NCBI GenBank assembly: GCA_964610465.1 | Contig: CAZSWA010000003.1 | Location: 6,245 to 70,244 of the forward strand | DNA from: an uncultured Gammaproteobacteria bacterium | GTDB lineage: Bacteria; Patescibacteriota; Microgenomatia; Levybacterales; UBA12049 | Direction of reading: 5' to 3' | DNA: 64,000 bases | Part shown: positions 1-64,000 of the stretch, piece by piece | Position numbering within the stretch: the first letter of the stretch is position 1 | Layout of the letters: every line of letters starts with the position of its first letter | Made by a program: the position numbers and the translations under genes | Notes under the pieces: generated by a model | What the model saw: only the letters and a program-made list of their open reading frames with translations | Database searches by the model: none | What the model was told of the DNA's origin: nothing

Positions 1-1
1 A

Positions 2-367
2 ATTGAATGGACTGATGGATCTATTCCGCCAGGACAAAGAGATGACTTTTTGTTTCAAGCACAAGTTCCAGCAAAAGCAACCACACTTAACTGGAAAGCT
101 TATCAGACATATTCTGATGGTAGTGTCGTAGCGTGGAATCATGACCCAAAGTTATCCAAAGGTCCAGACGATGACTCAGCACCACCACCATATTCAACTA
201 CCAAAGTAATAAATGATCTTACGGGTTCCCAAAATGAACTTACTATGACAAATACCAGTACAATGCCGAATAATTCCCAAAACATGAATTTCCCGCTTGA
301 ATTAAGTATCATTGCACTTGCTTTATCAGTTGTCTCACTTGGAATAATTCTTCGAAAAAGAGGTTAA
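2..367 (+). CDS. YcnI/DUF1775-like secreted protein, C-terminal fragment (5' end outside window), C-terminal TM anchor
   Basis: Reading frame is open from position 2. The 'IEWTDGSIPPGQRDDFLF...LNWKAYQTYSDGSVVAWNHDP' segment matches the YcnI-family conserved block (TWTGG-IPpgefdeF...Q.y.dGtvv.W). A hydrophobic C-terminal helix precedes the stop. Confidence 0.5.
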   Translation: MEWTDGSIPPGQRDDFLFQAQVPAKATTLNWKAYQTYSDGSVVAWNHDPKLSKGPDDDSAPPPYSTTKVINDLTGSQNELTMTNTSTMPNNSQNMNFPLELSIIALALSVVSLGIILRKRG

Positions 368-451
368 CAAGGTATATGGATGTTTGGATATAATCCAGCT
401 ACCAGTTTTTTTAAAAAACTCTAGAATTCTTATGTAATTGCCGTCTTTAGT

Positions 452-775
452 TCACTCATCAAGAATAAATGTTCTGCCTAGAGTGAGCTTTTTTTCAAGT
501 TGTCTTCGCTGTATTCTTGCTATTCGTTCTTTTTTCTTTTCCTGCTCTCTATATATTCGTTGTGCATATGACCCTTGTGGTACATAATATTTGCTAAACT
601 CATTAATTGCTTCAAGCTTATTAGATTTTCTAATTTGAGTCTGAGGCGGAGCTTCAAAAATCTGTTTTTCTTCTGGATTGATTTGAGGCTCAACTAGTTT
701 AAGATGAGACCTACTTCGTTCTGTTTTCCCAAGAATATCTCTACCCACTGAGGGTATCAGTTCTGGAATTGCCAT
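452..775 (-). CDS. hypothetical protein (107 aa, basic/charged)
   Basis: ORF only; no recognisable motif. Confidence 0.35.
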   Translation of the reverse strand: MAIPELIPSVGRDILGKTERSRSHLKLVEPQINPEEKQIFEAPPQTQIRKSNKLEAINEFSKYYVPQGSYAQRIYREQEKKKERIARIQRRQLEKKLTLGRTFILDE

Positions 776-838
776 ATACTTATTATAGAGGTAGATTTTA
801 TAAATACAATATACTATCTCAGCTATAAAAATCTTTTT

Positions 839-1123
839 TTACGCAGTTTTTTTGAGCTGCAGGCCTCTACGGTTGCTTCTTCTTTTACGGTTCTCTTCTG
901 CTCGTTCTTCTCTTTCTTTTATTATCTTGTCTTTTTTGTCTTTTGCTTCTTTTATGTCTTTATCAACCTCTTTTTGACATGCTGGATTGGGACAGATATA
1001 GTTAGTATGCTCAACTCTCATTTTCTTTCCTGAAAAGGTAGGTATCCACTCTACCCAGGTTTTTGATGCAACTCTTTCCTGCCCACAATTTACACAAGGA
1101 TTAATAGACTTAACTGTATTCAT
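839..1123 (-). CDS. small zinc-ribbon protein (CxxC...CPxxC) with Lys/Arg/Glu-rich tail
   Basis: Has 'CVNCG' and 'CPNPAC' Cys pairs and a highly charged C-terminus. Confidence 0.45.
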   Translation of the reverse strand: MNTVKSINPCVNCGQERVASKTWVEWIPTFSGKKMRVEHTNYICPNPACQKEVDKDIKEAKDKKDKIIKEREERAEENRKRRSNRRGLQLKKTA

Positions 1124-1158
1124 ATATCTATAAATTCTTTTAAGCTTAACGCTTAGAT

Positions 1159-1458
1159 TTAATATCTATTTCTTTTTGATTGATAAGTATTACCTCTATT
1201 TGGTCTATCTTCTTGAGGTATTGCTTCTTTGACAACGATAGTACGATTACTAAACATGGTATTATTTAATGTATCCATTGCCTTTTTTGCTTCCTCTTCT
1301 GACGCCATTTCAACAAATCCAAAGCCTTTCCCTTGACCGGAATATCTATCTGTAATAACTTTTGCTGAAACTACACTACCAGCTTGTGAAAAATACTCTT
1401 GGAGCTGAGAATCAGTAACACTATATGCGAGACCGCCTACGAATAATTTATTTGACAT
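1159..1458 (-). CDS. RNA-binding protein with RRM domain (RNP-1 KGFGFVEM, RNP-2 LFVGGL)
   Basis: Both canonical RNP-1 and RNP-2 motifs are present. A GGAGG SD sits upstream on the minus strand. Confidence 0.85.
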   Translation of the reverse strand: MSNKLFVGGLAYSVTDSQLQEYFSQAGSVVSAKVITDRYSGQGKGFGFVEMASEEEAKKAMDTLNNTMFSNRTIVVKEAIPQEDRPNRGNTYQSKRNRY

Positions 1459-1721
1459 TTTCCATTCCTCCTTTCCTGAAAAATATAATTAATGGAATAA
1501 ATCGGCTTAAGAAAGATGCAGATATGGTTAGAGGAAAAGACATAGTTTTATTTATATCTTTCACTTTACTAACAAAAATCAATTCAGTATTAAGCAGATA
1601 TATTCCTTCAATCTGCTAATATATAGTATACCAGAATAGTAAGTATAAAGCAAAAATAACGTACTGTTCGAGCGTAATGAAATGAAGTCCCAAACTAAAA
1701 TTAGAAATAATTACAGCATCT

Positions 1722-2081
1722 TTATCTTTCACTTCTCCAAAGAGATTTATCAAGAAACGCTAGGATTGCCTGTTTTGCTTCATTTGCCGTTTTGTAGTCT
1801 CCTTTATTTTCAATTGTTTCAATCTTTCTTTTGGAAATCTGTTCTATGCCATATACGACATGTACTTTATATCTGCCAATTCCATTGTGCAGTTTTCTGG
1901 CAATTGAAATAGCCTTTTGTGGACTTACGGCTCTGTAGGATTTTTTGTTGATGGAAATATAGGTTTTTGGTATTTTTACTCTCTTCCCGATTCTTTTTTT
2001 CACTTTCCTAATCCTTCTCATCCAAACCACCTTTCTTCTCCAATTAGTAAGGATTGTAGCACAAATTAGCCACAAAACCAA
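1722..2081 (-). CDS. hypothetical small basic protein (start uncertain)
   Basis: ORF only; Lys/Arg-rich N-terminus. The true start may be an internal Met. Confidence 0.3.
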   Translation of the reverse strand: MVLWLICATILTNWRRKVVWMRRIRKVKKRIGKRVKIPKTYISINKKSYRAVSPQKAISIARKLHNGIGRYKVHVVYGIEQISKRKIETIENKGDYKTANEAKQAILAFLDKSLWRSER

Positions 2082-2087
2082 GCTAAG

Positions 2088-3779
2088 CTATTTTATTTTA
2101 CGGTTTAGAAAATAGGAATTAAGAAAGAAAAATACCATAAAGAAAAATGTAAAAAATGAAATATCCTCTGCCATAGTCCTCACAAGTGTGTTGGCAAATT
2201 TTACCTCAACTGTATGCTTTCCTTTTGGAATTTGTATTGTCATGGACCCATCTTTGGTTCGTTGGACTGCAGCTGGTATTTTATCAATTTTTGCAGACCA
2301 ACCAGGAAAATATGCTGTTTGTAATAAAACTTTCGCATCATTGGTAACTGAAACAGTAAATATATAATAAGTTGGTATAAATTGTACATCAGAAATTTGG
2401 GCTAGTCCTTTTATAATTTGGATTTTGGAGCTTTCTTTCTTCATAGGTACTGACTTTATCCAAATGGTATTAAATACATTCCCCGGGCTATTGGTTCCAT
2501 CAATAAAATTTGAGCGGGTCGTGTAATATGTATCTTGTCTATAGAGATAATGATCAGGTTTATTGTATCCAAGGCACAAAAAAATACATCCTATGACCAT
2601 AACAGCAATCAGGATTTTTGATTTTAGCGTGTATGCATTGCCTTTCCTTTGGCACAAGATATAGCAGACACTTGCTGCCAGAAAAGAGCAAATGAGTATC
2701 TCAAGACTTAAAAGTCTCCAGGGAAACTGAAAATAATGCATAAGAGGAACACTTTGCCAGATTGAATATGATGATGGCAGCATTAGAGAAAATACGACAA
2801 GAAATGCAATCAAAAAAAAGAAAGAGATTCTAAAAAGTATATTTTTTCTTCTGAAAAGGATAATCGTTGTAATAATACTTGCAAGAAATATCAAGAGATT
2901 GGCAACTCCTATTTGTACAGACATTTCGTCAGATAGAGTGATTCCAAAAATTCCAGAACCCCAGGATGGAAATAGCAGCTGATATAAATCAGGGAAATTA
3001 TTTCGTAAATCAAACACTTGTAATCCTTTCACATATCCTGTTTCCAAAAGCGCAGGCAGCCAAAAGATTGCAGACAAGGCAAGACCTAAAAGAATAACTA
3101 TCCCTGAAATTGCTAAACCTTTTATTATGTCTTTTGTCTGAAAAATTAAAAATATGATATAAAAAAGTGTGAAAATAAAAAAGACAAGACCCAAGATGTT
3201 GTGTGAAAAAATAATAAGTGCGAGAAGTCCAGCTGACGGAAAAAGATAGAGCTTATTTTTTTTAAAAAACAGTTTTGTAATGGTATATAAAAAGGCAGGA
3301 AATAATGCAAGCGCCCATACCTCGCCTACCGAACCTCTGATATATGTATCAACAAAAAAATAAGGTGAAAAGGTATAAAATACCGCGCCAACAAATCCAG
3401 CTGCATCGTCAAAAAATTCTCTTGTCCAAAAATAAAAACTTATTCCGGCTATAAAGAAAGCCACAAACATATTGAGTTTAAAAGCATCAATAAAACTTAC
3501 CCCAAACACATGAAGAAATGCTGCAAAATAATTTGGAAATGGATAAACATAATTAAAAAGCGGAATACCATATCCTGCATTAAAATCAGCTGCCCATCTA
3601 GGATACCAGTCACCAGCCGATAATGTTTTATAAAATTCATAAAACCTTAACACATGATACTCACCGTCATGTGTTGGCATCATACCAGCATGGAGTAAAG
3701 CAAAAGATGCAAAGAGAATAATTGGCAAAAGAAGCAGCAAATAGATATGCTTAAAAAGTAATTTGAATACGCTCATCAT
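2088..3779 (-). CDS. polytopic membrane protein, putative GT-C fold glycosyltransferase (PMT/ArnT-like)
   Basis: At least 10 predicted TM helices. The N-terminal loop 'HDGEYHVLRFYEF' resembles the DE-loop motif of GT39/GT83 enzymes. Transcribed divergently from the next large membrane protein. Confidence 0.45.
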   Translation of the reverse strand: MMSVFKLLFKHIYLLLLLPIILFASFALLHAGMMPTHDGEYHVLRFYEFYKTLSAGDWYPRWAADFNAGYGIPLFNYVYPFPNYFAAFLHVFGVSFIDAFKLNMFVAFFIAGISFYFWTREFFDDAAGFVGAVFYTFSPYFFVDTYIRGSVGEVWALALFPAFLYTITKLFFKKNKLYLFPSAGLLALIIFSHNILGLVFFIFTLFYIIFLIFQTKDIIKGLAISGIVILLGLALSAIFWLPALLETGYVKGLQVFDLRNNFPDLYQLLFPSWGSGIFGITLSDEMSVQIGVANLLIFLASIITTIILFRRKNILFRISFFFLIAFLVVFSLMLPSSYSIWQSVPLMHYFQFPWRLLSLEILICSFLAASVCYILCQRKGNAYTLKSKILIAVMVIGCIFLCLGYNKPDHYLYRQDTYYTTRSNFIDGTNSPGNVFNTIWIKSVPMKKESSKIQIIKGLAQISDVQFIPTYYIFTVSVTNDAKVLLQTAYFPGWSAKIDKIPAAVQRTKDGSMTIQIPKGKHTVEVKFANTLVRTMAEDISFFTFFFMVFFFLNSYFLNRKIK

Positions 3780-4011
3780 TTATGTTTATAGTAGCATATT
3801 TTGGGCAATTTTGGGGTGTAACAAAAATATATCTCATCCGTTATATAATATAGCTGTTTTTATCTATAACTTTACCTCCGCTTTTGTGGTAGAATTATAA
3901 ATTGTTTCTGAGGAATTTATCTTCGTAATTTTCCTTCTGTAATAATTTACTGTTTAGGAATAATTATTCATTCACGAATCTCGAATTTATCTTGCTATAT
4001 CATGAATTATA

Positions 4012-6030
4012 TTGTATATGCGAATAAGTAAATATACTTTTTTGTTTTGGGATTTTATAAACCTCTCTATTCTTCTACTCATTTCTCTTTTTCTCATTTC
4101 TTTCTATTTTAAAGCACATTATATACAAACAAATTATCCTGATTGGATAGTGCATGCTTTTAGAATAAAACTAATAAAAGAGTATGGATTAACTTCTTGG
4201 ACTCATATGTGGTCAAATGGTATTAGCATTTGGAGATCGTATCAATTTATCCCACATTATATTACAATTGGAATCTCTGATATTTTTCACGTAGATGTAT
4301 TACGTGGTATGGTGCTCACTACAATCACTTGCTTCATTTTGTTTCATATGGTTACGTACTGCATATTACGATTATTACAATTTTCTCAACTTGCATCCTT
4401 TATATGTGCCATATTAACATTTGATATTGCTCAGTATTGGGGAGGGTTAAGTGATTATTCTCTCCTGTTTGCATTTACTTTTTTTCCACTTTATTTATTT
4501 CTTTTTGTGAAATATTATCAGGGGAAAATCGGTTTATTATTTCCTTATATAATAGGACTTGGATTCTACATACATCCGCTTTTGGCAGTATACTCAACTG
4601 TACTTTGGATAACAGCGCTTGTTTTTTCTCGCAGGAAACTTCTTAGTATCACAACCTTTACTCAAATTATTGTTTTTCTTGCAGCTTCTACATTATTTTG
4701 GTTTCCATTAATTTTTAAAGGTTCTTATGCCTATTCTTCGAGTACATTTGCAACTGAAGACTTTCTGAAAATGGTGATTAACGGTTATAGTTATCTTGGA
4801 TTAAGTATATTTCTTTTTGTTGCTTTAGCTATCACTGCATTTAGAATGTTTGCTCCTTTACCCAAAAAATTTATCTGGGCGAAGACCTTATTTATTTATA
4901 TAACTACATTCTTAGTATTAATTATAATTGGAATAAATGCCTCTCTCCCAAAATTTATTGACCAGTTTCAATATACAAGAGGTGTTACTATGATCGGTAT
5001 AGCAATTATCTTTACGTTTGCGACCTTTCTTGATTCCTATATATATAAATCTATTTTATTAAAAACTCTTGCTATTTTTTTCTCATCACTTGTTTTAGTA
5101 GAAGGACTTTGGTTTACAAGTATTTATTCACCACAACCAGCAAAAGATAATCTTGAAAGTCCTATTCCACAATTTTTGAAAATAAGTAATGCAGTAAAGA
5201 ATAACAGTGGGCGTTTATGGGTACCAAATATTGATATTTCAAGCTTTATGGCATTAAAAAGTATGCAATTCCCCTATTCATATATGGAACATCTTGAATC
5301 AAACCAAATTCCACCTCGGATATATTCACTTATTCTTTACAGTCCTTTTCTTGATAATATTCCTTCTTCTAATATAAGTCGTATTGATGATTATTTTAAA
5401 ATTACGGGAACGAAGTATGCGATATTTGATGAATTATCACCATTTACTACTGCCTTTAAAGTATATGCAAATCCACAGTATATTGATTTAGGTAAAATAG
5501 AATTACCCCATCAAATCTATCATGTCTTTGAAGCGCCATGGGAATTGCGAAACGCAGTACTTATCAATTCTCAGTATCAAAAAGATATGATGCATTTCCC
5601 ATTCAATCTGGAATTAAGTGATGTGAATGATCAAATTGCACTTGATGATTATGTCAAAAATTTTGATAATGTACTTTACCAGAGCAATAATGTACCCCTT
5701 AGTATTAATTACCCGACTCAGGATTCTATTGAAGTCAAAATTCCAGACAAGAGAAAATCCAATATGGTGTATATAAATGAAAGTTATGATGCATCATGGA
5801 AAGCAATTTTTGATAATAAAGTCCAAAGTATAAAACCAGCAGGACCAAATTATATGCTGGTTACTCTTAACTCTCTCAATAATGGCGGTATTCTGATACT
5901 TAAGCATTACTGGCCGTTATCATTTTATGTCTCTATTTATTTTATTCTTCTTATCCCTATCCTTCTTGCTACAACAGCAATTATGAATAAAATATTGTAC
6001 TTTGCCAAAAAGGAGGAGGTCTATGCATAG
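4012..6030 (+). CDS. large polytopic membrane protein, putative GT-C type glycosyltransferase
   Basis: 672 aa with many TM helices in the N-terminal half and a soluble C-terminal domain. The stop overlaps the start region of the downstream GT2. Confidence 0.35.
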   Translation: MYMRISKYTFLFWDFINLSILLLISLFLISFYFKAHYIQTNYPDWIVHAFRIKLIKEYGLTSWTHMWSNGISIWRSYQFIPHYITIGISDIFHVDVLRGMVLTTITCFILFHMVTYCILRLLQFSQLASFICAILTFDIAQYWGGLSDYSLLFAFTFFPLYLFLFVKYYQGKIGLLFPYIIGLGFYIHPLLAVYSTVLWITALVFSRRKLLSITTFTQIIVFLAASTLFWFPLIFKGSYAYSSSTFATEDFLKMVINGYSYLGLSIFLFVALAITAFRMFAPLPKKFIWAKTLFIYITTFLVLIIIGINASLPKFIDQFQYTRGVTMIGIAIIFTFATFLDSYIYKSILLKTLAIFFSSLVLVEGLWFTSIYSPQPAKDNLESPIPQFLKISNAVKNNSGRLWVPNIDISSFMALKSMQFPYSYMEHLESNQIPPRIYSLILYSPFLDNIPSSNISRIDDYFKITGTKYAIFDELSPFTTAFKVYANPQYIDLGKIELPHQIYHVFEAPWELRNAVLINSQYQKDMMHFPFNLELSDVNDQIALDDYVKNFDNVLYQSNNVPLSINYPTQDSIEVKIPDKRKSNMVYINESYDASWKAIFDNKVQSIKPAGPNYMLVTLNSLNNGGILILKHYWPLSFYVSIYFILLIPILLATTAIMNKILYFAKKEEVYA

Positions 6031-7510
6031 GATAAAACCCAATCATATTCCAAATACTGCATTATTATTTATGCTTATTGCGCCGTTTACGATTCTTTTT
6101 TATGCGTCATATGTATTTAATCCTGAAAATGCGGGCAATATCTATCTGTACGCGGTCCAAATACTTGCAGACACTATCGCAATAATCACAATTGGCACAC
6201 TGTGGCTCACAATTCTTCTTGATATTATCCAACCCGAATATCATAAAAGAGATTTAAAGTATCACAAATCATGGCTTGAAGAAGAAAAACCAACAGTAGA
6301 TATCCTGATTCCAGTGGTCGATGAACCGATTGAAATTATCAAAAATACTCTTACCCATGCAACAAAAGTTGAGTATGCTCATAAAATATATATTCTTGAT
6401 GATGGCAATTCGCCAGAAGTCAGAAGACTTGCAGCCGCACTTCATGTAAAATATATTGCACGACCAGAACATAGAAAAAAACATGCCAAATCAGGAAATT
6501 TAAATTATGCACTCAAGGAGTGTACAGGAGAATTTTTTGCAGTATTTGACGCTGACCATGCTCCAAAAAAAGATTTTCTTATTGAAGTTTTGCCATTTTT
6601 TGAAAATGAAAAAGTAGCACTTGTCCAAACTCCGCAGTTTTATATTAACAAAGATAATTTTATCGCGGAAGGCACTTCTGAAGCACAAGAAATATTTTAT
6701 AAATACATTCAACCTGCAAAAAATAGTTATAATGCTACATTTTGTGTAGGTACCAATATGGTCTATAGACGTTCTGCAATTGATGAGATCGGGGGCATCC
6801 CGTTACTTAATCACTCAGAAGATATCTGGGCAACTATTCTTCTTCATGAAAAAAGATATGAATCAGTGTTTTATAATAAAATTTTAGCTGAAGGACGCGC
6901 ACCTGAATCAATTAGCTCTTTTTTCAGACAACAAAATAGATGGGCGCAGGGAGGATTTTCTATGTTTTTTATGCATAACCCGCTATTTATCCCTGATTTA
7001 ACGCTTGATCAAAAATTACAATATCTATTTTCCAATATCCATTATTTTAGCGGTTTTTCAATGCTTATCTACTTGCTTTTACCAATAGTGTATCTTTTAT
7101 TTGGAATTCATCCTATGGATGTGCTTCATAATAATAGCTGGTTAATCCATTACATTCCATACTTTATTACTGTATATTCACTGCCGCTTTTTCTACTCAA
7201 CAAATTTAAAATTTCAACTATTAGTGTGTCGCTTGCGAGTTTTGCTCCTTATCTAAAAGCTTTCATTTCAACAATTCTTAGAAATAATTATAAATGGATA
7301 GCAACAGAATCCAGGAAAAAACAATTTAGTGTTATAATGCTTCAGATATGGCCGCATGTGTTTATTATCACATTATCATTTTTGGGAATACTTGTCGGCT
7401 GGTACAATCCTGTTGATTTTACCACCACACTTGTGACAACATTTTGGGTTTTTATCAATGCGTACTTCTTGTTTATTTTTTTGAAAAATGGAATCCTGGC
7501 AAAAACTTAG
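6023..7510 (+). CDS. processive family-2 glycosyltransferase, cellulose/curdlan synthase-like (no PilZ domain)
   Basis: Motifs ILDDGNS (DDG), VFDADH (DxD), SEDIW (TED) and QQNRWAQG (QxxRW) are present. Multiple C-terminal TM helices. AGGAGGAGG SD at 6011-6019 lies upstream of the ATG at 6023, which is preferred over the ORF-track start at 6002. Confidence 0.85.
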   Translation: MHRIKPNHIPNTALLFMLIAPFTILFYASYVFNPENAGNIYLYAVQILADTIAIITIGTLWLTILLDIIQPEYHKRDLKYHKSWLEEEKPTVDILIPVVDEPIEIIKNTLTHATKVEYAHKIYILDDGNSPEVRRLAAALHVKYIARPEHRKKHAKSGNLNYALKECTGEFFAVFDADHAPKKDFLIEVLPFFENEKVALVQTPQFYINKDNFIAEGTSEAQEIFYKYIQPAKNSYNATFCVGTNMVYRRSAIDEIGGIPLLNHSEDIWATILLHEKRYESVFYNKILAEGRAPESISSFFRQQNRWAQGGFSMFFMHNPLFIPDLTLDQKLQYLFSNIHYFSGFSMLIYLLLPIVYLLFGIHPMDVLHNNSWLIHYIPYFITVYSLPLFLLNKFKISTISVSLASFAPYLKAFISTILRNNYKWIATESRKKQFSVIMLQIWPHVFIITLSFLGILVGWYNPVDFTTTLVTTFWVFINAYFLFIFLKNGILAKT

Positions 7511-7533
7511 TATAATGAATAAATAGTAATAGT

Positions 7534-8316
7534 ATGAAAAAATTTGCAAGTTTATTTTTAAATTTTATTTTCTTCAGTATTGTGATTCTTCTTGCATTTG
7601 TCATCGCAACAATTGCATTGACAAAAAAAGTCAATGAATATGCACACCGCTATAATCAAAGTATCAAAGGAACAGTAATCAAAGAAACTATTCCAGTCCT
7701 TTCATCAGGAAGCGGAATTGTGAAAAAGATCTATGTCCAAACAGGCCAAGTGGTCAAAAAAGATGACATGTTGATAGAACTTGATAATCAGGTTTTACAA
7801 AATAAAATTGATGTACTCAAACAATATACAGATAATGTCTCAGCCCAAACTGAAGCGCAAATTGCAGAGCAGGAATTGGGAAATCTTAAAATAACTGCAC
7901 CAACTGACGGGATGATAGGAGATATTACTGTTACTGAAGGAACACCTGTTGAAATAACCAATAAATTACTTACGCTTTATTCCAATAAAAATATACGCCT
8001 TTTGGCAGGGTTAACAGTAGATGAATATCAGGCAATTAAAAATATGCAGCAAATCCAAGCCTATGATGAAAGACTCAATCAAAGTTTTTATATTATTCCC
8101 GATATTCTCAATCCCAATGAAAATACTGCAACAGATGTGTCAACCAGTATAACAGAAAAGAAAATCGGATTATTTTTCAAATTTCAGGATCCAAATGATG
8201 CACTCAGTCTTTTAAACGATGAAGATCTAACTCTTGAATTAAACACACAAAATCAAAAAATAAACAAACCAATTGATTACTTTGTCAATTTCTGGAATCA
8301 GTTATTATCAAAGTAA
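7534..8316 (+). CDS. HlyD-like periplasmic adaptor / membrane-fusion protein (biotin-lipoyl-like fold)
   Basis: N-terminal TM helix; 'GSGIVKKIYVQTGQVVKKDDMLIELD' lipoyl-like hairpin; coiled-coil segment; 'ITAPTDGMIGDI' second half-barrel. Confidence 0.55.
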   Translation: MKKFASLFLNFIFFSIVILLAFVIATIALTKKVNEYAHRYNQSIKGTVIKETIPVLSSGSGIVKKIYVQTGQVVKKDDMLIELDNQVLQNKIDVLKQYTDNVSAQTEAQIAEQELGNLKITAPTDGMIGDITVTEGTPVEITNKLLTLYSNKNIRLLAGLTVDEYQAIKNMQQIQAYDERLNQSFYIIPDILNPNENTATDVSTSITEKKIGLFFKFQDPNDALSLLNDEDLTLELNTQNQKINKPIDYFVNFWNQLLSK

Positions 8317-8354
8317 TACAGCAAATAAAACATCGGTAATTAACTTAAAATAAT

Positions 8355-10358
8355 ATGAAAAAATATTTTTTACATATATTGATCTGTGACATCATTGCAG
8401 TAGTCTTTGGAGCTTTTTTCTTTACCCGATTTCTTCCCAATACAAATTCTGTACAAGTAGTCGATTTTAAGGATACTCTCCAGACCACACCAGTATTGTC
8501 ATCAAGCAGTGCAATTATCAATCATTCAATTACTCCTGTAGTATCAAACCAATGGTATAGTTCGATTTATAAAAAATTTCCAACCCAGCCAATTTTTGCC
8601 TTACCACTTGCATATATGCTTTCACCTAATGGAATTTCTTTTTCTTACCCTGATGTAACAGCATCTACCAATACTATCACTGCTCCCTTTAATGAAGACT
8701 TTACAGTAGGATTATCTGACCAGTTTGTAAAACCAAGTATTACCTCAATTGGTGATTGGAATATTGGTATCAGTCTTCTAACCCATACCAATAATTCACT
8801 CTCTTTTATACTCGCTCATGGAGTACCAAGCACTCTGCTTCACGTAAAAGCAAATTCTGTAGTGATTCATTTGCAGGACAATTCCAAAATATATAATCAA
8901 AATAAAACATTAGTTAACTCAAAAACATTCTCTACTGATTCTTTTCTTTTGCAGATACATAATCATAACTACATTCTTGTATTGAATAAAACAAATACTA
9001 TCGCAGTTGATAAAAATACTCTCACTATCGCAAATCCCACAACTCTTTATGTCGGTCTTCTTGATGACAGAAGTCATTATAATAACTTCCTGCAAACAGC
9101 AGATACTGAAATCCTCGGAACTTCGGCAATTCCGACTTTAAGTGACTCAGCACTCAGTGTAAAATATCAATTAGCTACCAACACCGGTAAACAACTTCTT
9201 ATTGCCCTCTATCCTCATCAATATGACACGCTTACTGAAAAAGTAAATGTACTTGGCAAATATGATACTATCCGGGGAAGTCTCAATCTTATAACTGCTG
9301 ATACATTTTCTACATCAATTGCGTTAGTTATGCCACCTGATTCATTTTCCAAATTATCAAGCGCTCATACAGATCTTGTGAATCAAGTAAAAACAGATAT
9401 AGCCGGAGTTTTAAGAAAACCAAAGCCAGATAGCACAGATTATTATCTGGGTACCTGGTTTGGAGAAATTGATAATCTTTTGCTTCTTGCAGATACTTTA
9501 GGATTAACTGAACAGAAAAATGCACTTTTGCAATTTGTAGAACCTATTTTTGTCAAAAGTCTCTCTAATTTCCATTATGATACCAAACAAAATAGTCTTA
9601 TTGCTGATTCTCCTGAATTTGGCAACGAAAAATTAAATGACCATCATTTCCATTATGGGTACTATATTCGTACAGCCTCAGTGCTTGCTAAATTTGACCC
9701 GGCAAGTCTTAGCAAAACCAAAACAATAATTACTAAAATGGTAAATGATATTGCAACTATAGATAGAAATTCAGAAAATTATCCCTATCTTCGCAATTTT
9801 GATGCCTACGAAAGCCACTCCTGGGCTGACGGGTATGCTGACTTTGCAGATGGCAATAATCAGGAGTCTTCATCTGAAGCAATCAACGCCTGGTATGGAA
9901 TGTATTTGTGGAGCAAAGTGACCAATTCCCCAAAACTTGAGCAATACGCTTTATATTTGTACAACTCTGAAATTCTCGGCGCAAAATATTATTGGTTTAA
10001 TAGTACTGGTATTTATGACAAGCCTTACTCACATGCAATTGCTTCTTTAGTTTGGGGAGGCAAAGTAGATTTTGCAACCTGGTTTAGCAATGATACCAAT
10101 ATGAAATATGGTATTCAACTTTTGCCTATTACACCAGCATCTACGTACTTGGGAAGTTTTCAGGATATTGGCAAATATGATAGTGACTATCATGTAAACG
10201 AAGGGGATGAAACAAAATCATGGGGTGATTTATTTACTATCTGGAGGTCATTTTATGATGATAGAAAAGCACTCTCTTTCAAAGATGCAGTAAAGAGTTT
10301 TGATGATAAGAATACGAAGTCAATGCTGCTTTATATACTCTATCTCAATAGTAAATAA
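8355..10358 (+). CDS. glycoside hydrolase family 81 endo-beta-1,3-glucanase, secreted/membrane-anchored
   Basis: 'NDHHFHYGYYIRTASVLAKFD' matches the GH81 signature. 'ESSSEA' places two Glu four residues apart, as in the GH81 catalytic pair. N-terminal hydrophobic anchor. Confidence 0.7.
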   Translation: MKKYFLHILICDIIAVVFGAFFFTRFLPNTNSVQVVDFKDTLQTTPVLSSSSAIINHSITPVVSNQWYSSIYKKFPTQPIFALPLAYMLSPNGISFSYPDVTASTNTITAPFNEDFTVGLSDQFVKPSITSIGDWNIGISLLTHTNNSLSFILAHGVPSTLLHVKANSVVIHLQDNSKIYNQNKTLVNSKTFSTDSFLLQIHNHNYILVLNKTNTIAVDKNTLTIANPTTLYVGLLDDRSHYNNFLQTADTEILGTSAIPTLSDSALSVKYQLATNTGKQLLIALYPHQYDTLTEKVNVLGKYDTIRGSLNLITADTFSTSIALVMPPDSFSKLSSAHTDLVNQVKTDIAGVLRKPKPDSTDYYLGTWFGEIDNLLLLADTLGLTEQKNALLQFVEPIFVKSLSNFHYDTKQNSLIADSPEFGNEKLNDHHFHYGYYIRTASVLAKFDPASLSKTKTIITKMVNDIATIDRNSENYPYLRNFDAYESHSWADGYADFADGNNQESSSEAINAWYGMYLWSKVTNSPKLEQYALYLYNSEILGAKYYWFNSTGIYDKPYSHAIASLVWGGKVDFATWFSNDTNMKYGIQLLPITPASTYLGSFQDIGKYDSDYHVNEGDETKSWGDLFTIWRSFYDDRKALSFKDAVKSFDDKNTKSMLLYILYLNSK

Positions 10359-10365
10359 ACTACTC

Positions 10366-10425
10366 GACAATATATTGTCATACAGAGGCTAAAAGCCGAA
10401 GGATCTCATCTGAAAAGATTCTTCG
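10366..10425. terminator. convergent terminator region: perfect 14-nt palindrome GACAATATATTGTC plus a 10-bp hairpin (CGAAGGATCT..AGATTCTTCG)
   Basis: Lies between the GH81 stop (10358) and the stop of the minus-strand gene at 10456. On the minus strand the hairpin is followed by CTTTT. Confidence 0.35.
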
Positions 10426-10455
10426 CTGTGCTCAGAATGACAAGCTATAATCCAG

Positions 10456-10740
10456 CTATTCTACTGGCTCATCGTACTCCGTATTTTGTAAATCCTCAGC
10501 TCCGGGAATATCTCCTTCAACTGCATTTTCAGGAACGTCTTCACTTTGTCGCATATTGGCTTTTATATAGTCAAACAACTCTTCATCAGTAAGCAATAAA
10601 TCTCCTTGTGTATGCCATTCTTTGTAATGATCTTTCACCAGATGAAACAGAATATTAAATGAATCATATGGTGCATCAGGCTCGTTGTTGTAAACTACAA
10701 TATCTTTTCCGCACTTTGGACAAGAAACACGATAATACAT
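10456..10740 (-). CDS. hypothetical protein with N-terminal CPKCG zinc-ribbon-like motif and acidic C-terminus
   Basis: ORF with native codon usage. Only a single CxxC pair is present. Confidence 0.4.
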   Translation of the reverse strand: MYYRVSCPKCGKDIVVYNNEPDAPYDSFNILFHLVKDHYKEWHTQGDLLLTDEELFDYIKANMRQSEDVPENAVEGDIPGAEDLQNTEYDEPVE

Positions 10741-10813
10741 ACTTTAGATTATTATACACCATGTCAAGTACCCCTTTTGTTATTACGCTAAAATCAGAAT
10801 ATATCCTATAGCT

Positions 10814-10867
10814 TTGACATGCGCTGTGTATTTTGCTATACTCGCCTCGTTTGCACATTGATATAAT
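10814..10867 (+). promoter_or_regulatory. tandem sigma70-like promoters: TTGACA-17-TATACT (10814-10842) and extended -10 TGATATAAT (10859-10867)
   Basis: Consensus -35 with 17-nt spacing to a near-consensus -10. The cassette ORF starts about 100 nt downstream behind an AGGAGG SD. Confidence 0.55.
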
Positions 10868-10967
10868 TTCCACAGGTGGATACGAGATTTAAGGTTTTAA
10901 TAAGTCTTAAGTCTTGTGTCCATCAAAGTGGTGGATACAGAATGGAACATCGCTCAGGAGGACAGCT

Positions 10968-11294
10968 ATGATTGACACAACGGTACTATTTGCAATGCTA
11001 CTAGCAGCGATAGGAATCATCATCCTTATCGCTCTACCGTACCTGATAATCCTAGTAAGAACGCCTGTTGTTACACCAGAAGAACTGGAACAGGCCTGTC
11101 GTAATATGAGAGCAAACGAAGAGAAAACGTTTCGTATAAGAAAACCATACTCTTATAACAATGTACAGTATGTAAACAATGTACCTATCCGGCTTGCAGC
11201 TCAAGGAGGTCATTTCGTCTTTCATTTCTCCAAACCCTGGGTAACAGTCTATTGCAGTCAACCCGTCCATACAAGAACGGATTCTCCTGCATAA
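10968..11294 (+). CDS. small single-pass membrane protein, atypical codon usage
   Basis: Start taken at 'MIDTT', which follows the AGGAGG SD. One N-terminal TM helix. Frequent CTA/ATC/ACG/CCG/CTG codons and higher GC than neighbours. Framed by the consensus promoter and a GC-rich terminator. Confidence 0.5.
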   Translation: MIDTTVLFAMLLAAIGIIILIALPYLIILVRTPVVTPEELEQACRNMRANEEKTFRIRKPYSYNNVQYVNNVPIRLAAQGGHFVFHFSKPWVTVYCSQPVHTRTDSPA

Positions 11295-11333
11295 AGCGCA
11301 GGAAGAAATCGAATGGATGCTGATGTAAACAGA

Positions 11334-11380
11334 GGTCCCGCCCTTTTTCTGGGCGGGACCATTTTCTTTTTTTTATTTTT
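11334..11380 (+). terminator. rho-independent terminator (GGTCCCGCCC-TTTTTCT-GGGCGGGACC followed by a T-run)
   Basis: Perfect 10-bp GC stem followed by a T-rich tract, seen directly in the sequence. Confidence 0.85.
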
Positions 11381-11432
11381 GAAACTAGATATTTGAATTT
11401 ACAATCCTCTCTATTTACGCTATTATTTCAGT

Positions 11433-11834
11433 ATGAATCATATTACAAACTCGAGAAAAACATTTACAAAAACCAAAGACTTTCAGTACTACAAAGGAAC
11501 CATCTGGACTAATCATGCGCTTGAAAGGCTTGAAGAACGTGGATTTACACAAGAGATGGCATATCAGGCCTTTAACAAACCAGATAAAGCAATTCCAGGG
11601 AAAGAGTCGGGAACTACAGAATTTCGAAAACGTTTTGAGAATTCGATTGTTACTGTCATTGCAACCAAAAATGAACACAATGAATGGATAGTTATCTCCT
11701 GCTGGATTGACCCGCCTCTTGAAGGTACAAAAGATGCCGCCAAAAAAGAAGCATATGAAAAGTATCATAAAGCCTCAACTCTTGGGAAACTTTGGATAAT
11801 TTTCTTAAGACAAATCGGATTGGCAAAGTATTAA
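11433..11834 (+). CDS. DUF4258-family protein (RelE/BrnT-like toxin fold candidate), orphan
   Basis: 'TNHALERLEERGFT' matches the DUF4258 'HAleRmeeRgi' core. Confidence 0.5.
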   Translation: MNHITNSRKTFTKTKDFQYYKGTIWTNHALERLEERGFTQEMAYQAFNKPDKAIPGKESGTTEFRKRFENSIVTVIATKNEHNEWIVISCWIDPPLEGTKDAAKKEAYEKYHKASTLGKLWIIFLRQIGLAKY

Positions 11835-11879
11835 AAATTGTCATTTCTAGGAGCAATATTTGTTTTTTCGCTGTTACTT

Positions 11880-12365
11880 TTATTCCACCTTAATTTGAGT
11901 AATTGTATACACAATTTCTCCTGAGGGTGCTTTGACTATTGCTTTATCTCCTACTTTTTTCCCCATCAATGCTTTCCCAAGAGGAGAATTTTGGGATATT
12001 TTCCCGCTACTTGGATCTGCTTCAAAATCTCCAACTATCGTATATGCAACTCTTTTTTCTTTGAAAGTAAGAGTTACTTGAGTTCCCAAAATAACTGTAT
12101 CAGTTGAATTCGCCTCAATAATTTTTGCGTATTTTATAAAATGTGATAAACGTGCAAGATTGCTATCAATTGAAGATAATTTTGCACGGGATGCTTTATA
12201 ATAACCGTTTTCTCGTAGATCTCCCATTTCACGCGAAATCTTTACATGGTAGACTGCGTCTTTCCTGTCTTCCAATAGTTTTTGATATTCTGTTTTGATT
12301 TTTTCATATCCTTCTTTGGTAAAAGGGATAGGATGTATTTTCCTGATAGGACTTGTCCTTCTCAT
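11880..12365 (-). CDS. greA: transcription elongation factor GreA
   Basis: 'GDLRENGYY' coiled-coil motif and a C-terminal FKBP-like 'SPLGKALMGKKVGD'. Confidence 0.9.
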   Translation of the reverse strand: MRRTSPIRKIHPIPFTKEGYEKIKTEYQKLLEDRKDAVYHVKISREMGDLRENGYYKASRAKLSSIDSNLARLSHFIKYAKIIEANSTDTVILGTQVTLTFKEKRVAYTIVGDFEADPSSGKISQNSPLGKALMGKKVGDKAIVKAPSGEIVYTITQIKVE

Positions 12366-12438
12366 ACTGACTCATTGTAACACATCGTAGATATAGATAA
12401 GTCAGCTAAAATACGCTATGATAACAATATAATTTACT

Positions 12439-12963
12439 ATGCGAAAGATACTTATTGCAGGTATTATCTCTTTATTATTTATAAGTGTAACTAATATCAG
12501 CTATGCTGACTCCCCTTATGTGCTGCCCTATCCTTCTACTATGCCTGGAAGTTTTCTGTACAAATTACATGTACTATCAGAACAACTCTTAAAGTATTGG
12601 TATTTCGGAAACTTCGGACAGTTTACCTACAATCTAAAGTTATCAGACAAATATCTGGTGGAAGCAAAAACACTATTTGAATACAAGCAATATCTTCTGG
12701 CTGATAGAGCACTTAAAAAATCAGATAGTTATTTTGTACAAACCATGCCCTATCTCACAAAGCTAAAAGATGAATGTGTTGATATTACTGACAAAAAAAA
12801 TACTTTGCATGATGCTGCTCAAAAACATATAGAAACTCTAGAAAAAGCAAGAGCTGATATTCCTGAATCGTTTGTATGGCGTCCTGAAAAAGCATCAGCG
12901 ACTTCACTTTATCTACAAACTGATATTACAAATGCAATTGCCATACGACAAAAATATTTATGA
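12439..12963 (+). CDS. secreted hypothetical protein (signal peptide)
   Basis: N-terminal signal peptide 'LLFISVTNISYADS'. Overlaps the next gene by 4 nt (ATGA). Confidence 0.45.
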   Translation: MRKILIAGIISLLFISVTNISYADSPYVLPYPSTMPGSFLYKLHVLSEQLLKYWYFGNFGQFTYNLKLSDKYLVEAKTLFEYKQYLLADRALKKSDSYFVQTMPYLTKLKDECVDITDKKNTLHDAAQKHIETLEKARADIPESFVWRPEKASATSLYLQTDITNAIAIRQKYL

Positions 12964-14099
12964 AAAATATAGTGACAATATTCTATAGTGTAACATTATT
13001 CTTGTTTACTGCATTTTCTTATATATTTATTGACCCGAATTTCTTTTATTTTCATACTCTTTACACAGGATTTTATGCATTGCAAAGAATTACAACAACT
13101 TTGTTTTATCTTTTCCTCATTTTAATTCTCTTTGGTATCTACTGGTTTTTCTTAAATTTGGCACGATACAAAAAACTCTCAATGACAGATATCAAAATCT
13201 TGCTCCTTATTACCGTACTCAATTTATTACTTTCTTATCCTGCGATGCTTTCCTTTGATATTTTCAATTACACAACAACAGCAAAAGTGCTGTATCACTA
13301 TCATGAAAACCCTTATATTATAATGCCAATAGAGTTTTCTAATGACCCTTTTCTCCATTATACTCGTGCTGCCAATAAAACAGCTTTGTATGGACCTATA
13401 TGGCTTATGGCAAGTGGTATCCCCTATATGGCAGGTTTTGAAAATTATTTGTTGATTCTTCTTAACTTTAAAGTAATTGCACTATTTTTTTACCTTGCAA
13501 CAATTTGGGTTATCTGGAAATTATCAAAGAGTGTTTTGGCTGTTACTTTTTTTGCATTCAATCCTCTTGTGATTATTGAATCATTGGTCAGTGGACATAA
13601 TGATGTAGTTATGATGTTTTTAGCATTATTTTCATTATATCTTTTATTGCAAAAACGGATAGTGTTATCAGCAGGAACTTTGCTCCTGTCGGTACTAATC
13701 AAATATTCAACCTTTTTTCTTTTACCTGTATATATTTTTGTTTACCTGCAAACGAAGAAACATAAGAAATTACATCATGAAAAAATCTATTTCTACTTAG
13801 CAATCCTTATGCTGGTGATATTTTTCTTGTCTCCTATCCGAGAAGAACTATATTCCTGGTATGCAATATGGTTTTTAAGTTTTATGAGTTTGATATATGG
13901 AAAAAATTTTCTCTCTTATCTTGCACTTGCGCTTTCTTTTGGACTTATGCTTGGATACATTCCATATATGTTGTTTGGTATTTATCTCCCTAAAACAACA
14001 CTTTTAAAGTACATCCTCATCTTTTTACCAGTATGCTATACGTTTATTTATTATTTCTTTCAAACCAAATTCCATTTGAGAAGTACTAAACTCATATAA
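12960..14099 (+). CDS. polytopic membrane protein, DUF2029/GT87-like glycosyltransferase candidate
   Basis: About 10 TM helices. The 'SGHNDVVMMFLAL' motif is typical of DUF2029-type GT-C enzymes. Confidence 0.45.
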   Translation: MKNIVTIFYSVTLFLFTAFSYIFIDPNFFYFHTLYTGFYALQRITTTLFYLFLILILFGIYWFFLNLARYKKLSMTDIKILLLITVLNLLLSYPAMLSFDIFNYTTTAKVLYHYHENPYIIMPIEFSNDPFLHYTRAANKTALYGPIWLMASGIPYMAGFENYLLILLNFKVIALFFYLATIWVIWKLSKSVLAVTFFAFNPLVIIESLVSGHNDVVMMFLALFSLYLLLQKRIVLSAGTLLLSVLIKYSTFFLLPVYIFVYLQTKKHKKLHHEKIYFYLAILMLVIFFLSPIREELYSWYAIWFLSFMSLIYGKNFLSYLALALSFGLMLGYIPYMLFGIYLPKTTLLKYILIFLPVCYTFIYYFFQTKFHLRSTKLI

Positions 14100-14139
14100 G
14101 CATTGTACTTTTGTTTGATTGGTGTACAATAGTCGATAA

Positions 14140-15321
14140 GTGAAAATATTTAATTCTCAAATCGAAAAGAAAGAACTCCTTCATACTATCAACAAAAAAG
14201 AACTCCGTATGTATGTATGTGGTATTACTCCCTATGATACCACTCATTTAGGCCATGCATTTACCTATGTGACTTTTGATGTGTTGTCGCGCTATCTTAC
14301 CTATAAAGGTTATAAAGTTATTTATACACAAAATGTTACAGATATTGACGATGATATTCTCAAAAAAGCAAAAGAAGAAAAAAGAGATTGGAAAGAACTC
14401 GGAGATTTTTGGACAAAAAGATTTCTCAATGATATGCACTCATTTAATATCACTCCACCAACCTATTATGTCAAAGCAACTGACTCAATTCCTAAAATGC
14501 TTGAGATTATTCAAGTGCTCCTGCAAAAAGGCTTTGCGTATGAGAAAGAAAGCAATGTCTATTTTGATGTAACTAAATATCCTGAATATGGAAAGCTTTC
14601 GCATTTAACACCTGAAGAGATGATACCTATTTCAAGAGAACGTGGCGCCAATCCTGAAGACTCTCTTAAGAAAAACCCATTGGACTTTTTGCTTTGGCAA
14701 AAAACTAAAAAAGATGAACCATATTGGCAGAGCCCTTGGGGTAAAGGAAGACCAGGTTGGCACATTGAGTGCTCTTCCATGATTGCACAATACCTTGGCC
14801 CACAAATAGATGTGCATGGAGGTGGATTTGATCTCATTTACCCTCACCATGAAAGTGAAATTGCGCAGTCTGAAAATTACACTGGGAAAATACCTTTTGT
14901 AGGATATTGGATGCATGTTGCAATGCTTCGATATAAAGGTGAAAAAATGTCTAAATCACTTGGTAATCTTGTGATGGTCGATGTTCTTTTACAAAAATAT
15001 ACTGCCAGCGCAATTCGTTATCTTCTATTATCACATCACTATAGAGACACATGGGAATATTTTGAAGAAGAAATGGAAAAAGCCCAAAAAAATATTGAGT
15101 ATATTGGAAAAGCTTGCCAAATTAAAACGAAACAGACTTCATATGAAGTGAATAAAAAGTACAGTGAACGATTTGAATATTTTATGGAAGATGATTTAGA
15201 TACACCCGGAGCATTACGAGTTGTAATGCAACTTGCTAAAAAAGTGAATCAAACAAAAAACTATTCACTGCAAAAAACATTAAAACATCTATTACAGGTA
15301 TTAGGTTTTACTCATTTATAA
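14140..15321 (+). CDS. cysS: cysteinyl-tRNA synthetase (class I; HIGH = TTHLGHAF, KMSKS present), short C-terminus
   Basis: 'MYVCGITPYD..HLGHA', 'NVTDIDDDI', 'KMSKSLGN', Zn-binding 'WHIECS'. Confidence 0.85.
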   Translation: MKIFNSQIEKKELLHTINKKELRMYVCGITPYDTTHLGHAFTYVTFDVLSRYLTYKGYKVIYTQNVTDIDDDILKKAKEEKRDWKELGDFWTKRFLNDMHSFNITPPTYYVKATDSIPKMLEIIQVLLQKGFAYEKESNVYFDVTKYPEYGKLSHLTPEEMIPISRERGANPEDSLKKNPLDFLLWQKTKKDEPYWQSPWGKGRPGWHIECSSMIAQYLGPQIDVHGGGFDLIYPHHESEIAQSENYTGKIPFVGYWMHVAMLRYKGEKMSKSLGNLVMVDVLLQKYTASAIRYLLLSHHYRDTWEYFEEEMEKAQKNIEYIGKACQIKTKQTSYEVNKKYSERFEYFMEDDLDTPGALRVVMQLAKKVNQTKNYSLQKTLKHLLQVLGFTHL

Positions 15322-15324
15322 TTT

Positions 15325-15660
15325 CTATTCATTATATCTGTGGGATTCGTCAGGATATGATTCTTCATTCTCTGATTCAACAATTTTTTCTTCCAGTTTT
15401 TCAACTTGTTTATTAATTCGTACTTCAAATTTCCTTCTATCACTCTCATCTTCAATTCCGTTTATAATATCTTGGCACATTGGACAAAGTCGTTCTTTAT
15501 TTTCAGTGTAATAAATAATGCTTGCGTCTCTATTTCTTAATCCATCCAAAACACGCTCCAAATTATCAATTTGATTGGTTATTTCTGTTGGATCAGTTGG
15601 AATATATGATTCCCATATTCCATGTTCTGTTTTTCTTCCGCATAGCGGACACTCTTCCAT
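15325..15660 (-). CDS. small zinc-ribbon protein (CPLCG ... CPMCQ), acidic
   Basis: Two CxxC pairs about 55 residues apart. Confidence 0.45.
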   Translation of the reverse strand: MEECPLCGRKTEHGIWESYIPTDPTEITNQIDNLERVLDGLRNRDASIIYYTENKERLCPMCQDIINGIEDESDRRKFEVRINKQVEKLEEKIVESENEESYPDESHRYNE

Positions 15661-15781
15661 ATTGTTACCACCTCCTATTACAAATACCCTATTGAAAGCA
15701 GATAAGAAATAAAACTAAAAAAAGTAAGCATTCTGCAAGAAATAGCCTCAAAAACCTTTCAAAAAAATGGTATAATTTTAC

Positions 15782-16948
15782 GTGATGAGAACAAGAATGC
15801 TTGGCATTATTATAGTAATTAGTTTTTTCTTTCTCTTTTTACCCATTTCTCTATCATACGCGATTGTAAATCCCCTTAGTACCCCCAATAATAAAATTGG
15901 GATTCATATCCTTTTTGATACCGAACTTCTGGATGCAGCACGTCTTGTCAATGCCAATGGTGGCGATTGGGGATATATCACTATTCCTATTCAGGCAGGT
16001 GATAAAGATTTAGTAAAATGGCAAAACTTTATGGATATCGCACGAAAATATCATCTTATTCCTATTATTCGGCTCGCCACTGAAGGTGATTATTTCAATA
16101 CGAAAGTATGGCGTAAGCCAACACTTGCAGATGTAGTAGATTTTGCAAATTTCCTGAATTCTCTTCAGTGGCCAACTAAAAACAGATATGTCATTGTATT
16201 TAATGAAGTAAACCGTGCGGATGAATGGGGAGGAACTGTTAATCCTGCCGAATATGCTGATTTATTAAGCTATGCTGTCTCTGTTTTTAAATCTAAAAGC
16301 CCAAATTTTTTTATTATTAGTGCAGGACTTGATAATGCAGCACCAAATCAAGGTACTACTTTTATGGACCATTATGATTATATGACGCAAATGAATACAG
16401 CAATTCCTGGGATATTTAACCAGATTGATGGCTTAGCCAGCCATTCATATCCTAATCCTGCTTTCTCGCAACCTCCAGACATATCGAACCGGATGGGAAT
16501 AGGAAGTTTTGTTTATGAATATCAATTAGCAGATAGTCTTAGCAATAAAAAACTTCCTGTATTTATCACAGAAACCGGCTGGTCTTCTGATACTGTAACA
16601 GATGATACTATTTCGTCATATTATCAACAAACATTTGCAAATATTTGGTCTGACAGTAATATTGTAGCAATAACCCCGTTTCTACTTAAAGCAGGAGAAG
16701 GACCATTTAAACAATTTTCTTTTCTTAAGGAAGATGGAACTCCTTCAAAAATCTATTCTCTCTTCCAAAATATGCAAAAAATCAAAGGGCAACCAGTCCT
16801 TAGCCCTCAAGTACTTGTAGAAGGAATTGATACAAGCAAACAAAAAATACCAGTAAAAGACTTTACCAATAGTAATCTGAATAGACATCTCAAATTTAGC
16901 CCTTCTGAAATTTTAAAGTCAGTATTTGAATGGATATTAAAGATTTAA
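15782..16948 (+). CDS. secreted glycoside hydrolase, clan GH-A (TIM-barrel; acid/base in VFNEVN, nucleophile in ITETGW)
   Basis: Signal peptide/TM at the N-terminus. NE and TE(T)G motifs spaced as in GH5-like enzymes. Confidence 0.55.
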   Translation: MMRTRMLGIIIVISFFFLFLPISLSYAIVNPLSTPNNKIGIHILFDTELLDAARLVNANGGDWGYITIPIQAGDKDLVKWQNFMDIARKYHLIPIIRLATEGDYFNTKVWRKPTLADVVDFANFLNSLQWPTKNRYVIVFNEVNRADEWGGTVNPAEYADLLSYAVSVFKSKSPNFFIISAGLDNAAPNQGTTFMDHYDYMTQMNTAIPGIFNQIDGLASHSYPNPAFSQPPDISNRMGIGSFVYEYQLADSLSNKKLPVFITETGWSSDTVTDDTISSYYQQTFANIWSDSNIVAITPFLLKAGEGPFKQFSFLKEDGTPSKIYSLFQNMQKIKGQPVLSPQVLVEGIDTSKQKIPVKDFTNSNLNRHLKFSPSEILKSVFEWILKI

Positions 16949-16949
16949 T

Positions 16950-17330
16950 ATGGAATGGCATGAAGCATATGATGTAAAACAAGACATTGAACATATTCTC
17001 CAAGTACTCAATCTTACCTATATCGACCCTTCAAGAATCTTTTGTTATAGAACGCATGGTTCATCGGCAAGAGCATATGCTCGCACATGGGCTTTCCCCA
17101 AAATTTTTCAAAAAGCTCTCAATGTACGGCCTGCATATGTAATTGAAGTACTGGCAACTCATTATGACAAACAGTCAGATAATAAAAAAACGGAAATCCT
17201 GATTCACGAATTACTTCATATTCCCAAAAACTTTTCAGGAGTATTGCTTCCCCATCATACAAGAAGTAGAAATTTACATGCAGTAGCTAATAAATTATTT
17301 AAAGAATACCTAAAGGCAACCAAAAGATAA
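16950..17330 (+). CDS. HExxH-motif putative Zn metallohydrolase (SprT/YgjP-like)
   Basis: 'IHELLHIPKNFSGVLLPHH'. Translationally coupled to the upstream GH (2-nt gap). Confidence 0.4.
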   Translation: MEWHEAYDVKQDIEHILQVLNLTYIDPSRIFCYRTHGSSARAYARTWAFPKIFQKALNVRPAYVIEVLATHYDKQSDNKKTEILIHELLHIPKNFSGVLLPHHTRSRNLHAVANKLFKEYLKATKR

Positions 17331-17357
17331 TTTCTATCTGCTACAATAGCTAACTAT

Positions 17358-18053
17358 ATGGTACTACTTATACATGGGGATGATATAACCGCATCACGCA
17401 ATTATTTTCTTGAGGAAAGACAAAAAGATACGAATAGTTTGACTCTAGAAGGTGAAAAACTCACAATAACTGATCTTGCACAAACCGTAGAGGGAGGAGA
17501 TTTATTCAGTACCAATAAAAAAAGTATTTATATTGAACAGTTATTAACGAAACGAAAGAAAAGTAAAGAACTTGAAGAAATTACAAATTTTATTCAAAAA
17601 TATTCAAAGGACAATGACTATGTATTATGGGAAGCAAAGGAGTTGGAACGAAGTCATCTTAATTATTTCAAAAACCCTGTAGTAAAAATTTTTAAATTGC
17701 CGCAAAGTCTTTTTCTGTTTCTCGATACAATAAAACCTGCAAATGGAAAACAGAATGTGCAACTTTTTCATAATTCCATAACTACTTCAGAACCCGAATT
17801 AGTTTTTTTTATGCTAGTTAAAAGGATAAGACTTCTTCTTGCCTTATCCTCAGAGAAAAAACCAGCTATTGATGAAGTAAAAAGACTTTCAGACTGGCAG
17901 CGAAGTAAATTACAGAAACAAGTTCAGTTTTTCGATAAAAATACACTTGTGAATTTGTATACTCGGCTTTTTGAACTTGAATACAAACAGAAAACTGGAA
18001 ATCTACCAGTACCATTATCAGATGCAATTGACTTTTTGCTTATTGCGATTTAA
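17358..18053 (+). CDS. DNA polymerase III delta subunit-like (HolA-like), short
   Basis: N-terminus 'LLIHGDD' resembles the HolA start. Weak call. Confidence 0.35.
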   Translation: MVLLIHGDDITASRNYFLEERQKDTNSLTLEGEKLTITDLAQTVEGGDLFSTNKKSIYIEQLLTKRKKSKELEEITNFIQKYSKDNDYVLWEAKELERSHLNYFKNPVVKIFKLPQSLFLFLDTIKPANGKQNVQLFHNSITTSEPELVFFMLVKRIRLLLALSSEKKPAIDEVKRLSDWQRSKLQKQVQFFDKNTLVNLYTRLFELEYKQKTGNLPVPLSDAIDFLLIAI

Positions 18054-18062
18054 GATAGTGAC

Positions 18063-19451
18063 ATGACAGACATAAATCCTAAGATATTTAAAGCCTATGA
18101 TATACGAGGCATCTATCCTCAAGACCTCAACGAAACAAATGTCAAAGAAATAACGAAAGCAATCTATGCTTTTTTTCTTAATAAATTAGGCACAAATAAT
18201 TTTACAGTTGTTTTAGCACGGGATATGCGTACTTCTTCTCCATCACTTCACAAAGAAGTTTTGGCTACCCTTATTGCGTGTGGAGCACATGTTGTAGATA
18301 TAGGAATAGTTTCAACTCCAACTTTTTATTTTGCGGTTTCTCATTATGGGTATGATACAGGTATTCAAATTACCGCATCACACAATCCTAAAGAATACAA
18401 TGGATTAAAATTTGTAGTCAAAGGGCCAACAGGTCTTATCAAAATTGGAAAGCCAACAGGTATGGAAGATGTGAAAACCCTGGCAGTAAAAGGTGTAACC
18501 ATTTCTTCTAAAAATCCGGGCAAAGTAACCAAAAAAGATACTCAAGCAATTCTTAAAGAAGAAGTCGATAACGCGCTTAAAATTGCAGGAAATCCAAAAA
18601 TCAGTAAATTCAAAATAGTCGCAGATCCTGCGAATGCAATGGGTAGTCAATATGTTGAAGCACTATTTCAAAAAGTTCCAACAGATTTAGTAAAAATGAA
18701 TTTTGAATTGGATGGAACTTTTCCAGCTCATCAGGCAGACCCACTACAAGCTGAAACGCTGGTAGATTTGCAAAAAAGAGTAGTAAAAGAACATGCTGAT
18801 TTAGGACTTGCTCCTGATGGTGATGGGGACAGGTTATTTTTTATTGACGAAAAAGGTCAAATAATTCCTCCTTCTATCATTACTGCATTAGTAGCACGTG
18901 AATTACTCAAGACACATCCTGGAGAACGAGTATTATTTGATATTCGTTATATTTTTACACCGCAAAAAATTGTTGAAGAAAATGGTGGAGCAACAGGTAT
19001 TACAAGAGTAGGTCATGCCTTCATCTCTGAAGAAATGAATAAAAATGGAGGAATCTTTGCAGGAGAATCTTCCTCTCATGCCTTTTTTAGAGAAACTGGG
19101 AATGCAGAATCTCAACTTCCAATGATTATCTTTGTACTTGCCGTTATGACACGGGAGAATAAAAAACTTTCAGAAATTGTTGAGGAATTAAGACGTTCTT
19201 ATGAATCAGGAGAAATTAATTTTAAAGTTACCAATGCACCGAATATCCTTGCAAAACTGAAAGAGAAATATAAAGACGGGAAGCTTAATGATATGGATGG
19301 AATCGCAATATCATATAAAACTTGGCGATTTAGTGTCCGTACATCAAATACTGAACCACTTTTGCGTCTCAATGTGGAAGCATATGACAAAGAAACTATG
19401 GAAAAGAAAAAAAATGAATTAGTGGCTTTCATCAATACTACAAAGAAATGA
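18063..19451 (+). CDS. phosphomannomutase/phosphoglucomutase (alpha-D-phosphohexomutase)
   Basis: Active-site 'TASHNPKEYNG', Mg-binding 'DGDGDR', sugar-binding 'GESSSH'. Confidence 0.85.
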   Translation: MTDINPKIFKAYDIRGIYPQDLNETNVKEITKAIYAFFLNKLGTNNFTVVLARDMRTSSPSLHKEVLATLIACGAHVVDIGIVSTPTFYFAVSHYGYDTGIQITASHNPKEYNGLKFVVKGPTGLIKIGKPTGMEDVKTLAVKGVTISSKNPGKVTKKDTQAILKEEVDNALKIAGNPKISKFKIVADPANAMGSQYVEALFQKVPTDLVKMNFELDGTFPAHQADPLQAETLVDLQKRVVKEHADLGLAPDGDGDRLFFIDEKGQIIPPSIITALVARELLKTHPGERVLFDIRYIFTPQKIVEENGGATGITRVGHAFISEEMNKNGGIFAGESSSHAFFRETGNAESQLPMIIFVLAVMTRENKKLSEIVEELRRSYESGEINFKVTNAPNILAKLKEKYKDGKLNDMDGIAISYKTWRFSVRTSNTEPLLRLNVEAYDKETMEKKKNELVAFINTTKK

Positions 19452-19903
19452 AAACTTTACCTAAATTTGATACATCAAAATTTACCATTACTCCTTATGT
19501 CAAACGGGTTGAAAAACCTTGGGGTTATGAGTTACATTGGGTACCGGAAGATGCTCCTTATATGGGTAAAGTCCTTCATATAAATGCAGGCAAAAGATTA
19601 TCTCTTCAAATTCATGACGCAAAATCTGAAAGCTGGTTTATGATGCATGGACGGGCAAAAGTATTGTGGGATAATGAGAAAGGAGAACTTATTGAAACAG
19701 AACTTCTCAACGGGCGAGGATATACAACACATGTAGGCCAACGTCATAGATTAATTGGAATTACAGATTGTGATATTCTTGAAGTATCAACTCCTGAAAA
19801 AGGCACCACATGGAGACTGGAAGATGACTATAAGAGACCTGATGAGACTGAGGAACTAAGAAAACAGCCCAATCGCGGTTGGGACAACGCTTCAAAAAAA
19901 TAA
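19448..19903 (+). CDS. cupin-type mannose-6-phosphate isomerase (type II PMI cupin domain)
   Basis: 'EKPWGYE', 'QIH', 'ESWFMMHG' cupin motifs. 4-nt overlap with the PMM gene. Confidence 0.6.
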   Translation: MKTLPKFDTSKFTITPYVKRVEKPWGYELHWVPEDAPYMGKVLHINAGKRLSLQIHDAKSESWFMMHGRAKVLWDNEKGELIETELLNGRGYTTHVGQRHRLIGITDCDILEVSTPEKGTTWRLEDDYKRPDETEELRKQPNRGWDNASKK

Positions 19904-19904
19904 C

Positions 19905-20957
19905 ATGTTAAATCTAAATGACATTGAACATCTGAATAAAATTGATCCCCAAAATACAAGAGCATCCAGTGATTTGATTGTCAAACAATGCAAAGCAGCA
20001 TGGGAACAAGTCAATAATCTTGAGATTAAAGAAGACAAGGAAAATATTACCAACATTGTTTTTTGTGGAATGGGGGCATCTATATATGGCGCACTTGTTC
20101 TTAAAGCTCTTATGGGACGCACGATGCCTTTACCTACTGAAATAGTAAGTGATTATTTTTTACCTGATTATGTAGATAACCACACATTGGTTGTCCTAAC
20201 AAGCTACTCAGGTACTACAGAAGAAGTACTTTCCTGTGCAAATGAAGCAAAAGAGAAAAATGCCAAGATGCTTGTTCTTACCAAAGGCGGACCGCTTGCA
20301 GAATTTGCAAAAACCAATAAAGTCCCAGCTTATATTTTTGACAAAAAACTCAATCCTGCTGGAGTACCACGATTGGGAAATGGATATACCATTTTGGGAC
20401 TTATTGGATTACTCAATAAAATAGGTATAATTGACTTGGAAGAGCATGAAATTACGAATGCGATTATTCGTCTTGAAGAAAAATTTGAAGAGATTAAAAA
20501 TCAAGCATTTAATGATTATACAATGTTTGAAAATAAAATCCCGATTGTCTTTACTGCTGAATATTTATCAGGCAACGGACAAATTCTAAGAAACCAGTTC
20601 AATGAAACAAGCAAAGCATTTTCTGCATATTATGTAATTCCTGATCTCAACCATCATTTAATGGAAGGACTCAAATTCCCAAAGAAATCCCCTCTTTATT
20701 TTCTTATCCTTAATTCTCCTAATTTTTCTCCAAAAATTAAGAAGAGAGTTGAGCTGACAATGGATGTAGTAAGACAAAATAAACACAAAATTTATGAATT
20801 TATGACTAGTGGACAAACCATATATGATGATTTTCTGGAAGCTCTTACCTATGGAAGCTTTCTTACCCTCTATCTTTCACTTTCCTACAACCAAAACCCT
20901 GCGATAAATCCTTGGGTAGATTATTTTAAAGAGAAATTAGCTCAAGGAGAGAAATAA
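19905..20957 (+). CDS. bifunctional phosphoglucose/phosphomannose isomerase (SIS domain, archaeal-type PGI/PMI)
   Basis: Two SIS-like halves ('FCGMGASIYGA', 'VLTSYSGTTEE'). Operon position immediately after PMM and cupin PMI. Confidence 0.6.
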   Translation: MLNLNDIEHLNKIDPQNTRASSDLIVKQCKAAWEQVNNLEIKEDKENITNIVFCGMGASIYGALVLKALMGRTMPLPTEIVSDYFLPDYVDNHTLVVLTSYSGTTEEVLSCANEAKEKNAKMLVLTKGGPLAEFAKTNKVPAYIFDKKLNPAGVPRLGNGYTILGLIGLLNKIGIIDLEEHEITNAIIRLEEKFEEIKNQAFNDYTMFENKIPIVFTAEYLSGNGQILRNQFNETSKAFSAYYVIPDLNHHLMEGLKFPKKSPLYFLILNSPNFSPKIKKRVELTMDVVRQNKHKIYEFMTSGQTIYDDFLEALTYGSFLTLYLSLSYNQNPAINPWVDYFKEKLAQGEK

Positions 20958-21371
20958 TTATTGTTTTGAAAGATATATTTTTATTTCCTTTATAAGGTCT
21001 GCTGGAGTTAATTGACTTTTGATAAGATATCCTGTTCCTAACGCAAGTGCTTCTTTTATTTCTACATCATCATTCAAATTAGTCAAAAACACTACGTTTT
21101 TATTTTTAATTGGCAGAAGTCCCTTATCGATGCTTTTTATCACATCGATACCGCTTAATTTTGGAAGTAAAATATCAAGAAGTATTAAATCCCAACCGCC
21201 TTGTTTGATTTTATCGAAGGCTTCTTCTCCATCAGTTGCACTATCTACATTATATCCTTCACCTTTGAGGGCCTCAAGATAAATATCACGCAGTAATTGA
21301 TCGTCTTCTACTACAAGTATTTTTGCTGAGTTCATTGATATAATCCTAGCATTATTATAATAAATAATCAA
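20958..21371 (-). CDS. stand-alone CheY-like response regulator receiver domain
   Basis: 'KILVVEDD', 'DLILLDILLP', conserved K. Probable true start at the internal 'MNSAKI'. Confidence 0.7.
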   Translation of the reverse strand: MIIYYNNARIISMNSAKILVVEDDQLLRDIYLEALKGEGYNVDSATDGEEAFDKIKQGGWDLILLDILLPKLSGIDVIKSIDKGLLPIKNKNVVFLTNLNDDVEIKEALALGTGYLIKSQLTPADLIKEIKIYLSKQ

Positions 21372-21415
21372 CCTAATTTCTAAGAATTTTTTCTGCTATA
21401 ATTATTATTATTTAA

Positions 21416-23446
21416 ATGGTGAATCAACTTCAAACTTATAAAAAAGTGTTTTATTCATGTATCCTTTTTCTGTTTTTCTCCTCTGTTTTTTTTCTTTATT
21501 TACATAATATTACACAAGATATATATAGTGGTGATATTGGAGATTTAGTAACTGCTTCCTATGTCTTTGGAGTACCTCATCCTCCTGGATATCCTCTCTT
21601 TACATTTTTGGGTTTTCTTTTTTCTCATATACCATTTTCTTTTCCTGTTGTATCACGCGTTGCTCTCATCTCATTCTTATCATCGTGGCTTGGTCTCATC
21701 GTTTTGTATAAATTTGCGAAGAAAGTAAGTAATGATATATTTATTTCTCTTCTTGCGACTTCCATTCTTGCATTTTCTTATCTCTATTGGCTACATGCTG
21801 AAGTACCAGAAGCATTTGGATTGAATAATTTTTTTGTAATAGCACTCTTCTATATATCTTATCTTTTTTATAAAGAAAAGAAAGTGTGGCAATTTTATCT
21901 CCTCTGTTTTTGTATGGGATTGTCTCTTACTCATCATCAAACTATTTTGTTTATTTTCCCGGGTTTGTTTTTGCTTCTTTTAAAAAACCTAAAATATGTT
22001 TTTAAGAAGAAAAAAAGGATATTGCTTGCTTTCCTTAGTTTTATTGTAGGATTTTTCCCTTATCTCTATGTTCTCATCGCTGCATCACATAATCCAATTA
22101 TTAACTGGGATAATGCTTATAATTTTCAAAATCTAATTCATTTAATATTAAGAAAAGATTATGGTTTTGCGCCAGCAATTGTAAATGAAGTGCCCTTTGC
22201 GGTCAAAATAATCCAGGTAAAAAGTTATTTTGAGTCGCTTATCATATTTTACTCATATCAAGTACTGTTCTTAGCACTACTTGGGGTTATCAAACTGATA
22301 AAAATTGATAGATTATTATTTGTCAGTCTTTTCATATCTTTCCTGTTTTCTGGACCTGCATATATATTTTATGGCGCAAATATTACTACAGAAGCTGCTG
22401 GTATGGGCATAATTGAACGGTTCTATCTAATATCAGCAATTATCCTCATGTTTTTCGTAATATACGGGCTTGTTTTTGTGAAAGAGTTGTTAAATCACAT
22501 ATTATCAAAAAAAATATATACTTTTATTTTATTATCTTATTTTCTTATTATTCCATTCTTTCTTGTAAAATATAATTTTGAAAAAACCAACCTTTCCCAA
22601 TCACATATTGGTAATAATTTAGCAATAGATATTTTGTCATCTCTCCCTAAAAATGCAGTTATATTCGTGTCAGGAGATACGACATCGTTTAATATTTGGT
22701 ATGTCCATTATGTATTAGGTTTCAGACCTGATGTAAATATTATTAACCCGCCAGGTGTTGGAGGAAATATTTATTTTGATAATCAAATTAACCGCTATCA
22801 CAAACTACATCCTTCAATAAAGCTTACAAACCTTGTTGCTCAAACACTTGAAGATATACGAAAAAGACATAGTGTGTATACTACATATGAAATCTCTTCT
22901 ATTCCCAAACATACAATTCTTCTTCCAAAAGGCTTAATATACGAAATGACATATGATAATGCTATGCCTACTAAACAAGAGTATATTAGAAGTGTTGAAC
23001 CTGTCCTTAATACAATACACCGAGTACGTAGTCAGACATTACTACCATATGATGATAACTTGATTGCTTCTGAAATACCTATGATTTATTCAAATGCATT
23101 AGTAAGAGTTGGAGATTTTTTATTTTCCTATTATCATGATTCAGCAACTCCTGAGCATTATTATAGAAGAGCATTATGGTTTGATGATAAAAATCCTGCT
23201 GCATACGCAGGACTTTCACTTAGCCAATATAAAGCCTACAATGATTGCCCAAACTCTATTGAGAACATGAATTCTGCAATCGATATTTATCCTATATGGA
23301 AAACGTACTATCTTCAACTTTATCTACTCTATAAGAGATGTAACACTTCTCAAAAGATCGTAAATAAGTATAAAGAAAGATACTATTCACTATTTAAAAT
23401 TTCTATAGATACTGACCTTACAAATAGTACAAAAAGAAAGATATAA
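21416..23446 (+). CDS. DUF2723 (TMEM260-like) GT-C membrane protein, putative protein O-mannosyltransferase, C-terminal TPR-like region
   Basis: 'SGDIGDLVTASYVFGVPHPPGYPLF' is the DUF2723 signature. About 11 TM helices. Confidence 0.6.
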   Translation: MVNQLQTYKKVFYSCILFLFFSSVFFLYLHNITQDIYSGDIGDLVTASYVFGVPHPPGYPLFTFLGFLFSHIPFSFPVVSRVALISFLSSWLGLIVLYKFAKKVSNDIFISLLATSILAFSYLYWLHAEVPEAFGLNNFFVIALFYISYLFYKEKKVWQFYLLCFCMGLSLTHHQTILFIFPGLFLLLLKNLKYVFKKKKRILLAFLSFIVGFFPYLYVLIAASHNPIINWDNAYNFQNLIHLILRKDYGFAPAIVNEVPFAVKIIQVKSYFESLIIFYSYQVLFLALLGVIKLIKIDRLLFVSLFISFLFSGPAYIFYGANITTEAAGMGIIERFYLISAIILMFFVIYGLVFVKELLNHILSKKIYTFILLSYFLIIPFFLVKYNFEKTNLSQSHIGNNLAIDILSSLPKNAVIFVSGDTTSFNIWYVHYVLGFRPDVNIINPPGVGGNIYFDNQINRYHKLHPSIKLTNLVAQTLEDIRKRHSVYTTYEISSIPKHTILLPKGLIYEMTYDNAMPTKQEYIRSVEPVLNTIHRVRSQTLLPYDDNLIASEIPMIYSNALVRVGDFLFSYYHDSATPEHYYRRALWFDDKNPAAYAGLSLSQYKAYNDCPNSIENMNSAIDIYPIWKTYYLQLYLLYKRCNTSQKIVNKYKERYYSLFKISIDTDLTNSTKRKI

Positions 23447-23454
23447 TTTTCTTC

Positions 23455-24600
23455 ATGAAACTTGTTTTTTTCACTTATAGCACACTTGAGTATGGAGGCG
23501 GTGTAGCAAGATATTTTATAGATATTGCTTCTCAACTCAAAAAACAACACCGTTCTTTAGATATTACAATTGTTACATTTCATGAATCGTTACTTAAAAA
23601 AATACTATTTGTCTACTCGATATATTTTACAAAAAAAATTGATACAGTCCTTTTTAAAGAGAGAGAAGAATTTGATGAAAAACTTAATAACATTCACTAT
23701 ATAAAAGTGAAAAAACTATCAGAACTTCATAAGTATCTTCAACAGGCAAATAGAATATATACAACAAATAATCTGCTAGAGTTATTAATCCTCAATACAC
23801 TTTCTTATAAATATCTTCTTCCCCAATTTATAATTGGTTTTCATATCCCTATGTATTATCCCATTAGTTCATCTTTCCAAAATAAAATTCATAATAGAAT
23901 ATATAAATCAGTTTTTTATTATAAACTATTATCGAAAGCTGAAAAGCTTCATGTAATAAACATTCATGATGAAAAAATTCTATTGACACATTTTCCTAAA
24001 AATAAAATCTATAAAATATACAATCCTTTTAATTCCCTAGAATTTAATACATTAAAAGAAAAGCTTTCTAAGAGTAGGAATCAGAAAATTAATATCCTCT
24101 GGATAGGACGATTGACAGAACAAAAGGGAGTTTCCGATTTACTTTCTCTTATAGTGAAAATTAACTCTTCCAAATATAAAAATAAACTAACTTGGAACAT
24201 TGTAGGTGAAGGTGAATTACGTTCTCAAATCATATTACTCCAAAAGGACTTTACTAATGTACGTTATTTAGGATATATATCTCATAATCAATTAGCAAGT
24301 ATTTATACAAAAAATGACATATTTATTTGTACAAGTCATTGGGAAAGTTTCCCTTATACACTTTTAGAAGCACAAAGTTTCAATTTACCTGTTATTTCCT
24401 ATAATATAGATGGGTGTAATGATATAATAGAGAACGGAATAAATGGCTATCTTGTAAATACGCTTACTGAATTTGAGAAAAGAATTTTAGAGTTTAGTAA
24501 AAATAATACCTTTAAGAATAAAGATATACGAGGTTACATTAAAAAAAAGTTTGAATATAAAGAGCAACTTAAAAGCTTATATAAGTTATTACACGATTAA
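23455..24600 (+). CDS. glycosyltransferase family 4 (GT-B, retaining)
   Basis: 'WIGRLTEQKG' and the 'ESFPYTLLEAQSFNLPVIS' EX7E-type motif. Confidence 0.75.
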   Translation: MKLVFFTYSTLEYGGGVARYFIDIASQLKKQHRSLDITIVTFHESLLKKILFVYSIYFTKKIDTVLFKEREEFDEKLNNIHYIKVKKLSELHKYLQQANRIYTTNNLLELLILNTLSYKYLLPQFIIGFHIPMYYPISSSFQNKIHNRIYKSVFYYKLLSKAEKLHVINIHDEKILLTHFPKNKIYKIYNPFNSLEFNTLKEKLSKSRNQKINILWIGRLTEQKGVSDLLSLIVKINSSKYKNKLTWNIVGEGELRSQIILLQKDFTNVRYLGYISHNQLASIYTKNDIFICTSHWESFPYTLLEAQSFNLPVISYNIDGCNDIIENGINGYLVNTLTEFEKRILEFSKNNTFKNKDIRGYIKKKFEYKEQLKSLYKLLHD

Positions 24601-24602
24601 CT

Positions 24603-25244
24603 ATGACAAACTATTATGATACTACTTATTTTAAATGGCAAAAAAAAGCAGGCGAATATGGCGCAAATCAAGATTTATGGATGTATAAAGATTATGTAAA
24701 ACCTTCTGATACTGTTCTGGATTTTGGTTGTGGCGGCGGCTACATGCTCAAAAAATTACATTGTAAAAATAAATACGGGATAGATATTAATCCAGTTGCA
24801 AGAAAGTTAGCAAAAGAAAAAGATATCCATGTATTTCAAAGTATTAAACAGCTTCCTAAAAATGTAAAATTTGATGTTATCATTTCTCACCATACCCTTG
24901 AGCATGTCACTGACCCCGCAAATATCTTAAAACAGTTGCGTATTCGTCTTAAGAAAAACGGTACTATTATATGTGTAGTTCCTATTGACGATTGGAGAAC
25001 TCAAAAAAAATATAATGCGGAAGATATAAATCAACATCTCTATACCTGGACTTCTCAACTTCTAGGAAATCTATTTGTAACTTGTGGATATAAAATCAAT
25101 AGCATTAATATACTTTCTTTCATGTGGCTTCCATTAAGCAGATATTATTATCGCTATATACCAAAACCTTTGTATTATTTTATGAGCAGGATTTGGAGTG
25201 AAGTTATATTATCCCGCCAGATTAGAATAGTTGCTCAAATATAA
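24603..25244 (+). CDS. class I SAM-dependent methyltransferase
   Basis: 'VLDFGCGGGYM' motif I. Confidence 0.7.
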   Translation: MTNYYDTTYFKWQKKAGEYGANQDLWMYKDYVKPSDTVLDFGCGGGYMLKKLHCKNKYGIDINPVARKLAKEKDIHVFQSIKQLPKNVKFDVIISHHTLEHVTDPANILKQLRIRLKKNGTIICVVPIDDWRTQKKYNAEDINQHLYTWTSQLLGNLFVTCGYKINSINILSFMWLPLSRYYYRYIPKPLYYFMSRIWSEVILSRQIRIVAQI

Positions 25245-25253
25245 AACTACGAC

Positions 25254-25961
25254 ATGCTAAAACTAAGATTGTTTTTTCATCCTCACTTTGTAATCAAATA
25301 TTATCTTTATAAGGATTTGAAAGCTATTACTAGCAACTATTCATTCAAGGGAAGAATCTTGGATATTGGATGCGGGAATAAACCGTATCAAGACTTATTT
25401 AAACCCGCTATTTATAAAGGAATTGATTTTAAAAAATTTTCAAGTAATTCAGAATTTAGTATCAATAAGCCTGACTATTACTTTCGCGCTCCCTATCTCT
25501 CAACTTTTAAATTACCATTTGTTTCCACTTATTTTGATTCAGTTGTTTCTTTTCAGGTACTTGAACATCATCCAGAAGTAGTTACTTTTATACGCGAAGC
25601 AGTAAGAGTAACAAAAAAGCACGGATTAATCATTATAAGCTTCCCTTTTATTTGGGGATTGCATGAAGAACCAAATGATTATCAACGACTTACTCATTAT
25701 AGTATCATTAGACAATTCAAAAAAAATAAATGTAAGATGATTAAAATAAAGACTCAAGGCTCTATTGCTTCAACAAATATGATGCTTCTCATGGATTATC
25801 TAATTGAACTATCTCATAAAGGGAAAATACATTATATTATTGCTTTATTGCTATACCCATTCTTTTTAGTTGCAAGTTATTTCTCTTTGGCAGTTGATAC
25901 GATATGCAAGTCAAATAAAGTATTTTTGAATTACATAGTAGTAGCACAAAAACTCGAGTAA
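25254..25961 (+). CDS. class I SAM-dependent methyltransferase with C-terminal TM helix
   Basis: 'ILDIGCGNKPY' motif I; hydrophobic tail. Confidence 0.65.
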   Translation: MLKLRLFFHPHFVIKYYLYKDLKAITSNYSFKGRILDIGCGNKPYQDLFKPAIYKGIDFKKFSSNSEFSINKPDYYFRAPYLSTFKLPFVSTYFDSVVSFQVLEHHPEVVTFIREAVRVTKKHGLIIISFPFIWGLHEEPNDYQRLTHYSIIRQFKKNKCKMIKIKTQGSIASTNMMLLMDYLIELSHKGKIHYIIALLLYPFFLVASYFSLAVDTICKSNKVFLNYIVVAQKLE

Positions 25962-25985
25962 TAAAGCTGGCTGATACTACAAGTA

Positions 25986-26990
25986 TTAAACCATTTCTTC
26001 CGCAAAAGTATAGGCCTCTTGAAGTGGAAATTGCTTAATATAATTTATTCGTATTTTCCCTTTTGTATTTATCTTACCGGGTATTGAAAAAAATTCATGT
26101 AATAATCCGGCTGCGTATGAAAAATGAATTAGTGGAAATAATAATGGCATACATAAAACCAAAATTATTTTTTTATATTTGATAGCTGCCTTTACTGAAG
26201 TCGCTATTCCCAATACCAAATACAAAAAGAGGGGTGTTAAATACCAAAAAGGATGAATAATAATAAGACTAAAAATATAAAGGATAAATGCAATCGGGCT
26301 CATCAAGAGAAAATCTTGAGGAATAAATTCTTTTTTTATTTGCTTCATCCGACCGCTTCCATAATGACTAAATTGCTTAATGAGTTGATACACAGTACCC
26401 CTATGATAACGATAGATAAACATACTCTGGTTGTACTCTAATTCATAACCTTTTGTCTTAAGTCTTCGGAGGAGCTCTGTTTCTTCATTTGGCACGATTG
26501 TTTCATCAAATCCTCCCACTTTTAGTACTGCAGTCTTTCGTAATGCAAGATTTGCTCCAATAAGCTGGTATTCATTGGCTTTTGTGACTTTTGTTTTTTG
26601 CCTGCTATAGCGAAAACGCATTCTCATGGCACCAAAATAAGTTTCAAGAGTATAGCCAATAAGTTGGCTCACAAAATTGCCGTCCTTGTAGCTAAAAAGG
26701 CTTGGGCCGCCAACAGCCGCAATATTGGGATTGGTAAAGGCTTTAGCGATAAGTTTAAACGCCTTTGGATTGACTTGTGAATCGTTATCTAAAAGGTAGA
26801 GTATCTTTCCTTTTGAATTTTTTATACCGATATTTCGCTGCTTGGCGATATGTCGTCCTTCTATAATAAGAATCTCAATGAGCTGTTTTGGATAATCTAC
26901 TCTTCGTAAAGACTCTAAAACTACTTGTGGATTGGTATCAGGAAGAATAGGAATATTTACAGATATTCTGGGCAAGTAACTTTTCTGCAC
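25986..26990 (-). CDS. glycosyltransferase family 2 (GT-A) with C-terminal TM helices, same strand and immediately downstream of pilin genes
   Basis: 'ISVNIPILPDTN', 'LLDNDS' DxD. C-terminal hydrophobic segments. Confidence 0.7.
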   Translation of the reverse strand: MQKSYLPRISVNIPILPDTNPQVVLESLRRVDYPKQLIEILIIEGRHIAKQRNIGIKNSKGKILYLLDNDSQVNPKAFKLIAKAFTNPNIAAVGGPSLFSYKDGNFVSQLIGYTLETYFGAMRMRFRYSRQKTKVTKANEYQLIGANLALRKTAVLKVGGFDETIVPNEETELLRRLKTKGYELEYNQSMFIYRYHRGTVYQLIKQFSHYGSGRMKQIKKEFIPQDFLLMSPIAFILYIFSLIIIHPFWYLTPLFLYLVLGIATSVKAAIKYKKIILVLCMPLLFPLIHFSYAAGLLHEFFSIPGKINTKGKIRINYIKQFPLQEAYTFAEEMV

Positions 26991-27051
26991 ATACTAATAA
27001 TAAACTCAAATCAAGAAAAAAAGCAAGAAGAATTTCAAGAAAAACTTAGAG

Positions 27052-27540
27052 CTATCGAGTAACGTTGATCGTAGAACCCAATTCTGCAGCTGGAGCTGAA
27101 ACGGTAAGTCTGTTACTCCCACCTGCACCTGTAATGGCTTGAATGGTATATCCTGTTGTCCATGTGGTACCAGTACATCCTGATGATTGAACAGGTTGTG
27201 CTCCACCCGCTGTTAACGGGTCAACTGGAAGTGCTGCAATATACTGGGGAACTACTGCAGTACAGAATGTATTAAACGCAGTTGCAGCAATAGTTTGGGC
27301 TGTGGTGGTAATCCCTGGAGGCAACGTGCCTTTGTTGTCTGCCATATATTGATTGGTAGCATTCAGGATTGCATTGACATCTGCGCTTCTTTTAGTATTG
27401 TTTGATTGAGAAAACTGTCGCGCCGGGTTAATAGCAATAAGAGTGATTGCGAGTAAGATTGCAAGGATTCCGATGACAACCAAAAGCTCGATAAGAGTAA
27501 ACCCTTTTCCCTGTCTTTTGATAAGCAGTTGTTTATTCAT
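27052..27540 (-). CDS. type IV major pilin (prepilin leader MNKQLLIKRQGKG | FTLIELLVV, Glu5), copy 1
   Basis: Canonical class III signal peptide. Thr/Gly-rich C-terminal region. Confidence 0.85.
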   Translation of the reverse strand: MNKQLLIKRQGKGFTLIELLVVIGILAILLAITLIAINPARQFSQSNNTKRSADVNAILNATNQYMADNKGTLPPGITTTAQTIAATAFNTFCTAVVPQYIAALPVDPLTAGGAQPVQSSGCTGTTWTTGYTIQAITGAGGSNRLTVSAPAAELGSTINVTR

Positions 27541-28212
27541 AATCTATATTAAGATTTACATAAACTCTACCGTTTGTCAAGATATCAGTTTTGTATCTTA
27601 CAGATTTCATACCAGCCACTTGATTTCTTTATATAGTACAAAAAAAAGAATATTCTTGTTTAATTCTGTTTTAAGTTTTATCTTGTTACTGTAATCGTAG
27701 AACCCAATTCTGCAGCTGGAGCTGAAACGGTAAGTCTGTTACTCCCTGCAATTTGTTGAATCATATATCCTGTTGTCCATGTGGTACCAGTACATCCTGA
27801 TGATTGAACAGGTTGTGCTCCACCCGCTGTTAACGGGTCAACTGGAAGTGCTGCAATATACTGGGGAACTACTGCAGTACAGAATGTATTAAACGCAGTT
27901 GCAGCAATAGTTTGGGCTGTGGTGGTAATCCCTGGAGGCAACGTGCCTTTGTTGTCTGCCATATATTGATTGGTAGCATTCAGGATTGCATTGACATCTG
28001 CGCTTCTTTTAGTATTGTTTGATTGAGAAAACTGTCGCGCCGGGTTAATAGCAATAAGAGTGATTGCGAGTAAGATTGCAAGGATTCCGATGACAACCAA
28101 AAGCTCGATAAGAGTAAACCCTTTTCCCTGTCTTTTGATAAGCAGTTGTTTATTCATAATCTATATTAAGATTTACATAAACTCTACCGTTTGTCAAGAT
28201 ATCAGTTTTGCG
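27068..28212. repeat. tandem direct duplication (about 520-530 bp unit, period about 620 bp) containing a pilin gene plus its 55-bp upstream region
   Basis: 27068-27595 and 27692-28212 are near-identical. They differ only near the pilin 3' end (a 9-nt indel plus substitutions). Confidence 0.9.
27678..28157 (-). CDS. type IV major pilin, copy 2 (identical to copy 1 over about the first 130 residues)
   Basis: Same leader and core as copy 1. The C-terminus reads 'YMIQQIAGSNRLTVS...TITVTR' versus 'YTIQAITGAGGSNRLTVS...TINVTR'. Confidence 0.85.
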   Translation of the reverse strand: MNKQLLIKRQGKGFTLIELLVVIGILAILLAITLIAINPARQFSQSNNTKRSADVNAILNATNQYMADNKGTLPPGITTTAQTIAATAFNTFCTAVVPQYIAALPVDPLTAGGAQPVQSSGCTGTTWTTGYMIQQIAGSNRLTVSAPAAELGSTITVTR

Positions 28213-28246
28213 TGCTCAGTTTACATTCGTGACACAGGTCACTGGA

Positions 28247-29482
28247 TTATAAATTGAGTTTGACAAGAAGAATATCAACTCTATAACCTGTTACACTTGT
28301 ATCTTCATGTACAATAGTATCTGTAGTAAATTTACCTATTATTGAGAGTATTTCATCCCGTATATCCTGAGGAACTTTTTTAGAAAAATTTATTACCGTT
28401 TTTAAAGATGTAGTGGAAGACGAATCTTGTACTGTTACTTTTTTATATCCACTCTGTGTTAAACTCTCTTTGAGTATATTTACTTGTTTTGCCGTGTTGC
28501 TCGTATTGATAATTGTAACTGTTAGAGATTTTTCCTTAAGCAAGGCTGAACTACTTGATATAAGAGCAGCTGAAGAACTTGCTTCAGGCGTAACAATAGG
28601 TGGAAGTAGTGTTGGAGATGACACTACCACAGACGGTGTAGTAACAGCAGGTTTTGAAGGTGACTGATTGGATATAATATAGACTGCAATAAGAACCCCG
28701 ATAAGAATGACAAAAATTCCAAGAAGAATAAAAACGCGTAAATTACCGGAGGATTTTTTCGCAGCAGGAGGAGATAGAGATATTGTGTCAGTATTTGCGG
28801 CTTGTTCTGCCTGGGCCTGGATTTCGATATTGGTTTTTGAGGCAAGAAGATTTTCCTGTTTAAAACTGTCAAGTTTTTTAAAAACCATATTTGCTGTCTC
28901 TTTATTTAAATCACTTGTTAATTTTATTTTGGGTTCATAAAGAAATGCCGGAATTACCAAATCTATATGAAAGTCATATTTTTCAAAAACTGATTTAATC
29001 GCTTGATAAAAATTACTATTGGCAGCAAGTACTCTTATTCCGTTTTGTATAGGATATCTCTTACTTATAATATCTTCAAAAGGTACCGCATCAAGATAAT
29101 TTTTAATTGATGTTTCTAAGTCTTCCTGAGGAGCTGTTGGGGAGGCCGATTGATTTGCAGAAGTCCCAGTAGTTTGTGCAGATTTTTGTGGTTTTTTATT
29201 GGCCTGGTCTTTTGCGGAAGATTTAGAAAATTCTTTTATAAAAAGCGTGTCATTGGAAAGTATGATAGCCAAATTACGTGAAGTAATTTTGTTGGTATCC
29301 AAAAATTGCTTTATCCTGGTATCAAGAATTTCTTTATTGATAATATCAGTGTGCAGTATTGCATCCGTTTCAAATGTAAATTGATAAACAGATGGCAAGT
29401 CCGGAGCGTACAGATTTAATTTATCTCTTTGTAAATAAAGTATTCCTGATTGACCTTTTGTCATTAGTAAATTACCCTCCAT
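28247..29482 (-). CDS. pilus-operon membrane protein: cytoplasmic N-domain, single TM, S/T/P-rich linker, C-terminal LytR_C-like domain (PilM/PilN-like candidate)
   Basis: Domain layout is read from the sequence. Overlaps the upstream minor pilin gene. Confidence 0.4.
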   Translation of the reverse strand: MEGNLLMTKGQSGILYLQRDKLNLYAPDLPSVYQFTFETDAILHTDIINKEILDTRIKQFLDTNKITSRNLAIILSNDTLFIKEFSKSSAKDQANKKPQKSAQTTGTSANQSASPTAPQEDLETSIKNYLDAVPFEDIISKRYPIQNGIRVLAANSNFYQAIKSVFEKYDFHIDLVIPAFLYEPKIKLTSDLNKETANMVFKKLDSFKQENLLASKTNIEIQAQAEQAANTDTISLSPPAAKKSSGNLRVFILLGIFVILIGVLIAVYIISNQSPSKPAVTTPSVVVSSPTLLPPIVTPEASSSAALISSSSALLKEKSLTVTIINTSNTAKQVNILKESLTQSGYKKVTVQDSSSTTSLKTVINFSKKVPQDIRDEILSIIGKFTTDTIVHEDTSVTGYRVDILLVKLNL

Positions 29483-29880
29483 GTTTGTATTGATAGTACA
29501 TTATTCACCCAATTCACTGTTGCTTGTACCTTTCTTACAAAATTTCCTTCCTGACCTTGCGATAGTATGATATAAGGATTTCCTCCACTTACCTGCACAG
29601 TCGCTGATGGAGTCGCAATCGATCCAGATGGACTTCCTACATATAATGTTTCACCTTTATAAGTAGGATCCCTCAACAATCTTAGTATAGCATTTTCTAC
29701 ACCACTTTCTGCAACCATATATGCAATTTCACCTTCCTGAATTTTTGTACTGGAGTTTGTGTTTAAAACTATAATAATTACACTCGCAGAAATAATCGTT
29801 ACTGCAACCACTACGAAAAGTAAAAGCGTAATTAATGCTTGCCCTTTTTGTAATTTTTTTATCTGTAAGTTTTTTTTCAT
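29464..29880 (-). CDS. PilX-like minor pilin (prepilin-like N-terminus without Glu5)
   Basis: 'KLQKGQALITLLLFVVVAVTII' is a PilX_N-type helix. Confidence 0.55.
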   Translation of the reverse strand: MKKNLQIKKLQKGQALITLLLFVVVAVTIISASVIIIVLNTNSSTKIQEGEIAYMVAESGVENAILRLLRDPTYKGETLYVGSPSGSIATPSATVQVSGGNPYIILSQGQEGNFVRKVQATVNWVNNVLSIQTWRVIY

Positions 29881-30398
29881 TGTAAACCAACTGTTGTACT
29901 AAAATTCCGTGTTTCAGGTTTTCCTGTAGTACGACTAGTTTTGCTAGTGACAGTAAATGTGATTTTAACTGTATCAGTATTGCTTCCTCCATTGCCTATT
30001 CGTAAGAAATTGAGATTTGATACTGTAGTGTCATAGCTATTTAAATTATCTGTGCCATTTGCATCTGTAATCTGGAAATTACCATTACCGTCAGTTGCAT
30101 AGGTATAGTTTATCGCGTTGGAAGTAATTTGCAATGTAGCACCTTGCTGACCAGGACTTGCAGGGACATTGATAGTATCCGCTGAATTTATATCATATAG
30201 AAGTCTTGATAGAATAAATTTCCCGTCCTGTTCAACATCTGATGAAGATTGAGATTCAAGTCCCACATCTAAAACAGTAGAAAAAATACTTGAAAGGCTT
30301 GCAATAAGCAAGGTCAATACTCCCATATAGATAAGTAACTCAATAAGAGTATATCCTTTCGCATAAGATTGTTTTCTATATTTTGCAAAAATTTTCAT
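29877..30398 (-). CDS. minor (pseudo)pilin with prepilin cleavage/methylation motif
   Basis: 'KGYTLIELLIYMGVLTLL'. Confidence 0.7.
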   Translation of the reverse strand: MKIFAKYRKQSYAKGYTLIELLIYMGVLTLLIASLSSIFSTVLDVGLESQSSSDVEQDGKFILSRLLYDINSADTINVPASPGQQGATLQITSNAINYTYATDGNGNFQITDANGTDNLNSYDTTVSNLNFLRIGNGGSNTDTVKITFTVTSKTSRTTGKPETRNFSTTVGLQ

Positions 30399-32434
30399 GG
30401 TGAATGATTTACACTAACATCATAAAGTACAGGCGTGAGATTTGAATCATTGGTCGTAAAATATGCTTTATATCGCATACACCATCCAGGATTGGTATAA
30501 CTTGGATTGTAATTACCAAAAGGTATTGCAGCAGAAATCGATGCAGCAACAGGAGTAAAGTAGGAAGCAGGATTTCCATTTGGTCCTACATAAGTATATG
30601 TCGCATTATTGCAATTACCGTTTACTGCCTGGGATGCAGCAACCTGTATCTGAATTGTAGTATTGGAAGGTTGATTGATGGTGGCAACTAATCTATTGAA
30701 TGTCATCTGGTGAGTTGGAGGTTGAGTAAGCGCAAAATTTCTGGATTCAAATGTTCCGCTGCTTGAATAGGTACCTCCTGACCCTCCTTCAACTATTTGC
30801 ACTTCTGCGCTTGCATTATCAGTAAGTATATACGAAAAATGATCACCATCTGTTTCTATTACAGGAGAGATTGCATAAATAGTATTTACACCAGGAATTG
30901 TAATTCCGCCGCATCGGACTGGCACACTGGCATTACTTACGTCAATTACCTGATAGACCTGACCACTTGAACCGCCGATTGCTACTCTATTTCCTGGAAT
31001 TGCAACTACTGCTTTTGGACTCATATTTTGTACTGTAGTATAATTTCCGACAATTGTATTGTTAGAAAGATCAATAATAAAAAGGTCAGGCTCTGTTGAT
31101 AAATAATTGGTAACTACATAGGCATACGTTGCAGCCTGGGAAACATACACATCATTTGCTCCGAGACTATTCCCAAGATTAATATCAGCAATATCTGTAA
31201 GACGAGTTGGATCTAAGGCGTTGATAATTTGCAACTGTTTGGTGGTACTTGATGTTGCGATATACACAGTAGTTCCTACGACAAAGACTTTGTTACCAGT
31301 TCCTGCCAAATTAAATACACCAAGTTGTGTTTGGCTGCTTGAACCTTGTATTGATTTTAGATCAAATGTGTAAAGCTTACTTCCAATTGTGACATACCCT
31401 ACATTGCCGCCATAGGAAGTATTATTGGCCACATATACACTGGTTCCTGTGCCACCTGGATCAAAATATCCTGCTTTTGTAAAATTTGGCGGATTTTGTA
31501 TATTAAGAATATCTACTGACGGACCTGGATTAGCTGCTGCAAGATATGCATATTGTGAATCAGCATAAAGTCCATAGGTTTTTATATTTTCTGTAGTATA
31601 AGACCCGTTATAGGAAATTACAGGAGGACTGGGATTAGGCGGGTCACTCACTACTGCGCTCTCCATAGGATTACCGGAAGAATTACCTCCTGTAGTTGAA
31701 TAAATCGTATTTTTATTTGCACCAACAAAGGTAGTAATAGCAGTAGCGATAGCGGAGCCTGGTAAATTATATGTTAAAGATGCGGTAGGTGTAGCGGGTT
31801 GACACCAATCACCATGTCCACCTGCACCAAGCTGTACCTGTCCATCATTAGGCGTTCCACTCGGAATAGTATTTACTACTGCCACTCCTGACAAAACATT
31901 TCCTGCATTAAAATCAGTAGTAGTTGTATCAGTGTCTGAAATATTATCCTGATGGGTAAGATATAAGGTAGAAGTAATAGAACTTGCATACGGCTGTGTC
32001 CATGAAATAGTAATAGCTATTTGTTTGGTTGAAGGATCAAGCGTCCCTGCAGGAGAAGCGACAATTGCGCCGGTTGATGCTCTATTTACATCACTAATAT
32101 CTATTCTTTGTGTCAAGCCATTTATAGTCTGTGTACCTGATACTAACATCCAGGCATTCCCGGAAGTTGTGGCATAGTATGTCCCATCAGTTGTGATGGC
32201 ATTCCAGTTATTATTGCGTATGCTTTTGATTGCTTCTTCACTTTCTTTAAGAAATTGTATTGCCTGGATTCGTTGTAATTCTTGTGGTTTTCCGCTGCGT
32301 GAAGCCACAACTCCTGTAAGAATCGCTGGGAATATGATTGCCGCAAGACCAATAGCAAGCAACACTTCTACAAGTGTTTGTCCCTTTTCCAAAAAGTTCT
32401 TATACTTTGTGTTAATTAACTTGAGTAATTGCAC
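30395..32434 (-). CDS. giant pseudopilin (679 aa), putative pilus tip or adhesin subunit
   Basis: 'EKGQTLVEVLLAIGLAAIIF' is a prepilin-type N-terminus with Glu5. The long Ser/Thr/Gly/Asn-rich extracellular region reads as beta-rich. Confidence 0.55.
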   Translation of the reverse strand: MQLLKLINTKYKNFLEKGQTLVEVLLAIGLAAIIFPAILTGVVASRSGKPQELQRIQAIQFLKESEEAIKSIRNNNWNAITTDGTYYATTSGNAWMLVSGTQTINGLTQRIDISDVNRASTGAIVASPAGTLDPSTKQIAITISWTQPYASSITSTLYLTHQDNISDTDTTTTDFNAGNVLSGVAVVNTIPSGTPNDGQVQLGAGGHGDWCQPATPTASLTYNLPGSAIATAITTFVGANKNTIYSTTGGNSSGNPMESAVVSDPPNPSPPVISYNGSYTTENIKTYGLYADSQYAYLAAANPGPSVDILNIQNPPNFTKAGYFDPGGTGTSVYVANNTSYGGNVGYVTIGSKLYTFDLKSIQGSSSQTQLGVFNLAGTGNKVFVVGTTVYIATSSTTKQLQIINALDPTRLTDIADINLGNSLGANDVYVSQAATYAYVVTNYLSTEPDLFIIDLSNNTIVGNYTTVQNMSPKAVVAIPGNRVAIGGSSGQVYQVIDVSNASVPVRCGGITIPGVNTIYAISPVIETDGDHFSYILTDNASAEVQIVEGGSGGTYSSSGTFESRNFALTQPPTHQMTFNRLVATINQPSNTTIQIQVAASQAVNGNCNNATYTYVGPNGNPASYFTPVAASISAAIPFGNYNPSYTNPGWCMRYKAYFTTNDSNLTPVLYDVSVNHSP

Positions 32435-32909
32435 CTCTTCTGTTTATTGTTATAGTTTTTTGAACATTCGATTGCGTATCTTTAAGAATAACTGTGTTTG
32501 ATCCAACACTAAATCCTATGATTTCACCGCTTCCACTGGCAAAAATAACTGAAGAGTTAGGAAATGTAATACCAGTAAATTGCAATGTATCTGGCAAAGA
32601 AGCCGAAAAATTTGTCGTATCTGAAGATGAGTAACTTGCTCCATGAAACAGCACATAACTATTGGCACTAAAGTAGATTCCATAGCTATCCATTACTCCC
32701 CGGCCTTCTGTATCCCCTGTCATCGCTTTGATTTGCTGGTTTTTGATATCTGCAATAAGTGAATTAATCGTGGTAGATAGAGAACTATTGTGTTTAAATT
32801 CCAAAAGATTTACGGTAATAAGTAGGGCAAGCAAAGAAAAAATTGTCATCACGAGAAGCAATTCGATAAGTGTAAACCCTTGAAATTTCTGCTGAAAAGG
32901 ATATTTCAT
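32412..32909 (-). CDS. minor (pseudo)pilin with prepilin cleavage/methylation motif
   Basis: 'QGFTLIELLLVMTIFSLLALL'. Confidence 0.7.
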   Translation of the reverse strand: MKYPFQQKFQGFTLIELLLVMTIFSLLALLITVNLLEFKHNSSLSTTINSLIADIKNQQIKAMTGDTEGRGVMDSYGIYFSANSYVLFHGASYSSSDTTNFSASLPDTLQFTGITFPNSSVIFASGSGEIIGFSVGSNTVILKDTQSNVQKTITINRRGAITQVN

Positions 32910-33962
32910 TCATCGTCCTCCTACTTGACCAATCATACTGTAAATAGGAGCAATAATAGACATCATCATACCGCCAACCATAACTCCGACAAATACCAAC
33001 ATAAGAGGTTCCATTAATGCAGTTACTGTTTTTAATGAGTTTGATACTTGGTAATCCAGATATTCAGATGCATCAAGCATCGATTTATCAAGTGATCCGC
33101 TTCGTTCTCCTGCCTCTGTGATTTTTATGACAATACTTGGGATAACATTTTTTGAATATTTAAGACTCTCTGAAAGTTTTTTCCCATCAGCAACCGTATT
33201 CTTTGCATGCTTAATTGCTTTCTGAATATCTTTCTTAACTACTACTTCTTCTGTAAGTTCAAGCGCAGTAATAATCGGGATCCCCGCATTAAGAAGTAAA
33301 TATAAACTTCTCGTAAACCGGGTAAGATCTATATCCTTGGCAAGTTGCGAAACTACAGGTAACGAAATTAGGATGTATATAAACAACCTTTTGTTTTTCC
33401 TGTAGAGAAAAGCAATAATAGCTCCAATAACTCCAACCCCTATGATTACTTCAAGCGTATGAGTAAGCAATAAACTCGACAGAAATATCATGATTTTTGT
33501 AGGTAATGGAAGTGTTACATTTAAACGCGAGAAAACTGTTGAGATTTTCGGAACCACCACTACGAGAATAACTAGCATTACTGCGATAAATACAAAAAGA
33601 ATAAATACCGGATAGATAAGAGCTGATTTTATCTTATCTGCAAATTCCTGTTCTTTACGAATATTCACTTTAATGTCATTGAGGGTAACATCAAGCGTTC
33701 CTGCTTCTTCTGATGCTTTGATGATATTTATTGTTACCTTATCAAATACTCCTGGAAATTTTGAAAAGCTATAATATACATGTTGTCCTTGAGTTAAATC
33801 TTCTTTTAGTGTAGTAAGTATCTTTTTCATATTACCCTTTGAATCATCAAGAAGCGAATTTACTGTCTCAAGAATGGGAATTCCTGAGGTCAACATCGTA
33901 TGCATATTACTAACAAGAGTAATTTTATCATTTCCTGATAATGAAATATTTTGAGTTTTCAT
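32910..33962 (-). CDS. pilC: type IV pilus inner-membrane platform protein PilC / GspF family
   Basis: Two GspF-like repeats and three TM segments. Operon position next to pilB. Confidence 0.75.
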   Translation of the reverse strand: MKTQNISLSGNDKITLVSNMHTMLTSGIPILETVNSLLDDSKGNMKKILTTLKEDLTQGQHVYYSFSKFPGVFDKVTINIIKASEEAGTLDVTLNDIKVNIRKEQEFADKIKSALIYPVFILFVFIAVMLVILVVVVPKISTVFSRLNVTLPLPTKIMIFLSSLLLTHTLEVIIGVGVIGAIIAFLYRKNKRLFIYILISLPVVSQLAKDIDLTRFTRSLYLLLNAGIPIITALELTEEVVVKKDIQKAIKHAKNTVADGKKLSESLKYSKNVIPSIVIKITEAGERSGSLDKSMLDASEYLDYQVSNSLKTVTALMEPLMLVFVGVMVGGMMMSIIAPIYSMIGQVGGR

Positions 33963-35644
33963 AACGCTTCCACCTTTGTAACTCTTAATACTTCTTCTAT
34001 TGTTGTCACACCTTTGACGACCTTGTCCAATCCATCCTCAAGCATGGTAGTCATACCTTCTGTAACTGCTTGTTTCAAAATTACGTCTGCGTCATTTTTG
34101 GCTGTGATGAGTTTTCGTATTTCATTACTGACTTCAAGCACTTCAAATACCCCAAGCCTTCCTGAATAACCGGTAAAATGACATACGTCACAACCTTTGC
34201 CGCTATAAATTGTTGCTTCTTTTGCATTGCCAAAATATTTTTTAATTAAGTCTTTTGATAGGTTTTTTGAAAGGTCATCATATGGAACAAGGAGTGAACT
34301 TTTGCACATCTCACATATTTTCCTCACAAGTCTTTGGGCAACGATGACATTAACAGTTGATGCAACGAGAAATGGTTCAACTTTCATATCTGACAAACGG
34401 GGCAAAGCAGTTGCAGCGTCATTGGTATGTAGAGTAGAAACTACTAAATGGCCTGTAAGTGCTGCATTTACTGCAATACCTGCTGTTTCAATATCGCGGA
34501 TTTCTCCCACAAAAATTATATTTGGATCCTGTCGCAAAATAGAACGAAGCCCACTGGCAAAGGTGAGCTCTGTTTTAGCATTGGTCTGAATTTGATTGAC
34601 ACCCTTCATTCTATATTCAACCGGATCTTCAATCGTCGTGATATTTTTATCTCTGGTGTTTAAGATTTTGAGAACTGCGTAGATAGAGGTCGTCTTTCCA
34701 CTACCCGTTGGGCCAGTTGAAAGAATCATTCCGTAGGATTTCGCGTATGCTTTTTCAACTTTTGCTAAATCTTTTTCATTCATTCCTAAATCAACTAGTG
34801 AGAATTGCCTGAATTTGGAAGCAAGAAGTCTTAATACTATCTTCTCACCATGAACAATGGGCACTATTGAGACACGGATATCTAAATCTTCTTCATCTAA
34901 ATGGATTTTCATCTTTCCATCCTGTGGTGCCATATGCTCATCAGTTCTCAAGTTAGATAGCACTTTGATTCTTGAGGTAACCTGCTCATGCAGATTTTTG
35001 GGTAAAAATAATACATCATGCAAAATACCATCGACGCGAAAGCGTACAAGGGAATCTTTTTCCTCAGGCTCAATATGCACATCTGATGCTCTATCCTGAT
35101 AGGCATAATTTACAATCAAATCAACTATCTTGGCAATTGGCGCTTCTAATGATTCAACTTTCCCTGCATTGCCCAGCTCATTTCGTATCAATGCATCAAA
35201 AGTTTTTTGCAAGTCTTTTCTATATATCCAAAGCTTATTGAAAATATCTCTTTCTGTTGCCAGGTATGCAGTTATTTTTTCTTTGGTTTTTTGAGCGACA
35301 AGTTCGGTAATTAGCGTATTCCCTGGATCGACCATTGCGACTTTCAATCCATCATTGTCGCGGGCAAAAGGAATTACTTTGTATTTTCTGGCTATTCTTT
35401 CCGGGATTACTTTAAATATTTCCTCAGGAATGGAAATTTTAGCAAGAACAATATAGGGAACTTTAAGGTAATCAGCAATTACGATACCTAACTTTTCATC
35501 AGTTATGATGTCTTTTTCAATTAACGCATCTTGAAATGTGATGTTGGCATTTTTGGCATAATCGAGTACTTCCTGTAACTTTGCTTCATCAGTAAGTTTG
35601 AGACCCGTGATTAACGTTTTTAGTTGTTCGTCTGTAACACCCAT
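33959..35644 (-). CDS. pilB: type IV pilus assembly ATPase PilB / GspE family
   Basis: Walker A 'GPTGSGKTT', 'IFVGEIRD', and a tetracysteine 'C..C...C..C'-like region near the C-terminus. Confidence 0.85.
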   Translation of the reverse strand: MGVTDEQLKTLITGLKLTDEAKLQEVLDYAKNANITFQDALIEKDIITDEKLGIVIADYLKVPYIVLAKISIPEEIFKVIPERIARKYKVIPFARDNDGLKVAMVDPGNTLITELVAQKTKEKITAYLATERDIFNKLWIYRKDLQKTFDALIRNELGNAGKVESLEAPIAKIVDLIVNYAYQDRASDVHIEPEEKDSLVRFRVDGILHDVLFLPKNLHEQVTSRIKVLSNLRTDEHMAPQDGKMKIHLDEEDLDIRVSIVPIVHGEKIVLRLLASKFRQFSLVDLGMNEKDLAKVEKAYAKSYGMILSTGPTGSGKTTSIYAVLKILNTRDKNITTIEDPVEYRMKGVNQIQTNAKTELTFASGLRSILRQDPNIIFVGEIRDIETAGIAVNAALTGHLVVSTLHTNDAATALPRLSDMKVEPFLVASTVNVIVAQRLVRKICEMCKSSLLVPYDDLSKNLSKDLIKKYFGNAKEATIYSGKGCDVCHFTGYSGRLGVFEVLEVSNEIRKLITAKNDADVILKQAVTEGMTTMLEDGLDKVVKGVTTIEEVLRVTKVEAL

Positions 35645-35650
35645 GGGCAG

Positions 35651-36028
35651 TTATTGTAAATAATTGTCTTTATTTAAATTTTGCACTTTTTTCCATAATT
35701 TTTCAAAATCAAAAAAGCTTTTGTTGATATAGTCCCGTGCTCCCAGTTTTTTGGCTTTTTCTACATCTGATTGCTGACCAAGTGTAGAGAACACAAGAAC
35801 TGGTATCTTCTTCAATTCCGTACTTTCTGACAAATCTTTCAACACTCCAAAGCCGTCTTTTTTGGGCATAATAAGATCCAGAAGTATTACATCAGGTTTT
35901 ACTTCTTTAATCTTGGCTATGCCTTCTTCTCCATCGGCTGCCTCATACACTTCTACTTTTTGTTCCTTAAATTTCGATGCGTAAAACTGTCTGAAAAATT
36001 TATCGTCCTCTACTAATACTATACGCAT
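35651..36028 (-). CDS. CheY-like response regulator receiver (stand-alone)
   Basis: 'RIVLVEDD', 'DVILLDLIMP', 'KLGARDYI'. Confidence 0.75.
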   Translation of the reverse strand: MRIVLVEDDKFFRQFYASKFKEQKVEVYEAADGEEGIAKIKEVKPDVILLDLIMPKKDGFGVLKDLSESTELKKIPVLVFSTLGQQSDVEKAKKLGARDYINKSFFDFEKLWKKVQNLNKDNYLQ

Positions 36029-36041
36029 ATATGAAAATGAA

Positions 36042-36440
36042 TTACAAGTCGGGTTTTATACCGGTTACTTTCTCAAGTTGAGCAATTTCTTGTGTCATTG
36101 CTATTTCAGTTTTTTCATTTTTAATCTTATCAAGAGATTTTTGGAGAATTTCTGCAGTATTTTGAAGATACTTGAGAATTTCGTGAGTAAGAGTCAATTT
36201 ATCGTCCTTATAATTACGAAATATATTCTCTATGATATTGCATACCTTCCCAAAACTCTTGTATCCCATGACTATACTTTGGCTTTTTAGAGAATGGGCA
36301 TCAAGATGCACTTCGTCAATTGCTTTTTTGTTTTGCGGGTTTTTCATAAGCTCAGCAAGATTTTTCTTCATATTATCAAGATATTCCTGTGAGGTCTGAA
36401 TAAACAAATCCTGAAATTTATTTAAATCAAAATCAGCCAT
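36042..36440 (-). CDS. HPt (histidine phosphotransfer) domain protein
   Basis: 'HLDAHSLKSQS' matches the HPt phospho-His motif (H..KG). All-helical, about 130 aa. Confidence 0.55.
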   Translation of the reverse strand: MADFDLNKFQDLFIQTSQEYLDNMKKNLAELMKNPQNKKAIDEVHLDAHSLKSQSIVMGYKSFGKVCNIIENIFRNYKDDKLTLTHEILKYLQNTAEILQKSLDKIKNEKTEIAMTQEIAQLEKVTGIKPDL

Positions 36441-36571
36441 AAATATTGTGAATTTTATTTATTTCACTATACTGAGCTATTATACCATTGTCAACATATC
36501 TTGTGCTGAAGAAGTAAGTACTATTTTGCATTTTTTGTAAGTTAATAAGAAAACATTGTATATTTTCTATT

Positions 36572-37021
36572 ATGACGCAAGAAGAATTAAATCAAATGAG
36601 ACAAATATTTTGGGAAGAACAAAAACCCTTGCTGGATAGGATGGATAATATTGAGAAGAAACAAAAACGAATGCAAAGAGATATATTCTACATTAAAAAA
36701 ACTCAAAATGTAACGATAGCTCATTTTGATAAGGGGATATTGTCCATGAAAAAAGAATTAAAGCACTTGAAGAACATATCTTATATAAGCATTACTATGC
36801 TTATGCTTAAAGAACCGTTGCAGTTAGTAGCAGATAGATTTACAAAACACATAAAAGAAGAATATCTAGGGGGTGAACGGCAAAAAGAGTTAAGAACACA
36901 AGAAACTAATAATAATGGGATTTCGCCTTTTTTCCATACAGATGTATTTGATCTCAGAACATGGGGTGGCTATAGTATAGCAGGAAGACATATACAACCA
37001 GATACCCTCATGCAGAAATAG
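36572..37021 (+). CDS. hypothetical protein (coiled-coil N-terminus)
   Basis: ORF only. Confidence 0.35.
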   Translation: MTQEELNQMRQIFWEEQKPLLDRMDNIEKKQKRMQRDIFYIKKTQNVTIAHFDKGILSMKKELKHLKNISYISITMLMLKEPLQLVADRFTKHIKEEYLGGERQKELRTQETNNNGISPFFHTDVFDLRTWGGYSIAGRHIQPDTLMQK

Positions 37022-37332
37022 ATATCACTGTTTCTCCCTTGACATGAAAAGTTACTGTACATGCTAAAACGAAAGACACTGAAGAAGAGAAATCTAAAGG
37101 AACGTTTCAAAAAGTGTATCTTGTATATAAAACAGTCTTAGTAAAACATGCAGATGTTTTTACTGTCCTAAACATAAAGCTTCAGTTTTATATAGGAAAA
37201 GATGCAACTTCAGCAAGAGAAGATATGGATAGCGGAAGGAAAGGTAAAAAGCTTTTCGTAAGAATACGATAACTTCTTCTTAGTTGGATTTCTCAGACTT
37301 GATTCACTAAACTTTACTCCATATAATTAAAT

Positions 37333-39642
37333 TTGATGAGTAGAAACCGTTCTGTCCTATGGTTTTCTGAGGTTGATAAAGAAGATGTTCCCCTTGTTGG
37401 CAAAAAAGGCGCAGAGCTTGGAGAAATGAGTCATGCCGGGATTCCAATTCCGAATGGATTCCTTATCTCATCTCAGGCATATTTCCATTTCATGAAAGAA
37501 AATAATCTTTCACTGGCTATTAAACAACTTCTCTCAACTGTAAATTATGAACGGCCAGACTCACTCCATCAGGTTTCATTTCATATAAAAAAACTTATTA
37601 AGGAAGGAGATCTCTCTCCTGAGTTTGTAACCGAAATCAATACAGCATACAGAAAATTAGGCGCGATACTTAGGGACGCGGTTGTCACTGTACAATCTTC
37701 AATCATCCTTTCTGAAGCATTTGCCGGTCCGCAAAAAACATTTTCCCATGTACATGGCGAAGCAAATCTTATACTCAAAATAAGAGAAATCTGGGCATCT
37801 TTGTTTGACCCTCACGCAATTTTGTATCGTTATCAACATCATTTTGAAAATTTCAGAGAAGGTACTGCGGTAACGGTACAACGAATGATTGCTATAGAAC
37901 GCTCAGGAATGATTTTTACTATTCATCCTAAAACTCAGGATAAATCCTGTATGGTAATAGAAGCACTTTATGGATTGCCGGAACTTCTGGTACACAAGAA
38001 AGTCATACCTGATTATTTTGAAGTGAGAAAGTCAGACCTGGCAACTGCACAGAAGATCATTAACAAACAGGATTTTATGCTCAAAGAACATGGTGAAAAG
38101 ATAAAAGAAATTCCTATTTCAGCCAAAGATGCAATAAAACCAAAATTAACACACGATGAGGTTCTTGAGCTTGCAAAAATTGGAAAAAAACTTGAACATC
38201 AATCATATTTCCCTCAACAAGTTGAATGGGCTATTGAGAAAAAAAAGATATATATTCTTCATTCACAAACCATGACACCTCTCCATAATCAACCGTTAAA
38301 TCCTCCAAAATCAAACCCTGCTCCAAAGGAATCATCTGCATTTCTTACCGGTGTCCCCTCTTCTCCTGGAATAAAAACAGGTCCAGTAAAAATAATTCAC
38401 AATACCCATGAATTACAAAAAGTAACATCAGGAGATGTGTTGGTTACCTCACAAACCAATCCTGAATACTTACCTGCAATGAAAAAAGCAATTGCAATCG
38501 TGACTGAAAAAGATGGAAAGACATCTCATGCCGCTATGATTGCTCGAGAGCTTGGCATCCCTGCAGTAGTAGGCGTAGAAAATGCGGTAAAGATTCTAAA
38601 ACCTAACAACATAATTACTGTCAATGGCACTCAAGGTGAAATTTATAAAGGCGGGCTTCTTGGCACATTAAAAGCCAACAAACCTGCACCTGAAAAGATA
38701 AAAACCAAAACTGCAACCAAACTGTATGTAGACATCGGTCAATCAACCATTGCAGAACAAGTGGCAAAAGAAGATATGGATGGAATCGGACTCTTACGAG
38801 CTGAATTTATGCTTACAGATATTGGCGTTCATCCAAAACAAGTTATTAAAGAAGGAAAAAAAACTATGTATATCAATAGACTTGCACAGCATCTTGAAGT
38901 ATTTTGTAAAGCATTTCATCCACATCCTGTGATATATAGACCTTCAGATTTTAAGAGTAATGAATACAAAAAACTTATTGGTGGCGATGACTTTGAATCA
39001 GATGAACCAAATCCTACCCTTGGATATCGCGGAGCTTTCCGCTTTGTGAATGACGCTGATGTATTTGAACTCGAACTTGAAGCTATAAAAGTTGTGAGGA
39101 ATAAAAAAGGACTGAAAAATCTCTGGATGATGCTGCCGTTTGTCCGCACAGTAAAAGAACTTATGGAAATAAAACGGATCATCTCAGCAGCCGGACTGTA
39201 TCGTTCACCTACTTTTAAACTTTGGATAATGGTAGAAACTCCTGCAAATGTAATCCTTCTTGATAAATTTATAGAAGTTGGCATAGATGGAGTTTCAATT
39301 GATTTGAATGATGTAACTATGCTTATAACAGGGGTTGATAAAGACAGCAATGAAGTCTCACGCGCTTTTGATGAGCAGAATGAGGCAGTACTTTGGGCAT
39401 TACAACAAACTATAAAAACTTCTCATGCTCACAACATCACATCCTCTATCTTTGGAGAGGCTTTATCTTTATACCCGGAACTTCTTGAAAAAGTAATTCA
39501 TTGGGGTATTACAAGTATTACCACTACTCCTGATATACTAAATGATATGCGGCAATCTATTGCAAAAGCAGAACATACTATACTTGATATAGATAAAAAA
39601 CTCATTCTCAATATTGATAAAAACTATTATGGCAAAAATTAA
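37333..39642 (+). CDS. ppsA: phosphoenolpyruvate synthase / pyruvate, water dikinase
   Basis: N-terminal PPDK_N nucleotide-binding region; phospho-His mobile domain 'GGKTSHAAMIARELGIPAVVG'; C-terminal PEP-utilising TIM barrel. Confidence 0.85.
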   Translation: MMSRNRSVLWFSEVDKEDVPLVGKKGAELGEMSHAGIPIPNGFLISSQAYFHFMKENNLSLAIKQLLSTVNYERPDSLHQVSFHIKKLIKEGDLSPEFVTEINTAYRKLGAILRDAVVTVQSSIILSEAFAGPQKTFSHVHGEANLILKIREIWASLFDPHAILYRYQHHFENFREGTAVTVQRMIAIERSGMIFTIHPKTQDKSCMVIEALYGLPELLVHKKVIPDYFEVRKSDLATAQKIINKQDFMLKEHGEKIKEIPISAKDAIKPKLTHDEVLELAKIGKKLEHQSYFPQQVEWAIEKKKIYILHSQTMTPLHNQPLNPPKSNPAPKESSAFLTGVPSSPGIKTGPVKIIHNTHELQKVTSGDVLVTSQTNPEYLPAMKKAIAIVTEKDGKTSHAAMIARELGIPAVVGVENAVKILKPNNIITVNGTQGEIYKGGLLGTLKANKPAPEKIKTKTATKLYVDIGQSTIAEQVAKEDMDGIGLLRAEFMLTDIGVHPKQVIKEGKKTMYINRLAQHLEVFCKAFHPHPVIYRPSDFKSNEYKKLIGGDDFESDEPNPTLGYRGAFRFVNDADVFELELEAIKVVRNKKGLKNLWMMLPFVRTVKELMEIKRIISAAGLYRSPTFKLWIMVETPANVILLDKFIEVGIDGVSIDLNDVTMLITGVDKDSNEVSRAFDEQNEAVLWALQQTIKTSHAHNITSSIFGEALSLYPELLEKVIHWGITSITTTPDILNDMRQSIAKAEHTILDIDKKLILNIDKNYYGKN

Positions 39643-40900
39643 ACAAATACTCGCACATGAAATCTTGAATTCACGGGGAGAACCTTCTATTGAAACTACT
39701 GTTGTCTTAAATGATGGTACGGTCGGAATTGCATCAAGTCCAAGCGGTATTTCAGTTGGCAAATATGAGGCGTTAGAACTTCGAGATGGCGATACTGCTC
39801 ATTTTCAGGGGTTAGGTGTCTTAAAAGCAATTGAAAATATAAAAAATTTCATTGCTCCAAAAATTATTGGCATGGACGCAACCAAACAACAGGAAATTGA
39901 TAGTATTATTATTCAAATTGATGGGACCCAAAACAAGAATAAACTTGGCGCGAATGCGACCCTTAGTGTATCAATGGCAGTAGCAAAAGCTGCTGCGAAA
40001 AGCTCTGTACTTCCTCTTTATTTATATCTAAGAGAATTTACTAAAAATGAAAAGCTTCCTCTCAAAATTCCAATTCCTATGTTTAATCTTATCAATGGTG
40101 GCAAACATGCAGGAAACAATGTCAATTTTCAGGAATTTCATGTAATTCCTGCAACATTTAAAACTTATAATGAGTCACTCCAAATTGGCACGACTGTTAT
40201 GCGAAATTTAAAAGATCTTTTAGGGAAAAATGGTTTTCCTGTTATTACAGGTGAAGAAGGTGGATTTGGACCAACTCTTGCCACCAATGATGATGGACTT
40301 GCACTTCTCTCAGAAGCTATTAGCGCTTCCAATTATCGTCTTGGTTATGACGCATTTATGGGAATTGATGCTGCGGCAACTAATTTCTGTGATGAAAATA
40401 AATATCAAATAAAAGATAAATCTATGCGTCTTAATGCACAGGAACTTATTGATTTTTATGGAGAGCTCGTGAAGAAATATCATATTCTCTATCTTGAAGA
40501 CCCGCTTGCGGAAGATGATTGGGATGGCTGGTCAACAATAAGTCTTAAGATAAGTCCTGAAACAATGATTGTAGGTGATGATTTAACCGTTACCAACCCA
40601 TATAGATTACAAATGGCACTTGATAAAAAAGCTATTAGTGCTATTATCATCAAGCCAAATCAGATTGGTACAGTACTTGAAGCATTGGCAGTTGTTGAAG
40701 TAGCAAGAATTGCAGGACTTAAAATCGTTGTTTCACATAGAGGTGCTGAGACAAATGATGACTTTATCGCAGATTTTGCAGTTGCAGTTGCAGCGGATTA
40801 TGTAAAATTCGGCGCTCCATCAAGAGGCGAGAGAGTTGCCAAATACAACAGGCTTTTGGAGATAGAACCGCAACTCGCAACGCTCAAGATTAAAACATAA
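39629..40900 (+). CDS. eno: enolase
   Basis: 'ILNSRGEPSIETTV' N-terminus and the 'SHRGAETNDDFIADFAVA' signature. Start at 39629 (MAKIKQ) overlaps ppsA by 14 nt. Confidence 0.9.
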   Translation: MAKIKQILAHEILNSRGEPSIETTVVLNDGTVGIASSPSGISVGKYEALELRDGDTAHFQGLGVLKAIENIKNFIAPKIIGMDATKQQEIDSIIIQIDGTQNKNKLGANATLSVSMAVAKAAAKSSVLPLYLYLREFTKNEKLPLKIPIPMFNLINGGKHAGNNVNFQEFHVIPATFKTYNESLQIGTTVMRNLKDLLGKNGFPVITGEEGGFGPTLATNDDGLALLSEAISASNYRLGYDAFMGIDAAATNFCDENKYQIKDKSMRLNAQELIDFYGELVKKYHILYLEDPLAEDDWDGWSTISLKISPETMIVGDDLTVTNPYRLQMALDKKAISAIIIKPNQIGTVLEALAVVEVARIAGLKIVVSHRGAETNDDFIADFAVAVAADYVKFGAPSRGERVAKYNRLLEIEPQLATLKIKT

Positions 40901-40913
40901 AAGTATAACAATC

Positions 40914-41540
40914 ATGACATATCTTGTTCTTGTGAGACATGGTGAATCAGAATGGAATGCAAAGTCCTTATGGACTGGGTGGACTGATGTGTCATTAACT
41001 GAAAATGGGCGTGAGCAGGCAAGAACTGCAGGCAAACTTCTTATAGATATTCATTTTGATATTGCATTTACTTCAGCTCTAAAACGAGCTAAGCAGACAT
41101 GGGATGAAATACGTAAAATTATAGGAGCTGATTCTCTTCCTACCACTGAAGATAAAGCACTCAACGAACGTAATTATGGAGATCTTACAGGAAAAAATAA
41201 ATGGACAATAAAAGAAGAATATGGTGAAGAACAATTTACCAAATGGAGACGGAGCTGGGATGTTCGCCCGCCAAATGGAGAATCCCTTCATGATGTCTAC
41301 AATCGTGTAATTCCTTATTTTCAAAAAAACATTTTGCCTGAACTTGAAAATGGAAAAAATGTTATTGTCGTAGCTCATGGGAATAGTTTGCGGGCGTTGA
41401 TAAAATATCTTGATGATATAGCAGATAATGAAATTGCAAAACTTGAGCTGGGACTTTCAGAACCATATGTATATCAGATTGATGAAAAAGGGAATGTTAT
41501 CTCAAAACAAATCCGCTCTATTGGCACTGTCGCTCCATAA
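40914..41540 (+). CDS. gpmA: 2,3-bisphosphoglycerate-dependent phosphoglycerate mutase
   Basis: 'LVLVRHGESEWN' RHG catalytic motif and 'VVAHGNSLRAL'. Confidence 0.8.
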   Translation: MTYLVLVRHGESEWNAKSLWTGWTDVSLTENGREQARTAGKLLIDIHFDIAFTSALKRAKQTWDEIRKIIGADSLPTTEDKALNERNYGDLTGKNKWTIKEEYGEEQFTKWRRSWDVRPPNGESLHDVYNRVIPYFQKNILPELENGKNVIVVAHGNSLRALIKYLDDIADNEIAKLELGLSEPYVYQIDEKGNVISKQIRSIGTVAP

Positions 41541-41554
41541 ATACTTTTATGTAT

Positions 41555-42283
41555 TTATACACTTAGATTAAAAAGTACTATCATTTCTCCTTTTGGTGCA
41601 TATTTTTCAAAATGAATTATGGCCTCAGTAATGGAAAATCGTAAAATTTCTTCATTCATTTTTGTAAGTTCTCTTGTGATTACTATTTCAATATCTCCAA
41701 ACGATTCTTTCATTTCAGCAAGAGTTGTGAGAAGTTTGTGAGGCGCTTCAAAGAGTATTACTGTTGATTTCACAATTTCCTGTGCAGTCTTTATTTGCTC
41801 AAAGAATTTTTTTCTATGCCCTATTTTTCGCGGTGGATATCCAATAAACAAAAATTTATCAGTGGGCAGACCTGATGTAACAAGGGAGGTGATAACAGAT
41901 GACGGGCCTGGAATTGCTTCAACTTTTATCCCGTGTCTGATACATTCTCTTATTAGTTTAAACCCGGGATCTGAAATTGCAGGAGTTCCTGCATCTGATA
42001 CCAATGCCACATGTTCACCCTTGTGCAGAAAAGATAAAATTTCAGGAATTCTTCGAAGCTCATTGTGTTCAAAGTATGATAGAAGTTTTGGCCGACCTTT
42101 ATGGATATGGTCTTCATTGCGGATAAATGTCTCATAGGGAATATGCATGGTTTCAAGTAAGATTCCTGTTCTCCGTGTATCTTCGCAGGCAATCACATCC
42201 ACTTCAAAAAGTGTTTTGATTGCTCTCCAGGTCATATCCTGAAGGTTACCAATTGGAGTTGATACTATATATAAGATACCCAT
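41555..42283 (-). CDS. rsmI: 16S rRNA (cytidine1402-2'-O)-methyltransferase RsmI (tetrapyrrole methylase fold)
   Basis: 'LYIVSTPIGNLQDMTWRA...IACEDTRRTGILL'. Start moved to the internal Met (MGILYIV). Confidence 0.8.
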   Translation of the reverse strand: MGILYIVSTPIGNLQDMTWRAIKTLFEVDVIACEDTRRTGILLETMHIPYETFIRNEDHIHKGRPKLLSYFEHNELRRIPEILSFLHKGEHVALVSDAGTPAISDPGFKLIRECIRHGIKVEAIPGPSSVITSLVTSGLPTDKFLFIGYPPRKIGHRKKFFEQIKTAQEIVKSTVILFEAPHKLLTTLAEMKESFGDIEIVITRELTKMNEEILRFSITEAIIHFEKYAPKGEMIVLFNLSV

Positions 42284-42355
42284 GTGATAGTAAGAACTGA
42301 TTATATATACAAAGATGTATCTTGACAATAGACGGAAGGAGATTTAATATTATTT

Positions 42356-42583
42356 TTGGTTATGGCATCAGCAGAAAGACGTACCCCAACAAGTATAATT
42401 GCAGATATCGAAAAAGACTTTGAAGCCTTACATCAAAAACATACACCTAATCGATATGCAGAAAAAAAAGAAATATTTAATCAAAAAAAAGAAGAAGCAT
42501 TAAAAGATGGTATAGCACGAGCTGTTATAGATGCAAGAACAAAAATGGGTGGAACTGTAAGAAGATTAAAGACTTATAAATAA
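42356..42583 (+). CDS. hypothetical small protein (75 aa)
   Basis: ORF only. Confidence 0.3.
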   Translation: MVMASAERRTPTSIIADIEKDFEALHQKHTPNRYAEKKEIFNQKKEEALKDGIARAVIDARTKMGGTVRRLKTYK

Positions 42584-42614
42584 ACTTTTATCAATTTTTG
42601 CTTCTTTGTTTATT

Positions 42615-43244
42615 TTATAAAAACTTCCTAATTAAACTCACTACTTTTCCTTGTATTTTCACACTTTTAGGATAAATAGGTGACATACTGGAATTTGCTG
42701 GTTTGAGGATTACTCTGCCATTTTCAAGATAAAATCTTTTAAGGGTTGCAAGATTATCATCAACCAATGCTACAACTATCTCACCATTGCTTGCCTGTTG
42801 TACCCGCTCAACTACTACATAATCTCCATCCAAAATTCCATCCTCAATCATTGACTCACCTTTTACTTGCAATACGTATGCCGTTCTTTTTCCGCTTACG
42901 AGTGATGCTGAGACTTGAAATGTTGCATTTGGATCAATGTGGGGTTCAAGCGGTTTACCTGCTGCAATATATCCCATGAGCGGTAATTCAATAGATGGTT
43001 CAACTCCAAGAAAAGTAGAAGTTATAGTTTGATCCATAATTTTAAGTACTCTTGAGTTACCGTCTACTTTTTGGACGTATCCTTTATCAACTAAACTTCT
43101 GATAATGACATGTACCGTTGAAACACTCCTATGTCCTGTTGCTTTAGCAATCTCTACAAGGGTTGGAGAATATCCATATTTGCTTTGAAACTGAGCGAGG
43201 TACTCAAGGATTAATCTTTCTTTTCGATAAAGTACTCCAGGCAT
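42615..43244 (-). CDS. lexA: LexA repressor (wHTH plus S24 peptidase)
   Basis: N-terminal wHTH 'SPTLVEIAKATGHRSVSTVHVIIRSLVDKGY'. Cleavage site 'AAG'. Ser-Lys dyad region 'GESMIEDGILDGDYVVVER...LKRF'. Confidence 0.9.
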   Translation of the reverse strand: MPGVLYRKERLILEYLAQFQSKYGYSPTLVEIAKATGHRSVSTVHVIIRSLVDKGYVQKVDGNSRVLKIMDQTITSTFLGVEPSIELPLMGYIAAGKPLEPHIDPNATFQVSASLVSGKRTAYVLQVKGESMIEDGILDGDYVVVERVQQASNGEIVVALVDDNLATLKRFYLENGRVILKPANSSMSPIYPKSVKIQGKVVSLIRKFL

Positions 43245-43267
43245 ATTTAGAATAAAATGTGTACTAG

Positions 43268-43295
43268 AAATTTATACGATATTTCGTATAAATTT
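43268..43295. promoter_or_regulatory. perfect 12-4-12 palindrome AAATTTATACGA-TATT-TCGTATAAATTT overlapping the spacer and -10 of the lexA promoter; candidate LexA operator
   Basis: Seen directly in sequence. Lies 24 nt upstream of the lexA start and about 80 nt upstream of uvrB. The minus-strand -35 TTGACA is at 43295-43300. Confidence 0.6.
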
Positions 43296-43375
43296 GTCAA
43301 TAATGCTAATTGATACAAAAGATATCAATAAAAGAATTTTGTGCTACAATACGAATGACAAAAGAGAATATTCGC

Positions 43376-45376
43376 ATGAGTTTTAAACTAAAATCCAATT
43401 TCAAACCTACAGGTGATCAACCCCAAGCAATAGAAAAATTAGCGAACAATCTTAAATCAGGTGCTAAAAATCAGGTTTTGCTTGGAGTTACAGGTAGTGG
43501 AAAAACCTTTACAATGGCCAATGTAATCCAAAAAGTGCAAAGACCAACCCTTGTTATTTCCCATAATAAAACTCTTGCAGCACAGCTTTATCAGGAATTT
43601 AGAGAATTTTTCCCGGATAATGCAGTTTGTTATTTTGTTTCATACTATGATTACTATCAACCAGAAGCTTACATTCCCCAAACTGATACTTACATTGAAA
43701 AAGAAGCAGAAATTAATGACGAGATTGATAAATTACGGCTTTCAGCAACAACCAATCTTTTAACACGAAAAGATGTCATCGTAGTTGCATCTGTTTCCTG
43801 CATTTACAATTTGGGCTCACCCGTTGAATATGGAAAATTTGTATTAGAGCTTAAAGCAGGAGTTAAGATCCAACAAAAGGATATTCTTATGAGACTTACT
43901 GATTTGCAGTATGAAAGAAATGATTATGAATTCAGACGAGGGACATTTCGTATGCGTGGTAATATGATAGATTTATTTCCGGCATATATGGATACCGGAA
44001 TTCGGATTCAAATGGATGATGAGAAGATAACCAAACTCCATGAATTTGATCCCCTTACAGGAGACATCGTCAAGATTCTTGATGGTACTGTAATTTATCC
44101 TGCTAAACATTATATGACTGACCCGCGGACATATCAGGATGCGTTTGCCCATATCAATAGCGACTTGGACAAAAGAGTAGCAGAACTGAGAAGTCAAAAC
44201 AAAATTCTTGAAGCACAACGCTTAACTCAGCGGACTCACTTTGATCTGGAAATGATTCGGGAAGTAGGATATGTCAACGGCATCGAAAATTATTCTATTT
44301 ACTTTGACGGCCGAAAACCTGGAGATCCTCCTTATACACTTATTGATTATTTCGATGCTGCATCTGATAATTGGCTATTTCTGGTTGATGAATCGCATAT
44401 CACTATTCCTCAACTTCGCGGTATGTACAATGGGGATAGAGCAAGAAAACAATCTCTTATTGAGTATGGCTTCAGGCTTCCATCAGCCCTTGATAACCGT
44501 CCCCTTCGTTTTGAGGAAGTTATGAGACGGGTAAAACAGGCAATCTATATTAGTGCAACTCCTGATGAATATGAGAGGTCTCTTGCCAAAGAAACAAATG
44601 ATGGCATTGTAGAACAGCTTATCCGCCCAACAGGTTTGGTTGACCCAAAAGTCATAGTTAAGCCAACCAAAGGACAAATTGTTGATTTGATGGAAGAGAT
44701 TCAAAAACGGGTAAAGAAAAAGCAAAGAATACTCGTCACCACACTTACCAAACGTATGGCTGAGGAATTATCTAGTTATCTTGAAGAACGGGATATCAAA
44801 GTCTCCTATCTTCATTCAGATATCCAGACACTTGAAAGACAGGATGTATTGGATAGGTTGCGTCTTGGCGAATATGATGTGCTGGTTGGGATAAACCTTC
44901 TTCGTGAAGGCCTGGATTTGCCTGAAGTATCCCTTGTTGCCATACTTGATGCAGATAAAGAAGGATTCTTGAGAAGCCGCACTTCTCTTATTCAAACAAT
45001 GGGACGCGCAGCACGTAATATTGACGCAGAAGTTATTATGTATGCAGATGTTATGACCAACTCTATGAAAGCAGCAATTGATGAAGTTGAAAGACGACGA
45101 GAGATTCAGCTTGAATATAATAAAAAACACGGTATAACACCAAAAAGTATCAAGAAATCTATTAGAGCCAAACTGGTTGAAGAGGAAAAAGAAGAAAAAG
45201 GCAATGAATCTCTGGACTTCTTAATTGAAATGAGTGATAAAGAAGTTCTTTTACCCGATGAAAAAGATGATTTGGTAATCAAACTTCGAAAAGAAATGAA
45301 ACAGGCAGCAGAACGTTTAGATTTTGAAACAGCAATTTATCTTCGCGACAGGATAAAAACTGTTCAGAATAAATAA
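43376..45376 (+). CDS. uvrB: excinuclease ABC subunit B
   Basis: '[19 protein letters not shown]' is a typical UvrB start. Walker A '[10 protein letters not shown]', helicase motifs and a C-terminal UvrC-interaction coiled coil. The ORF-track start at 43310 is a TTG; the ATG at 43376 is preferred. Confidence 0.85.
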
Positions 45377-45787
45377 CTAGGACTTATCATCACTTTTTGT
45401 CTTCCTCTGATTTCTAGAAACTTCATATATTACAAAATTACTGGTATATCTACGGATATTTATTTGGAAGCCTGCATTTAGTAGCTCATTTTGTAATTTT
45501 TCATCACCTTTTCCATTATCATCAAGTAAATTATTAAATTCAGCATTAAGTTTTTTTATTTCGCCTACAGTTTCACGTCTGGAAATTTCATGGGGATATT
45601 TATATATAGTTTGGAGCTTTGTCCATTGTCTTCCTATTTCTACAACCTGACCTACACCAATAAATACATTAGCTTTAGGAGTATTTACTGGAATTCCTGT
45701 CTCTATTCCGTCAGAAGTCTTTCTCTGGGCATCTACCCATATGACTACATTTCCCAACTGTAAATTAAGTTCACTTCTTGTAGCCAT
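45377..45787 (-). CDS. hypothetical protein (136 aa)
   Basis: ORF only. Confidence 0.35.
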   Translation of the reverse strand: MATRSELNLQLGNVVIWVDAQRKTSDGIETGIPVNTPKANVFIGVGQVVEIGRQWTKLQTIYKYPHEISRRETVGEIKKLNAEFNNLLDDNGKGDEKLQNELLNAGFQINIRRYTSNFVIYEVSRNQRKTKSDDKS

Positions 45788-45795
45788 ACACTTCC

Positions 45796-47199
45796 CTATG
45801 CTCTCTCAACGTAAATGAGGTTTGTGGTTCCACTTTCTCCAAATGGCATTCCTGCAACTATGACAAAAGGCTCATCTTTCTCAAGCGGCAAAATTGTATT
45901 CTCTACTGCAATTTCTCTTGCCTGCTCCATCATATGATTAAAGTCTTGAGTTGTTTTTATAAGCTTTGGATAAACACCCCATGTAAAATTAAGTTTCCTA
46001 AGGGTTGATTCATCTGGAGAAAGTGCAATAATCGCTTGTGCATGTCTGTGCCGTGCAATACGCAGTGCAGTAATTCCGCTTTGAGTAAACGCAATGATAA
46101 GTTTTGAATTTAGTTTATCCGCTATCACACCTGCAGAAGAACTTACCGCAGTTGGTGCAGTATCTTCATCTTTGTAGATTCTTGGAGCAACATGTGGAAC
46201 TGTTGCCCGGATGATTTTAACCATTGTGTTCACCGTGTGTACTGGAAATTCCCCTACTGCTGTCTCTCCTGAAAGCATAACAGCATCTGTTCCATCAAGA
46301 ATTGCGTTTGCGACATCGGTAACTTCAGCTCTTGTGGGAATTGGATTATGTGTCATTGATTCAAGCATTTGGGTCGCAATAATAACTGGTTTTGTCTTGG
46401 CAAGACATAAATTAATGAGTTTTTTTTGAAGCAGAGGTACCTCAGCAATTGGGACTGCAAGACCCAAGTCTCCTCTTGCTACCATTATTCCATCTGTTGC
46501 ATCAATAATTTCCTCAATATTTTCAACTGCTTTTTCTGTTTCGATTTTAGCAATAAGGACGATTGGAGAATCTTTTGGCAATACATCTCTTACTCTCTTT
46601 ATATCCTCAGCTGTTTGGACAAAGGAAACCGCCAATGCATCAGCTTTTGCCTCAACCATTATTTCTATATCCTGTCTATCTTTTGGAGATAACTCTGGTA
46701 ATGAAAGAAAAATTCCTTGTGCGTGAAATCCTTTATATGGCTTAAGTGGCCCACCAACCAATACTCGTGCTTCCACGATTCCATTTTTTTCCTCTTTTTC
46801 TACAACTAACTTAAGCACTCCATCGTTAATATATACTTCTGCTCCTTTTTTAAGTTGTTTTACAATAGAGGGATAATTTAAAGAAAATATTTCGGAGTTA
46901 CCAAATACGTCCTGTTCTGAAATTTTTACTGTTTTCCCGTTTTCAAGTATTACATCTTCTGAGATATTGCCTATGCGGATTTTTGGTCCTGCCAAATCAC
47001 CCATTATTGTCAAAGGTTTTTGTATTTTCTTTTCAGCGGAACGTATATCTTGTACAATTCGGAGAATTTCTTCCCTTTTCTGGTGGGAAAGGTTGATACG
47101 GAATATATCAACTCCTTCTTCGGCTAATTTTGTAATAATCTCAGCACTACTGCTTGCTGGCCCAAGTGTTGCAATGATTTTTACTCTTTTTAGTCTCAC
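45796..47199 (-). CDS. pyk: pyruvate kinase
   Basis: 'KIIATLGPAS', 'MVARGDLG', and 'GE..VGEFP' motifs; about 470 aa. Confidence 0.85.
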   Translation of the reverse strand: MRLKRVKIIATLGPASSSAEIITKLAEEGVDIFRINLSHQKREEILRIVQDIRSAEKKIQKPLTIMGDLAGPKIRIGNISEDVILENGKTVKISEQDVFGNSEIFSLNYPSIVKQLKKGAEVYINDGVLKLVVEKEEKNGIVEARVLVGGPLKPYKGFHAQGIFLSLPELSPKDRQDIEIMVEAKADALAVSFVQTAEDIKRVRDVLPKDSPIVLIAKIETEKAVENIEEIIDATDGIMVARGDLGLAVPIAEVPLLQKKLINLCLAKTKPVIIATQMLESMTHNPIPTRAEVTDVANAILDGTDAVMLSGETAVGEFPVHTVNTMVKIIRATVPHVAPRIYKDEDTAPTAVSSSAGVIADKLNSKLIIAFTQSGITALRIARHRHAQAIIALSPDESTLRKLNFTWGVYPKLIKTTQDFNHMMEQAREIAVENTILPLEKDEPFVIVAGMPFGESGTTNLIYVERA

Positions 47200-47302
47200 A
47201 AATATGCAAGTATACTCTCAACTAATATTTTTTTCAAGATCTATTGAGATTACCTCGTTATTGCTATCTAGCTTTATTGTCACTGCATCGATTCGCATAA
47301 GA

Positions 47303-47581
47303 TCAGGCAATTTTTGGATGTTTGAGTTTATAAAATTCTGCAGCTCGTATAAGAGAACGTATCTTCCATGGAGTAATTGCTTCAAGTGATGAACCAAACT
47401 TAGTAGTCTTGCGTGCTTTTACCTCAACAAAAACCAGGGTATCAGTATCAATTGCTACAATATCAATTTCTCCTCCTCTTATTCGATAATTTCTTTCAAT
47501 TATTTCATACCCTTTTTTTCGTAAGTATGTACAAGCCAAATCTTTGCCTTTATTGCCAGTAATAAGCTTGAGATTATCCAT
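47303..47581 (-). CDS. YraN/UPF0102-family putative endonuclease
   Basis: 'GEIDIVA..D..LVFVEVKAR' PD-(D/E)xK core. Confidence 0.6.
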   Translation of the reverse strand: MDNLKLITGNKGKDLACTYLRKKGYEIIERNYRIRGGEIDIVAIDTDTLVFVEVKARKTTKFGSSLEAITPWKIRSLIRAAEFYKLKHPKIA

Positions 47582-47789
47582 AGCTTATCTAGTGTAACAG
47601 AATAAAAACAAAAAATAATGCAAAGTGTAAAGCGAAAAGCGTAAAATAATAATTTAAAGTTCAAAATAAATTATTATTTTTGAATTTTAAATTTTACTTT
47701 TGAGTTTTCCTTTTGACTTTTGAATTTATCTGAAGTTGTTATTAGATGTTGCAGTATATATTCCCTTAATTCCTGATTCTTGATTCAAA

Positions 47790-48071
47790 TTATTGTGTGG
47801 CTCTCAGGTAGTAGAGTTTTGCGCGTCTGACTCTTTTTCGTGGATGTTCCTTGACTTCTACTTTTTCAATATTGGGAGATGAGATAGGCCAGATTCTTTC
47901 AATTGCGATATGACCTACGAGTTTTCTGACAGTAAAACTCTTATTTTCTCCACGGCCTTTGATAGCAAGTACTGTGCCTTCAAATACCTGAATACGAGTC
48001 TTATCCCCTTCCTGAATTTTCTGATGAACTCGTACAATATCTCCTGGTGCAAAATTAATAGTTGTTGACAT
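47790..48071 (-). CDS. rplS: 50S ribosomal protein L19
   Basis: Sequence 'GDIVRVHQKIQEGDKTRIQVFEGTVLAIKGRG...FTVRKL' is the L19 family signature region. Confidence 0.9.
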   Translation of the reverse strand: MSTTINFAPGDIVRVHQKIQEGDKTRIQVFEGTVLAIKGRGENKSFTVRKLVGHIAIERIWPISSPNIEKVEVKEHPRKRVRRAKLYYLRATQ

Positions 48072-48284
48072 ACAAACGATATTATAGCGGAAAATCCGGA
48101 TTTACTCAAGGTTTAAATGTGTTTCGGGTTGGAGGAGTACCCGATATTACTCGGACAACTCCTCCGAAAAAATCCGCTAGAAGTGGAAACGCACTACTGT
48201 ACTTTCATGGTTCCGCAATTCTTGCGGTTATTTGCTGCTTGTTAACTATTTCATCTCCTTAAGCACTTTCATGCGCTTTTGTAA
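48072..48284 (-). other. GC-enriched, hairpin-rich 5' leader region upstream of rplS (possible r-protein leader or structured ncRNA)
   Basis: Hairpins GGAGGAGT..ACTCCTCC (with inner CCGA/TCGG), CCGCAA-TTC-TTGCGG, and the palindrome AAATCCGGATTT. Confidence 0.3.
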
Positions 48285-48899
48285 CTACTCTTCAATGCAT
48301 TGCTCTAAGCCGGGATCTGCTTCAAGAGCATATTCAACAGCATGAGCAGCATTAGTAACAGTATCATCAACTTCAGCTCCACGTGTGTGAATAGCTGCAT
48401 CAGCACTCTGAGCGGCCCACGCAGCATTAGCCGCTGCCTGAGCAGCAAGATAAGCTGGACCAGAAACATCGACAGCAACAGCACCCGGCAATGCAGCAAA
48501 ACGATTGTATATGGTGGAATGCTGCATTACCTGTTTTGCTGCCTCAATTGCTATCCTTGGACAACTGTCAGTTGGATAGTACTTGTTGAACTTTCTGAGC
48601 ACTTGCTCAGCCGAAAAGATAGCTAGAGCCGCATAGTCTTTCACCTTCCATCTCCAAGCACGAACTACGCGTAACTGCAACCGTGGTTGGTCATTAACTG
48701 ACCAAGCTCTAATTTCAACTTCCGCAAGGATTTCTCCTCGCGAATACATGAATGCATCCAATATGGATGTGGAACAATAAAGCTCCCTGCTATAAAGAGC
48801 AGCAAGTTCTTGTACTGTGTGCCATTTCCCAATGTCCCAATGGATTTCTCCATTTTCTGAGACAGGTCTTTCTTGATACCGCACAAACTTGTACAGCAT
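48285..48899 (-). CDS. hypothetical protein with Ala-rich C-terminal region (204 aa)
   Basis: Longest ORF in a locally GC-rich stretch. Third codon positions remain A/T-biased (GCT/GTT/GAT), indicating native coding. Overlapping ORFs in other frames are composition artefacts. Confidence 0.45.
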   Translation of the reverse strand: MLYKFVRYQERPVSENGEIHWDIGKWHTVQELAALYSRELYCSTSILDAFMYSRGEILAEVEIRAWSVNDQPRLQLRVVRAWRWKVKDYAALAIFSAEQVLRKFNKYYPTDSCPRIAIEAAKQVMQHSTIYNRFAALPGAVAVDVSGPAYLAAQAAANAAWAAQSADAAIHTRGAEVDDTVTNAAHAVEYALEADPGLEQCIEE

Positions 48900-49064
48900 G
48901 TCACTGCTCCTTCGAAAGTCACTACCATATCAAAAAGGCAGCGACCCTTGTGACTCTTCCGGAATCACAAGAGAACTACCTTTTTGGAAAAGCTTAATTA
49001 CAATAATTTAAAGAGCAAACATGAAGAGCATACTATGTATATAGGCCTTTTGTAAAGCTATGGG

Positions 49065-50789
49065 CTATTTTGAAGAGCTTGTGCGAAGCTGAGACAGAGA
49101 AGCTTGGGAAGTCTGATTGTCAACGCACGCCTTGATGAAACCCAAAAATATAGGATGGGGCTTGAGCGGTCTACTCTTGTATTCTGGATGACCCTGTGTT
49201 CCAAGATAGAACGGATGTTCATTTTGTGGAAGCTCAATTATTTCAACCAGACTTTCATTGACTGAACGGGCGCTTATAATAAGTCCTTTGTCTTCAAATT
49301 CCTTAGCAAATTTATTGTTAAATTCATATCTGTGCCTATGCCGTTCACTGGTCAATCCTTTCTTCTCATCGATAAATTCATTGTACTTCTTGTACAAACT
49401 ATCAGCCAATGTGCCTTTCTTGACTATCGCATCCCATGCACCAAGCCTCATTGTGCCTCCATAGGCTCGTCTTTCCATAAATTCTTTTTGAGCTGGAATA
49501 AGATACACCACAGGATGGGAAGATTTGGGATCGTTTTCTGATGTGTTGGCATCTTTCCACCCCAATACATCTCGAGCGAAAGCGACCACTGCCAGCTGCA
49601 TGCCAAAACAAAGTCCAAGATAAGGAAATTTTTTCTCTCGTGCATATCCTGCTGCCTGTATCATCCCTTCTGCTCCCCGTTCTCCCCAACCAATTGGTAC
49701 TATTATGCCATCAGGTTTGCCAATTACTTTTTCTGCTCCTTCTTTCTCTACTTGTTCAGCACTTACCCATACAGTATCTACATCAACTCCAAGCTGCCAT
49801 TTGGCATGATCAATTGCATCAAAAAGCGCTGCATAGGAATCACGAAGCTGATAATCTCCAGTACCAAAGTACTTTCCGACAATTGCAATCTTCAGTTTTG
49901 TATCCTTTTTTGCCTCAATTTTTTTAAGAAGGCCTCGCCATGGATCAAGTTTTGGTTCTCTGACAGGCAATTTAAGTTTTTGAAGAATTCTTGTGTCCAA
50001 TTCCTGTTCATGAAGCATCAAAGGTATTTCATATGGTGAAGTTAAATCTGGGTTGGAAATAATATCTTCAGGATGCATATTGCAGAAAAGCGCAAATCTA
50101 TCCCGCCGTCTTTTGTCCAGGTATTTTTCAGAACGGGCAACAATAAAATCGGGCTGAATACCCATAGAATTCAAAGTTCGTACAGAAAGTTGAGTAGGTT
50201 TTGTCTTCGGTTCACCCAGATGTCCGGGTGTTGGTACATAACTTACATGAATATGCAGTACGTCTCCTGGTTTGCGAAGCGTCATGATACGTGCCGTTTC
50301 ATAATAAAGGACATTTTGATACTCGCCTGCTGTCCCTCCAAGCTCTATCACGACAATATCAGCATCCATTTTTTGAGCAACATTTTCAATTCGTGAAGTA
50401 ATCTCATCTGTGATATGCGGTATTGCTTCAACATCTTCTCCTTTATATTCAAATCTACGTTCCCGCTCTATAACTGTTGTATAGATACTCCCCATCGTGA
50501 CAAAATTATTCCGTCCTAAGTCCTGATCCAGAAACTTCTCATAGGTCCCAATATCCATATCAGCTTCAGTCCCGTCTTCACAAAGAAACGGATCACCATG
50601 CTCGATGGGATTGATAGTCCCTGCATCAACATTGAGATAGTTTTCAAATTTAATGGGTGCAATTTTATAACCTGCGAGCTTGAGAAGAAGAGAGATTGAA
50701 GCTGCGGTGGTACCTTTGCCGATTCCTGAGATTACCCCGCCTGAGACAAATATATACTTTGTGCTTTTTTTAGAATTGTTAAGCGGCAC
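49065..50789 (-). CDS. pyrG: CTP synthase
   Basis: 'KYIFVSGGVISGIGKGTTAAS' N-terminal P-loop-like motif and a C-terminal glutamine amidotransferase region with 'GLCFGMQ'. Confidence 0.9.
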   Translation of the reverse strand: MPLNNSKKSTKYIFVSGGVISGIGKGTTAASISLLLKLAGYKIAPIKFENYLNVDAGTINPIEHGDPFLCEDGTEADMDIGTYEKFLDQDLGRNNFVTMGSIYTTVIERERRFEYKGEDVEAIPHITDEITSRIENVAQKMDADIVVIELGGTAGEYQNVLYYETARIMTLRKPGDVLHIHVSYVPTPGHLGEPKTKPTQLSVRTLNSMGIQPDFIVARSEKYLDKRRRDRFALFCNMHPEDIISNPDLTSPYEIPLMLHEQELDTRILQKLKLPVREPKLDPWRGLLKKIEAKKDTKLKIAIVGKYFGTGDYQLRDSYAALFDAIDHAKWQLGVDVDTVWVSAEQVEKEGAEKVIGKPDGIIVPIGWGERGAEGMIQAAGYAREKKFPYLGLCFGMQLAVVAFARDVLGWKDANTSENDPKSSHPVVYLIPAQKEFMERRAYGGTMRLGAWDAIVKKGTLADSLYKKYNEFIDEKKGLTSERHRHRYEFNNKFAKEFEDKGLIISARSVNESLVEIIELPQNEHPFYLGTQGHPEYKSRPLKPHPIFLGFIKACVDNQTSQASLSQLRTSSSK

Positions 50790-50842
50790 GACTTATGTTA
50801 TCAAATCATGACGTGAAGAGTCAATAAGAGATAAAAGACGTG

Positions 50843-50914
50843 AGCGGCGGACCGGATTCGAACCGGCGACCTTCTCCTTGGGAAGGAGACATTCTACCAC
50901 TGAACTACCGCCGC
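50843..50914 (-). tRNA. tRNA-Gly (anticodon CCC)
   Basis: Folds as GCGGCGG acceptor, GTTC D-stem, anticodon loop TT-CCC-AA, T-arm GCCGG-TTCGAAT-CCGGT. Discriminator U; no encoded CCA. Confidence 0.85.
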
Positions 50915-51130
50915 AAATACGTTTTTCTCTTATTTACTACCAAAATGATAGCATAAAACCTGCGTATTTACAGTAGTTTTGTCCGTCTCCATGCAAATAG
51001 TTTCCAAATCCCTTTTGATTCGCATATGTGTTTACACTTTTGCGAAAATATATGAATGTTCAGAGCTGATTTGGATATCTTAGAAAAAACTAACAATGTA
51101 ACTTTAATGAAAACTAGCCGTTGATGTCTC

Positions 51131-51958
51131 TTAGCCGTTTCTTGGAATTTTAAGCATATTACCTGAATGAATAATATCTGGGTTATCTAGATTATTTGCT
51201 TTTGCGATATCTACCCATTTATATCCATCTCCATATGCTCGTACCGCTATATTCCAAAGACTATCGCCTTTTACAATTGTATAGGTATTTCCCGTTATTC
51301 TGTTTGTTATAACAGTATTTGTTTGAGGAGCAGCTGTTATTGTAACGGTTGCAATTTTTGGTTCAACACTTGGTATTACCAACTTGCTTCCTTTATAAAT
51401 TGTTCCAGGGTCGGTAATATTGTTTGCCTTTGCGATATCCACCCAATTATATCCACTTTTGTATTCCTTTTCTGCAATTACCCAGAGATTATCACCTGCA
51501 GCTACTGTATACGTTTGACCTTTAACTGGTTTTGCTACTGGATTGGTAGTTACTGTTTTCTTCTTTTGATTGGTTTTTTGTGCTATTGCTTTGGTAATGG
51601 TTGGTACTTGTGTGAGAGTTGGTGTTAGAGCAAAAGTTACCTTTACAGTAGGTACAATAGTGACAGTTGGTGATAAATGAACAGTTGGCGATATCTGTTT
51701 AGGTGCTTTGGAAACATTTTGAGTATTTTGGGCAATTTGTTGATTTGATTGACTGACTTTGTTTACTTTATTACTTTTCGCAAATGATAATAACAAGATT
51801 GTTGAGATAACTACTACTATGATTCCTAAAAGTAAACTGGTATATGATTCACCTAACTTAAAGAAGTCCAAAAAGCTTTGACGAGTGACTCCTTTTTGAG
51901 AAGATACCCGTGATGTTTTTGTTGTTTGAGATTTTTTGTTTCCTGCCTTTTTTGCCAT
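51131..51958 (-). CDS. LysM-domain peptidoglycan-binding protein (N-terminal TM, two C-terminal LysM repeats)
   Basis: Two 'YTV..GD.LW.IA...Y..GY.WVDIAKAN' LysM repeats. GGAGGTG SD upstream. Confidence 0.8.
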   Translation of the reverse strand: MAKKAGNKKSQTTKTSRVSSQKGVTRQSFLDFFKLGESYTSLLLGIIVVVISTILLLSFAKSNKVNKVSQSNQQIAQNTQNVSKAPKQISPTVHLSPTVTIVPTVKVTFALTPTLTQVPTITKAIAQKTNQKKKTVTTNPVAKPVKGQTYTVAAGDNLWVIAEKEYKSGYNWVDIAKANNITDPGTIYKGSKLVIPSVEPKIATVTITAAPQTNTVITNRITGNTYTIVKGDSLWNIAVRAYGDGYKWVDIAKANNLDNPDIIHSGNMLKIPRNG

Positions 51959-52184
51959 TATTGTTATTCACCTCCCTTCGCCATCCGAAGCTTTACGCGA
52001 AGGATGGTTTCGCTCCTCATTTTCTTTCTCTAAATATACCTAGTTGAGGTTCTAGGCTTCGGGGACCTTCGGCCCCCTTTCTCTTTTTTTAATTTAAAAT
52101 AACAAAAGTATTGCAATGTCGCAGAATTGCGACGCCTTTTTAGGCAGATTTATTTATATATGAGTTGGAGCAAAATGCTCTTTG

Positions 52185-52258
52185 CGGGGCCGACGGGACT
52201 CGAACCCGCGACCTCTTCCGTGACAGGGAAGCGCTCTAACCAACTGAGCTACGACCCC
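52185..52258 (-). tRNA. tRNA-Asp (anticodon GUC)
   Basis: GGGGTCG acceptor (one G-U pair), anticodon loop CT-GTC-AC, T-arm GCGGG-TTCGAGT-CCCGT. Discriminator G. Confidence 0.85.
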
Positions 52259-52330
52259 ATATTAAAAATATAAAAAAAACGGCTTACCGAAAAGCCCACA
52301 GTATCGTATCAAATTATTGCAGCTGCGTCA

Positions 52331-54118
52331 ATGCTCTGCTACACTCATTGTATGACAAATGACGAGATTACAAAGCTATTACGTAATGTCGCAGCAGCTT
52401 ACAGTATAAAAGATGAAAAAAAATATCGCTTTCAAATACTTGCCTATCAAAAAGCAGCAGATTCTATAGAACATTTGACAACTGAATTGCAAGAACTTCA
52501 TAATTTAGATAAGTTACACCATATTCCAGGCATCGGCCCTTCAATTCAGGCTCATCTTGAAGAATTGTTTAAAACAGGTAAAGTAAAACATTTTGAAGAA
52601 ATTCTCAAAGGAGTTCCTGAGGCAGTATTTCCCCTTCTTCAGATACCTTCCTTCGGACCAAAAAAAGCATTTCGCTTGGTTGATGCATTTAAACTCAAAA
52701 ATCCTGAAACAGTGATGCAAGATATTGTCATGCTTGGTGCTGAAGGAAAAATTGCCCAACTTGATGGCTTTGGGGAAAAATCTCAAGACGATATATTACA
52801 GGCAATAAGTGAGTTTGGACAAGGCAAAACCAAAACTGCTCGTATGGTGCTTCCTTATGCCAGTGAACTGGCAGACAAAATTGTTGAATATCTTAAAAAA
52901 TCAAGTGCAGTAAAACAAATTTCTCCTCTAGGCAGCTTACGAAGACGAGTTTCGACTATTGGAGATGTTGATATTGCAGTCGCAACAGAAAAACCTGAGG
53001 AAGTACTTGAATATTTTACAAAATATCCACATAAAGAACGGGTTATTGAACGAGGTGAGAGAACCTCTTCAATTCTTGTAGCAGGCGGCAAACAGATTGA
53101 CCTTATGACACAGCCGGTAAAGGGTTTTGGTGCGCTTCTGCAGCATTTTACAGGCAGTAAAGCGCATAATATCCACCTTCGTGACTATGCGTTATCAAAA
53201 GGGCTTTCCTTATCAGAATACGGGATTAAGAAAAAAGGTAGTATGGAAATTACGATGTATGATTCAGAAGAGAATTTTTATGATGCATTAGGTATGCAAT
53301 GGATTCCTCCTGAGATAAGAGAAAACACAGGAGAGATTGAACTGGCAATACAGCATAACTTACCAACATTGGTAGAGTTGAAAGATATTAAAGGTGATTT
53401 CCATATTCACTCAAATTACCCAATTGAACCAAGCCATGACTTAGGAATTAACTCAATGGAGGATATGATAAAAAAAGCAATAAAGCTTAATTATACGTTC
53501 CTTGCATTCTCAGAACATAATCCAAGTATTTCTAAGCATACGCCACAACAAATTTTCTCTATTCTTGAAAAAAGGAGTAAATATATTGAACACTTGAGGC
53601 TAGAGTACAATAAATATATTCGGTTATTTATTTTACTCGAGACCGATATTTTACCAAACGGAAAGTTGGCAATCGATAACGATGCGTTATCACTTCTTGA
53701 TGGCACAATTGTTTCAGTACATAGTTCTTTTGGGATGGATAAAAAAACAATGACTGAAAGGGTGCTGAAAGGATTATCACATCCCAAAGCAAAAATACTA
53801 GCACACCCGACTGGAAGACTTTTAAATCAAAGACCCGGATATGATTTGGAATGGGACAGGCTATTTGAGTTCTGCCAAAAAGAAGATAAAGCAATTGAGA
53901 TAAACGCATGGCCTTTACGCCTTGACTTACCGGATGTACTTGTACGAGAAGCTATAAATAAAGGAGTAAAAATGGTTATAGATACCGATAGTCACGCAGT
54001 AAACCATATGAATTTGATGCAATATGGAGTATCTGTTGCGCGTCGGGGTTGGGCAACAAGAAGTGACATTTGTAACACATTTGACTATAATGAAATTGAG
54101 AAATGGTTTAAAAAGTAA
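52331..54118 (+). CDS. polX: family X DNA polymerase with C-terminal PHP phosphoesterase domain (PolX)
   Basis: HhH 'IPGIGPSIQAHL', nucleotidyltransferase 'GSLRRRVSTIGDVDIAV', and PHP His/Asp clusters ('DFHIHSNY', 'FSEHNP', 'DTDSH'). Confidence 0.85.
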   Translation: MLCYTHCMTNDEITKLLRNVAAAYSIKDEKKYRFQILAYQKAADSIEHLTTELQELHNLDKLHHIPGIGPSIQAHLEELFKTGKVKHFEEILKGVPEAVFPLLQIPSFGPKKAFRLVDAFKLKNPETVMQDIVMLGAEGKIAQLDGFGEKSQDDILQAISEFGQGKTKTARMVLPYASELADKIVEYLKKSSAVKQISPLGSLRRRVSTIGDVDIAVATEKPEEVLEYFTKYPHKERVIERGERTSSILVAGGKQIDLMTQPVKGFGALLQHFTGSKAHNIHLRDYALSKGLSLSEYGIKKKGSMEITMYDSEENFYDALGMQWIPPEIRENTGEIELAIQHNLPTLVELKDIKGDFHIHSNYPIEPSHDLGINSMEDMIKKAIKLNYTFLAFSEHNPSISKHTPQQIFSILEKRSKYIEHLRLEYNKYIRLFILLETDILPNGKLAIDNDALSLLDGTIVSVHSSFGMDKKTMTERVLKGLSHPKAKILAHPTGRLLNQRPGYDLEWDRLFEFCQKEDKAIEINAWPLRLDLPDVLVREAINKGVKMVIDTDSHAVNHMNLMQYGVSVARRGWATRSDICNTFDYNEIEKWFKK

Positions 54119-54241
54119 ACTCTTGTAAAAGATGTAGTAAGTCTTAGCCATTAGAACATTTCTTTATTTGATAGAATAAAAAACTAAAGAAAGGAGGACG
54201 AAAATCCCTAAGAGTGAGAAAGACGAAGGGGAGAAAAATAT

Positions 54242-54793
54242 ATGTCATTACCAGTCATAGGAATAATAGTTATTGTCGCTTTTCTTCTTTACATGTGGTA
54301 CGTGTACAATAGCCTGATTACTGCCAAGTACCGAGTTTCCGAAGCATTTTCTCAAATAGATGTTCAGCTCAAAAGAAGAACAGATCTTATTCCCAATCTT
54401 GTTGAGACAGTTAAAGGATATGCCAAACATGAAAAGGAACTATTTGAAAATGTCACAAAAGCACGCGCAAGTCTTATGTCTGCTTCATCAGCAACAGATA
54501 AGGCAAAGGCTAATAATCAACTTTCAGAAACGCTTAAGTCACTTTTTGCAGTCGCAGAAAATTATCCTGATTTAAAAGCAAGCCAAAGCTTTTTAAGTTT
54601 GCAGGAAGAGCTTTCAGATACAGAAAATAAGATTGCCTACTCAAGGCAATTTTACAATTCAAATGTTCTTGATTATAATAGCAAACTTGCAATATTCCCA
54701 AGTGTGTTTTTTGCAAGAATGTTGAATTTTAAGCCAACAGACTTTTTTGAAGCAGAGGAAAATGAGAAGAAGCCGGTGAAAGTGAATTTCTAA
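54242..54793 (+). CDS. lemA: LemA family membrane protein
   Basis: N-terminal TM plus the conserved 'YN..I....[31 protein letters not shown]' LemA core. Confidence 0.85.
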
Positions 54794-54887
54794 TTTTTGT
54801 TATAAATTAATCCTGAGGATTGCAAAACGAAGAATTTAGAAACAGAAATGAATGTTGAACGTAAAAGTTTAGCATGATATTTTATTT

Positions 54888-55787
54888 ATGAATATTTATT
54901 CTGCAATTAGAGGTAATGTTTTGAAGAGCTGGGTAATTATGGCTCTATTTGTTATCTTTGTGACTACAATCGCATATGTGATTGGCAAAGCTACAGGCTA
55001 TGGAATCCCATTCACATTTATTGCTCTTGTCATTGCAGTAGTATCAAGTGTAGGCAGTTATTATTACTCAGATCAAGTAGTCCTCAGTACTTCACAAGCT
55101 GAACCAATTGAGAAAAAGGATAACCCAGAGCTTTATAGAATTGTTGAAAATCTCGCAATTGGTGACGGGTTACCTACACCCAAAGTCTATATTATTAATG
55201 ATCCTTCTCCAAATGCCTTTGCAACTGGACGTGACACAAAGCATGCATCAGTTGCAGTAACCAGCGGAATTCTGGAGCGCTTGAATAAGTCAGAACTGGA
55301 AGGAGTGATAGCGCATGAGTTATCACATGTGAAAAATTTTGATACGCGTCTTATGATGATTACGGCGGTACTCGTTGGATTTGTGGCAATACTTGGTGAG
55401 ATATTTACACGAAACCTTATCTGGGGAAATGTAAGACGACGTGATGATGAAGAAAACCGCGTGCAAGTAATATTCTTGATTCTTGGGCTTATTTTTGCCA
55501 TACTTTCGCCTCTTATTGCAAGTCTTATTCAAGTGGCAATATCTAGAAAAAGAGAATTCCTCGCTGATGCATCAGGTGCGCTTTTGACTAGGTATCCTGA
55601 AGGATTGGCAAATGCTCTTGAAAAAATCTCATCAGATCCAAGACCGCTTAAAAGTGCTTCTAACGCAACTGCTCACCTTTTTATTGTAAATCCGTTTAAG
55701 GGCAAAGGGTTACAAGGATGGTTTGCCTCATTATTTAATACTCATCCGCCTGTTGAAGAAAGAATCAAAATTTTAAGGTCAATGTAA
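54888..55787 (+). CDS. htpX: M48-family membrane zinc metalloprotease HtpX
   Basis: 'HELSHVKNFD' HExxH, four TM segments and a distal Glu in 'REFLADA'. Classic lemA-htpX pairing. Confidence 0.85.
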   Translation: MNIYSAIRGNVLKSWVIMALFVIFVTTIAYVIGKATGYGIPFTFIALVIAVVSSVGSYYYSDQVVLSTSQAEPIEKKDNPELYRIVENLAIGDGLPTPKVYIINDPSPNAFATGRDTKHASVAVTSGILERLNKSELEGVIAHELSHVKNFDTRLMMITAVLVGFVAILGEIFTRNLIWGNVRRRDDEENRVQVIFLILGLIFAILSPLIASLIQVAISRKREFLADASGALLTRYPEGLANALEKISSDPRPLKSASNATAHLFIVNPFKGKGLQGWFASLFNTHPPVEERIKILRSM

Positions 55788-55860
55788 TATATAAAAATCT
55801 GAATATCGAAATTCGAAATATTATTTTCCTTAATTCGTAATTCTGATTCTTACTTCTTTT

Positions 55861-57153
55861 ATGTTTAATCTGTTACTCATTACCATTGGCAAACTTATTA
55901 CCCAACTCAGCAAACTTCTAAATTTAGGTAATGGTTCCACATGGCCTGGACATATTGCCTTATCTCTCAATAAAAATTTCATCAGGGAAATTGTAAAAAA
56001 TTCCAATCTTAAAATCATCCTTATCGCAGGAACTAATGGCAAAACGACTACCTCACGCCTTTCCCGCTCAATTCTCCTCCATAGTGGAAAGAACGTGCTC
56101 CTCAATGAATCAGGCGCAAATTTACTTAATGGCATTGCTTCAACTCTTCTTTTGCATACAAATTTAGAAGGAAAAGTAAATAAAGAATATGCAATTTTTG
56201 AAATAGATGAGAATACTCTACCACTTATTCTTAAAGAACTAACACCAGACTTTGTGGTGCTTCTTAATCTCTTTCGTGATCAACTTGATAGATATGGAGA
56301 AGTCGATAATATTGCCAGAAACTGGAAGACAGCATTCGCTGCATTACCTGCATCTACTACCCTTATCTTAAATGCTGATGATCCTCAAATTGCCTATCTT
56401 GGTGAAGAAATCAAAGCGCGAACTATATACTTTGGTCTTGATGATAAGAAATCAATTCAAACTATGCCGCAACATGCATCAGACTCGATTTATTGTCCAA
56501 GATGTTCAGAACGACTCTTTTTTAAAACAGTCTATTTCTCCCATATTGGAATTTGGGAATGCAGGAATTGTAAACTGAAACGGCCGACACTCAATATTAA
56601 TTCCTATTCGTACTATCCTCTTCCTGGTGTCTATAACAAATACAATATTCATGCAGTAGTACTTCTTACCAGAACGCTTGGGATAGACAATACAGATATT
56701 GATGAAGCAGTCAAAAACTTCAAACCTGCATTTGGCAGACAGGAAATTGTGAAGTATAAAAATAAACAGATTCGTATTTTTCTTTCCAAAAATCCAACCA
56801 GCTACAATGAATCACTAAGAACTGTACAAGAACTTGATGCAAAAACAGTGCTTCTTATACTAAACGACCATATTGCTGACGGAAGGGACGTTTCATGGAT
56901 TTGGGATATTGATATGGAAAAATATCTTCCCTCTTTTGAACATATTTTGATAACAGGCACTAGAGCATATGATATGGGATTAAGAGTAAAATACGCGACA
57001 GGAAGTCAAAAGTTTACACTATTGGAAAATATACAAGAAGCGGTTGAACAAGGAATACAGAGCTTAAAGGATAGTGAAACTTTATATATTTTGCCAACTT
57101 ATACAGCGATGCTTGATGTAAGAAAAATTATAACAGGAAGGAAGATTTTATAA
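55861..57153 (+). CDS. murT: lipid II isoglutaminyl synthase subunit MurT (Mur ligase domain plus DUF1727, Cys4 ribbon)
   Basis: 'IAGTNGKTTT', 'NESGAN', 'FRDQLDRYGEVD', 'LNADDP', and 'CPRC...C..C' track Staphylococcus MurT closely. Confidence 0.85.
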   Translation: MFNLLLITIGKLITQLSKLLNLGNGSTWPGHIALSLNKNFIREIVKNSNLKIILIAGTNGKTTTSRLSRSILLHSGKNVLLNESGANLLNGIASTLLLHTNLEGKVNKEYAIFEIDENTLPLILKELTPDFVVLLNLFRDQLDRYGEVDNIARNWKTAFAALPASTTLILNADDPQIAYLGEEIKARTIYFGLDDKKSIQTMPQHASDSIYCPRCSERLFFKTVYFSHIGIWECRNCKLKRPTLNINSYSYYPLPGVYNKYNIHAVVLLTRTLGIDNTDIDEAVKNFKPAFGRQEIVKYKNKQIRIFLSKNPTSYNESLRTVQELDAKTVLLILNDHIADGRDVSWIWDIDMEKYLPSFEHILITGTRAYDMGLRVKYATGSQKFTLLENIQEAVEQGIQSLKDSETLYILPTYTAMLDVRKIITGRKIL

Positions 57154-57705
57154 ATGAAACACCTGAATTCCTTAACTTTTATAACCGGTAATCTTAACAA
57201 AGTAAAATGGTTACAGGAATACCTGGAAATTCCAATTACCCATCAGGAAATAGATTTAGTGGAAATCCAATCACTGGATTTAAAAGAAATAGTAACATAC
57301 AAGGCAAAAGAAGCATATGCGCAAATAAAAAAAACTGTTTTGGTTGAAGATACCTCACTTACTTTTTCTGCAATGGGCAAACTTCCCGGCCCTCTTATTA
57401 AATGGTTTCTGCAAGAACTTGGAAATGAAGGATTATGTATATTATTAAATGCGTATCAAGACAGAACTGCACTTGCGGAAGTTCTGTTTGGCTTATATGA
57501 TGGAAAAGAATTACATCTCTTTGAAGCCAAGAAAAAAGGCACAATAGCTGATTCACCTGAAGGAAGCTTTGGATTTGGTTGGGACAGCATATTTATCCCT
57601 GAAGGAAGTAGAAAAACGTGGGGACAAATGACAAAAGACGAATTAAAAGAGACCTCTCTTCGAAGACTGGCACTGGAAAAACTAGAAAAATACTTACAAC
57701 AATAA
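57154..57705 (+). CDS. rdgB: non-canonical purine NTP pyrophosphatase (Ham1/RdgB/ITPase family)
   Basis: 'ITGNLNK' substrate-binding start, 'VLVEDTSL', 'PGPLIKWF', and 'GFGWDSIFIPEG' motifs. Confidence 0.7.
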   Translation: MKHLNSLTFITGNLNKVKWLQEYLEIPITHQEIDLVEIQSLDLKEIVTYKAKEAYAQIKKTVLVEDTSLTFSAMGKLPGPLIKWFLQELGNEGLCILLNAYQDRTALAEVLFGLYDGKELHLFEAKKKGTIADSPEGSFGFGWDSIFIPEGSRKTWGQMTKDELKETSLRRLALEKLEKYLQQ

Positions 57706-57709
57706 ATTT

Positions 57710-58492
57710 ATGAGAAACACAAAAGATCATAAATTAACCATCGGTTGGCTGTATCCTGACCTTATGAGTATTTATGGAGATAGAGGAAATATCATTACGC
57801 TTATAAAGCGCTGCGAATGGCGTGGTATTGATATAAAAGTCAAAACTATCTCACTTCATACATCAGTAAACGAACTTAAAAGCTGTGATTTGCTTTTTAT
57901 GGGAGGAGCACAGGATAGACAGCAAAAAATCGTTTCAGAAGATCTGGTGAAAAAAGCAAAAACGCTCTTTGACATGATAGAAAAAGGTATCCCAGGACTG
58001 TATATTTGTGGAGCGTTTCAGTTTTTGGGCAAATATTATAAAGAAGCTGATGGGACAATAGTTGATGGGCTTGGAATTTTGGATCTTTATACAGTTAATC
58101 CTGGTTTTAGTGCCAAACGTCTTATTGGTAATGTAGTAGCAAAAGCTGAGAAAAATTGGTTTAGGGGAAGTGATGAGCTGTCGTATATTGTCGGCTTTGA
58201 AAATCATGGAGGACGAACGTATCTTGGAGAGAATATCCAACCCATGAGTAAAGTAGTAAAGGGCTATGGTAATAATGGAGAAGATGGGACAGAAGGTGCA
58301 GTATATAAAAATAGTTTTGGCAGTTATTTTCATGGTCCAATACTCCCTAAAAACCCTCAATTTGCTGACTATTTGATAGAAAAAGCATTAGAAATAAAAT
58401 ATGAAGATACAGTTGAGATAACTCCACTTGATGAATCATTGGAATTACAAGCAGTAAGTGTGATTGCGAAACGTTTAGGCCTTGAGCTATAA
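57710..58492 (+). CDS. gatD: lipid II isoglutaminyl synthase glutaminase subunit GatD (CobB/CobQ-like GATase)
   Basis: 'YICGAFQFLG' (catalytic Cys), 'GFENHGGRTY' and 'YGNNGEDGTEG' match S. aureus GatD almost motif-for-motif. Confidence 0.85.
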   Translation: MRNTKDHKLTIGWLYPDLMSIYGDRGNIITLIKRCEWRGIDIKVKTISLHTSVNELKSCDLLFMGGAQDRQQKIVSEDLVKKAKTLFDMIEKGIPGLYICGAFQFLGKYYKEADGTIVDGLGILDLYTVNPGFSAKRLIGNVVAKAEKNWFRGSDELSYIVGFENHGGRTYLGENIQPMSKVVKGYGNNGEDGTEGAVYKNSFGSYFHGPILPKNPQFADYLIEKALEIKYEDTVEITPLDESLELQAVSVIAKRLGLEL

Positions 58493-58499
58493 TAGCTTC

Positions 58500-58784
58500 A
58501 TGAAAATCAATGTAAAACATGTGGCAAAACTTGCCAATCTTCCTCTTATTGACAAAGAGATTACCAAATTTGAACCTCAACTTTCAGAAGTCTTAGAGTA
58601 TATAAAAAAACTTGAGGAAGTAAAAACCAAAGATGTTGACCCTACAAGTCAGGTAACTGGTCTTGAAAACGTAGTTCGGAATGATGAAACTGTTTCTTCT
58701 CTACCACAGGATGAAGCATTGTCAAATGCCAAAGCACAACACAATGGATTTTTCCAGGTGAAAGGAATTTTTGATAATGAATAG
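58500..58784 (+). CDS. gatC: Asp/Glu-tRNA amidotransferase subunit C
   Basis: 'V.HVAKLA.L.L.D.E...F..QL..VL.Y...L.EVD....DP' GatC pattern. Start taken at MKINVKHV. Confidence 0.75.
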   Translation: MKINVKHVAKLANLPLIDKEITKFEPQLSEVLEYIKKLEEVKTKDVDPTSQVTGLENVVRNDETVSSLPQDEALSNAKAQHNGFFQVKGIFDNE

Positions 58785-59415
58785 TCAGCTTACTACATTT
58801 TATATCGTTCGGCATGGAGAATCTGAAGCAAATGTAAAAGAAGAAAAAAGAGAAGAATATCAGACCCCAGGAGAATATGGACCGCCATTGACCAAAAATG
58901 GTAAACAGCAAGTATCTCTTTTGGCAAAGAAGTTAAAAAATATTCATTTTGATGTGGTATTCTCATCTGATCTGCTACGTGCCAAAGAAACAGCTGAAAT
59001 ACTCACTCTTGAAAGAAAAATCGCAATACAGACCACACACATAATTCGAGAACGTAATTTTGCAAGTTATCATGGGAAATGGCATATAGTCAAAAAAGAA
59101 GTACTAAGAGAGATTGCAAAACTTATTGAGGAGGAAAAAATGAAATATAAATTTGCAGATTTGGAAACAGAAGAAGATGCAGTCAATCGTTTAATTACTT
59201 TTGTCAGAGAGCTAGCTGTCGCATATAGCGGGAAAACTGTATTAATAGCAAGCCACGGAACTATTATGCGCATGTTTTTAATTAAACTAGGATATGCGAA
59301 ATATGATGAATTACCATCAGGAAGTATAAAAAATGCTGGATATTTTGTAGTACAAAGTGACGGGACAGACTTTTTTCTCAAAGAAACACAGGGAATAAAT
59401 AAGAAAGAAAACTAA
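58771..59415 (+). CDS. histidine phosphatase superfamily (PGM branch) protein, paralog 1
   Basis: 'FYIVRHGESEAN' RHG motif and a C-terminal 'ASHGTIMR'. Confidence 0.7.
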   Translation: MIMNSQLTTFYIVRHGESEANVKEEKREEYQTPGEYGPPLTKNGKQQVSLLAKKLKNIHFDVVFSSDLLRAKETAEILTLERKIAIQTTHIIRERNFASYHGKWHIVKKEVLREIAKLIEEEKMKYKFADLETEEDAVNRLITFVRELAVAYSGKTVLIASHGTIMRMFLIKLGYAKYDELPSGSIKNAGYFVVQSDGTDFFLKETQGINKKEN

Positions 59416-59416
59416 T

Positions 59417-60055
59417 ATGGATACAAAACAGAATTTAACTACATTTTATATTGTTCGACATGGCGAAACAGAATGGAATGTATCTGGTATTATACAAGGT
59501 CAACTTGATTCACAATTAACAGTGAGAGGTTTGCAACAAGCTCAAGAAACTGCTCAAGAATTAAGAGAGATTCCCTTCGATGCAATTTTTTCTTCAGATT
59601 TATTGCGCGCGAAAAGAACGGCAGAGATAATTAAACTAAACAGACAACTTGCTATAGTTACCAAAAAAGCCTTAAGAGAAAGGACTTTTGGCGATTACGA
59701 TGGGAAATCTGCTGAAGAATACAAAAAAGAAACAAAACATTTATTTGAGAAATATCAACAGTTATCAGAACAGGAACAGTGGAAGTTTAAATTTACAGAA
59801 GGATATGAAAGCGATGAAAAGCTTCTAAGTCGCTTTATTACTTTCATAAGAGAAATAGCGATTGCTTTTCCCAATAAAACTATACTTGTAGTAACACACG
59901 GTGGAACAATTCGAACATTTTTAATGCATATTGGTTTTGCAAATTATGGTGAATTAGTAGCAGGTACTTTTAATAATGCAGGCTATATTAACATGCAAAG
60001 CGATGGAGTAGATTTTTTTGTGAAAGAAGTGAAAGGTCTTAAGAAAAAAAAATGA
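59417..60055 (+). CDS. histidine phosphatase superfamily (PGM branch) protein, paralog 2
   Basis: 'FYIVRHGETEWN' and 'VTHGGTIR'. Same architecture as the upstream paralog. Confidence 0.7.
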   Translation: MDTKQNLTTFYIVRHGETEWNVSGIIQGQLDSQLTVRGLQQAQETAQELREIPFDAIFSSDLLRAKRTAEIIKLNRQLAIVTKKALRERTFGDYDGKSAEEYKKETKHLFEKYQQLSEQEQWKFKFTEGYESDEKLLSRFITFIREIAIAFPNKTILVVTHGGTIRTFLMHIGFANYGELVAGTFNNAGYINMQSDGVDFFVKEVKGLKKKK

Positions 60056-61470
60056 CTACTATGGATATTGCAAATTTAACCATTAAAGAAACTTTACAGA
60101 AATTACAGAGAAAAGAAATTTCGTCTGTTGAGCTTACAAAAGCATATATTGAACGGATTAAGAAACTCAATCCAAAATTAAATGCGTTTATTACTATTTC
60201 TGAAAAAGAAGCATTTGATGCTGCTAAAAGAGCTGATGAAATTCTTGCAAATGGAAGTACTCTTCCTCTTCTTGGAATTCCGGTTGCGTTAAAAGATTTA
60301 TATCTCACAAAAGGCATACGTACGACTGCAGCATCGAAAGTTTTGGATAATTATATTCCTCAATATGACGCGACTGCAGTTAAAAAACTCAAAGAAGCGG
60401 GTGCTGTAATACTTGGAAAAGCCAACTGTGATGCATGGGCACATGGGTCATCTGGTGAAAATTCAGATTATGGTGCAGCCAAAAATCCGTATAACACTGA
60501 TTTTGTTCCAGGAGGTTCATCAAGTGGTTCTGCTGCTGCAGTTGCAGCTGATATGGCACTTATGGCGACTGGGACAGATACCGGCGGCTCTATCAGACTC
60601 CCTGCAAGTTTTTGTAATGTCGTTGGACTCAAACCAACCTACGGCAGAGTAAGCCGCTATGGAGTTGTGGCAATGGCATCATCGCTTGATTCAATCGGAC
60701 ATTTTACGAAAACTGTTGAAGACAATGCACTGATACTCAAAATAACTGCAGGTCATGATGATTTTGATGCCACTACTCCGCAAGTTAAAGTGCCTGACTA
60801 TACAAAAGGTATTGAGAAAGGCGTAAAAGGACTTAAAATTGGAGTTCCAAAAGAGTATTTTGTTGAGGGGATGGATGAACAGGTAAAAGATTTGACCAAA
60901 AAAGTACTTGCGTTTTATGAATCAAAAGGCGCAGAACTTATAGATATCTCACTTCCCCACACAGAATATGCAATTGCTGTGTATTATATAGTCCAGACTG
61001 CAGAAGTTTCATCCAATCTCGCGCGATATGACGGTATACGATATGGTAATGACAGAAGTCATTTTGGAGATGAAGCCAAACGCAGAATTATGCTTGGCAC
61101 CTATGTCTTGTCTGCTGGATATTATGATGCATATTATAAAAAGGCCATGCAAGTTCGAACACTTATCAAAAAAGATTATGAAGATGCATGGAAAAAGGTT
61201 GATGTCATTATGGCACCTGCCTCACCTACTCTCCCTTGGAAATTGGGAGAAAAAGTCAATGACCCGCTCAAGATGTATTTATCAGATATTTTTACCGTAA
61301 CCGGAAACTTAGCAGGAATTCCAGGACTTTCAATTCCTGGCGGGTTTATTGATGGCTTACCGGTTGGGATACAGATTCTTGGCAAACAATTTTCAGAAGA
61401 CATGCTCTATCGAGTTGCGTATGCGTTTGAAAGAGAAAATCCTTTCTGGAAGGAAAAACCAAAAATATGA
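60052..61470 (+). CDS. gatA: Glu/Asp-tRNA amidotransferase subunit A (amidase signature family)
   Basis: 'GGSSSGSAAAVAA' amidase signature; Ser-cisSer-Lys triad context. Confidence 0.9.
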   Translation: MTTMDIANLTIKETLQKLQRKEISSVELTKAYIERIKKLNPKLNAFITISEKEAFDAAKRADEILANGSTLPLLGIPVALKDLYLTKGIRTTAASKVLDNYIPQYDATAVKKLKEAGAVILGKANCDAWAHGSSGENSDYGAAKNPYNTDFVPGGSSSGSAAAVAADMALMATGTDTGGSIRLPASFCNVVGLKPTYGRVSRYGVVAMASSLDSIGHFTKTVEDNALILKITAGHDDFDATTPQVKVPDYTKGIEKGVKGLKIGVPKEYFVEGMDEQVKDLTKKVLAFYESKGAELIDISLPHTEYAIAVYYIVQTAEVSSNLARYDGIRYGNDRSHFGDEAKRRIMLGTYVLSAGYYDAYYKKAMQVRTLIKKDYEDAWKKVDVIMAPASPTLPWKLGEKVNDPLKMYLSDIFTVTGNLAGIPGLSIPGGFIDGLPVGIQILGKQFSEDMLYRVAYAFERENPFWKEKPKI

Positions 61471-62810
61471 AATACTTACCAATCATTGGACTTGAAGTAC
61501 ATGTGGAGCTCAAAACAGCATCCAAAATGTTTTGCAGATGTTCTGCTGATTATTTTGGCAAAGAACCAAATACTCATACTTGTCCTGTATGTCTTGGTTT
61601 ACCTGGCGCATTACCGGTACCAAACAAAAAAGCAATTGAATGGTGTGTTGCGATAGGAATTGCATTACATTGTGAAATTAATGGCTTTTCCAAATTTGAC
61701 AGGAAAAATTATTTTTATCCTGATTTGGCAAAAGGTTATCAGATAAGCCAGTATGATTTACCGTTTGGAAGTAATGGATATGTAGTGCTCGCAAATGGCA
61801 AAAAAATCCATATCAGACGAGTGCATATGGAAGAAGATACAGGCAAACTGATTCATCAGGAAGTGCATGGAGAAAAAGTAAGTTTGATTGATTTTAATAG
61901 AAGCGGGGTTCCACTTGTCGAGATAGTAACCGAACCTGATTTCCATGAGGCTTTAGAAGTCAAAGAATATCTGCAAAAACTTCAACAAATAGTACGATAT
62001 TTGGATGTCTCAAATGCTGATATGGAAAAAGGTGACATGCGCCTTGAACCAAATATTTCATTACAAAAAATTGATGCAAAAGAATTACCAAATTATAAAG
62101 TAGAAGTAAAAAATATTAATTCTTTCCGTTTTGTAGAAAAAACAATAAATTATGAACTAAAGCGCCAGGAAGAAATTTTGGAAAAAGGAGAAACTCCCTT
62201 GCAGGAAACTCGCGGGTGGAATGAAACAAAACAGAAAACATTTTCTCAAAGAGTAAAAGAAGAAGCCAATGATTATCGCTATTTCCCAGAACCTGATATT
62301 CCGCCGATCTTGTTCACCAATGTACAGATTAGCAATATAAGAAAGCTTGTGCCAGAATTACCGGACCAGAAAATTGCCCGTTTCCAGAGAGAGTATGCAC
62401 TTCCCTACTATGATGCGGAAATTCTCACACGAGAAAAATCTCTTGCCGATTATTTTGAAGAAGCAGTAAAGATATGTCAAGAATTAAAAAACAAAAACCA
62501 TGAAACAATAGACGCAAAAGTTGTTGTGAATTGGATTATTAATAAAAAAGTGAATACGACAATAACTCTTCCGGCACAACTTATTGCGCTGATACTTTCT
62601 GCCAAACAAACAGTTCAGGTCGATGAAAAAGAACTGGAAAAAATAATTGATGGAGTGCTAAAAGAAAATGCAAAAGCAGTTGAAGATTATAAAAAAGGTA
62701 AAGAAGCATCCCTTATGTTTTTGCTTGGACAAGTAATGAGAAACTTCAAACAAAAAGTCGATGCAAAAATAGTTAGAGAGAAAATAGAAAAAAAACTTAA
62801 ATCTACTTAA
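61467..62810 (+). CDS. gatB: Glu/Asp-tRNA amidotransferase subunit B
   Basis: 'IGLEVHVEL.T.SK.FC.C' N-terminus, 'CPVCLGLPG' and the 'HMEEDTGK' region. Confidence 0.85.
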   Translation: MKYLPIIGLEVHVELKTASKMFCRCSADYFGKEPNTHTCPVCLGLPGALPVPNKKAIEWCVAIGIALHCEINGFSKFDRKNYFYPDLAKGYQISQYDLPFGSNGYVVLANGKKIHIRRVHMEEDTGKLIHQEVHGEKVSLIDFNRSGVPLVEIVTEPDFHEALEVKEYLQKLQQIVRYLDVSNADMEKGDMRLEPNISLQKIDAKELPNYKVEVKNINSFRFVEKTINYELKRQEEILEKGETPLQETRGWNETKQKTFSQRVKEEANDYRYFPEPDIPPILFTNVQISNIRKLVPELPDQKIARFQREYALPYYDAEILTREKSLADYFEEAVKICQELKNKNHETIDAKVVVNWIINKKVNTTITLPAQLIALILSAKQTVQVDEKELEKIIDGVLKENAKAVEDYKKGKEASLMFLLGQVMRNFKQKVDAKIVREKIEKKLKST

Positions 62811-63664
62811 TGCGAGAAATAGAAAATTCAGACGCAAATATACCCTCAAAGCTTAAAAATCCTGCGGACAGGCATGAACGAGTCACAAGAAGAATAAATG
62901 TTGTAAAAAAATATGCTCTTTCTCATGGAGTAAAAATACCAGAAGAAGTAGTTGAAGATGAACATTTCTGGTATAGACTGATGGAGAAATATTATCCTGT
63001 GACACAAGATATTGATAGAAATATACCTAATAAAAATACGAGAAGAGCTGTTTCTTTTAAAATAGCCGTACGACATACTAAGGAAATTCTCACAGAAGAG
63101 AAAGAAAAGTTAACTGATGGATTAACAGGTGCATGGTCTAGAAAAGCTTTAGAAAACTATATTGATAATATTATGACTCATATTAGAGAGAATCAAAGCT
63201 TAGGACTTATTTTTATAGATATTGATGATTTTAAGAAATATAATACTGAATATATGTATAGCACAGGAGATGTAGTACTTATGCAGCTTACAAATTTAAT
63301 AAATCAAAATATTTCTGATATCGATATGTTGGGGAGGTATGGCGGAGATGAATTTGTAGTAGTAATGCCACGGCTTACTCACCGAAAAGCTGTTTTGAAT
63401 AAAGCAAAAAGATTAAAACGGGTATTAAATAAACAGTTAAAAGCAAATGTAAAAACAAACCTCATTATAAAAGACGAAACATTAATAGAAAAATTTGAGC
63501 ATGATACGGTTACAGTCAGTGCGGGGGTTGGTATATTAACTTCACAAGATAAAGGAAAACCAGCCTTAGAGCTCTTAGACACAACAAGTAAACATATACA
63601 TGAAGCAAAAGGTGAAGGAAAAGATATGATAGTTGGTGAAATAGATTTACAAAAAAAAGTTTAA
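62810..63664 (+). CDS. GGDEF-domain diguanylate cyclase (no obvious sensor domain; RYGGDEF A-site)
   Basis: 'DGLTGAWSRKALENYI', 'FIDIDDFKKYN' and 'RYGGDEFVVV'. Confidence 0.8.
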   Translation: MREIENSDANIPSKLKNPADRHERVTRRINVVKKYALSHGVKIPEEVVEDEHFWYRLMEKYYPVTQDIDRNIPNKNTRRAVSFKIAVRHTKEILTEEKEKLTDGLTGAWSRKALENYIDNIMTHIRENQSLGLIFIDIDDFKKYNTEYMYSTGDVVLMQLTNLINQNISDIDMLGRYGGDEFVVVMPRLTHRKAVLNKAKRLKRVLNKQLKANVKTNLIIKDETLIEKFEHDTVTVSAGVGILTSQDKGKPALELLDTTSKHIHEAKGEGKDMIVGEIDLQKKV

Positions 63665-63700
63665 AAATCAAGAAAATGATATATAATAGGATAGACCTAT

Positions 63701-64000
63701 ATGTCCGATTTTGTTCATCTCCATAACCATTCTGAATATTCTCTTCTTGATGGTCTTTCTAAAGTGAAAGATATGGTTAATCGCGCGAAAGAATTGAAGA
63801 TGCCTGCTTTGGCGATAACAGATCATGGCAATATGTATGGCACAATAAAATTCTACAAAGCCTGTCTTGAAACAAATGTCAAACCTATTATCGGTTGTGA
63901 AATTTATATTGCCAAACGCTCCTTGCATGATAAAGATACGGTCCTTGATAAAGATTATAACCATCTTATTTTATTGGCTGAAAATAACACCGGTTATAAA
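63701..64000 (+). CDS. dnaE: DNA polymerase III alpha subunit (DnaE-type), N-terminal PHP domain fragment running off the window end
   Basis: '[45 protein letters not shown]' is the canonical PHP start. No stop before the window end, so it is absent from the ORF track. Confidence 0.8.

Follow-up and report, generated by a model that had tools for sequence, protein, structure and literature searches.

The locus raised the question of how two neighbouring pilin genes came to be identical over most of their length and different only in short stretches near their 3' ends. Both genes lay on the minus strand of the window, that is, the whole 64-kb stretch of DNA that was analysed. Copy B (27678-28157), encoding a prepilin of 159 aa, was promoter-proximal and transcribed first, and copy A (27052-27540), encoding a prepilin of 162 aa, carried the same leader and core. 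The ORFs and their alignment bore out the original prediction that these were tandem complete prepilin genes with a common leader and core. The two copies were 96% identical. Copy B was identical to the database protein P0001 and copy A to P0121, and both of these were encoded on one 80,202-bp NCBI contig. An exact-sequence search of the contig index with both window pilins and P0001 returned no match, so that the species was not recovered from another sample. The matches listed by a scan of genome contigs were all distant pilins (56% identity at most), many of which belonged to unrelated phyla.

The products of both genes had the features expected of type IV prepilins. Each began with the leader MNKQLLIKRQGKG, followed by the cleavage site and FTLIELLVVIGILAILLAI (in copy B, MNKQLLIKRQGKG and then FTLIELL), and the prepilin motif G-1/F+1/E+5 with a subsequent hydrophobic helix was present in both (KG, the cleavage site, and FTLIELLVVIGILAILLAI). 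The PF07963 N_methyl profile matched copies A and B with 34.2 bits (cutoff 21.2), and TIGR02532 gave 30 bits (cutoff 16.3). An AlphaFold2 model of copy A, built on an alignment of 23 sequences, had a mean pLDDT of 78 and the lollipop topology of pilins, with a helix at residues 16-68 and strands at 82-85, 128-137, 143-148, and 155-160. Foldseek comparison of the model with the PDB yielded nothing significant, the best match being the Thermus PilA4 structure 6xxd (E=0.59), so the fold class rests on the topology of the model. The mature proteins were 146 and 149 aa long and contained 42-44% of Gly, Ala, Ser, and Thr, and a range of 38-47% has been quoted for major pilins (PMC11623550). More than 6000 homologs were found, and the named ones came from Microgenomates, Roizmanbacteria, or the Patescibacteria group. 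Taken together, the size, position, composition, upstream element, copy number, and the >6000 homologs suggested that copies A and B encode the major pilin. No gene for the PilD peptidase was identified among the window ORFs scanned.

The two pilin genes closed the distal end of a type IV pilus operon, and a conserved glycosylation cluster adjoined them. The rest of the operon (28247-36440, minus strand) was annotated with Pfam and NCBIfam. In the order of transcription, it consisted of genes for an Hpt protein (36042-36440), a response regulator (35651-36028), the PilB ATPase (33959-35644; T2SSE, 1.6e-127), and PilC (32910-33962; T2SSF, 1e-49), four pilin-like genes (32412-32909, 30395-32434 encoding 679 aa, 29877-30398, and 29464-29880), and a gene for a membrane protein of 411 aa (28247-29482) that directly preceded copy B, all of them on the minus strand. 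The same gene order of the pilus operon was also observed in L081, L083, L084, and L088.

A TTGACA box was located on the minus strand 34 nt upstream of the copy A start codon (27575-27580), and the corresponding box of copy B was at 28192-28197. It belonged to an element of the form TTGACA-N23-TAATAY-AGA(G)AT that was identical in copies A and B and was kept before pilin copies of five genomes. The element was not called by a consensus sigma-70 promoter scan of the gene strand; it was promoter-like and may function as a promoter. On the gene strand, a consensus scan for terminators was negative, and the folding of both downstream regions was no better than that of shuffled sequences. Both copies were likely to be functional, separately promoted, and expressed.

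Pairwise alignment of the DNA revealed a mosaic. A perfect tract of 447 nt (27147-27593 on the A side, 27764-28210 on the B side) began 53 nt before the ATG and extended through codons 1-131 to the first base of codon 132. It was followed by a variable hairpin patch that spanned 26 nt and codons 132-140 in copy A (27121-27146) and codons 132-137 in copy B (27747-27763). Then came a second identical block of 53 nt (27068-27120 in A, where it corresponded to codons 141-157 and 2 nt, and 27694-27746 in B) and a divergent 3' end of 16 nt with 7 differing positions (27052-27067 in A, 27678-27693 in B). A unique spacer of 84 nt (27594-27677, minus strand) joined the stop codon of B to the shared upstream element of A. 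Neither the region upstream of B nor that downstream of A contained a counterpart of the spacer, and blastn-short against both outer flanks produced only chance matches of 7-8 nt. The original prediction had described a contiguous repeat of about 620 bp with 55 bp of upstream identity; the measured values were ~535-544 nt of similarity plus the unmatched spacer, and 53 nt upstream. It had also placed the divergence in the last ~30 codons, but the differences were confined to the two short patches.

The two patches differed in the kind of changes that they contained. In the hairpin, copy A read YTIQAITGAGGSNR and copy B read YMIQQIAGSNR. Three codons were replaced, namely ACC/ATG (T132M), GCC/CAA (A135Q), and ACA/GCA (T137A) in A/B, and copy A had nine extra nucleotides (GGT GCA GGT, adding G-A-G), giving 6 substitutions and a 9-nt indel within 26 nt; copy B had the length typical of the family. 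All three changed codons were nonsynonymous, two of them needing 2 and 3 adjacent base changes, and the three unchanged codons of the patch were without any synonymous difference. Six of the nine extra bases formed a perfect 6-nt tandem duplication, CAGGTGCAGGTG, the surrounding sequence of copy A reading A-CAGGTG-CAGGTG-GG. At the 3' end, on the other hand, ATC AAC GTT ACT CGA TAG in copy A (C-terminus INVTR) stood against ATT ACA GTA ACA AGA TAA in copy B (C-terminus ITVTR). Here all four conserved sense codons differed synonymously, a single residue was replaced (N159T), and the stop codon was TAG in A and TAA in B.

Of the 480 aligned coding sites, only the final 86 contained substitutions, 13 in all. 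An identical run such as the one observed did not occur in 200,000 permutations (0/200,000), and an analytic estimate under uniform mutation was P ~2e-10. Uniform mutation cannot produce this mosaic. A sharp-edged identity tract between unrelated flanks is a hallmark of gene conversion, and comparable tracts were found in L081 and L083. Gene conversion had been put forward in the original prediction, and it explained the mosaic better than either a fresh duplication or uniform mutation.

In our opinion, copies A and B, which stand at the distal end of the pilus operon in a Microgenomates-like CPR bacterium, are probably tandem paralogs of older origin that gene conversion has recently homogenised, and both are probably functional and separately promoted. 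According to this scenario, non-reciprocal homologous recombination would recently have replaced the sequence of one gene by that of the other between -53 nt and codon 157, erasing the differences across the tract. The last five codons would have remained outside and kept their old, mostly synonymous divergence. With 500 nt untouched and, within 16 nt, four synonymous changes together with a new stop codon, the pattern pointed to one gene that retained the 3' end of the older paralog. The hairpin (codons 132-140, 26 nt) may have stayed different because it was spared by recombination or mismatch repair at the 9-nt heterology, or may have stayed or become different because two versions were beneficial to the cells. 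In copy A, the hairpin would have been extended by the 6-nt slippage duplication. The anatomy of the locus, the non-random mosaic, the unrelated flanks, and the recurrence in relatives were directly observed, and the recombination mechanism behind the mosaic, the expression of both copies, their co-assembly, and any adaptive value were inferred.

Since helix alpha-1 and nearly the whole globular domain were identical, both proteins would be expected to be processed by the same prepilin peptidase and to fit the same filament, and they may be assembled together. The 447-nt direct repeats could serve as substrates for further unequal crossing-over, and so the copy number, which was 1-3 in the relatives, would be expected to fluctuate.

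The same features can be read as the result of a very recent tandem duplication of the promoter and the gene, with rapid adaptive or relaxed change restricted, in a single copy, to the hairpin near the C-terminus and to the final codons. The exclusively nonsynonymous hairpin changes and the lack of synonymous differences in the unchanged patch codons are in line with such a history, as are the derived features of copy A described below (a 2-residue slippage insertion and the loss of a Gln present in 103/120 homologs), and the varying copy number among the relatives indicated that duplications do occur. However, neither the spacer nor the flanks were duplicated, and therefore a simple tandem duplication does not fit. 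Moreover, point mutation after a duplication cannot have packed four synonymous changes and a stop change into the last 16 nt and none into 500 nt, and 2 and 3 adjacent bases would have to be altered in two of the replaced codons while these 500 nt remained untouched. We thus regard a fresh duplication as unlikely.

The homogenisation scenario was further examined in related genomes, where the pilus operon and the glycosylation cluster recurred together in seven other loci. There was one pilin gene in L088 and L090/L091, two in L084 and L092, and three in L081, L083, and L085. At the DNA level, copies within a genome were 70-100% identical, compared with 57-73% between genomes, and the nearest relative of each copy was always another copy from its own genome. 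In L081, copies 1 and 2 were 100% identical over ~570 nt; their flanks were unrelated, and they were separated by 2.4 kb containing other genes. In the same locus, copies 2 and 3 matched exactly over the first 71 nt and were 21% divergent overall (0/200,000 permutations). Copies 1 and 3 of L083 had ~35 mostly synonymous differences that changed 1 residue, and a 130-nt perfect block was common to both. About 17% of sites differed between the L092 copies, yet only 4 mature residues did, and the copies of L084 and of L085 were ~70-77% identical. The pair P0158/P0162, from a contig of 109,798 bp, had identical mature sequences and different leaders, so that the position of its tract was opposite to that in the window.

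These comparisons suggested that gene conversion was not the only force acting on the pilin paralogs. Because the L092 copies and copies 1 and 3 of L083 were alike in protein despite their synonymous differences, purifying selection alone can keep paralogs alike. In addition, two syntenic relatives had a single pilin gene, and hence some of the older pairs may represent independent duplications rather than concerted evolution, as the copy number varied from 1 to 3. Overall, homogenisation with variable boundaries combined with strong purifying selection appeared to be a habit of the whole lineage.

A second species provided a close parallel to the A/B pair. A degenerate search of metagenome contigs for the peptide CTGTTWTTGY identified L086 and L087, both from one sample and belonging to a relative ~80% identical. 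Their first 99 nt were common, and they diverged right after Gly-Tyr 130-131, at the same codon where the A/B pair breaks. The tails, YTVQLISGANRVTVAAPAAELGATISVTR (followed by the GT2 gene) and YTVQLDPAGNNRVTVAAPGAELGTTITVTR (followed by a different context), differed at position 159 and in the hairpin that also distinguishes A from B. Thus, the combination of an identical core with a differing hairpin and position 159 recurs outside the window.

The L086/L087 pair also bore on the question of whether the tandem arrangement could be an assembly artefact, in which a tandem pair was built from the alleles of two co-existing strains or from a repeat that had been collapsed or expanded, so that the real copy number, or the tail belonging to each position, would differ from the assembly. 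The equivalent repeat of this other metagenome did break the assembly, leaving two contigs that share exactly 99 nt, and the caution in the original prediction that such repeats are prone to collapse was accordingly reasonable. The perfect 447-nt repeat of the window exceeds the length of short reads, and the window proteins were present on one public contig only. In contrast, the unique spacer of 84 nt connects the stop codon of one pilin gene with the upstream element of another, and such a junction can derive only from DNA in which two or more copies stand in tandem. Within ~100 nt lie the hairpin of B, its 3' end with the stop codon, and the spacer, which would thus be linked inside single reads. 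Furthermore, on the relatives' contigs of 36-751 kb, 2-3 copies were arranged in tandem and had similar spacers. An artefactual origin of the pair was therefore improbable, and a copy number above two was possible.

We then considered whether the hairpin itself was under selection. In the AlphaFold2 model, the patch lay where strand 128-137 ends and in the turn that leads to strand 143-148. Hairpins were compared in an alignment of 120 homologs, with the length counted between the invariant Y131 and R144. Copy A had 12 residues, the longest hairpin of the 120 (mode 9-10), and copy B had 9. The G-A insertion of copy A was unique among the 120 homologs, and its A135 stood where 103/120 had Q. 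Among the columns of the mature protein, position 159 ranked third in variability in the same alignment. Judging from this alignment, copy A is the derived version, with a slippage-made Gly-Ala and an Ala where Gln is nearly invariant.

It was also conceivable that the C-terminal tail was the sole part of the protein free to vary. This was ruled out by ten clusters of close homologs (>=90% identity), in which polymorphism was equally dense in residues 69-131 (1.1-1.4 per position) and in residues 132-162 (1.0-1.3); position 132 was polymorphic in 3/10 clusters and position 159 in 4/10. Since variation among close relatives was spread over 69-162, the complete lack of A/B differences in 69-131 reflects homogenisation rather than constraint. 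The localisation of the A/B differences thus mainly marks where homogenisation stopped, and the hairpin patch alone hints at selection. The original prediction suggested selection on the C-terminus; for the hairpin, such selection is plausible.

There were several ways in which the patch could have originated under gene conversion. It may be an old divergence that was spared because two separate conversion events took place, because the 9-nt heterology triggered restoration repair, or because of counter-selection of the convertants. It also may have arisen after the conversion, under selection. If it were an old spared island, the rough probability of finding its three unchanged codons identical was 0.06-0.2, which speaks mildly against this reading. 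Import of the patch from a foreign allele was judged unlikely, as it needed a tract of <=26 nt in which all unchanged codons happened to be identical.

A stronger version of this idea is that an exposed patch (hairpin 132-142 and residue 159) is actively held different in an otherwise re-homogenised array of 1-3 major-pilin copies of Microgenomates-type CPR. We consider this rather doubtful. If it were true, the cells could build either mixed pili or alternative ones and so display two specificities at the pilus surface, which might be used in host attachment or in the evasion of phages. Crossing-over between the copies could then yield hybrids, while recombination and purifying selection would keep the members of the array compatible in assembly.

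Programmed pilin variation, whereby recombination between the copies or with unseen cassettes would switch the exposed hairpin in the manner of Neisseria or Moraxella, was very improbable: identical sequence does bracket the variable segments and could guide recombination, the paired tails of the second species differ in the same places, and pili attach cultivated CPR bacteria to their hosts (PMC11623550, PMC9894109), where variation could matter, but both copies were complete and had the same upstream element, and just two variants with very little diversity were seen. Searches of the 64-kb window with blastn-short and tblastn revealed no extra pilin copy or fragment and only the N-terminal motifs of minor pilins, and neither strand of the window contained a G4 motif (G3+N1-7 x4). 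Long inverted repeats were absent from the 25-31 kb region, the pilin copies being direct repeats, and no recombinase or invertase domain was present in the neighbouring ORFs. As for the context of recombination machinery, LexA and UvrB were the only such genes seen in the window. Consequently, the recombination-driven variation that the original prediction had offered as one option was not upheld in the form of a system with silent cassettes, in view of the full-length copies, their common upstream element, and the lack of cassettes and G4 motifs in the 64 kb.

The comparison with known systems further clarified the position of this locus. In the Neisseria pilE/pilS system, a single gene is expressed, numerous silent cassettes are 5'-truncated and promoterless, a G4-forming sequence acts as the initiator, and switching is very frequent. 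In Moraxella, the inverted pilin segments tfpQ/tfpI are switched by the site-specific invertase Piv. The window resembled Neisseria in the apparent non-reciprocal recombination between pilin copies, with a conserved 5' part and core framing short variable segments of the C-terminal surface. However, its two genes were complete and had their own upstream elements, with neither cassettes nor a G4 motif in the 64 kb, and the net effect would be homogenisation, not diversification. The direct orientation of the copies, the lack of an inverted repeat within 25-31 kb, and the lack of a recombinase in neighbouring ORFs distinguished it from Moraxella. The antigenic variation of N. gonorrhoeae and N. 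meningitidis through pilE-pilS gene conversion has been reviewed (PMC4534519).

Legionella pneumophila also has tandem related pilins, pilA1 and pilA2, that are ~72% identical with differences along the full length, and PilA2 alone is found in the pili (PMC13170364). In contrast, the window pair was 96% identical and differed in the hairpin and the C-terminus only, with clear recombination boundaries. For the Saccharibacteria TM7x, one major pilin has been described for each of the loci T4P-1 and T4P-2, and the pili serve for host attachment (PMC11623550, PMC9894109). Similar to the window, this is a CPR locus with PilB, PilC, several minor pilins (one of them very large), and a small major pilin rich in Gly, Ala, Ser, and Thr. 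However, TM7x belongs to another CPR class, and near-identical tandem copies and homogenisation have not been described for it; the strings "tandem" and "duplicat" do not occur in the TM7x pilus paper. The "Pam" pili of CPR bacteria, known from a preprint, were set aside since they represent a different, donor-strand-exchange type of pilus.

The concerted evolution of duplicated genes by RecA-dependent gene conversion is exemplified by tufA/tufB of Salmonella. A tandem cluster of lpl lipoprotein paralogs in Staphylococcus aureus has also undergone concerted evolution (PMC2568036). As in these two cases, the tracts of the present study were sharp-edged, and the unit of exchange did not need to match the ORF. 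In both of them paralogs stay more alike than orthologs; the copies within one genome were also more alike here, to which independent duplications may have contributed in the older pairs. On the other hand, those genes encode a translation factor and lipoproteins, whereas the window encodes a secreted filament subunit with a small exposed loop that escaped homogenisation. Tandem pilin genes and gene conversion between paralogs are both well precedented, and what we describe is fairly ordinary behaviour of a gene family. Its novelty is the occurrence in a poorly studied lineage.

Among the organelles with which CPR/Patescibacteria episymbionts attach to their hosts, type IV pili have the best support, and outside Saccharibacteria the pilins of these bacteria are almost unstudied. 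For an uncultivated lineage, the A/B locus offers a clean and datable case of what appears to be conversion between paralogous pilin genes, and it shows that the pilin copy number (1-3) as well as the homogenisation changes dynamically among related genomes. Such loci trap assemblers, causing contig breaks and possibly an under-called copy number, and clustering of proteins at 90% conceals the paralogs. The C-terminal tryptic peptides, LTVSAPAAELGSTINVTR versus LTVSAPAAELGSTITVTR, would let metaproteomics distinguish which copy is in use.

Downstream of the pilin genes, the glycosylation cluster was encoded on the opposite strand. It started with a GT2 glycosyltransferase, two SAM methyltransferases, a GT1 enzyme, and a TMEM260/PMT-like GT-C enzyme, and continued with a small ORF, PGI, an ORF with the size of a mannose-6-phosphate isomerase, and PGM/PMM. 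At the position corresponding to the small ORF, L082 had a response-regulator gene.

Several relatives with a matching type IV pilus operon also carried more than one pilin gene. In one of them (L081), the pilin genes at 8001-8477 and 10877-11353 were 100% identical in DNA, and this identity extended about 58 nt upstream and about 33 nt downstream of the copies. The 2.4 kb between them contained two small ORFs and a gene for a 486-aa PMT_2-like protein, and a third pilin copy (80% identity) was located next, at 11512-11988. The pair in L083 (6863-7339 and 8028-8504) differed at about 35 nucleotides and in one mature residue, and the pair in L092 (1591-2076 and 3400-3897) at about 80 nucleotides and in four mature residues. 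These substitutions reflect very strong purifying selection that preserves two genes for (almost) one pilin in both relatives, which suggests that the pairs are retained for dosage or co-assembly.

Two contigs from one metagenome had branching pilin ends (L086 1-190 and L087 1400-1589 (minus strand)). Their first 99 nt were exactly common to both and constituted a de Bruijn graph branch within the pilin gene. Past this point, the two contigs continued into distinct C-terminal pilin tails and distinct downstream genes.

An upstream element, TTGACA-N17-(TG)N6-TAATAY-AGA(G)AT, was conserved before nearly all pilin copies of five genomes. In the window it was found on the minus strand at 27541-27593 (copy A) and 28158-28210 (copy B), and it was also present 5' of the pilin genes in L081, L083, L084 and L085. 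The 23-nt spacing of TTGACA and TAATAY exceeded that of a standard sigma-70 promoter. The 3' end of the element was 0-20 nt from the ATG of nearly every copy in the five genomes; if TAATAY is the -10 box, the pilin transcripts would have almost no 5' leader. A Shine-Dalgarno sequence was not visible.

A glycosylation and sugar-activation cluster (18063-26990) directly adjoined the pilin genes. It encoded PGM/PMM, a mannose-6-P-isomerase-sized ORF, PGI, a 676-aa TMEM260/PMT-like GT-C enzyme, GT1, GT2 and two SAM methyltransferases. The pilin-adjacent location was kept in all syntenic relatives examined, with counterparts at L081/L082 12013-16477, L083 8590-14143, L088 5484-10465 and L090 1412-3391; L081 had an additional PMT_2 gene between its pilin copies. 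Given its content and constant place beside the pilins, we considered this cluster a candidate system for pilin O-glycosylation (possibly mannosylation). The pilins had a very high Thr/Ser content. Separately, the N159T difference at codon 159 of copy A (27064-27066) created an N-V-T sequon in this copy only; Asn occupied this position in 13 of the 120 relatives.

Within the pilus operon, the hydrophobic segment at the N-terminus of a 679-aa protein (30395-32434, minus strand) was pilin-like. Pfam gave no match to this protein, and its 654-aa counterpart in L084 matched LVIVD (beta-propeller) weakly. The 679-aa protein may correspond to PilX2, the large beta-propeller minor pilin of Saccharibacteria (PMC11623550). 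A 411-aa membrane protein (28247-29482, minus strand), whose gene separated the minor pilins from the pilin pair, could be assigned to no family and gave a single sub-threshold hit, to LytR_C. Its position, kept in L081, L084 and L088 (counterparts of 367-384 aa), was that expected for PilM/N/O-type alignment proteins.

Elsewhere in the window, genes for a LexA-like repressor, UvrB and a PolX/PHP-type DNA polymerase (42615-45376 and 52331-54118), together with tRNA-Gly(CCC) (50842-50914) and tRNA-Asp(GTC) (52184-52258), represented ordinary chromosomal surroundings.

Follow-up and report, generated by a model that had tools for sequence, protein, structure and literature searches.

The region between the divergently transcribed genes lexA and uvrB in the 64-kb stretch of DNA analysed here (hereafter, the window) contains a perfect 28-bp palindrome, which a preliminary description had proposed to be a non-canonical SOS box. 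This raises the question of which protein the palindrome might bind and which of the two genes it might control. LexA is the most familiar case of a regulator that has altered its binding motif time and again from one bacterial phylum to another, with 17 distinct motifs reported to date, comprising both palindromes and direct repeats (PMC8565304).

A perfect palindrome overlies the lexA promoter

The features of the locus, with the lexA promoter elements located by direct reading of the sequence, are:

43268–43295, no strand: 28-bp palindrome, proposed LexA operator, made of two inverted TTCGTATA-type units
A43268 to A43279, TATT, T43284 to T43295: left arm, loop and right arm of the palindrome
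43283–43291, plus strand: right unit, TTCGTATAA
43272–43280: mirror unit
43300–43295, minus strand: lexA −35, TTGACA, the last base of which is the last base of the palindrome
43294–43277, minus strand: spacer of the lexA promoter, 18 nt, AATTTATACGAAATATCG
43276–43271, minus strand: lexA −10, TATAAA, inside the left (plus-strand) arm of the palindrome
42615–43244, minus strand: lexA, 209 aa, with an N-terminal winged-HTH domain (PF01726) and a C-terminal S24 peptidase domain (PF00717)
43342–43350, plus strand: extended −10 of uvrB, TGcTACAAT, belonging to its own promoter
43355–45376, plus strand: uvrB, first in-frame ATG at 43355, ATG matching the start in relatives at 43376

Both direct reading and an inverted-repeat search return the palindrome as AAATTTATACGA-TATT-TCGTATAAATTT, a 12-4-12 arrangement whose arms are 100% complementary. 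It is the sole perfect inverted repeat with arms of at least 12 nt (loops of 0–8 nt) in the 64 kb. The analytic expectation from base composition is 0.096 such repeats per window and 0.010 in its approximately 4.2 kb of intergenic DNA, and a first-order Markov simulation of the window gave a mean of 0.083, with at least one repeat in 4 of 60 runs. The palindrome was therefore rightly described as rare by chance (one seen versus about 0.1 expected per window). Its rarity alone is nevertheless uncommon rather than overwhelming, and its weight comes from location and conservation.

As originally described, the palindrome lies over the 18-nt spacer and the −10 of a lexA promoter with a minus-strand TTGACA. 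From the final base of the −35 it extends through the entire spacer and the −10 to a point 3 nt farther on, and so shows the overlap with RNA polymerase elements of the lexA promoter that is a feature of LexA operators. A consensus promoter scan did not list this promoter solely because the scan accepts nothing but T as the sixth base of the −10.

The product of lexA scores 170 bits against the TIGR00498 equivalog model (cut-off, 111) and aligns over its full length with the LexA proteins of T. maritima (3K2Z) and E. coli (1JHH/3JSO). It keeps the Ala-Gly cleavage site (IAAGKP) and the Ser/Lys dyad (serine in GESM, lysine in TLKR), with AAG, GESM and LKR aligning to E. coli LexA; the predicted product is, by its sequence, a full-length, cleavable LexA. 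Together with a match of 1018 bits for uvrB, these results confirm the identities initially given to the two flanking genes. No second DNA-binding regulator was found encoded at the locus.

One half-site is fixed in the lexA promoters of relatives

A LexA protein scan of species-representative genomes yielded 80 loci at 55–80% identity. The informatively named loci are from Candidatus Levybacteria/Levyibacteriota, which are part of the Microgenomates group of Patescibacteria, and the most distant ones from Woesebacteria, Pacebacteria and other Patescibacteria. Many other records bear the title 'uncultured Gammaproteobacteria'; as they are interleaved with named Levybacteria at equal identity, these titles were taken as uninformative. 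Relatives share the gene order pyrG-rplS-yraN-pyk-uvrB<>lexA-rsmI-gpmA/eno-ppdK. Approximately 70 Levybacteria lexA promoters keep the frame TTGACA (or a close variant)-17/18 nt-TATAAA/TATATT, in which the final three bases of the spacer are almost always TCG, producing a promoter-proximal unit (T)TTCG|TATA(A/T)(A/T). The unit that emerges from these promoters, including left copies that contain no −10, is TTCG(T/A)(A/G)TAT, and it abuts the −10. The promoters fall into three classes, with six further Levybacteria promoters outside them:

Class P, 32 species including that of the window: AAAATA(T/C)ACGAA-n2-3-nTCG, with an inverted copy of the unit, forming a palindrome
Class P′, 9 species: ATACTCGAA-n3-4-TTCG, with an inverted TTCGAGTAT
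Class D, 23 species: nTTC(T/G)nnnAnT plus TTTCGTATAAA (TTTCG), a direct repeat with an 11-bp period
Clearest cases of class D: CTTCGTGTAAT plus TTTCGTGTAAA in L064, GTTCGATCAAT plus TTTCG in L069, and CTTCGAGAATA plus TTTCG in L068
Class-D relative L017: putative direct-repeat operator TTGACAAGGTTCTAGTATTTTTCGTATAAA

Microgenomates other than Levybacteria contain a TTCG-N7-TTCGG direct repeat in the same lexA spacer, often with a second pair downstream.

As the SOS-box proposal would lead one to expect, relatives have kept the palindrome in their lexA promoters: TATACGA-N3-5-TCGTATA is present, with at most two mismatches, in 34 fetched Levybacteria lexA promoters, and a footprint is apparent in a crown clade of 27 species whose LexA proteins diverge by 20–25%. 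The consensus of this clade, aligned on the −10, is aTTGACA-AAAATAtACGAA-atg (n3)-TCG-TATAttTT. Information peaks on ACGAA and TCG, so that ACGAA...TCG is almost invariant while the flanks drift, and variation is found in the 3–4-nt centre, in the leader and beyond 45 nt upstream. In this clade the left unit, which lies in the spacer, is as strongly conserved as the −10. The spacer between −35 and −10 has no sequence role in sigma-70-type promoters, and promoters of this genome do not generally place TCG in front of the −10, since other genes use TGnTAnAAT; the conservation of the left unit thus points to a bound factor. The two half-sites conserved in orthologous lexA promoters are suited to a dimer. 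The CG-to-CG spacing of the inverted units, however, is 7, 8 or 9 bp among related lineages, a variation that is unusual for a rigid dimer and counts against the element being a LexA operator.

The element might also be structural or incidental, acting as a cruciform or hairpin in DNA or as a hairpin in a transcript, or being a chance product of an AT-rich promoter. Its perfect 12-bp stem would be compatible with this, as would the predicted folding energy of the palindrome as single-stranded DNA (−9.3 kcal/mol; z = −5.4 versus shuffles) and the AAATTT/AAATTT flanks, which carry the symmetry past the conserved core and lengthen it. Sister lineages, however, keep the promoter and the proximal unit with a direct repeat that is unable to form a hairpin, the element would lie outside the transcripts from the identified lexA and uvrB promoters, and a chance expectation of 0.01–0.1 contrasts with conservation in at least 27 species; we therefore consider a structural or incidental origin extremely improbable. 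An intrinsic terminator or a structured RNA was rejected, because 43100–43500 contains no terminator-like site and no Rfam match was obtained at E ≤ 1.

The site differs from known LexA boxes

A pattern search of the intergenic DNA agreed with the preliminary description in that the palindrome matches neither the Cheo box nor the E. coli consensus. The Cheo box of Gram-positive bacteria, CGAAC-N4-GTTCG, gave no match in intergenic DNA at up to two mismatches. Like the site in the window, it is palindromic with a CGAA/TTCG core; however, the CGA/TCG cores of the window are 4–5 bp closer to each other (CG-to-CG distance of 8 versus 12 bp), and the conserved AT-rich part (TATA) is placed outward instead of centrally. 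In its first half (S-T-V-H), the recognition helix of LexA presumably resembles the Bacillus type, taking the B. subtilis sequence as reference.

The E. coli SOS box, CTGT-N8-ACAG (TACTGTATATATATACAGTA), is also a LexA autoregulatory operator over the lexA promoter, and its half-site CTGTATAT resembles TCGTATAT of the window, yet the arrangement is inside-out, with CTGT outermost in E. coli and TCG innermost in the window. The only intergenic match to an E. coli-type box, at up to one mismatch, is at 3937, far from lexA. Likewise, the only intergenic matches to a GTTCG direct repeat are the T-arms of two tRNA genes, tRNA-Gly(CCC) at 50842–50914 and tRNA-Asp(GTC) at 52184–52258, both on the minus strand.

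Direct repeats are also known as LexA sites. The alphaproteobacterial LexA box is a GTTC-N7-GTTC direct repeat (PMC8565304), sharing with the ancestral arrangement in Levybacteria and Microgenomates the 11-bp period and a GTTC/TTCG-like core; the site in the window differs in being inverted and in belonging to another lineage, and we do not claim a common descent for the two motifs. The patescibacterial LexA motif (Sanchez-Osuna, Barbe & Erill 2017, Environ Microbiol 19:3465) is classified in PMC7739468 as a non-canonical direct repeat, and our comparison is with that classification alone. Superphylum and regulator are the same, direct TTCG-N7-TTCG repeats are present in the spacers of Microgenomates and basal Levybacteria, and the proximal unit of the window, TTCGTATAA, occupies the same place; in contrast, the distal unit is inverted in the window and in the crown clade. 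Accordingly, only 4 of 11 positions match at an 11-bp offset in the window, whereas class D and the outgroup show the direct orientation. Judging from these units, the difference from the patescibacterial motif is in the orientation of one half-site and not in the half-site itself. The earlier suggestion that this lineage uses a distinct LexA recognition sequence is thus correct in that the site fits none of the canonical boxes, but a non-canonical LexA motif had already been published for Patescibacteria, as referred to in PMC7739468.

A probable order of architectures, from direct to inverted

To place the three classes independently of LexA, we used a neighbour-joining tree built from UvrB. 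Class D is basal and paraphyletic in it, class P′ and scattered class P genomes are intermediate, and the genomes of the all-P group form the crown clade of 27 species, including that of the window; the LexA tree agrees with this in outline, both being quick distance trees without support values. The parsimonious reading is that the direct arrangement would have preceded the inverted one. The left units of classes D and P′ differ by approximately three substitutions within a quasi-palindromic octamer (TTCTAGTA versus TACTCGAA), making it plausible that the half-site could be flipped by point mutation.

Taking the unit as a 9-mer, we calculate centres at 43276 and 43287 for the two units of the window; the 11 bp between them equal the period of the direct repeat. 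Because of this equality, and assuming this contact centre, both arrangements would set the two DNA-binding domains on one face of the helix. The palindrome resembles the direct-repeat LexA site that occupies the same spot in relatives, rebuilt as an inverted repeat.

The interdomain linker of the window LexA (residues ~70–88) is about 10 residues longer than those of E. coli and T. maritima, with a further 5 residues in basal Levybacteria, and a longer linker would ease the reorientation of one DNA-binding domain. The recognition-helix region reads R/K-S-V/N-S-T-V/I-H (SVSTVH or SNSTVH). Among Levybacteria LexA proteins, we found no correlation between operator class and the residues of the recognition helix or the linker, nor with linker length, which fits an unchanged half-site specificity. 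We tentatively propose, as a scenario that we find attractive although we stop short of calling it probable, that, inside one candidate phylum, a single LexA family switched its operator from direct to inverted with an unchanged recognition helix and an unusually long linker, the octamer having been flipped (TTCTAGTA ↔ TACTCGAA ↔ TATACGAA) by a few point mutations while the centre-to-centre spacing of approximately 11 bp was kept.

If this were true, the extant series of direct, intermediate and palindromic sites would be a natural record of a dimeric repressor changing the architecture of its site. To our knowledge, such a change has been postulated in models of LexA motif evolution but rarely observed, and intermediates are rarely seen. 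Across some 70 uncultivated genomes, the frame and one half-site are fixed, and the other half-site is direct, altered-inverted or perfectly inverted along the tree. Should LexA bind all three forms, they would offer a compact system for examining how far a dimer with flexible DNA-binding domains tolerates the flipping of a half-site, and would supply a LexA motif usable to predict damage responses in Levybacteria; should LexA not bind them, the element would be just another promoter palindrome. For a lexA promoter to contain an SOS box is nothing out of the ordinary, whereas the graded, apparent flip of a half-site is unusual.

The palindrome stays with lexA and not with uvrB

A single SOS box in the divergent region could repress both lexA and uvrB. 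In many bacteria uvrB belongs to the SOS genes, nearly all Levybacteria and also some other Microgenomates keep lexA and uvrB in divergent orientation, and in compact versions of the region the two promoters are back to back. However, the centre of the palindrome is approximately 66 bp upstream of the extended −10 of uvrB, placing the palindrome at about −62 to −89 from the start that this promoter would give, which is outside the uvrB core promoter and at the limit of where an upstream element could be contacted. Moreover, in approximately 18 relatives with 0.3–1.5 kb inserted between lexA and uvrB, the site remains beside lexA, while uvrB keeps its TGnTAnAAT and no TCGTATA-type unit is found in the 140 nt upstream of it. 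Since uvrB has its own promoter some 66 bp away, and since the site stays with lexA when the genes separate, control of uvrB by the palindrome is not supported and the link between them is positional only; repression of both genes from one box thus appears unlikely. The initial proposal of an SOS box in a lexA-uvrB divergent promoter is consequently supported for lexA, over whose promoter the element is conserved in the position of a repressor site, and not supported for uvrB.

Nearly all relatives, even those in which about 1 kb separates uvrB from lexA, have the extended −10 TGnTAnAAT 4–8 nt ahead of the uvrB ATG, suggesting that the uvrB transcript may be leaderless or near-leaderless. Relatives lack the 21-nt in-frame extension that uvrB shows in the window (from the ATG at 43355). 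An ATACGAA at 43349, by the uvrB −10, was considered as a second site and treated as due to chance because it is not conserved in relatives.

Genes in the DNA inserted between uvrB and lexA include those for riboflavin synthase, an HD-domain deoxynucleotidase and membrane proteins, among others; none is related to repair except, possibly, that for a YfbR-like 5′-deoxynucleotidase (HD domain). The YfbR-like gene lies between uvrB and lexA in three loci of the crown clade (L003, 1974–2801; L006, 1887–2834; L011, 1931–2797), is divergent from lexA and is about 130 nt from the putative operator. The lexA leaders of these same three loci hold extra TTCG-type units.

Upstream of the lexA −35, at 43295–43328, there are TTG-type hexamers 9–11 bp apart, as is also the case in L001–L071:

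43295, plus strand: TGTCAA
43304, plus strand: TGCTAA
43313, plus strand: ATACAA
43323, plus strand: TATCAA

The run in relatives is TTGAC-n-TTTGTA-n-TTTGTC-n-TTGACA, with phasing and TTTG cores conserved in the crown clade. These hexamers could serve the two divergent promoters as −35 elements arranged back to back, or could form an array for another factor.

Similar palindromes occur outside lexA promoters

Throughout the window, ATACGA-N4-TCGTAT gave 32 matches at up to three mismatches versus 24.8 expected, and at up to two mismatches its intergenic DNA contains no match besides the palindrome itself. Correspondingly, no second copy was found upstream of any other gene of the window, which has only about 4 kb of intergenic DNA and does not contain recA, uvrA, dinB, umuC or ruvAB, so that this search, too, has low power for detecting a regulon. 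A tblastn search with E. coli RecA gave no match in the window or in the loci of the 80 relatives. The only other DNA-metabolism genes are that for PolX (52331–54118) and dnaE, just past the end of the window; a search for recA and SOS genes near lexA in the 10 kb beyond the window returned only dnaE and the ATP synthase operon. The best look-alike in the window is a near-palindrome at 55800–55825, AATATCGAAATTCGAAATATT (CGAAaTTCG, ~55807), about 40 nt upstream of murT-gatD-like genes (55861–57153 and 57710–58492); it has only the CGAA/TTCG cores in common with the lexA site.

We also compared the motif with larger collections. The 14-base core gave at least 120 matches in viral contigs, corresponding to unrelated phage palindromes, so that this pattern is useless at collection scale. 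In many phage contigs (L102, L112, L113, L120 and L121, among others) the surroundings of TATACGAA-nn-TTCGTATA are conserved, as in ttttttaacctaaaTATACGAAATTTCGTATAgattagaaagga, which suggests a recurrent, putative phage operator with the same core. For metagenomes we used an exact-match pattern of 24 positions that was designed to skip lexA promoters and has low power for detecting a regulon. It identified 69 loci outside lexA promoters, none of them beside repair genes or containing lexA, uvrB or recA, and none recognisably from Levybacteria. Their contexts were AT-rich organelle-like contigs, a dispersed repeat of another CPR-like lineage, PadR and TetR genes, and others. An identical 24-mer, ATTTATACGATATTTCGTATAAAT, occurs at 1946–1969 of L223, 49 nt upstream of a divergent PadR-family gene, and a similar palindrome at 1130–1153 of L263, 179 nt upstream of a TetR-family gene; these two are probably unrelated autoregulatory operators. 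The dispersed intergenic repeat, (gatactaat)n-AATTATACGAATATTCGTATAATT-agtatgcattagtatattggcatcg, was found in L217, L238, L239, L244, L245, L254, L260 and L262, all from one low-GC, CPR-like lineage, at sites that include the rpsL/rpsG gap, the rnc/nusB gap and the region upstream of a response regulator-pilB-pilC operon. It is MITE/REP-like and has the same palindromic core as the lexA site. Because the core recurs at PadR and TetR genes and as a dispersed repeat, the sequence of the palindrome is not in itself diagnostic of LexA.

These matches bear on the possibility that the palindrome is the operator of a different, unlinked factor, such as a PadR-, TetR- or MerR-like dimer, controlling lexA. 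The occurrence of the same or nearly the same palindromes by the PadR and TetR genes and in phage contigs would agree with it, as would the lack of any regulon tying the motif to SOS genes in the window and in the metagenome scan. Against it, the half-site forms a continuum with the TTCG direct repeats of Microgenomates lexA promoters, which fit the published motif as classified in PMC7739468; lexA autoregulation is near universal, being among the most conserved features of the SOS response (PMC8565304); and the element tracks lexA, and not its neighbours, through rearrangements. Control by an unlinked factor is thus quite improbable.

A putative autoregulatory operator of lexA

We conclude that the palindrome is probably an autoregulatory operator of lexA, as a derived, inverted form of the patescibacterial direct-repeat LexA site. 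LexA is favoured as the binding protein because autoregulation is so widely conserved, the element tracks lexA, the locus encodes no other regulator and the ancestral form fits the direct-repeat motif. According to this model, a LexA dimer would bind two inverted TTCG(T/A)(A/G)TAT-type units, covering the entire −35/−10 spacer and the −10. Bound LexA would exclude RNA polymerase, such that no open complex would form at the lexA promoter. Upon DNA damage, RecA-stimulated self-cleavage at the Ala-Gly bond would remove LexA and allow the lexA promoter to fire. The proximal unit (TTTCG|TATAAA) is the one present in all other Levybacteria, and the distal unit would have been flipped in the lineage leading to the genome of the window.

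Other features of the window and its lineage

Several genes of the window have an extended −10 TGnTAnAAT only 4–22 nt before their start codons, including uvrB (43342–43378) and those at 14100–14139, 15661–15781 and 21372–21415, among others. Additionally, in approximately 13 relatives the ATG of lexA is 8 nt after its −10. These arrangements suggest that leaderless or near-leaderless mRNAs may be widespread in the lineage.

Two tandem genes, at 27052–27540 and 27678–28157, encode pilin-like proteins with an N-terminus of the GFTLIELLVV class; their first 60 residues are identical, and they are preceded by identical upstream stretches. The pair looks like a recent tandem duplication within a cluster (27–36 kb) resembling those for type IV pili or T2SS.
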